Counted from the stretch's first letter, positions 1-25,440 are shown. The stretch is 25,440 nt of DNA from Caedimonas varicaedens (GCA_001192655.1 BBVC01000013.1:1-25440); one strand, 5' to 3'. The notes: generated from the sequence alone by a model not told the origin. Program-made: numbers and translations.

Positions 1-18
1 TATGTTGTTAGCTATATT
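1..18. repeat. Left copy of 18-nt window-terminal inverted repeat (TATGTTGTTAGCTATATT)
   Basis: Exact reverse complement of 25423..25440. The joined ends would form a perfect 36-bp palindrome. Confidence 0.9.
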
Positions 19-92
19 TTTTTATCTCAGGTGTATCAATTTTCATCCGAGGATTTTTAAAAATCTGTATCAAATTTCAGCCGATGTTGACA
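15..92 (+). mobile_element. Solo 78-bp fragment of the IS21-family right terminus
   Basis: Identical by eye to 18636..18713 and to the reverse complement of 14533..14610. Ends ...CCGATGTTGACA. The IS interior is replaced by the terminal 18-nt repeat. Confidence 0.9.
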
Positions 93-643
93 TGATAACG
101 GTTAATCTGGTTAAAAGCCTCGCGTATTTCAACACCACGTCGTTTGATTTCCATATGGAGCAAAGGTAAACCGTTCACGAGAACCGAGATGTCATAGCGG
201 TTTTGACGCATTCCCAGGGCTTCATATTGATTGATCACTTGAAGATGATTGTTATGGATATTTTCTTTATCGATGATGTGGATATTCTTCGTTGTACCAT
301 CGTCACGATAGAGGTTATAACTGGGGTCTTCTTGTATCTTCTTGGTTTTTTCTTCAATGGGATCGTTCTTGCGGGCAAGGTAGTTGTTGAGTAGTTGATT
401 CCATTCAGCCTCTGAAAAAACGATGTTGTTAAGACGAGAAAGCTGTCGTCGCAGATTGTTGATCAGGTCTTCATTATTTCTAAGGGGAAGGTATTCATAA
501 CCATTGGACTGCAAAACAAGAAGACACTCTTGTTCCAGCTCCTCCTCAGATTGGGATTCCTGTGAATGACGATCCGTGGGCATATATTCAGCGACGACCG
601 TGCTGTTGGGGGTTTCGGCAATCGTGTGGTAGAAAGTCATCAA
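77..643 (-). pseudogene. hsdR: Type I restriction enzyme R subunit, N-terminal fragment only, truncated by the IS terminus
   Basis: HsdR N-terminal PD-(D/E)xK nuclease motif (RYDISVLVNGLPLLHMEIKRRG). Only about 184 native codons, whereas HsdR proteins are several-fold longer. The last residues VNIG and the TGA stop are read from IS sequence (77..92). ATGA overlap with hsdS at 640..643. Confidence 0.85.
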
Positions 644-1830
644 CAGACCTCTTTGAAGCTAAGAAGCTTATCACGATAATATCTGTATTGTTCACGACGT
701 GCCGCAATCTCCGCAGGTAACCCCTGAGACAGGTCGTTGATCAACATATGGAATTTATCAAGAATGGAAACAATCCGCTCTTGTTCAGCAAGAGGTGGAA
801 CGGGAATGGAAATAAGTCGTAATTCGGTCATCGGTATGCTGACGACCGTTGAGCCAGATGACCTCATATTAAGTTGACGAACTACTTGTGCAGAACCAAG
901 AACATATAGTAAGAATTTAGAAGAAATGATTTTTTTGTTTGGCGTAATTGCATAAATACCTTCTTTAATATTCCAGTTTTTAGGTTGTACTTCTATAAGT
1001 GCTGTTCTTCCAATAGTACCTGTTCCTGAAAATAAGATGTCTCCTATCTGCAGCTTTGACCGATTATTAATAATCGCTATTGCCTTTTTATCCACTCTAT
1101 CTGTTTTTTCTGAGAAAGTTACATCTTTACCAGCAAGCTCGCGCACAGTAACGTAATATTCTGTAGCGTTTAGAGGATTAAGTTTAAAATTATTGCGAGG
1201 GTTCAAACCTGTTCTCAGTGCAATAATTAACTCTCCCAAAGCCTTAAACTCAACCCCATCAAAAGTAAGCAGCTGATCTCGATAGTACGCATACTGTTTC
1301 TGCCTCGCCTCAAGCTCTGCCTCAAGCTCTGCCTCAAGCTCTGCCTCAAGCTCTGTAAAAGCGTCTAGAACGCGAACAATCTCTTGCTGAACTTCAAGAG
1401 GTGGAAGGGGGATTTTAAATGCAGAATATATTGAAATCCATTGACGTGCATGACTTGCAACAACATATCGAATGCATTTCATTGCATAATAAACATATCT
1501 AAATATTACGTTATACTTAGGTGTTAGTATTTTCATTGCAGAACTTTTTACTTTAAAAGAAAAATCCACCCAATGAAAAGAAGTAGTAAAATCATCAAAT
1601 ATGATGACAGGATGACTTGAGCAAGCCTTATAGATTCCATAAACTTCATCTGTATATCCCAAGACGAAAGTATCGCCAGCAGTCAGCACAGGCGTTGAAT
1701 GGTTCTTGTGGTATTGCGTTGATTTTACGATATATGGATCTGGTCGAGCATAATGCAAAATTTCTCCCAAAATTTTAAACTCCACGCCATTGGGGCAATG
1801 CTTGGCGATAAGGTCATCAATTCTGCTCAT
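640..1830 (-). CDS. hsdS: Type I R-M specificity subunit HsdS (two target-recognition domains)
   Basis: Two variable domains separated by a central conserved helix (QQEIVRVLDAF...YAYYRDQLLTF) and a C-terminal conserved helix (LAEQERIVSILDKF...YRYYRDKLLSF). Overlaps hsdM and hsdR by 4 nt each. Confidence 0.9.
   Translation of the reverse strand: MSRIDDLIAKHCPNGVEFKILGEILHYARPDPYIVKSTQYHKNHSTPVLTAGDTFVLGYTDEVYGIYKACSSHPVIIFDDFTTSFHWVDFSFKVKSSAMKILTPKYNVIFRYVYYAMKCIRYVVASHARQWISIYSAFKIPLPPLEVQQEIVRVLDAFTELEAELEAELEAELEARQKQYAYYRDQLLTFDGVEFKALGELIIALRTGLNPRNNFKLNPLNATEYYVTVRELAGKDVTFSEKTDRVDKKAIAIINNRSKLQIGDILFSGTGTIGRTALIEVQPKNWNIKEGIYAITPNKKIISSKFLLYVLGSAQVVRQLNMRSSGSTVVSIPMTELRLISIPVPPLAEQERIVSILDKFHMLINDLSQGLPAEIAARREQYRYYRDKLLSFKEVC
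1307..1354. repeat. Perfect 12-bp tandem repeat x4 (GCCTCAAGCTCT) inside hsdS, encoding (ELEA)4
   Basis: Counted directly: four contiguous identical units. They lie in the central conserved coiled-coil spacer of HsdS. Confidence 0.95.
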
Positions 1831-3398
1831 GATGCTTCTCTTTCAAGATCAGCAACAATCCCATCAATTTGTGTGCGCAATTCAGATTGACGATCAACAA
1901 TTTGTGCAATACGAGCATTGAGTTGGGCAATATCCACCACCTCACGGGTGTCTTTTTGTGCTATGTATGTCCCAACACTCAAATTGTAATCATGCGCTAC
2001 AATTTCTGAATGATCCACAAGACGTGAAAAGTGTTCCTGAGTATTTCGATTGATATAGCAATCCAGAATTTTCTTTGTGTTTTTTTCTGTTAATTTATTT
2101 TTAGCAGAACCACGCATAAACTCTTCTTGCGCATCTATGAACAGCGTTGTGTTATCTTTTTTGTTTTTCTTCAAAACGAGGATGCACGTCGCAATGGTTG
2201 TGCCAAAGAAAAGATCAGCGGGTAACTGGATGATCGTATCGATGTAATTGTCATCGATCAGATATTTCCTGATTTTTTGCTCTGCATTTCCTCGATATAA
2301 AATACCCGGGAAACAAACAATCGCCGCTGTACCGTTATTCGCAAGCCAAGCAAGAACATGCATCACAAAGGCAAAATCTGCCTTTGATTTGGGAGCAAGA
2401 ATGCCTGCCTTCGTAAAACGTTTATCATTAATCAGGAGAGGGCTTGAATCCCCATCCCACTTGATGGAATAGGGAGGATTGGAAACAATAGCTTCAAACG
2501 GCTCATCATCCCAATGTTTGGGATCGGTCAGCGTATTCCCATGGGCAATGTTGAATTGTCCATAATTAATGTCATGGAGAAACATATTAATGCGGCAAAG
2601 ATTGTAAGTGGTGATATTTATTTCCTGACCAAAAAAACCATTACGGATATTTTCTTTGCCCAATACTTTGGCAAACTTCAGAAGGAGAGACCCTGAACCG
2701 CACGCAGGATCATACACTTTGTTCACTTTTGTTTTGCCTGCAATCGTAATGCGCGCAAGAAGCTCTGAAACTTCCTGGGGTGTAAAAAACTCACCCCCAG
2801 ACTTTCCTGCATTCGCGGCATACATCGTCATCAGGTATTCATAAGCGTCTCCAAACACATCAATCGTGTGACCGTTATAATCACCCAAACTCAAACTACC
2901 AATCGCGTTCATCAACTTGACAAGCAATTCATTGCGTTGCGTAAGCGTCCCTCCTAATTTATTACTATTGACGTCAATATCGTCAAATAACCCCTGCATG
3001 TTTCTTTCGCTGTCCGTGTCTTTGGCCGAAGCTTCAATATTACGAAAGACTCTCTCGAGGGTTTCATTCAGGTTGATGTCATGATGAGCCTTGATCCTGA
3101 CGTTTTCGAATAATTCACTGGGAGAGATGAAAAACCCTTTATCGTTGATAATAGAGTCGCGACCACGCGCTGCTTTCTCATCGGGAAAAAGAGCATAATT
3201 GAAACCATCTTCTCCTGCTGCCTGCTGTTTTGCGTTGATGTAAGAAGAGAGGTTATCTGAAATAAAGCGATAAAATAACATCCCAAGAACGTATTGCTTG
3301 AAGTCCCAACCATCTATATTGCCACGAAGATCGTTGGCTATTTTCCAGATGGTTGAATGAAGAGCCGCACGTTCTTGTTCTTTTTTATGATCAATCAT
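1827..3398 (-). CDS. hsdM: Type I R-M N6-adenine DNA methyltransferase subunit HsdM
   Basis: HsdM_N-type N terminus (WKIANDLRG...YVLGMLFYRFISD), AdoMet motif VYDPACGSGSLL, catalytic motif VSNPPYSIKW. Confidence 0.95.
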   Translation of the reverse strand: MIDHKKEQERAALHSTIWKIANDLRGNIDGWDFKQYVLGMLFYRFISDNLSSYINAKQQAAGEDGFNYALFPDEKAARGRDSIINDKGFFISPSELFENVRIKAHHDINLNETLERVFRNIEASAKDTDSERNMQGLFDDIDVNSNKLGGTLTQRNELLVKLMNAIGSLSLGDYNGHTIDVFGDAYEYLMTMYAANAGKSGGEFFTPQEVSELLARITIAGKTKVNKVYDPACGSGSLLLKFAKVLGKENIRNGFFGQEINITTYNLCRINMFLHDINYGQFNIAHGNTLTDPKHWDDEPFEAIVSNPPYSIKWDGDSSPLLINDKRFTKAGILAPKSKADFAFVMHVLAWLANNGTAAIVCFPGILYRGNAEQKIRKYLIDDNYIDTIIQLPADLFFGTTIATCILVLKKNKKDNTTLFIDAQEEFMRGSAKNKLTEKNTKKILDCYINRNTQEHFSRLVDHSEIVAHDYNLSVGTYIAQKDTREVVDIAQLNARIAQIVDRQSELRTQIDGIVADLEREAS

Positions 3399-3491
3399 TC
3401 TTTGCCTTTAAATATATGCAGTGGATACCTTGTGTCATGCATAGAGGTTTTGCGTCCCTCACAGGTGTGAAGACTCCAGATCAAACAACAC

Positions 3492-3812
3492 TCAAAAATA
3501 TCTTGAGCGGTCACTCTCTTTTATCTGTATCTCTAAAGATAACTTAACTTTTTGAGATGCTTTGAACGAAACCCGTTTGCGAGCAGAGATCGTAGCCACT
3601 TTTTTGGTTCTGGGATTACGACCGAGCCTTTCTTTTTTGCTCAAAACTCTGAACGTGCCAAAATGGGGTAAAGTTAACCTTTCATCCCGCACGATCCCCT
3701 CTATCATCTGATCAAACAAAAGATCAATCAGGGGAAGAGCTTTAGAGAACGATAAACCCATCTCCTCAGAGATATGCTCGGCTAAACTTCGACGAATCAG
3801 GGTGTCAGACAT
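3492..3812 (-). CDS. HU/IHF-family DNA-binding protein, IHF-alpha-like (pair 1)
   Basis: Signature FGTFRVLSKKERLGRNPRTKKVATISARKRVSFKAS. Its start overlaps the stop of the upstream beta-like gene by 16 nt. Confidence 0.85.
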   Translation of the reverse strand: MSDTLIRRSLAEHISEEMGLSFSKALPLIDLLFDQMIEGIVRDERLTLPHFGTFRVLSKKERLGRNPRTKKVATISARKRVSFKASQKVKLSLEIQIKESDRSRYF

Positions 3813-4111
3813 GATGACCTCTCTCCTTGCTTGCCATTCAGACGATCCTTTAATGTTTTACCAGCTTTAAAAAATAAGATTCTTTTCGTAGAGACAGAAA
3901 CAGATTCTCCCGTTTTAGGGTTACGACCTAATCGTGACTGTCGAACACGAGGACAAAAAACACCAAACCCCCGAATCTCAACACGTTGATCACAATCAAC
4001 CGTATGAACTATTTTTTTTAAAACAAGAGACACCAACGTCTCAATTTGCTTGTCAGATATTTCTGACCCTACCGCAAGGCGCAAGGAAGCCATTAATTGA
4101 GCGCGATTCAT
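3797..4111 (-). CDS. HU/IHF-family DNA-binding protein, IHF-beta-like (pair 1)
   Basis: VEIRGFGVFCPRVRQSRLGRNPKTGESVSVSTKRILFFKAGKTLKDRLNG closely follows the IHF-beta pattern. Confidence 0.85.
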   Translation of the reverse strand: MNRAQLMASLRLAVGSEISDKQIETLVSLVLKKIVHTVDCDQRVEIRGFGVFCPRVRQSRLGRNPKTGESVSVSTKRILFFKAGKTLKDRLNGKQGERSSCLTP

Positions 4112-4233
4112 GATAAAAATAACCTTATCTTTAAAGTCATGTTTAAACCTTATCTTCTTTCAAGGGATCAAGCTTATATTGCATCAGCACAATGATAATC
4201 ATCTCGCTCTTTAGTTTCAAGAGGTTACTATCT

Positions 4234-5664
4234 CTATAAAATATTTAACCGTTTTCTAATCGCCTCAACATCAGGATTCATGGGGTCATGGGGCTTTCGA
4301 GCATTATGCGCTTCAAAGTCCAGCAATAACGCTTCAAGCTTCTCTCTCCCCTTTGCCGTTAAGGCAGCCTTGCGAGGCGTCTTGCCCTGTAATGCCGGAA
4401 GAGGTTCATCAATCCAACTTAACCAGTGTTGTTGACCCATCTGTTCTAAATGAGCTTGAACCTCCGGTAAATGATTCAGAGATTCTATGGGAGTTGAAGA
4501 AACAGACTCCCCAGCAGACATCACCTGATCCAGTGTCTCCATCAGGGTGTTTTGATAAACAGCATCTTCTTGTAAAAGATCCTTGACCAGAGACTGAATC
4601 TTCTCTGCTCTCCCCCGTGAGTTCACAGCAATGGTCAGTTGAGCTTTCTCAATCGTGATATGCCCCATCACCGTATTGTCCCAGCTTTTCATTTTCTCAT
4701 TGCCTTTTTTAAGCCAGCTGAATTCAAGACGTTCAAGGTGTCCCTGCTTGTCTCGTTGGGCATCCTCCAGAATGTCTTCAGCCGTATCATACAGTGTGAG
4801 AAGTAAAAGCCTGGATAATGCTTCTTCGGGTGTAATCTTTAGCTTGAAATGAACCTTGCAAAATTCCATGGGTTCATTATCTGTATTTCGCATCTCCGGC
4901 AAGGGATTGTTATGCTCATGTAAGACGGCCTGTAAAGCCCAGGCTCGCAATTCGTTGTCAACGTCTCTCATCAAGGCAGGCGTGAGAGCTTTCTTTCTGA
5001 ACATCTTTTTTAAACTGTCTTTGACGTCAATCAGCTGTAAATGATAATGAGAGGAAATCACATAGGGTAACATACCAGAACTAATAGATTGATCATCCAG
5101 ACAAACAAGGCGCGTAAAAACAATATGACCTTTTTCTAAAAACTGAGTCCCTTGTTTTTCTTTAATAGTGTGTTCTGTTCCAAGGAAAATATCTTTCAGA
5201 TGAACGCTTTTTTCAGGAACAACATCCAACACATAGTAAAAGCTATAATAACTTTGACAAAAAGCTTCCAACACTCTCTTTTGGTAAGGTGTCAGGGTAT
5301 AGCCCCTCCTCTCAAGATACTGCAGACCAATTTCTTTTTCTGGAACATAGTCCATGCGAGGAATCCAGGTAAACAGAAACCACGGGATGAATAAGGTGGG
5401 GACTAAAAGCTCCTCAACATCTTCAGGAACTTCTTCTCCCGCTTTAAACTCTTCAAGAGCTGTCTTCATGATGTCTCGGGGAAGATGACTATTCACATAA
5501 GGAAGTAAAATATCACCAACAAGCTCTCCTTCTGTCTGACGAATTTTACGCCATGAGAAATCCAGAATATCGTCAGAAGCCGTCATACAGCATTTTTTAT
5601 GTTTTTTTCCGCTTCCGCAAGGACAAAGGTCATTGCGACCTGTTTTGAGATGATGAACCGTCAT
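4234..5664 (-). CDS. SEC-C metal-binding-motif protein of unknown function, with an Xre/MbcA/ParS (DUF2384)-like C-terminal segment
   Basis: N-terminal CPCGSGKKHKKCC (SecA C-terminal zinc motif). The C-terminal WLSWIDEPLPALQGKTPRKAALTAKGREKLEALLLDFE resembles the DUF2384 toxin-binding domain, recognised from memory only. Confidence 0.7.
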   Translation of the reverse strand: MTVHHLKTGRNDLCPCGSGKKHKKCCMTASDDILDFSWRKIRQTEGELVGDILLPYVNSHLPRDIMKTALEEFKAGEEVPEDVEELLVPTLFIPWFLFTWIPRMDYVPEKEIGLQYLERRGYTLTPYQKRVLEAFCQSYYSFYYVLDVVPEKSVHLKDIFLGTEHTIKEKQGTQFLEKGHIVFTRLVCLDDQSISSGMLPYVISSHYHLQLIDVKDSLKKMFRKKALTPALMRDVDNELRAWALQAVLHEHNNPLPEMRNTDNEPMEFCKVHFKLKITPEEALSRLLLLTLYDTAEDILEDAQRDKQGHLERLEFSWLKKGNEKMKSWDNTVMGHITIEKAQLTIAVNSRGRAEKIQSLVKDLLQEDAVYQNTLMETLDQVMSAGESVSSTPIESLNHLPEVQAHLEQMGQQHWLSWIDEPLPALQGKTPRKAALTAKGREKLEALLLDFEAHNARKPHDPMNPDVEAIRKRLNIL

Positions 5665-5960
5665 GCCTTCCTCTAAACGTTCTTTAAATCACTAGGGCTT
5701 ATAAATCATTTTTACGGTCAAGATTCAAGAAAGATAAAAAAGGGATTCACATTACTCAAGAAATATGGTTGAGTGAAGAAATATATTTTTAAGGGTCAAT
5801 GATGTCTCAAACCTATTGCAAATCAACACTTTCTTGGAATTCTGCCACCAATTCAACTTCTGGGAAAGTTCGGTTGGTGGGCGCTACACCATTTTCTGGA
5901 CATCTGAACCCGCACTCACTCTCACAGTCAAGTCTTAATTTTACCCTAAATCCAGCAAAA

Positions 5961-6057
5961 TATCATAATTCTATCATAAACTGCCGAAGGCTTTTTGCAA
6001 AGAATCGTTTTATTCCAAGCGATTGCGAGCGATCTCTCTATCATAATTCTATCATAA
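5961..6057. repeat. Two copies of the 19-bp direct repeat TATCATAATTCTATCATAA (5961..5979 and 6039..6057), each containing TATCATAA twice
   Basis: Read directly. Located 35-130 bp upstream of the integrase start codon. Confidence 0.9.
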
Positions 6058-6091
6058 TCTCACGCAAAGAACCCATATGGAGGAATAGGAT

Positions 6092-7080
6092 ATGAATCGT
6101 CTAAAAATCACCAACACCATGATTGAAAAAGCGCAACCCAACGGCAGAGCTTACGCCCTTGCCGACGCGGTTGTTCCCGGTCTTTTGGTTATTATTAACC
6201 CTTCGGGGGTGAAGACGTTTTGTTTGCGATTACAAAGTTTCAGAAAGAAGCTGGGCGTTTATCCTTACGATAAGATTGAGGTCGCCCGCCAGAAAGGCAT
6301 TGAGTGCCATTCTGAACATTTACAGGAGATCCGTATGAAAAATTAGCGCAAAGACCTCAACCTTACCCTGCCCGTCCATAAACTGGTGGAAGAATACCTT
6401 GAGTTTAAGAAAAGCTCTTTATCGGAGAAAACGTGGAAAGAATACACTTATACCTGGAACAAGTGCGGACGAGATAAATTAGGCGACATCTTTATCCCCA
6501 ACCTCACCGATGCTCATGTGAACGCACTCTTTATTCAACTCAAGGATACGTATTCCCACACAGAAACTCTGAAGATTATTCTTCTGGCTGCTTTTAAATA
6601 CGGCAAACAGAAAGGATATCCTGTTGCTGTTTTAGATGGGGAAAGCTGGGTGCGATATAAGCGGCCGGTTAAGGAACGGTATTTAACGTCGGGAGAGTTG
6701 AGCGCGTTTGCTGGTCTCATGGCAGAACGTAAAAGTCGTTCTGTTCCTTATGGCAAACTTCCCCAGCAGATGATTGCTATGGAACTGCTTTTATATACAG
6801 GCTGCCGATGTTCCGAGATTCTGGAGCTTAAATGGTCGGATATTTTTTTCAAGGAAGGTTATCTTCAGCTTTGGAAGACCAAGACCCGCAAGGGACGGTT
6901 GATCCCCTTATCGGATAAAATCCGATCCTTACTGGAGGAAGCCCGTCAGTTTGAAAGTGGGGTGTCTTTTGTGGGGAATATCGAGCAGGTTCTCCTCTTG
7001 TTTCAGTCGGCTTACTTTCTCTTTAAGGATGAACTCTCAAAAATCACCGATCACGGATTGAGGAAATTTTCCCACTGGGA
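6092..7080 (+). pseudogene. int: P4-type tyrosine integrase, degraded (in-frame TAG at 6344..6346, catalytic C terminus missing)
   Basis: Arm-binding DUF4102-like N terminus (LKITNTMIEKAQPNG...GLLVIINPSGVKTFCLR). The frame continues after the TAG into a SAM-like domain and catalytic box I (LLLYTGCRCSEILELKWSDI). A possible HxLR box (DHGLRKF) is present, but there is no LGH...Y tail. The 3' boundary is approximate. Confidence 0.8.
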
Positions 7081-7393
7081 TCATTTCAAGGCAGAAGCCG
7101 TTCAGACTCTGGATCAGGAATATACATCTCTGGTGAAGTTTGTTGAAACCTATCATGATAAGACGCCCCATGCGTTGGAGAAAATAAGGCAGGTTTGCCA
7201 ATTCACAGAAGAGGAGGCGGATGTCATTGTCACTACGGCGCATAAAGCCAAGGGGAGACAGTGGGATCAGGTCTGTCTTAACGATGATTTTAAACAGAAT
7301 ACATCGGAAGAACTGAATATTTTTTATGTGGCCTTAACCCGCGCTGTGTCTGTGCTTGATCTCTCTAAAATCAAGGCGGACATGCGGTTTTAG
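7081..7393 (+). pseudogene. C-terminal fragment of a UvrD/PcrA-like SF1 helicase, fused in frame to the integrase remnant
   Basis: VIVTTAHKAKGRQWDQVCLNDDF...LNIFYVALTRAVSVLDL matches the UvrD_C terminal motifs. No Walker A/B helicase core is present upstream. The 5' boundary is approximate. Confidence 0.7.
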
Positions 7394-7413
7394 GAAGAGA
7401 GGGCGAGAGGGGT

Positions 7414-7956
7414 ATGACGGAGAAAATGATTGTGCAGGAGAGGGGTGTTGATCGCTTGTCCTTCTTGAGGGTAGGTTATGCGTGCCTGATCTTTGGGCTT
7501 TCTGCCATGATTCATGATGTTAATGCTCGGCAGGACGTCAGAACAGAGCAAAACATCCAGGTCTGTTTTACGCCCCGGAAGCAATGTTTGCCCCTCATCT
7601 TGGGAGAGATTCGCAAGGCGAGAAAAGAGATTTTGGTTCAGGCTTATCAACTCACCTCAAAATCTATAGCCCGGGCTTTGCAGGAAGACCACCTGAGAGG
7701 GGTATCCGTGATGATTTTAGCGGACAAATCCCAGGAAGTATCCCGCTATAGTCAGATTCCTTTTCTGACTCAGGCAGGAATTGACGTGAGGATAGATGAT
7801 CGGGTAGCTATTGCCCACAATAAGGTGATCCTCATTGATGGACACATCCTCATAGGCGGCTCCTACAATGATTCCGAGTCTGCGGAGAAGAGGAATGCGG
7901 AAAACCTTCTGATCATCCGAGATCACGGGGTCATTGCAGAATACAGGGAGAATTAG
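7414..7956 (+). CDS. Phospholipase D-family endonuclease (Nuc-like), probably exported
   Basis: Single HKD motif (AHNKVILIDGHILIGGSYNDSESAEKRNAENLLII). Hydrophobic N-terminal segment VGYACLIFGLSAMIHDVNA. Overall layout resembles plasmid Nuc. Confidence 0.85.
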   Translation: MTEKMIVQERGVDRLSFLRVGYACLIFGLSAMIHDVNARQDVRTEQNIQVCFTPRKQCLPLILGEIRKARKEILVQAYQLTSKSIARALQEDHLRGVSVMILADKSQEVSRYSQIPFLTQAGIDVRIDDRVAIAHNKVILIDGHILIGGSYNDSESAEKRNAENLLIIRDHGVIAEYREN

Positions 7957-8084
7957 CATATACGGAAACAAGTTTCCCTTCCCCTGATCCTGCACCCCTG
8001 AAAAAACTGGATCGCTTTTTCTGACTGGTTTTGCTAAGCTATCAAAAGAGTAAAATCAATGTATCCATAAGCAGAAGAAAAACC

Positions 8085-8981
8085 ATGGCTCTTCATAAAT
8101 TCCTCAATCCAAAAAATGATGTCGCCTTCAAGAAAATCTTTGGCACGGAAAAGAACAAGGACATCCTCATTCATTTCCTCAATGATATGCTGGTGTTTCG
8201 GGAGAAAAAGCCCATTACAGAGGTCACCTTTCTTAAAACCATTCAAGACCCGGAGATCGCCTCTAAAAAGACCAGCATTGTGGATATCCTTTGTAAGGAT
8301 GAGGCGGGTAACTCTTATGTCGTTGAGATGCAAGTCGCCAAATCAAAAGGATTTGAGAAAAGAGCTCAATACTACGCAGCTAAAGCCTATATTGCCCAGA
8401 TGGATAAAGGGGATCAAAAATATTATAATCTGAAGGAAGTGATCTTCCTCGCCATTGCCGATTTTATCATGTTTCCAGACAAGGAAAGCTACAAATCCGA
8501 TCATGTGATCTTGGACAAGGACACCTACCAGAATGATCTCAAGGACTTTTCCTTTACGTTTCTTGAATTAGAGAAATTCACACACGACAAAGATCATCTC
8601 TCTTCCATGATTGAGAAATGGGCGTATTACTTTAAGCATGCGGAAGAGACATCCGAAAAGGAACTTCATCAGATCTTTGAAAAGGACGTCATTATTCGGA
8701 AAGCCTATGAGGAACTTAACCGCTTTTCCTGGAACGAGGATGAACTCAGAGACTATGAAAGTGTTGTGAAAAGGGACATGGATAATCAGGCTGTCCTGGA
8801 GGAGCAACTCGATCAGGCTGAAGCTAAGGGGATCGAAATAGGGGAAGCAAGGGGAATTGAAAAGGGGAGATCTGAAAGAAATATTGAGATTGCTCGTCGT
8901 TTGCTTCAACAAGGAGTATCGGCTGAGACCGTACATAGTGCGACCGGTCTTTCGCTCGACCAAATCAAAGATATGCTTTGA
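8085..8981 (+). CDS. Rpn-family recombination-promoting nuclease / putative transposase (PD-(D/E)XK)
   Basis: N terminus LNPKNDVAFKKIFG, core DILCKDEAGNSYVVEMQV, C-terminal repeat AKGIEIGEARGIEKGRSE typical of the family. ATG at 8085 is preferred over the track's TTG at 8031. Confidence 0.8.
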   Translation: MALHKFLNPKNDVAFKKIFGTEKNKDILIHFLNDMLVFREKKPITEVTFLKTIQDPEIASKKTSIVDILCKDEAGNSYVVEMQVAKSKGFEKRAQYYAAKAYIAQMDKGDQKYYNLKEVIFLAIADFIMFPDKESYKSDHVILDKDTYQNDLKDFSFTFLELEKFTHDKDHLSSMIEKWAYYFKHAEETSEKELHQIFEKDVIIRKAYEELNRFSWNEDELRDYESVVKRDMDNQAVLEEQLDQAEAKGIEIGEARGIEKGRSERNIEIARRLLQQGVSAETVHSATGLSLDQIKDML

Positions 8982-9030
8982 TGGACGCATAAATATAATA
9001 TTGATTGAGAGTATTTTTTAAAGATAACTA

Positions 9031-9089
9031 TGTGGATTATTTATCATTGGCTTTCAAATCTCACAAAGGTTTAATTCAACTGTGGATAA
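9031..9089 (+). promoter_or_regulatory. Two DnaA-box-like 9-mers, 50 bp apart, in the same orientation
   Basis: TGTGGATTA at 9031..9039 (8/9) and TGTGGATAA at 9081..9089 (perfect complement of TTATCCACA), in an AT-rich ORF-free stretch. Confidence 0.3.
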
Positions 9090-9488
9090 AAAAAACATCA
9101 TAGGGATGATGCAAAATATGCCGAAAAATCTATATCATTTTTTACGCTCTCTTGTGCTATTAGATGAGGTTATGCAAGAGGTCTAATATTCACAGCTACT
9201 TTCTGCAAATTCACATGCTTTGTATGGACAGGTATTCCTGAAAATCGTGATGGAAAGTCTGAACCAGAATAATAACATGCCAATTCATTTTTTCGTAAGT
9301 AACACGGTCTTCTTCTCGAAAGTAAACCACTGTGCACTTAGGAGTGCACAGCTTTGGGACGCGATTGAAAATCGCTATCAAGCTGAAGCTCAGACCTGAG
9401 AAAATGGATAAATTGGATGATATTCTGCAAAAGAAGCGCTTATGGTGAAAGCTAATCTGAATCGTACCGACAATGCGAAAACACACAT

Positions 9489-9516
9489 AACCGAGCAAAC
9501 CATCTTCGGTTTTTTT
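9489..9516 (+). terminator. Possible Rho-independent terminator with no annotated upstream gene
   Basis: AACCGA ... TCGGTT stem followed by a T run. The nearest plus-strand CDS ends about 500 bp upstream. Confidence 0.4.
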
Positions 9517-9603
9517 AGGGGGAAGATCAGGATGCTTGTGATGCTATCGCATCACGACGCAAAAAAATTAAGCTAAAGCTTTCCCGTCTGGAAGACGGGG
9601 GTT

Positions 9604-9753
9604 TTAACCACCAAGAGGACTATCAAGGTGAAGTGGCTCTTCACACCGAGCGGGAACTATATATAGTTCATCATCGTCTGGTTTAATGACGAATTTACAC
9701 GCTTCATTGATCAAGTTATAAAACTTGATCTTTCCAGTATGAGTACCTTTCAT
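9604..9753 (-). CDS. 49-aa ORF with degenerate cold-shock-domain N terminus (possibly a relic)
   Basis: My translation is MKGTHTGKIKFYNLINEACKFVIKPDDDELYIV.... Compare GKVKFYDVHKSYGFITPDD of the CSD gene at 11763..11981. It is below the ORF-track length cut-off. Confidence 0.35.
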   Translation of the reverse strand: MKGTHTGKIKFYNLINEACKFVIKPDDDELYIVPARCEEPLHLDSPLGG

Positions 9754-9778
9754 CTCACATATTTTCCTAAAATTACAA

Positions 9779-10084
9779 TTATCCGTTCACCGCTTCCTTC
9801 AGCTTACTGCCAACCTTGAACACGACCCGCTTAGAGGCTGGAATATTCAAAGCTTCGCCTGTTCTGGGATTACGTCCTGTGGTTGCCTTGCGCTCTTGCA
9901 CTTCAAACGTTCCCCAACCCACCAAAGGCAGTTTCTTGCCTTCCTTGAGCATAGCGGTAATGCTGTCTAAAACCGCTGTGAGGTATTCTTTCGCGTCTTT
10001 CTGGGTTGAACCCTTCAGATCAGCGATCTTGTCGATTAGGTCGTCTTTTGGTGATTTTGTTTCAATCATGTCATGACCTTTCAC
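9779..10084 (-). CDS. HU-type DNA-binding protein
   Basis: LVGWGTFEVQERKATTGRNPRTGEALNIPASKRVVFKVGSKLKEAVNG. GTG at 10084 overlaps the upstream stop (GTGA). An alternative ATG lies at 10069. Confidence 0.85.
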   Translation of the reverse strand: MKGHDMIETKSPKDDLIDKIADLKGSTQKDAKEYLTAVLDSITAMLKEGKKLPLVGWGTFEVQERKATTGRNPRTGEALNIPASKRVVFKVGSKLKEAVNG

Positions 10085-10377
10085 TTTTTAGAATTTGTTA
10101 GAGTTTTATCATCCTGAATGGTTTTCAGCTTTTCTTGGCAGATTGAGAGTTCGGCTTGCAATTTGGTAAGAGCCTCTAGAGAAGTGTCCTTGCCTTTTTT
10201 GTTCAATTCAAGGGTTTCTTCCATCTGCATTTTTTCTGACTGCCAAGCCTTCTTTTCTTCTCGAAGCTGAATCAGTTCTTTTTGCTCTTCCGTCGATAGC
10301 TTGTTAGCTGTTCCGTCACAGCCTGCCAGCAATGTCGTCATGAGCATTCCTGCTATCAATTTCTTCAATTTAATCAT
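10081..10377 (-). CDS. Small coiled-coil lipoprotein
   Basis: Signal peptide plus lipobox (MLMTTLLAGC), then a K/E/Q/L-rich helical sequence. ATGA overlap with the upstream gene. Confidence 0.7.
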   Translation of the reverse strand: MIKLKKLIAGMLMTTLLAGCDGTANKLSTEEQKELIQLREEKKAWQSEKMQMEETLELNKKGKDTSLEALTKLQAELSICQEKLKTIQDDKTLTNSKK

Positions 10378-10681
10378 TTTTCTGCCTTTTCATTGTTGTC
10401 ATTGATTTTCAACTTTAACCCTTGAGAGACGCTAAAAGAAACCGTACGGCGTGGTGTAATCATTACATCCTCTCCCGTTCTAGGATTTCTGCCTAAACGC
10501 TCTCCCTTTGACAAAACATCAAAAGTCCCAAAGCCAGATAGCATCAGCTTCCCATCATGAACAATGCCGTCTGCCATACGGGCAAGCGTCAAGTCTATAA
10601 ATTTTCTCACTGTGCTGGTCTGATTCCTGTCTTTTCAGAGAGGATGTTCACCAGTCTATCCCGTGTCAGGCTATCGCTCAT
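10374..10681 (-). pseudogene. IHF-alpha-like gene (pair 2) interrupted by a 1-nt frameshift
   Basis: ATG at 10681 gives MSDSLTRDRLVNILSEKTGIRPAQ then a stop. The next frame continues VRKFIDLTLARMADGIVHDGKLMLSGFGTFDVLSKGERLGRNPRTGEDV. The two parts align colinearly, residue for residue, with the pair-1 alpha protein. The 308-nt span is not a multiple of 3. Confidence 0.75.
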
Positions 10682-10982
10682 CTGTCCACCTTACCTCTGG
10701 CTTCTTGCCATTCAAGTGTTCTTTCAGGTCTTTGCCTGCTTTGAAACGCATCACTTTTCTATCGGGAACAGTCACAGGTTCCCCTGTTTTAGGATTACGT
10801 CCCTTGTGCGCAGGTCTATGGCGAGGATAAAAGGTGCCAAAGTTTCTCAATTCAACCCTTTGCCCCTTCTCTAGGGCACAAACAATCTCGTCGAGCATCC
10901 CAGAAACAATCATCTCTGCCTGTACAGGCGTAATCTCAAAAGTCCAGTCAGCTACCTTTTGGATGAGTTCAGATCTGGTCAT
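10671..10982 (-). CDS. IHF-beta-like DNA-binding protein (pair 2)
   Basis: RVELRNFGTFYPRHRPAHKGRNPKTGEPVTVPDRKVMRFKAGKDLKEHLNG. ATG at 10982 (MTRSELIQKV...) is preferred over the longer track ORF. Confidence 0.85.
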   Translation of the reverse strand: MTRSELIQKVADWTFEITPVQAEMIVSGMLDEIVCALEKGQRVELRNFGTFYPRHRPAHKGRNPKTGEPVTVPDRKVMRFKAGKDLKEHLNGKKPEVRWTDER

Positions 10983-11766
10983 TTTTAGTGATTCTCTCAA
11001 AATTATCAAAAGCATATTTAGCCATACTCAACAAAGACGATAAGCTCACATAAGCATGAAAATCTTCCATGTAGGGAACGTCTCCATGTACACTATCGTT
11101 TCTCCAAATAGACAATTTATCATTGAAACTTTGCAGACGATTTTTAATATCGTTTTTTCCTTGAGCAAGGTCATCTATAGCTTTGTTTTTTCCATTGTTT
11201 TCTTTAAAAACTTTACACGTTCTCTCTTCGCCAAATTTCACTTTATGCAAATGACGCAAGATAGACTCTCCAGATGCGCCAGACATAGCGCACGTTGCTA
11301 TGTAAAGACTGAACTGATAGCAATTCGCTGCCTCTATACCCCAAACCAGATAATCAGCACCCAGCTTGTCTTTGAATCCTTGTAGTAGGGAGGCATAGGA
11401 TGAAGAAAAGCCGAAAACAAAACGTGTCTCATCACCACTAAGCAACCATTCTTTACCCACTTCTGTAAAAGTATAATATCTAAAGTACGCGAAACTACTA
11501 AATGATATATTATTATCATTTCTAGTGCTTTGCCTCAGAATGCCTCTTCTCCTTAAATCCCATAAAGCATCCAATATAAGCGCATTCCCTGAATGCTCTT
11601 GCTCTGTATGAGTTTGATAATTTGATGGTATGATGTCACAGCTTGAAAAGTCAAATTTTCTTACATCTGAACCATAACCACGTTTGATCGGATTTTTCAG
11701 AATATTGCGAAGAGAGTTTATGACGAAACTCATAGCATCATTAGAATTTTTCATGACTTGATTCAT
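10969..11766 (-). CDS. Winged-helix-like plus HEPN-domain protein (putative RNase/abortive-infection-type effector)
   Basis: Canonical Rx4H motif R222-N-D-S-V-H227 (11086..11103) about 40 aa from the C terminus, within predicted helical context. No other family recognised. Confidence 0.6.
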   Translation of the reverse strand: MNQVMKNSNDAMSFVINSLRNILKNPIKRGYGSDVRKFDFSSCDIIPSNYQTHTEQEHSGNALILDALWDLRRRGILRQSTRNDNNISFSSFAYFRYYTFTEVGKEWLLSGDETRFVFGFSSSYASLLQGFKDKLGADYLVWGIEAANCYQFSLYIATCAMSGASGESILRHLHKVKFGEERTCKVFKENNGKNKAIDDLAQGKNDIKNRLQSFNDKLSIWRNDSVHGDVPYMEDFHAYVSLSSLLSMAKYAFDNFERITKNDQI

Positions 11767-11981
11767 GGTTCTAACAACTTAATCTGGCAAGCAATCGACT
11801 TACCCTTCACTTCTTTCAGCTCGTAGCTCACTTTTTGGTGTTCCCCCAGAAAATCAAGTCCCGATTCCTGTAATTCACGGAAATGAACGAAGATGTCCTT
11901 GTCACCTTCCTTGTGATCGTCTGGCGTAATAAATCCGTAGCTCTTGTGAACATCATAGAATTTGACCTTGCCTCTGGGCAT
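11763..11981 (-). CDS. Cold-shock-domain protein (72 aa)
   Basis: MPRGKVKFYDVHKSYGFITPDD...IFVHF contains RNP1- and RNP2-like motifs. AAGGAG lies upstream of the ATG at 11981. Its stop overlaps the HEPN start (ATGA). Confidence 0.85.
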   Translation of the reverse strand: MPRGKVKFYDVHKSYGFITPDDHKEGDKDIFVHFRELQESGLDFLGEHQKVSYELKEVKGKSIACQIKLLEP

Positions 11982-12081
11982 AAAACTTCTTACTCCTTGA
12001 AAAAGATCATTTGTCAGCATCATGTAAGGAAATGGTTGGCTTGTCAAACAAGTTTTGTGTAAAACCATAGAAAAATCGTTT

Positions 12082-12579
12082 CTATGCCTTGCGCCAGCTA
12101 TATCGTCTATTCTCAAGTCGTTGTTCCAGTAAACCCTCTTCATGCAATCGGTAAAGATGCCGTCTCAGATGACAGACGCTGAGCGAAATATGAGGAGTGA
12201 TGTCACCTATAAAAATGTAACCTTCTCTGGTTTTCATAAAATCTAATATCTGATTTGATATCTTTTCAGCTTGTATGGTTTTCAAGAGATGCTCTTCAGA
12301 AGGTTTGTCAGCTTTTCCAACGGGTTTTTTGCGAATTTTAGCACTCTCACTGCTTTTCAAAATGACAGCCTCTACATATTCAATCTCACGAGGGGAAATT
12401 TTGTGTTTATCGATGAACGTCCTGTATTCCTTGAACGCTTGCCGTAATTTGGTTTCATGACGTGCGCTCCTCGTCAAAAAATAGAGGTTTCTTAATCCCT
12501 CATAGGTTCGTTTGAGTTTTTTCAGTTTTTCAAGGGTCTCCAAATCCTTGTCCTTTCTCGTCATTGGAAACACGAGCAT
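12082..12579 (-). CDS. Hypothetical protein with C-terminal winged-helix DNA-binding-like domain
   Basis: ILDFMKTREGYIFIGDITPHISLSVCHLRRHLYRLHEEGLLEQ...RRYSW looks like a wHTH. The start is uncertain: TTG 12723, ATG 12579 or ATG 12564. Confidence 0.5.
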   Translation of the reverse strand: MLVFPMTRKDKDLETLEKLKKLKRTYEGLRNLYFLTRSARHETKLRQAFKEYRTFIDKHKISPREIEYVEAVILKSSESAKIRKKPVGKADKPSEEHLLKTIQAEKISNQILDFMKTREGYIFIGDITPHISLSVCHLRRHLYRLHEEGLLEQRLENRRYSWRKA

Positions 12580-12788
12580 AGGCGAAAAGATACCTGCTTC
12601 GCAACAAGAGACCAGTAAAAATCTAAGGTTTTCGGTTAAACGCGCTTTAAGATGCAACAGAGAAGGTAAAAAGAGTTTATACCCCCCTCTCTTAACTTTG
12701 CTGTACGTTAATCCTGGAGGCAAATGGAGTGACCTTCATTTGCCAAAACGACACAGGCAGTGCGTCGAGCAATACAAAATAGTCAAGT

Positions 12789-12808
12789 GCTAATGACAGC
12801 TAATGACA
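12789..12808. repeat. 10-bp tandem direct repeat GCTAATGACA x2 in a divergent intergenic region
   Basis: Read directly. Lies between the wHTH gene (minus) and folB (plus). Confidence 0.85.
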
Positions 12809-12936
12809 ATTGTGTAGATTGTTCAAGCGTTATGCTGTAAGCTGTTATCAGATTTTCTTATGAACGAATAGAGTTAACTTTCTCTCAAAATATTTTCTGC
12901 CAATTATCACTTTCAGATTTAAGAATATGGGTTCAT

Positions 12937-13269
12937 TTGGGATGCAAAAAGGAAGAACGATATCATCCTCAGTGTATCAGAGTGAACATTAATCTGACGT
13001 TTAAAACACCTCCCGTTGCCCTCACGACAGATAAGCTTGAAGATACCGTCTGTTATCTTGAAATGACCGAAAAGATCAAAAGTTTGTGTCAGAGTAAGCC
13101 CTTTCATCTCATAGAATATCTTACGTTTAATATTTATAAAACAATTGAACAAGCCTTAAAAGAGAAAAATCACATGATCGATCTTATTAATATTGAGGTG
13201 TGCAAGGTAGCGCCTCCTGTTCCAGACCTTCATGGTGGCGTATCATTTACATACAGTCATCAATCATGA
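12937..13269 (+). CDS. folB: Dihydroneopterin aldolase (FolB/FolX)
   Basis: EERYHPQCIRVNINL...DKLEDTVCYLEM...FHLIEYLT...VCKVAPP fits the FolB pattern. Homology appears to continue upstream of the TTG (LSDLRIWVHLG) without a canonical in-frame start, so the 5' end is uncertain. Confidence 0.75.
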   Translation: MGCKKEERYHPQCIRVNINLTFKTPPVALTTDKLEDTVCYLEMTEKIKSLCQSKPFHLIEYLTFNIYKTIEQALKEKNHMIDLINIEVCKVAPPVPDLHGGVSFTYSHQS

Positions 13270-13285
13270 TACAGAGTGTTTCCTC

Positions 13286-14548
13286 ATGATTTATCTCAGT
13301 CTTGGTTCTAATAGGGGGAATCGTCTCTCTTTTCTCCAGCAGGCTGTGGATTTGCTGAAAAAACGTTGTTTAAAAAATATGACATGGTCAATTATTCTGG
13401 AAACAGAGTGTATTCTTCCTGATGGAGCGCCTTCGGAATGGAATAAGCCTTTTCTGAATATGGTTGTTGCAGGGGTTTCTGATTTATCTCCCTTCTTTCT
13501 TCTGCGAGAGTTGAAACAGATTGAGCAAGAGCTTGGCAGACCTGAACATTATGAGAGATGGTCCCCTCGCGTGATTGATTTGGATATCTTGCTATGGGAT
13601 GATCTTGTCCTTAACAATCCTTCTCTCACTATTCCACATCCAGAACTTGATCGCCGTCCTTTTTTAGGTCATCTCCTCACCATGATGGGTGTTGAAAGAA
13701 AATCGCATATACCCGCAAATTGCTTTCTGAGAAGTTTTACCTTATTTCCTCGTTTTGTTGGGATTGTCAATATAACGCCAGATTCTTTTTCAGATGGAGG
13801 ATTGTATAATACAGCAGATAAAGCGATAAAACAGGCACTCAATCTTGCTGCAAACGGAGCGAGCATCATTGAGATAGGAGCTCAATCTACCCGACCTGGA
13901 TCTGTGCTTCAGACTCCGGATGAAGAGTACGGCAAGCTTGAACCTGTCTTGGATGGACTCAAGAATTTTATGGAAAAAGAAGAAATCACTGTGAGTGTGG
14001 ACACCTTTTGGCCAGAAGTCATTCAAAAAATACTCTCGCGTTATTCTGTAAAATGGATCAATGATGTGCGAGGATCACTGGACGATAGAACTCTTCAATA
14101 TATTGCTCGCAAAAATTGTCATTTTGTGGCTATGCACTCTTTAGGCATTCCTCCTCAAAAAGACAGATTACTTCCCAATGATCCTTCTCCTGTTTCGTCT
14201 CTCATAGAATGGGCGCAGAAAATGATAGGCCGCTTGCTATCTTGTGGATTTGAGAAATCGTCAATTATAATCGATCCTGGTATTGGGTTTGGAAAATCTG
14301 CTTATCAGAATATTCATATTCTCCGCACTCTCATACGATTAAAATCGATGGACATCAAAATTCTGATAGGGCATTCCAGAAAATCTTTTATAGAAGCCTT
14401 TTCCTTGGAAGAAGCCAAAATGAGAGATATAGAAACCATCGCGATTTCTGACTTTTTAAAAAATAAGGTTGATTTCTTGCGTGTTCATAATGTGGCAGAT
14501 CACAGAAGGTTTTTTGTTGCTCAACAGGCAATTGTCAACATCGGCTGA
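13286..14548 (+). CDS. folKP: Fused HPPK-DHPS (FolK-FolP), with its extreme 3' end replaced by the IS terminus
   Basis: The N-terminal half matches HPPK (MIYLSLGSNRGNR...RWSPRVIDLDILLW). The C-terminal half matches DHPS (GIVNITPDSFSDGG...IIEIGAQSTRPG...DPGIGFGK...LRVHNV). The last residues VNIG plus the TGA come from the IS end starting at 14533. Confidence 0.9.
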   Translation: MIYLSLGSNRGNRLSFLQQAVDLLKKRCLKNMTWSIILETECILPDGAPSEWNKPFLNMVVAGVSDLSPFFLLRELKQIEQELGRPEHYERWSPRVIDLDILLWDDLVLNNPSLTIPHPELDRRPFLGHLLTMMGVERKSHIPANCFLRSFTLFPRFVGIVNITPDSFSDGGLYNTADKAIKQALNLAANGASIIEIGAQSTRPGSVLQTPDEEYGKLEPVLDGLKNFMEKEEITVSVDTFWPEVIQKILSRYSVKWINDVRGSLDDRTLQYIARKNCHFVAMHSLGIPPQKDRLLPNDPSPVSSLIEWAQKMIGRLLSCGFEKSSIIIDPGIGFGKSAYQNIHILRTLIRLKSMDIKILIGHSRKSFIEAFSLEEAKMRDIETIAISDFLKNKVDFLRVHNVADHRRFFVAQQAIVNIG

Positions 14549-14626
14549 AATTTGATACAGATTTTTAAAAATCCTCGGATGAAAATTGATACACCTGAGA
14601 TAAAAAAATAAGGGTTCAATTCGTCA

Positions 14627-16447
<1,821 letters not shown>

Positions 16448-16455
16448 TATTCCTA

Positions 16456-16475
16456 AACTCCTTTGAAAAGGAGTT
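16456..16475 (-). promoter_or_regulatory. Hairpin sequestering the istA Shine-Dalgarno (copy A)
   Basis: AACTCCTTT / AAAGGAGTT inverted repeat that contains the AAGGAG upstream of istA. Confidence 0.4.
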
Positions 16476-16536
16476 AATGCGTGGGTGTATCAAAATTCAA
16501 CCGATGATCTGTATCATTTTACCTCCGGCGCTAACA

Positions 16537-16707
16537 TTTTCCTGATTCATTGCCCAATAAGGAAGTGCTAGGGCATCGGCCTCGTTATTATCTTGGAAAG
16601 GATCATCCTGAACAATAGAGGCCGTATTGCTGAAGAAGATAATTCTCTTTATAAATTGTAGCTTATGTGCTACAAATATCTTATGAAGATAGAGAAATAT
16701 GAATTAG
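16537..16707. pseudogene. 171-bp relic holding a RuvC-like 3' fragment, an HD-hydrolase fragment, and the original higB promoter region with its first 7 codons
   Basis: 16537..16594 is about 90% identical by eye to 19348..19405. 16600..16632 is about 88% identical to 19915..19947. ATG at 16683 reads MKIEKYE and joins in frame across the IS to LEIYQT.... Confidence 0.75.
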
Positions 16708-16768
16708 TGTTAGCGCCGGAGGTAAAATGATACAGATCATCGGTTGAATTTTGATACACCCACGCATT

Positions 16769-16788
16769 AACTCCTTTTCAAAGGAGTT
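16769..16788 (+). promoter_or_regulatory. Hairpin sequestering the istA Shine-Dalgarno (copy B)
   Basis: AACTCCTTT-TC-AAAGGAGTT. The SD AAGGAG lies at 16781..16786, 10 nt before the ATG at 16797. Confidence 0.4.
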
Positions 16789-16796
16789 TAGGAATA

Positions 16797-17827
16797 ATGA
16801 TTCAGTGGGAACAAACGATGGAAATAAAAATATTACGCCGACAAGGCAAGAGTCTAAGAAGGATCGCTCATGAGGTTGGTATGGCCGTGAATACAGTTCG
16901 TAAATATCTCCAACATGAAGGCAGACCTTTTTATAAGAAGAGAAAAACGGTTGAGACTAAACTTGATCCATATAAACCTTATTTGCAAGAAAGGGTCAAA
17001 CAGGCTCGCCCTTTTTGTCTTCCTGCAACGGTTTTGCTACGGGAGATACGCGATCAAGGATATAGGGGTGGCGTGACACAATTAAGGTTATATCTGAATT
17101 CTTTAACCCCTGTGGTCTGTGAGGAAGTCGTTAGATTTGAAACAGAACCAGGCGCACAAATGCAGATGGATTGGATTGAATTTCGAAAAGGGAAAAACCC
17201 TCTATCCGCTTTTGTCGCAACCCTTGGTTATAGTCGGGTCAGCTATGTCTGCTTTGTGGAGAATGAGAAATTATCGACATTACTTCAATGCCATGAAGAT
17301 GCATTTGATTATTTTGGCGGTATCCCCTCTCAAGCCCTTTATGACAATATGAAGACTGTTATTCTGGCAAGAGATGCCTATGGTTTAGGGAAGCATCGCT
17401 TTAATTCTGGGATGTTAGATTTTGCCAAGCATCATGGATTTCAACTGAAAGTGTGTCGTCCTTATCGCGCCAAGACGAAAGGAAAAGTAGAGAGATTTAA
17501 TCGTTACTTGCGTTACAGCTTTTATAACCCTCTTGCTTCTCGGCTTAAAAGTGCAGGTCTAACACTCGATGTTCAAACCGCTAATATGGAAGTTTTAAAG
17601 TGGTTAAAAGAAACAGCTAATCAGCGTGTTCACGGCACCACAAAAGAGGTTCCTCTTGAAAGGTTAGAAAGAGAACGTTCGACTTTGCAGCCTCTTGGGC
17701 TTCCTTATCGAGGAGATGTTTCATTAGCTCGTTGTGTTAAAGAGCCAGAGATTAAAGCTCCTGAATGGGCTCCTCACAACCCCCTTCAGCATCCTCTTTC
17801 TGTTTACGACAGAATTCTGGAGGCAGC

Positions 17828-17831
<4 letters not shown>
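16797..17831 (+). CDS. istA: IS21-family transposase IstA (intact, copy B)
   Basis: N-terminal HTH (ILRRQGKSLRRIAHEVGMAVNTVRKYL) and a DDE integrase-type core. 344-aa uninterrupted ORF. Confidence 0.9.
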
Positions 17832-18630
<799 letters not shown>

Positions 18631-18704
18631 ACCCTTATTTTTTTATCTCAGGTGTATCAATTTTCATCCGAGGATTTTTAAAAATCTGTATCAAATTTCA
18701 GCCG

Positions 18705-19019
18705 ATGTTGACATTAGAGATTTATCAAACTGAAAATGGAAAAAGCCCTTTTATAGAATGGATAGATTCCTTTGATAATCTTGAAGTTGTAGCCAAAATA
18801 AACGCTCGGTTACTGAGGCTGCGTTTAGGAAATATAGGTGATTGTAAATCTCTGGGGGAAGGATTATTTGAACTTCGGATTGACACAGGACCTGGATACA
18901 GAATTTATTTTTTGAATGGAGATACTCAAAAAATCCTTCTGTTAGGGGGAATAAAAAAGACGCAAATGCGAGATATAAAAAAAGCGAAAAATTATTTAAG
19001 TGATTACAGGAGTAGATAA
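18705..19019 (+). CDS. higB: HigB/Gp49-like RelE/ParE-superfamily toxin, 5' end remodelled by the IS insertion
   Basis: IYQTENGKSPFIEWIDSF...GDCKSLGEGLFELRIDTGPGYRIYF...ILLLGGIKKTQMRDIKKAKNYL matches addiction-module killer proteins. The ATG TTG ACA start codons come from the IS terminus. Confidence 0.8.
   Translation: MLTLEIYQTENGKSPFIEWIDSFDNLEVVAKINARLLRLRLGNIGDCKSLGEGLFELRIDTGPGYRIYFLNGDTQKILLLGGIKKTQMRDIKKAKNYLSDYRSR
18708..18713 (+). promoter_or_regulatory. Perfect outward-facing -35 hexamer TTGACA at the IS right terminus (also at 87..92 and, on the minus strand, at 14533..14538)
   Basis: The last 6 nt of the IS. IS21 is known to form hybrid promoters from a terminal -35. No strong -10 is evident at 17 bp spacing here. 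Confidence 0.35.
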
Positions 19020-19020
19020 A

Positions 19021-19314
19021 ATGAAAAAAAGTGTTTCTTATAAAGATTATCTTTCAAAATCTTTAAAAGATCCTAGCGCAGCGGCAGAGTATCTTAACGC
19101 AGCCCTTGAGGAAGGAAATGAAGCGTTTACCTTAGCTTTAAAAGATGTTGTCAAAGCTTTGGGTGGAAGCGTCTCTCATATTGCGTCGCAGGCAAACCTT
19201 AATCGGGAAAGCTTATATAAGACATTATCAGTGAAAGGTAATCCTCATCTCAGAGGCCTTAATGCCATTATAAAATCCTTAGGCTTACAACTTCATATCA
19301 CGCCTCGACCTTAA
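19021..19314 (+). CDS. higA: HigA-type antitoxin (addiction-module antidote protein, HTH)
   Basis: YLSKSLKDPSAAAEYLNAALEEGN...GGSVSHIASQANLNRESLYKTLSVKGNPHLRGLNAIIKSLGLQL. AGGAG lies upstream of the ATG at 19021. Confidence 0.85.
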   Translation: MKKSVSYKDYLSKSLKDPSAAAEYLNAALEEGNEAFTLALKDVVKALGGSVSHIASQANLNRESLYKTLSVKGNPHLRGLNAIIKSLGLQLHITPRP

Positions 19315-19334
19315 AAAGGACGGATTGATCAACT

Positions 19335-19799
19335 TCATCCTTCCTCTCTTTCCTGATCCATTGCCCAATACAGAAGTGCTAGGGCATCGGCTTCGTTATC
19401 ATCATAGGGATGATGTCCCCATTTTTTCACCGCCTCTATCATCTCAAACTTGCCGGCATTGCCCTTGCCTGTGGCAAACTTTTTAATCGTTCCAACAGGA
19501 ACCCCCTGGTAGGGAATGGTGTGATGTTCACACCACGCCGCCAGATGACCTATAAAACCCCCATAAACATGGGCTGCATCCACCCCTGCATGCCGTCGAA
19601 CAGCCTCAAAATAAACGGCATCTAAACCCCCTGCATGATATTTCATCTCGGTGAGCATTTTCTTGAATTTAAGAAACCGCATGCCCCAATTCTCAAAACG
19701 ACCTGTCTTGAATTCCATAGAACCACTGGTAATCCCATCAGAGGTGGCAATCGCCCATCCTGTGGTCGTTCCCAGATCAAGGGCAAGCAGTGTGGACAT
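19335..19799 (-). CDS. Phage-type RuvC-like Holliday-junction resolvase
   Basis: LALDLGTTTGWAI, VYFEAV and DDNEADALALLYWA provide the acidic catalytic positions. Confidence 0.8.
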   Translation of the reverse strand: MSTLLALDLGTTTGWAIATSDGITSGSMEFKTGRFENWGMRFLKFKKMLTEMKYHAGGLDAVYFEAVRRHAGVDAAHVYGGFIGHLAAWCEHHTIPYQGVPVGTIKKFATGKGNAGKFEMIEAVKKWGHHPYDDNEADALALLYWAMDQEREEG

Positions 19800-20432
19800 T
19801 TAAAACATCATCTCCTCAAGTTTGACATAAGCCAAGGTGCGTAAAGAAACATCCGCTTTGGTCAAAACGTCCAGAAGCCTTCTTTTTTCTCGAAGATAAA
19901 CTTTGGCAAAAGCAGGATCACACTGAACAATGGAGGCTGTATTGCTCATGACATCACAGACCTTGATGTCCTGAATCCATGCGCTCTGACGGGATAACCT
20001 CTCTCTGGACTGTCGTTTCCGTTCTTTCCTGTTCCCCTGTTCTAGATCGGAAAGTGCCAAAACTCCTTCAGCAACGAGTCGTCCAAACCTTTGACAAATG
20101 TACTCAAACGTTACAGGACAATCCTCCAAACAATCATGAAGCCAGGCCACCGCCATAACCTCCGGATCGTGATGAAGGGTGCTCACCATCCCGGCTACTT
20201 CTGCGAGATGAAGCCAGTAAGGCTCACCGTTATATCTCCTTTTCTGACCCTCATGAGCTTGCAGAGCAAAAATCATGGCGTCATGGGCAACCGGACGTTT
20301 CAGAGGGACAACCTTCCTCAGAGGAACCACCAAGAATTCTCCTGCTTTTCTCATGATCCGGGGATTGAATGCCTCAAGAGAAGGGGATGGCCTTGAGGTC
20401 AAGGGTTCTGCAGGGTCATAGGGTGTGTTCAT
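19800..20432 (-). CDS. SpoT/RelA-type HD-domain hydrolase (small alarmone hydrolase-like)
   Basis: AHEGQKRRYNGEPYWLHLAEVAGMV and AWLHDCLEDCP form the HD motif. Confidence 0.75.
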   Translation of the reverse strand: MNTPYDPAEPLTSRPSPSLEAFNPRIMRKAGEFLVVPLRKVVPLKRPVAHDAMIFALQAHEGQKRRYNGEPYWLHLAEVAGMVSTLHHDPEVMAVAWLHDCLEDCPVTFEYICQRFGRLVAEGVLALSDLEQGNRKERKRQSRERLSRQSAWIQDIKVCDVMSNTASIVQCDPAFAKVYLREKRRLLDVLTKADVSLRTLAYVKLEEMMF

Positions 20433-20478
20433 GATGATTTCCTTTCCATGAGTTAAAAATTGTTAAAAAATCGACATA

Positions 20479-21164
20479 TCATCTTGATAGGTCGATGGGA
20501 TCGACAGGTTCTTCTTTCTTCATCTGTTCTTGCCCATAACAAAACCTCTCAAAACTACATCCAAAGCAGGAGAGCGGCTTTTTCTCAAAGGCCATGAGTC
20601 CCAAAGGCATCTCCTTCTGCTCATGGAGACGCTCTGCTTTGGCCATAAAGGTTTCGCCTACAGAAGGATCAAGGTCGATGACTTCTTCGTACAAAGACTC
20701 ATCATTTTTATTGATAGCCAGCAGAAGGGCTTTCTTGATGTCGTCAGACAAGAAGAGATACATTTGACATTGCACCCAATAGCCAACTGGGATTTTTGAA
20801 CCCCGTGTTTTCTGAGCTCCTTAAATGCTTCGTCATTCATGGTCTTGATCTCAAGGATGTACCTTGTGCCGTCCTCATATCCAATGATAGCGTCTATATT
20901 ACCCTTAAGAATACCTTTTTGAACAGGATGCTGAATTTTTTCAATTGTCCAACGGTCAACTTTGCTCAACAAGGAAAAGATCCGACTTTCTTCTATCATC
21001 CCCCGTTCAAAGATGCGCTGCTTTCTGAAGGGGATTTCCAGGGTGAGATCCCCATACTTCTGCAGCCAGATATAGCGGTCACACGGATGTCCAATGATGG
21101 AGCAGCCTAGATAACCTCTGGTTTTTTGGACGGTTGTCAGCTTTTCAAATTCTTCAATGAGCAT
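20479..21164 (-). pseudogene. Cas4/RecB-like PD-(D/E)XK nuclease with a 4-Cys cluster, frameshifted near 20790..20805
   Basis: N-terminal Cys (GHPCDRY), D...EIK core (GNIDAIIGYEDGTRYILEIK), GYWVQCQMYL in the second frame, and C-terminal CFGCSFERFC. The frames switch at the T5/C4 runs. Confidence 0.7.
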
Positions 21165-21438
21165 GGTGACCCCTTTCTCTCAGAACTGATAAAAAGAGTT
21201 CCCGTTCTCCTTGAGAACTGTCCAAAAGATAAGCCTCTAAACATGAATCAAATAAATCCTGTCTTTCCAGAACATAGGCCAGGACGCAACCCAGAAGATG
21301 ATTCCAGGAACCCTCTTTTTGAATCATCATCACAGGTTCATCATCAGAGAGATGGAGGAGAATATCTTCTGTTCCAAGAATCAGCTCCTCACTGTCAACA
21401 TTCTTTAGGGAGTTGAGGGATTTGTGTCTTTTCGTCAT
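21154..21438 (-). CDS. Hypothetical acidic 94-aa protein
   Basis: ORF in operon context, with an ATGA overlap with the upstream small ORF. No recognisable motif. Confidence 0.4.
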   Translation of the reverse strand: MTKRHKSLNSLKNVDSEELILGTEDILLHLSDDEPVMMIQKEGSWNHLLGCVLAYVLERQDLFDSCLEAYLLDSSQGERELFLSVLRERGHHAH

Positions 21439-21578
21439 TGCCTGTGTCCTTTATCTTTTCTCAATTTTTTTTTAGGGGCAGCAGCCTCATAATATTTAAC
21501 GTTTGTAATCTCAGGAGCTTTCGTGCGTCTCTTCCATCCCCTGAATAACTGTTTTAAAAATGCTTTGAGTTTCTTCAT
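21435..21578 (-). CDS. Hypothetical 47-aa highly basic protein
   Basis: GGAAGGAG lies 8 nt upstream of the ATG at 21578. Sequence MKKLKAFLKQLFRGWKRRTK.... The longer track ORF overlaps the DUF669 tail and is unlikely to be real. Confidence 0.4.
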   Translation of the reverse strand: MKKLKAFLKQLFRGWKRRTKAPEITNVKYYEAAAPKKKLRKDKGHRQ

Positions 21579-21594
21579 TCTCAAGACTCCTTCC

Positions 21595-22113
21595 TTACCA
21601 GGGCAGTTCATCGTTGAAGAGATCAGCCGTGGACTCAGGCTGTTGAGGTAAGGCAAATCCTGCATTTGTCGAGGTTGTCTGCTTTTTCCCGTTGTCCTGC
21701 TTTCCCTTGTTTTTCTTGTCTTTGTCTTCAGGGCGAATACGGCTCACAATGTAAGGGGTCATGCCGCCGTCATTGTTCTCGAAGTTTTTCATCCTCACAT
21801 AGGCTTTCTTGCGAACCACCTTGGAAAACACATACTCCGCGCCATCATCGTCATCGGTCATCTGTGACCAGAATTTTTGAAGCTTGACCTCTGCTTTTTC
21901 TCTGAGTTCATCAATGTCCGAGAAGACATTGAAGTTTTCCCATTTCATGCGTCCTTTATAGTCCGCAGGCTCCAATATTTGCCATTGCACCTGAATGGTA
22001 GAGCCATACAGGCTATTCACTTTTTCCATCTTGAGGATCTCGGCCAGATATTCTCCGTCAGGAAAAGCGTTCTCATCGGTGGACACGCGCTTAAAGGGTT
22101 TGAGTTGCGTCAT
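21595..22113 (-). CDS. DUF669-like phage ssDNA-binding protein with an SSB-type acidic tip
   Basis: Sits in the typical position downstream of the AAA_24 gene. C-terminal ...ADLFNDELPW resembles the SSB tail. AAGGAG lies before the ATG at 22113. Confidence 0.6.
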   Translation of the reverse strand: MTQLKPFKRVSTDENAFPDGEYLAEILKMEKVNSLYGSTIQVQWQILEPADYKGRMKWENFNVFSDIDELREKAEVKLQKFWSQMTDDDDGAEYVFSKVVRKKAYVRMKNFENNDGGMTPYIVSRIRPEDKDKKNKGKQDNGKKQTTSTNAGFALPQQPESTADLFNDELPW

Positions 22114-22960
22114 TTTCTGTTTCTCCTTCACTTGTTAAGGTTGTTAATGCGTAAAAACGCGTGACCGCAGCCATGAAAGTCTCCCAATCCAGAGGTATTT
22201 CTGTCTCTAGATCGTAGACATTCTTGGCCACATAGGCGGTATTGCCTTCGGTGTAGAGGACACGGGTGTCATCAGCGACCGCCCTTGCCCTCTTTTGTTT
22301 GAATCCCTTGTCATCTTGTTCCAGGGTGATCCTGTTCATGGCATAGAAAATACAGTGCGCCCAATCGCACAAGACGGCTGCGGCTCGTTCCTGAACACGC
22401 AGGTCGATCTTGTCATAGACTTGCACCAGAGGATTGTCACACCTTTTGCGAGCGCAGTGGCCGATAAGGATGACATTCATCTTTTTCTTCTGCCGAAGAT
22501 CATCCAGCAGATTCAAAAGGGTGCGAAACAGGTTGGCAGCATGGACATATTTCTTGCCGTACTGAAGCTCCTTGTCATCTTTTTCTGCTTCCAAGGTTTC
22601 CCAGATGTATTCTTCCAGTTTGTCGATGGAATCAATCACCACAGTCTTGTAGGGATGGGACAACAGCAGCAGGCATCTTAAAAACTCCTCCACTTCGGCA
22701 AAAGAAAACAGGGCTTGTTTCCCCACATCCAGATGGTCAATATTGCCTTCCAGATCCAGAAAGATGGGTTTCTTGGCACCCGATGCAAAGGTGGATTTCC
22801 CCACCCCATTGGCTCCATAGATTATGAGCTTGAGGGGCGTTCTTTCCTTGCCTTGTTTGACGGGCTTTCCTTTGAAGGAAAAGACAGGGATGTCTTCTTG
22901 CTTGTCAGGGACAGCAGCTTCTTGGAGAGGCCTCTCCTGCTCAGGATTTGTTAGCATCAT
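22091..22960 (-). CDS. AAA_24 / Sak4-like RecA-fold ATPase (phage recombination/annealing)
   Basis: Walker A LIIYGANGVGKSTFASG followed by PIFLDLEGN, and Walker B VVIDSID. Confidence 0.75.
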   Translation of the reverse strand: MMLTNPEQERPLQEAAVPDKQEDIPVFSFKGKPVKQGKERTPLKLIIYGANGVGKSTFASGAKKPIFLDLEGNIDHLDVGKQALFSFAEVEEFLRCLLLLSHPYKTVVIDSIDKLEEYIWETLEAEKDDKELQYGKKYVHAANLFRTLLNLLDDLRQKKKMNVILIGHCARKRCDNPLVQVYDKIDLRVQERAAAVLCDWAHCIFYAMNRITLEQDDKGFKQKRARAVADDTRVLYTEGNTAYVAKNVYDLETEIPLDWETFMAAVTRFYALTTLTSEGETENDATQTL

Positions 22961-25232
22961 TTTTCTTGTCTCCTTTCATAATGCTGCGGATAAAGAGGGA
23001 ATTTTTAGGGGCGGGCTTGATCTCGATACGTTCTTCATCCTGGAGACGAAACAAGATGTCATCCAGATCACGCACTTTGAGGAAGCGAATCTTTCTGAGA
23101 ATTTCCCGTTTGCGCACCCATTCCCCTTTAGAAAAGCTGTGAACGATCCTTAAAACCCGATCTCGATATTCTTCACACTGATTCTCGTAAATGCTGGTCT
23201 GCACCACATTCACAATGTTTTTGAAGGACAGAAGAGCCACGGCAATGCCCCAGGCCACGGATTTAAGGGTCATCTCATAGTTAGCCATGCCTTTGGAAGC
23301 TCCCAACAAGGCCAACTTGGTGGCATGTTCGGGAAGACGTGCCAGAAGGGAATCAAACCGAGCGCAAAAGAGAGATTCGGACTTTTGAAAGGCTTGGTGT
23401 CGTTGTCTTTGAACCCACTGCTCAAACTGTTGAAAGTAAGCGTGAGCCTCATTGTTAAAGACAGCCACGGTACGAGATTTTCTCTGAACCTTGAATTCAT
23501 CCAACACCCCTTTCAGAGCGGAAGACATGTCAGATCGTTGATAATGTTTCTTTTTGAAGAATAATTGATCTGTGGTCAGCAACAGATAGCGGGGTAAGAG
23601 TCCTTTGGTAATATCCCCAGGAGAAAAATGTTTCAGCATGTCAGGAGTTGAAACCGAAAACTCCGAGAAAAAGGGACGATAAATAATAATGGGTTCACTG
23701 TGCTTGGTGGTATCCGATGTATAGGAAGGGGGACAGGAAAACACCCGCATCTTGAATTCTTCCGTGCGCATCTCCGCGTTTCCGGCCATCTTGTTGCGGA
23801 TGGATTTAAGTTCGTAAATGGCCTCGTCCTGGACAAGGAACAGACACCCCCCATTCTTTTCAAGATGGGTAATACAGCCCTGAACACTGCCCAGACGTCC
23901 TGTGTAAAAGCTGGTCTGTTTGACGTAGTCCAGAATTTCCAAAACGCCATTCAGCGTCAGTGTTTTTCCTGTGCCACTGGCGCCAATGACCAGAGCCATG
24001 AAATTCGTCCGCAGACCTGTGAGTCCCTGAAGGGAATCCCTGAGCAAAAATCCTGTCAGAGAAAGGGTAGCGCCCAGAGCATAAGAAGGAATCTCACAGG
24101 AATTGCACTTTAAAAGATACGCGTAGGTTTCTCTGAGAAGGTCGTTGGGAAAATCATAAATATCCACATGATCATAATCGGAGAAATCAAAAGCCACCTC
24201 TTCTTCGTCTATTTCTACGCTCTCTTCAGAAACATCCTGGTCGTCTTTTGATGCAAGGAGGGGCATCCCTTCCGATAAAGCACGAGACTGATATCCTCCC
24301 TGTTTGGCAAGATGAATCAGCGTCCCAATGGCGACGGCTTCTTCCTTGTCGCCAAAGCTATTCCAGTGGCGATCCAGAATAATCTCTCCCGGATATTTAT
24401 CAGATTTTGATGACCATTTTTTCCAAAGTTTGAAAGCCTCCTCAGATCCCTTGAAATGCTGATGCAAGGCCATGGCCACCTTGAGCCAGTGATCATAGTC
24501 GCAATTGGCGTCAATATAGCGTAACGCCTGTTTGGTTTGCTGAAGGCTAAAGGAAGAGCTTGCCACAGCATTGTCTGGGTTTTCCTCGCGTTTTTGAGGT
24601 CGTGAACGCCCCTGTTGCCGCTTCATGTCTTCTTGTTCAACAGGGGAGAGGAGTGAGGGAAGATCATAGGGGTTGATGAGTCGTCCTTCCCGACAGGCTT
24701 GAGCCATAAAAACACCCCCCGGTTGTTTGCAAGGGGTAAACCAGAGACGAGCTGCATCTTTGGAAGCCCCATGATCAATCCCTGGGGGATTGCCAATCAA
24801 GAAAACGGCTTCTTCATAAATCTTTCCCCAGAGTCCAATGACCAGTTCATTAGCAAAGGGCAAAATTAAACGCCACCGAGGACGCTCTGGGGTATGTGAC
24901 CAGGTGGTATACCAGTAATAAAGGATGTGTTTCTCATTCAGTCTATCAAGGACTTCTTCGATGGGAATAAAGGCGTCCTTATTATCAAAATCAAAGACGA
25001 CCCCTGTCATCGTGGCGACATTTTCTTTCTTGCGAGTCGTATTGGGTTGAAAAACCACCATAGAAAAAAGGGTCTGCCGCTCTTCTTTCTGAAGTTCCGG
25101 CACATCGTGAGGTGTGATGAAATCCGCCATCTGTTGCAGGGTAAAGGTTTGTAGAACAGGATGAACATCCTGGACACCGCCTTTAAACAGACTGAAACGG
25201 ATTGTGAGATGATCCACAGGGGTCGGGCTCAT
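22941..25232 (-). CDS. Primase-polymerase / PriCT-2 / P-loop helicase replication protein (P4-alpha-like architecture)
   Basis: VVFDFDN acidic motif, PRWRLILPF, PriCT-2-like CDYDHWLKVAMALH, Walker A VIGASGTGKT, Walker B LFLVQDEA. Confidence 0.8.
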   Translation of the reverse strand: MSPTPVDHLTIRFSLFKGGVQDVHPVLQTFTLQQMADFITPHDVPELQKEERQTLFSMVVFQPNTTRKKENVATMTGVVFDFDNKDAFIPIEEVLDRLNEKHILYYWYTTWSHTPERPRWRLILPFANELVIGLWGKIYEEAVFLIGNPPGIDHGASKDAARLWFTPCKQPGGVFMAQACREGRLINPYDLPSLLSPVEQEDMKRQQGRSRPQKREENPDNAVASSSFSLQQTKQALRYIDANCDYDHWLKVAMALHQHFKGSEEAFKLWKKWSSKSDKYPGEIILDRHWNSFGDKEEAVAIGTLIHLAKQGGYQSRALSEGMPLLASKDDQDVSEESVEIDEEEVAFDFSDYDHVDIYDFPNDLLRETYAYLLKCNSCEIPSYALGATLSLTGFLLRDSLQGLTGLRTNFMALVIGASGTGKTLTLNGVLEILDYVKQTSFYTGRLGSVQGCITHLEKNGGCLFLVQDEAIYELKSIRNKMAGNAEMRTEEFKMRVFSCPPSYTSDTTKHSEPIIIYRPFFSEFSVSTPDMLKHFSPGDITKGLLPRYLLLTTDQLFFKKKHYQRSDMSSALKGVLDEFKVQRKSRTVAVFNNEAHAYFQQFEQWVQRQRHQAFQKSESLFCARFDSLLARLPEHATKLALLGASKGMANYEMTLKSVAWGIAVALLSFKNIVNVVQTSIYENQCEEYRDRVLRIVHSFSKGEWVRKREILRKIRFLKVRDLDDILFRLQDEERIEIKPAPKNSLFIRSIMKGDKKNDANKS

Positions 25233-25257
25233 GTTTAAAGTATTTTCTGAGAGGACG

Positions 25258-25429
25258 TTACATCACAAGTTTGTGCGTCAATATAATGGGCGACATCTGT
25301 TTCCATGTAGCGAATGGTGCGATAGCCCGCCTTGATGTATTTTGGGCCCGTTTTGTGGGTTCGCCAATGTTGGAGAAGGGATTTGGAAATCCCTAAAAGG
25401 GTCGCCAATTCTTTAGGCGTGTAATATAG
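25258..25429 (-). pseudogene. AlpA/excisionase-family HTH gene lacking its start (cut by the terminal 18-nt repeat)
   Basis: My translation is (L)YYTPKELATLLGISKSLLQHWRTHKTGPKYIKAGYRTIRYMETDVAHYIDAQTCDV then a stop. An in-frame TAG lies immediately upstream at 25430..25432, and there is no start codon. Confidence 0.65.
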
Positions 25430-25440
25430 CTAACAACATA
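25423..25440. repeat. Right copy of the 18-nt window-terminal inverted repeat
   Basis: AATATAGCTAACAACATA is the reverse complement of 1..18. Confidence 0.9.

Follow-up and report, generated by a model that had tools for sequence, protein, structure and literature searches.

HEPN-MNT and RnlA/LsoA-type toxin-antitoxin (TA) pairs contain a HEPN RNase toxin with an Rx4-6H motif. According to the portions of Anantharaman et al. 2013 (PMC3710099) on which we draw here, the HEPN superfamily is defined by an all-α up-down helical bundle core, an Rx4-6H motif in which a polar residue (N, D or H) follows the arginine, and a second acidic residue, often within an Ex3[KR] element, and its members act as metal-independent RNases through a composite site at the dimer. 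The same portions describe DUF4145 HEPN domains fused to restriction-modification (R-M), helicase, zinc-ribbon and HTH modules. RAZR (PD-T7-4), which joins a zinc finger to a DUF4145 HEPN domain, is a single-gene abortive-infection RNase whose R and H are catalytic and whose activation proceeds by ring assembly (PMC13017515). Ishtar comprises monogenic HEPN (DUF4145/DUF3644) anti-plasmid systems (bioRxiv 10.64898/2026.07.06.735840). [quoted passage not shown]

Here, we describe a computational analysis of an operon in a 25.4-kb contig of Caedimonas varicaedens; the whole of this contig (25,440 nucleotides) is referred to as the window. Caedimonas varicaedens is a Paramecium symbiont belonging to the Holosporales. 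An earlier note on this DNA had described tightly packed minus-strand ORFs with stop/start overlaps and had read them as a candidate CSD-HEPN conflict cassette. Our ORF reading, from 12723 to 9604 on the minus strand, recovers the same arrangement at the same coordinates, and it comprises the following features.

12082-12579, minus strand: operon gene 1, a 165-aa protein restricted to this lineage, possibly with a winged helix at its C terminus (weak HTH matches)
11763-11981, minus strand: 72-aa CspA-family cold-shock-domain protein (GAO97648.1, annotated CspE)
10969-11766, minus strand: 265-aa protein, PadR-like winged helix at the N terminus and DUF4145-like HEPN domain at the C terminus (GAO97647.1, Cva_00283)
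11086-11103, minus strand: Rx4H motif R222-N-D-S-V-H227 (residues 222-227), 38 residues before the C terminus
10983-11762, minus strand: 780-nt segment with ATGA on both flanks (blastn break points and junction sequences)
10671-10982, minus strand: 103-aa IHFβ-like protein (GAO97646.1; Bac_DNA_binding 1e-30)
10374-10681, minus strand: IHFα-like gene, frameshifted by a 1-nt deletion near 10618-10619
10081-10377, minus strand: 98-aa small coiled-coil lipoprotein (signal peptide and lipobox LLAGC read from the sequence)
9779-10069, minus strand: 96-aa HU-like protein (Bac_DNA_binding 1.2e-29; 101 aa from GTG 10084)
9604-9753, minus strand: 49-aa closing ORF, CSD-like over a short N-terminal stretch (the gene calls of L001 include it)
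9583-9599, minus strand: candidate operon terminator, a 7-bp GC-rich hairpin with a U-run about 15 nt beyond (RNA fold z = -2.0)

Elsewhere, the window contains type I R-M genes, an integrase/UvrD chimera, PLD and Rpn nucleases, IS21 copies, one TA pair, a phage-type replication module, and a second IHF-like pair (3492-4111) that lacks a HEPN gene. L001, a contig 99.8% identical to the window, additionally carries TraD and a MobA/TraI relaxase.

The 265-aa protein is a member of a family of about 335 clusters that lack annotation and are mostly 255-285 aa in length. Its Rx4H motif, which the earlier note had placed correctly at about 40 residues from the C terminus, is strictly conserved: R222 and H227, together with E167 and G163, are invariant in 75 aligned family sequences, and the consensus reads YWRDxAAHG. 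The residue following R222 is N or D in nearly all 75 members, the two exceptions having T and G. The acidic HEPN position forms E167-x3-R171 in the window protein and in that of a second lineage, L002, and most other members have L at +4. Profile searches of the HEPN clan, which the earlier note had proposed, bear out its assignment for the family, where 26 of the 75 members weakly match DUF4145 (PF13643; E ≤ 0.1, best 1.1e-4), but not for the window protein alone, which scores 12.9 bits (E = 0.12) against a gathering threshold of 23.1. Other matches among the 75 members are to HEPN_MAE_28990, Apea and RiboL-PSP, with DUF3644 in one member; the PD-T7-4 model matches none of them, and the window protein has no match in PADLOC or NCBIfam. 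Matches in the PDB include a Csx1/Csm6-type 'WRNSVAHG' segment and PadR. An AF2 model from the 75-sequence alignment (pLDDT 88.2) predicts a wHTH plus a helical bundle, residues 121-260 being entirely helical, and its top domain-level Foldseek matches are the HEPN structures 2q00, 1ufb, 1wol and 3o10, at weak E-values of 0.17-1.4 (for 2q00, prob 1.0, TMt 0.72, rmsd 3.2 Å). The helical bundle that the earlier note had expected is therefore predicted, and the all-α bundle of the model, the Rx4H motif and the second acidic residue all occur in this protein. The assignment of the 265-aa protein as a winged helix joined to a HEPN-type domain with a conserved Rx4H motif is supported. By analogy with other HEPN proteins, this family would be expected to dimerise, to cleave RNA, to be toxic and to act in defence.

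The genes surrounding the 265-aa gene encode predominantly small nucleic-acid-binding proteins. For operon gene 1, the 213-aa protein described earlier corresponds to the longest frame (TTG 12723), but homologues are 161-178 aa long, start at MLVFPMTRKD (window 12579), are 75-99% identical and are confined to this lineage; the winged helix proposed for it finds sub-threshold matches only (HTH_5 0.07, FaeA 0.16, Csa3 5e-4). This gene also precedes the CSD gene in L012, L017, L018, L019 and GCA_041443045.1. The 72-aa CSD is as the earlier note described it (PF00313 3.1e-17, 62.6 bits versus a threshold of 27), and it reaches the equivalog level of no named Csp; CspE comes closest, with 56.8 bits (cut-off 120). 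Bac_DNA_binding is matched by the three nucleoid-type proteins (1e-30, 6e-23 and 1.2e-29), each of which falls below the NCBIfam cut-off of its top or named model: the IHFβ-like protein scores 100.8 bits for IHFβ (cut-off 115), the intact IHFα-like protein of L001 84.6 bits for IHFα (cut-off 111) and the HU-like protein 78 bits for HU-β (cut-off 157).

Several successive genes overlap. The CSD stop and the 265-aa start share ATGA (11763-11766), and the stop of the 265-aa gene (10969-10971) lies 14 nt within the IHFβ-like gene (ATG 10982). The IHFβ-like stop and the IHFα-like ATG (10681) overlap by 11 nt, as had been noted, but the IHFα-like gene itself is not intact; loss of one base near 10618-10619 makes the ATG-10681 frame stop after 24 codons, and the remainder can be read from GTG 10610 only. 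L001 and other relatives carry an intact version of 102 aa, and the frameshift may reflect decay of the operon in this strain or an error in the draft genome. The stop of the IHFα-like frame and the lipoprotein ATG share ATGA (10374-10377). The GTGA overlap between the lipoprotein stop and the HU-like gene is present (10081-10084) but optional, since in L001 HU is called from the counterpart of ATG 10069 (96 aa). L012, L013 and L017 keep the lipoprotein gene downstream of the IHFα-like gene, and L017 and GCA_041443045.1 keep the HU-like gene. The closing ORF, previously taken for a decayed CSD, resembles the CSD over 21 residues only, 10 of which are identical (E = 8e-4 against a single sequence); cassettes occur in tandem in L017, and the ORF may be what remains of the leading gene of another tandem cassette. 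The candidate terminator hairpin lies directly past this ORF; a consensus terminator scan did not detect it.

Comparison with related cassettes reveals that the 265-aa gene is a variable component of the operon. The 780-nt segment is present in the window and in L001 and is precisely missing from ten related cassettes, located on nine contigs, that are 83-99% identical at the nucleotide level (84-98% in the CSD) and contain the CSD, IHFβ-like, IHFα-like and lipoprotein genes and, in some, HU. The CSD stop overlaps the IHFβ start by ATGA in all ten, and none has the HEPN gene. The GC content of the segment is 36.4%, whereas the CSD and IHF genes on either side have 44-47%. The indel may have arisen by insertion here or by precise deletions elsewhere. 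Because cassettes without the HEPN gene exist, this gene is dispensable for the operon. L002, which has the sole moderately diverged homologue of the HEPN gene, shows the order HEPN-IHFβ-IHFα with no CSD upstream; relative to the window, identity is 60% for its HEPN protein and 63% for the nucleotide sequence of its IHFβ gene, and the HEPN/IHFβ junctions of the two are homologous, overlapping and of the ATGA type, with homology continuous across the junction.

We surveyed gene neighbourhoods of the 265-aa family at 88 loci, of which 80 lie in genomes spanning more than 15 phyla, 7 are annotated metagenome loci and 1 is on a plasmid. A CSD gene adjoins the HEPN gene at none of these 88 other loci, and a CSD occurs within 4 kb at one of the 80 genome loci, non-adjacent. 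No HU/IHF gene was found within 4 kb at any of the 80, and an HU gene lies about 0.6 kb from one distant member of the family. No neighbour family recurs around the 80 loci, the commonest being Phage_integrase (4 of 150 neighbours). Neither an MNT nucleotidyltransferase nor another cognate antitoxin is found in the operon, as the earlier note had observed, and none recurs across the 80 loci. Among the annotated neighbourhoods are islands of integrase, R-M, TA or helicase genes, and one lies on a plasmid of a cyanobacterium. Thus, the observations in the earlier note are partly confirmed and its interpretation is partly supported; the dedicated CSD-HEPN cassette is not, because CSD adjacency was not found outside this locus and its near-identical copy, and the conserved, translationally coupled partner of the CSD is the IHFβ-like gene.

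Taken together, the locus is probably a nucleoid-protein operon of mobile elements that carries an optional gene for a predicted stand-alone sensor-RNase, and the operon probably belongs to a mobile-element pool of Caedimonas-related Holosporales. The cassette recurs, at times in tandem, beside integrase, protelomerase-like, toxin-antitoxin, Tra and relaxase genes, and L017 also carries ResT/TelK-like, PIN, ParE and TraY genes. Positions 9604-12800 would represent an operon for small nucleic-acid-binding, nucleoid-associated proteins, in which the 265-aa gene would be an extra gene located exactly at the ATGA overlap by which the CSD and IHFβ-like genes are normally coupled. The family appears to consist of solitary genes in variable neighbourhoods, often rich in integrase, R-M or TA genes, across many phyla, and the 265-aa protein would act alone. 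By analogy with characterised monogenic HEPN systems such as RAZR and Ishtar, HEPN-HEPN dimerisation would create a composite RNase site, inactive until the winged helix or N-terminal part senses nucleic acid or an invader cue; RNA cleavage and growth arrest would then provide abortive defence or serve competition among mobile elements. The host operon is predicted to supply the promoter and, via the ATGA overlaps, ribosome loading for the HEPN gene, and the CSD and IHF/HU proteins would be operon-mates rather than dedicated partners of the HEPN protein.

Four other explanations were weighed against this one. A tie of the HEPN protein to the IHFβ/IHFα-like pair, with the nuclease recruited or restrained by the DNA-bending proteins of the element, or acting as a guard that fires upon their disturbance, in element maintenance or exclusion, seems unlikely. 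The HEPN-IHFβ-IHFα order and the homologous junctions shared by two lineages, the window and L002, make some functional tie possible, and the HU gene near one distant family member is consistent with it; yet no HU/IHF gene lies within 4 kb at any of the 80 genome loci of the family, the pair does without HEPN in the ten cassettes and at 3492-4111, and the two independent instances both fall in one narrow lineage. A reading of the cassette as a degraded relic that no longer functions in this strain is very unlikely. The frameshifted IHFα-like gene, the truncated CSD-like ORF at the 3' end, and the chimeric or fragmented neighbours (6386-7393, IS21 fragments and an hsdR N-terminal fragment) are consistent with decay, but the frameshift could be a draft-assembly error and the remaining operon genes are intact and 92-99.8% identical to intact copies in independent metagenomes.

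We give still less weight to the view that the 265-aa protein is a non-nuclease transcription factor regulating the operon through its winged helix and a helical ligand-binding or dimerisation domain of the GntR/FCD, PadR or TetR type. An N-terminal winged helix is present, and FCD-family, TetR-family and MukF structures are among the weak full-length Foldseek matches, but these have TM-scores of 0.13-0.23 and rmsd values of 15-18 Å. The invariant residues are instead those of the HEPN definition as given in the consulted portions of PMC3710099 (Rx4H, a polar residue after R and a conserved acidic residue), family members match DUF4145 and other HEPN models rather than regulator effector domains, and the operon can dispense with the gene. 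Least probable of all is a two-component RNA-targeting system in which the CSD serves the wHTH-HEPN protein as antitoxin, RNA-presenter or sensor and the upstream wHTH is a regulator. The ATGA overlap in the window and L001 implies that the CSD and HEPN genes are co-transcribed and probably translationally coupled, and weak CSD matches to the retron Se72 effector and to PADLOC CSD_V models suggest that CSDs can be defence components. Moreover, the earlier note knew of no described CSD-HEPN pair, but the combination is not in itself unprecedented, because CoCoNuT already unites the two (PMC11090510). Against this system, in ten cassettes the same CSD is directly coupled to IHFβ, no CSD accompanies the HEPN gene of L002, the other 88 loci have no adjacent CSD, and the adjacency is confined to two sequences that are 99.8% identical.

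The preferred reading, an optional stand-alone HEPN gene within a nucleoid-protein operon, places the 265-aa protein closest to the monogenic HEPN systems. Like RAZR, it is one small protein that begins with a domain of nucleic-acid-binding or sensor type and ends with a HEPN domain resembling DUF4145, and both RAZR and the 265-aa family lack an antitoxin gene and are patchily distributed across phyla. The N terminus of RAZR is, however, a Cys4 zinc ribbon/finger rather than a PadR-like winged helix, and its R146/H154 differ in spacing from the Rx4H motif. Ishtar, which acts in conflict between mobile elements and their hosts, shares the solitary HEPN gene and patchy distribution, but its HEPN domain is N-terminal and followed by a β-rich C-terminal domain, whereas that of the 265-aa protein is C-terminal. 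DUF4145 is the best profile match of the family and has a similar EA…/…E…/R-[ND]-x3-H pattern, and some family members likewise lie near R-M genes and helicases; in the portions of PMC3710099 on which we draw, a fixed architecture of about 265 aa joining a wHTH to HEPN is absent from the DUF4145 architectures of Table 1, where a SIGMA-HTH fusion is present. HEPN-MNT and RnlA/LsoA systems have a cognate antitoxin, unlike the 265-aa gene and its relatives. The CSDs of CoCoNuT are fused to McrB/McrC-like proteins in large multi-gene systems, whereas the CSD here stands alone as a 72-aa protein, and the gene conserved beside it is the IHFβ-like one. Genes of the HU, IHF or H-NS type are carried by other mobile elements (plasmids, ICEs and phages), including Pmr/Phu/Pnd of pCAR1, Sfh of R27 and TF1 of phage SPO1. 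HU/IHF-like genes are also frequent on IMG/VR viral contigs, and no CSD lies beside them on 80 viral loci. Unlike these other nucleoid-protein genes of mobile elements, the coupled CSD-IHFβ-IHFα-lipoprotein-HU order was found in this narrow lineage only.

The operon on the minus strand at 12723-9604 begins with a gene for a 165-aa protein, followed by genes for a cold-shock-domain (CSD) protein, a 265-aa protein with an Rx4H motif (the HEPN protein) and a row of nucleoid-protein-like products:

11763-11981, minus strand, 72-aa CSD protein
10969-11766, minus strand, 265-aa protein (GAO97647.1)
10671-10982, minus strand, IHFβ-like protein
10374-10681, minus strand, IHFα-like protein
10081-10377, minus strand, lipoprotein
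9779-10069, minus strand, HU

A check of reading frames and overlaps bore out the gene row at the positions proposed in the earlier note. One ATGA (11763-11766) holds both the stop of the CSD gene and the start of the 265-aa gene, whose own stop (10969-10971) falls 14 nt within the IHFβ-like gene, which opens at ATG 10982; the β- and α-like genes overlap by 11 nt, an ATGA at 10374-10377 joins the α-like and lipoprotein genes, and the motif RNDSVH occupies residues 222-227 (11086-11103). The GTGA at 10081-10084, taken as a lipoprotein/HU junction, is present, but in L001, a 99.8%-identical metagenome contig, the HU gene call begins at the counterpart of ATG 10069. An exact sequence match assigns the contig to Caedimonas varicaedens, a Holosporales symbiont of Paramecium, and so ruled out a chlamydial origin, to which folB-folKP/CADD-like synteny had pointed. 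By Pfam, one protein of the operon is a CSD (3e-17) and three belong to Bac_DNA_binding, and the database record lists the 265-aa protein as 'hypothetical', the CSD as 'CspE' and the β-like gene as 'IHF subunit beta'. The first gene product, previously sized at 213 aa, is about 165 aa by comparison with its homologues, and the 49-aa terminal ORF described as a second, decayed CSD-like one does resemble a CSD, but over 21 residues only. The IHFα-like gene is in place but broken by one missing base near 10618-10619 (10607-10681, minus strand: window AGACCAGC, L001 AGAGCCAGC), and the ATG-10681 frame ends after 24 codons; the gene is whole in L001 and in the contigs L012, L013 and L017, and the frameshift marks a genuine pseudogene or else is an error of the draft assembly. 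The CSD (11763-11981, minus strand) matches two further models weakly and below threshold, the retron Se72 effector (26.8 bits; cut-off 82) and PADLOC CSD_V (1.3e-9); ordinary CspE/CspA models score higher.

A word-index search returned only two homologues of the 265-aa protein, and an exhaustive profile search was required to reveal its family, represented by 335 clusters (256 of them at E < 1e-10) whose members are nearly all 255-285 aa and are matched over their full length. In an alignment of 75 sequences the invariant residues are R222, H227, E167 and G163 and, nearer the N terminus, T101 and G104; the family consensus is YWRDxAAHG, with EAxxC…CCAMxGAAAESILL upstream of the motif. HEPN domains are defined in PMC3710099 by Rx4-6H with a polar residue after the arginine and a second acidic residue, and the family pattern fits this definition. 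DUF4145 is matched by 26 of the 75 members (best 1e-4), and HEPN_MAE_28990, Apea and RiboL-PSP by single members each; the window protein itself scores 12.9 bits against DUF4145, below threshold. No Pfam family reaches threshold for the family, which is annotated only as 'hypothetical protein', and PADLOC gave no recurrent or significant match for it. A profile search of the PDB returned weak Csx1/Csm6-type 'WRNSVAHG' matches and a PadR match over residues 57-124.

The AlphaFold model reached a pLDDT of 88.2 with the 75-sequence alignment, against only 45 with a three-sequence alignment, and comprises an N-terminal helix, a winged helix (helix 55-73, strands 77-80 and 97-100, helix 102-110) and an all-helical C-terminal domain. 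Foldseek gave no match to the model at E < 1e-3; the only structures that superposed well were HEPN proteins, namely 2q00 (probability 1.0, TMt 0.72, rmsd 3.2 Å), 1ufb, 1wol and the sacsin HEPN domain 3o10. A resemblance to MukF, GntR-FCD and TetR was rejected at TM-scores of 0.13-0.23. The HEPN assignment made earlier from the motif is thus supported by the invariant R222/H227, the DUF4145 matches and a helical domain that superposes on HEPN structures, and the suggested winged helix by the PadR match and the model. We conclude from alignment and prediction that the 265-aa protein is a winged-helix, DUF4145-like HEPN protein and a putative RNase.

The proposal that CSD and HEPN protein form a conflict system is not supported. 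Five metagenome contigs (L012-L016), 92-98% identical to the window in nucleotide sequence, are colinear with it from 12808 to 11763 and resume at 10982, so that one ATGA is common to the CSD TGA and the IHFβ ATG. The same CSD/IHFβ junction, CCATGACCAGA, occurs in five further cassettes: both tandem copies on L017, L018, L019 and a 4.4-kb NCBI contig, the last known from gene coordinates alone. Because these HEPN-less cassettes pass directly from 11763 to 10982, window 10983-11762 is a precise 780-nt indel with ATGA on each side; its GC content is 36.4%, against 44-47% in the flanking genes. Conversely, L002, which carries the sole moderately diverged HEPN homologue (60% identity), has this gene coupled by an ATGA overlap to an IHFβ/IHFα-like pair behind it, and a CSD is absent from the 317 nt upstream of its HEPN gene. 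Ten cassettes therefore couple CSD to IHFβ without HEPN, the L002 HEPN gene occurs without CSD, and a CSD lies within 4 kb, at a distance of 3.5 kb, in only one of 80 genome loci of the family. The pairing proposed earlier reflects chance gene order within a single lineage.

Identity of the window's IHFβ gene is 98-99% with HEPN-less L012/L013, 83-88% with HEPN-less L017/L018 and 63% with HEPN-bearing L002. Two gains at the same junction, or an old HEPN-IHFβ linkage with repeated precise ATGA-to-ATGA deletions, explain the distribution about equally well; the insert is GC-poor and its family mobile, which favours a foreign origin at some stage. Under either scenario the HEPN gene is facultative for the operon. 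The locus neatly illustrates how a toxic-type gene can come or go like a cassette while the translational coupling of the operon stays undisturbed.

The conserved remainder of the operon runs 165-aa gene, CSD, IHFβ-like, IHFα-like, lipoprotein, HU, and the 165-aa protein is limited to this lineage (six homologues, 75-99% identity). β and α models are the best matches of the IHF-like proteins, yet score below their equivalog cut-offs, as does that of HU. L017 carries two tandem copies of the CSD-IHFβ-IHFα-lipoprotein cassette (2543-6937), together with the repeated 3' end of an 819-aa ORF that has no Pfam match (4114-4266), beside genes for ResT/TelK-like (protelomerase-type), PIN, ParE and TraY proteins. 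On the 4433-bp contig of GCA_041443045.1 the operon runs 178-aa gene, CSD, IHFβ, IHFα, 86-aa gene and HU; behind it come a gene of 123 aa and a short ORF of the GapR-like DNA-binding type, which adds one more nucleoid-protein gene to the cluster. Searches for more cassettes with an IHFβ alignment yielded only generic HU/IHF genes of at most 55% identity, both in a viral scan and, among the matches listed, in metagenomes. We take the operon to belong to a mobile element and to supply nucleoid-associated proteins. Judged purely by their families, its products may bend DNA for recombination, replication or transfer, or chaperone RNA. The CSD-IHFβ-IHFα-lipoprotein-HU operon points to a nucleoid-protein toolkit of their own in the mobile elements of Holosporales symbionts.

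Within 3492-5664 (minus strand) lies another, diverged pair of IHFβ-like and IHFα-like genes (3797-4111 and 3492-3812; 44% and about 24% identical to the first), downstream of a gene for a 476-aa SEC-C-motif protein with a weakly ParS/Xre-antitoxin-like C terminus; therefore the IHF pair recurs with different upstream genes.

The window has no Rfam family and no tRNA. Beyond the operon it holds mostly mobile and defence genes, including type I R-M genes and an Rpn nuclease gene:

6386-7393, plus strand, integrase/UvrD chimera: truncated tyrosine-recombinase domain and UvrD C-terminal domain
7414-7956, plus strand, PLD/NucT-like nuclease gene; 6-nt in-frame indel at 7844 (CATCCT missing relative to L001)
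14627-15990, minus strand, IS21 copy or fragment: istB and truncated istA
16797-18630, plus strand, IS21 copy or fragment: istA and split istB
18627-19314, Gp49/HI1420 toxin-antitoxin pair
19800-20432, HD_4 (SpoT-like hydrolase) protein
within 18627-25232, phage-type replication module: DUF669, AAA_24 and a 763-aa PriCT_2/DUF3987 primase-helicase

The chimera marks a rearrangement break point, since its L001 counterpart is a 486-aa UvrD helicase; L001 homology starts at 6961. The IS21 copies (14627-18630) abut folB-folKP genes, where L001 synteny stops at 14532. L001 additionally carries TraD and a MobA/TraI relaxase.

The wider family (about 335 clusters at 50% identity) spans more than 15 phyla. 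In all seven annotated metagenome neighbourhoods the HEPN gene is solitary, among integrases, type I R-M, RelE/MqsA, HNH, NB-ARC and UvrD or SF1 helicase genes. A genome scan with a close alignment found no family loci; the 80 genome loci recovered lie in Planctomycetota, CPR, Cyanobacteria, Legionella, Acidobacteriota, Spirochaetes, Bifidobacterium and others. Their 150 immediate neighbours include no recurrent family (Phage_integrase 4/150, TIR_2 3/150). Same-strand ORFs of about 220 aa end just upstream of the HEPN gene in many loci, and were ruled out as a hidden partner: they are mutually dissimilar, several of them being spurious frames of high GC. A family member annotated 'hypothetical' occurs on each of two large plasmids, in one case among toxin-antitoxin genes; phage genomes yielded none. 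In Anabaena azotica (L062, 3312-3677; L069, 3234-3671) a wHTH-HEPN gene lies directly 3' of a nifH fragment, which suggests that its carrier is an element that interrupts nifH and is developmentally excised.

By analogy with RAZR, a zinc finger joined to a DUF4145 HEPN domain (PMC13017515), and Ishtar, a monogenic HEPN system (bioRxiv 10.64898/2026.07.06.735840), the HEPN protein would act alone: it might dimerise, sense through its winged helix, cleave RNA and arrest growth, its expression here riding on the operon via two start/stop overlaps. One main alternative ties the protein functionally to the IHF pair, for which the HEPN-IHFβ junction common to the window and L002 speaks; HU/IHF genes lie within 4 kb at none of the 80 genome loci. 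Two others are that the protein is a non-catalytic regulator, to be set beside its winged helix and the invariant R222 and H227, and that the locus is simply decaying, to be set beside the IHFα-like gene, broken here and whole in L001.

That the unannotated, widespread wHTH-HEPN family is a monogenic defence candidate is plausible. It is improbable, in our estimate markedly so, that the ~265-aa proteins make up a widespread and so far undescribed class of one-protein modules, sensor and RNase together, for immunity or exclusion, with the Caedimonas copy joined through start/stop overlaps to the chromatin operon of a mobile element. In that case its dose would be tied to the CSD and IHF-like proteins; these might hold it in check, or it might guard against their disturbance by an invader. 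The interest that remains, in the unannotated family and the cassette-like indel, is modest; were the family's members active nucleases, monogenic HEPN defences of the RAZR and Ishtar kind would gain a compact form that senses through a winged helix.
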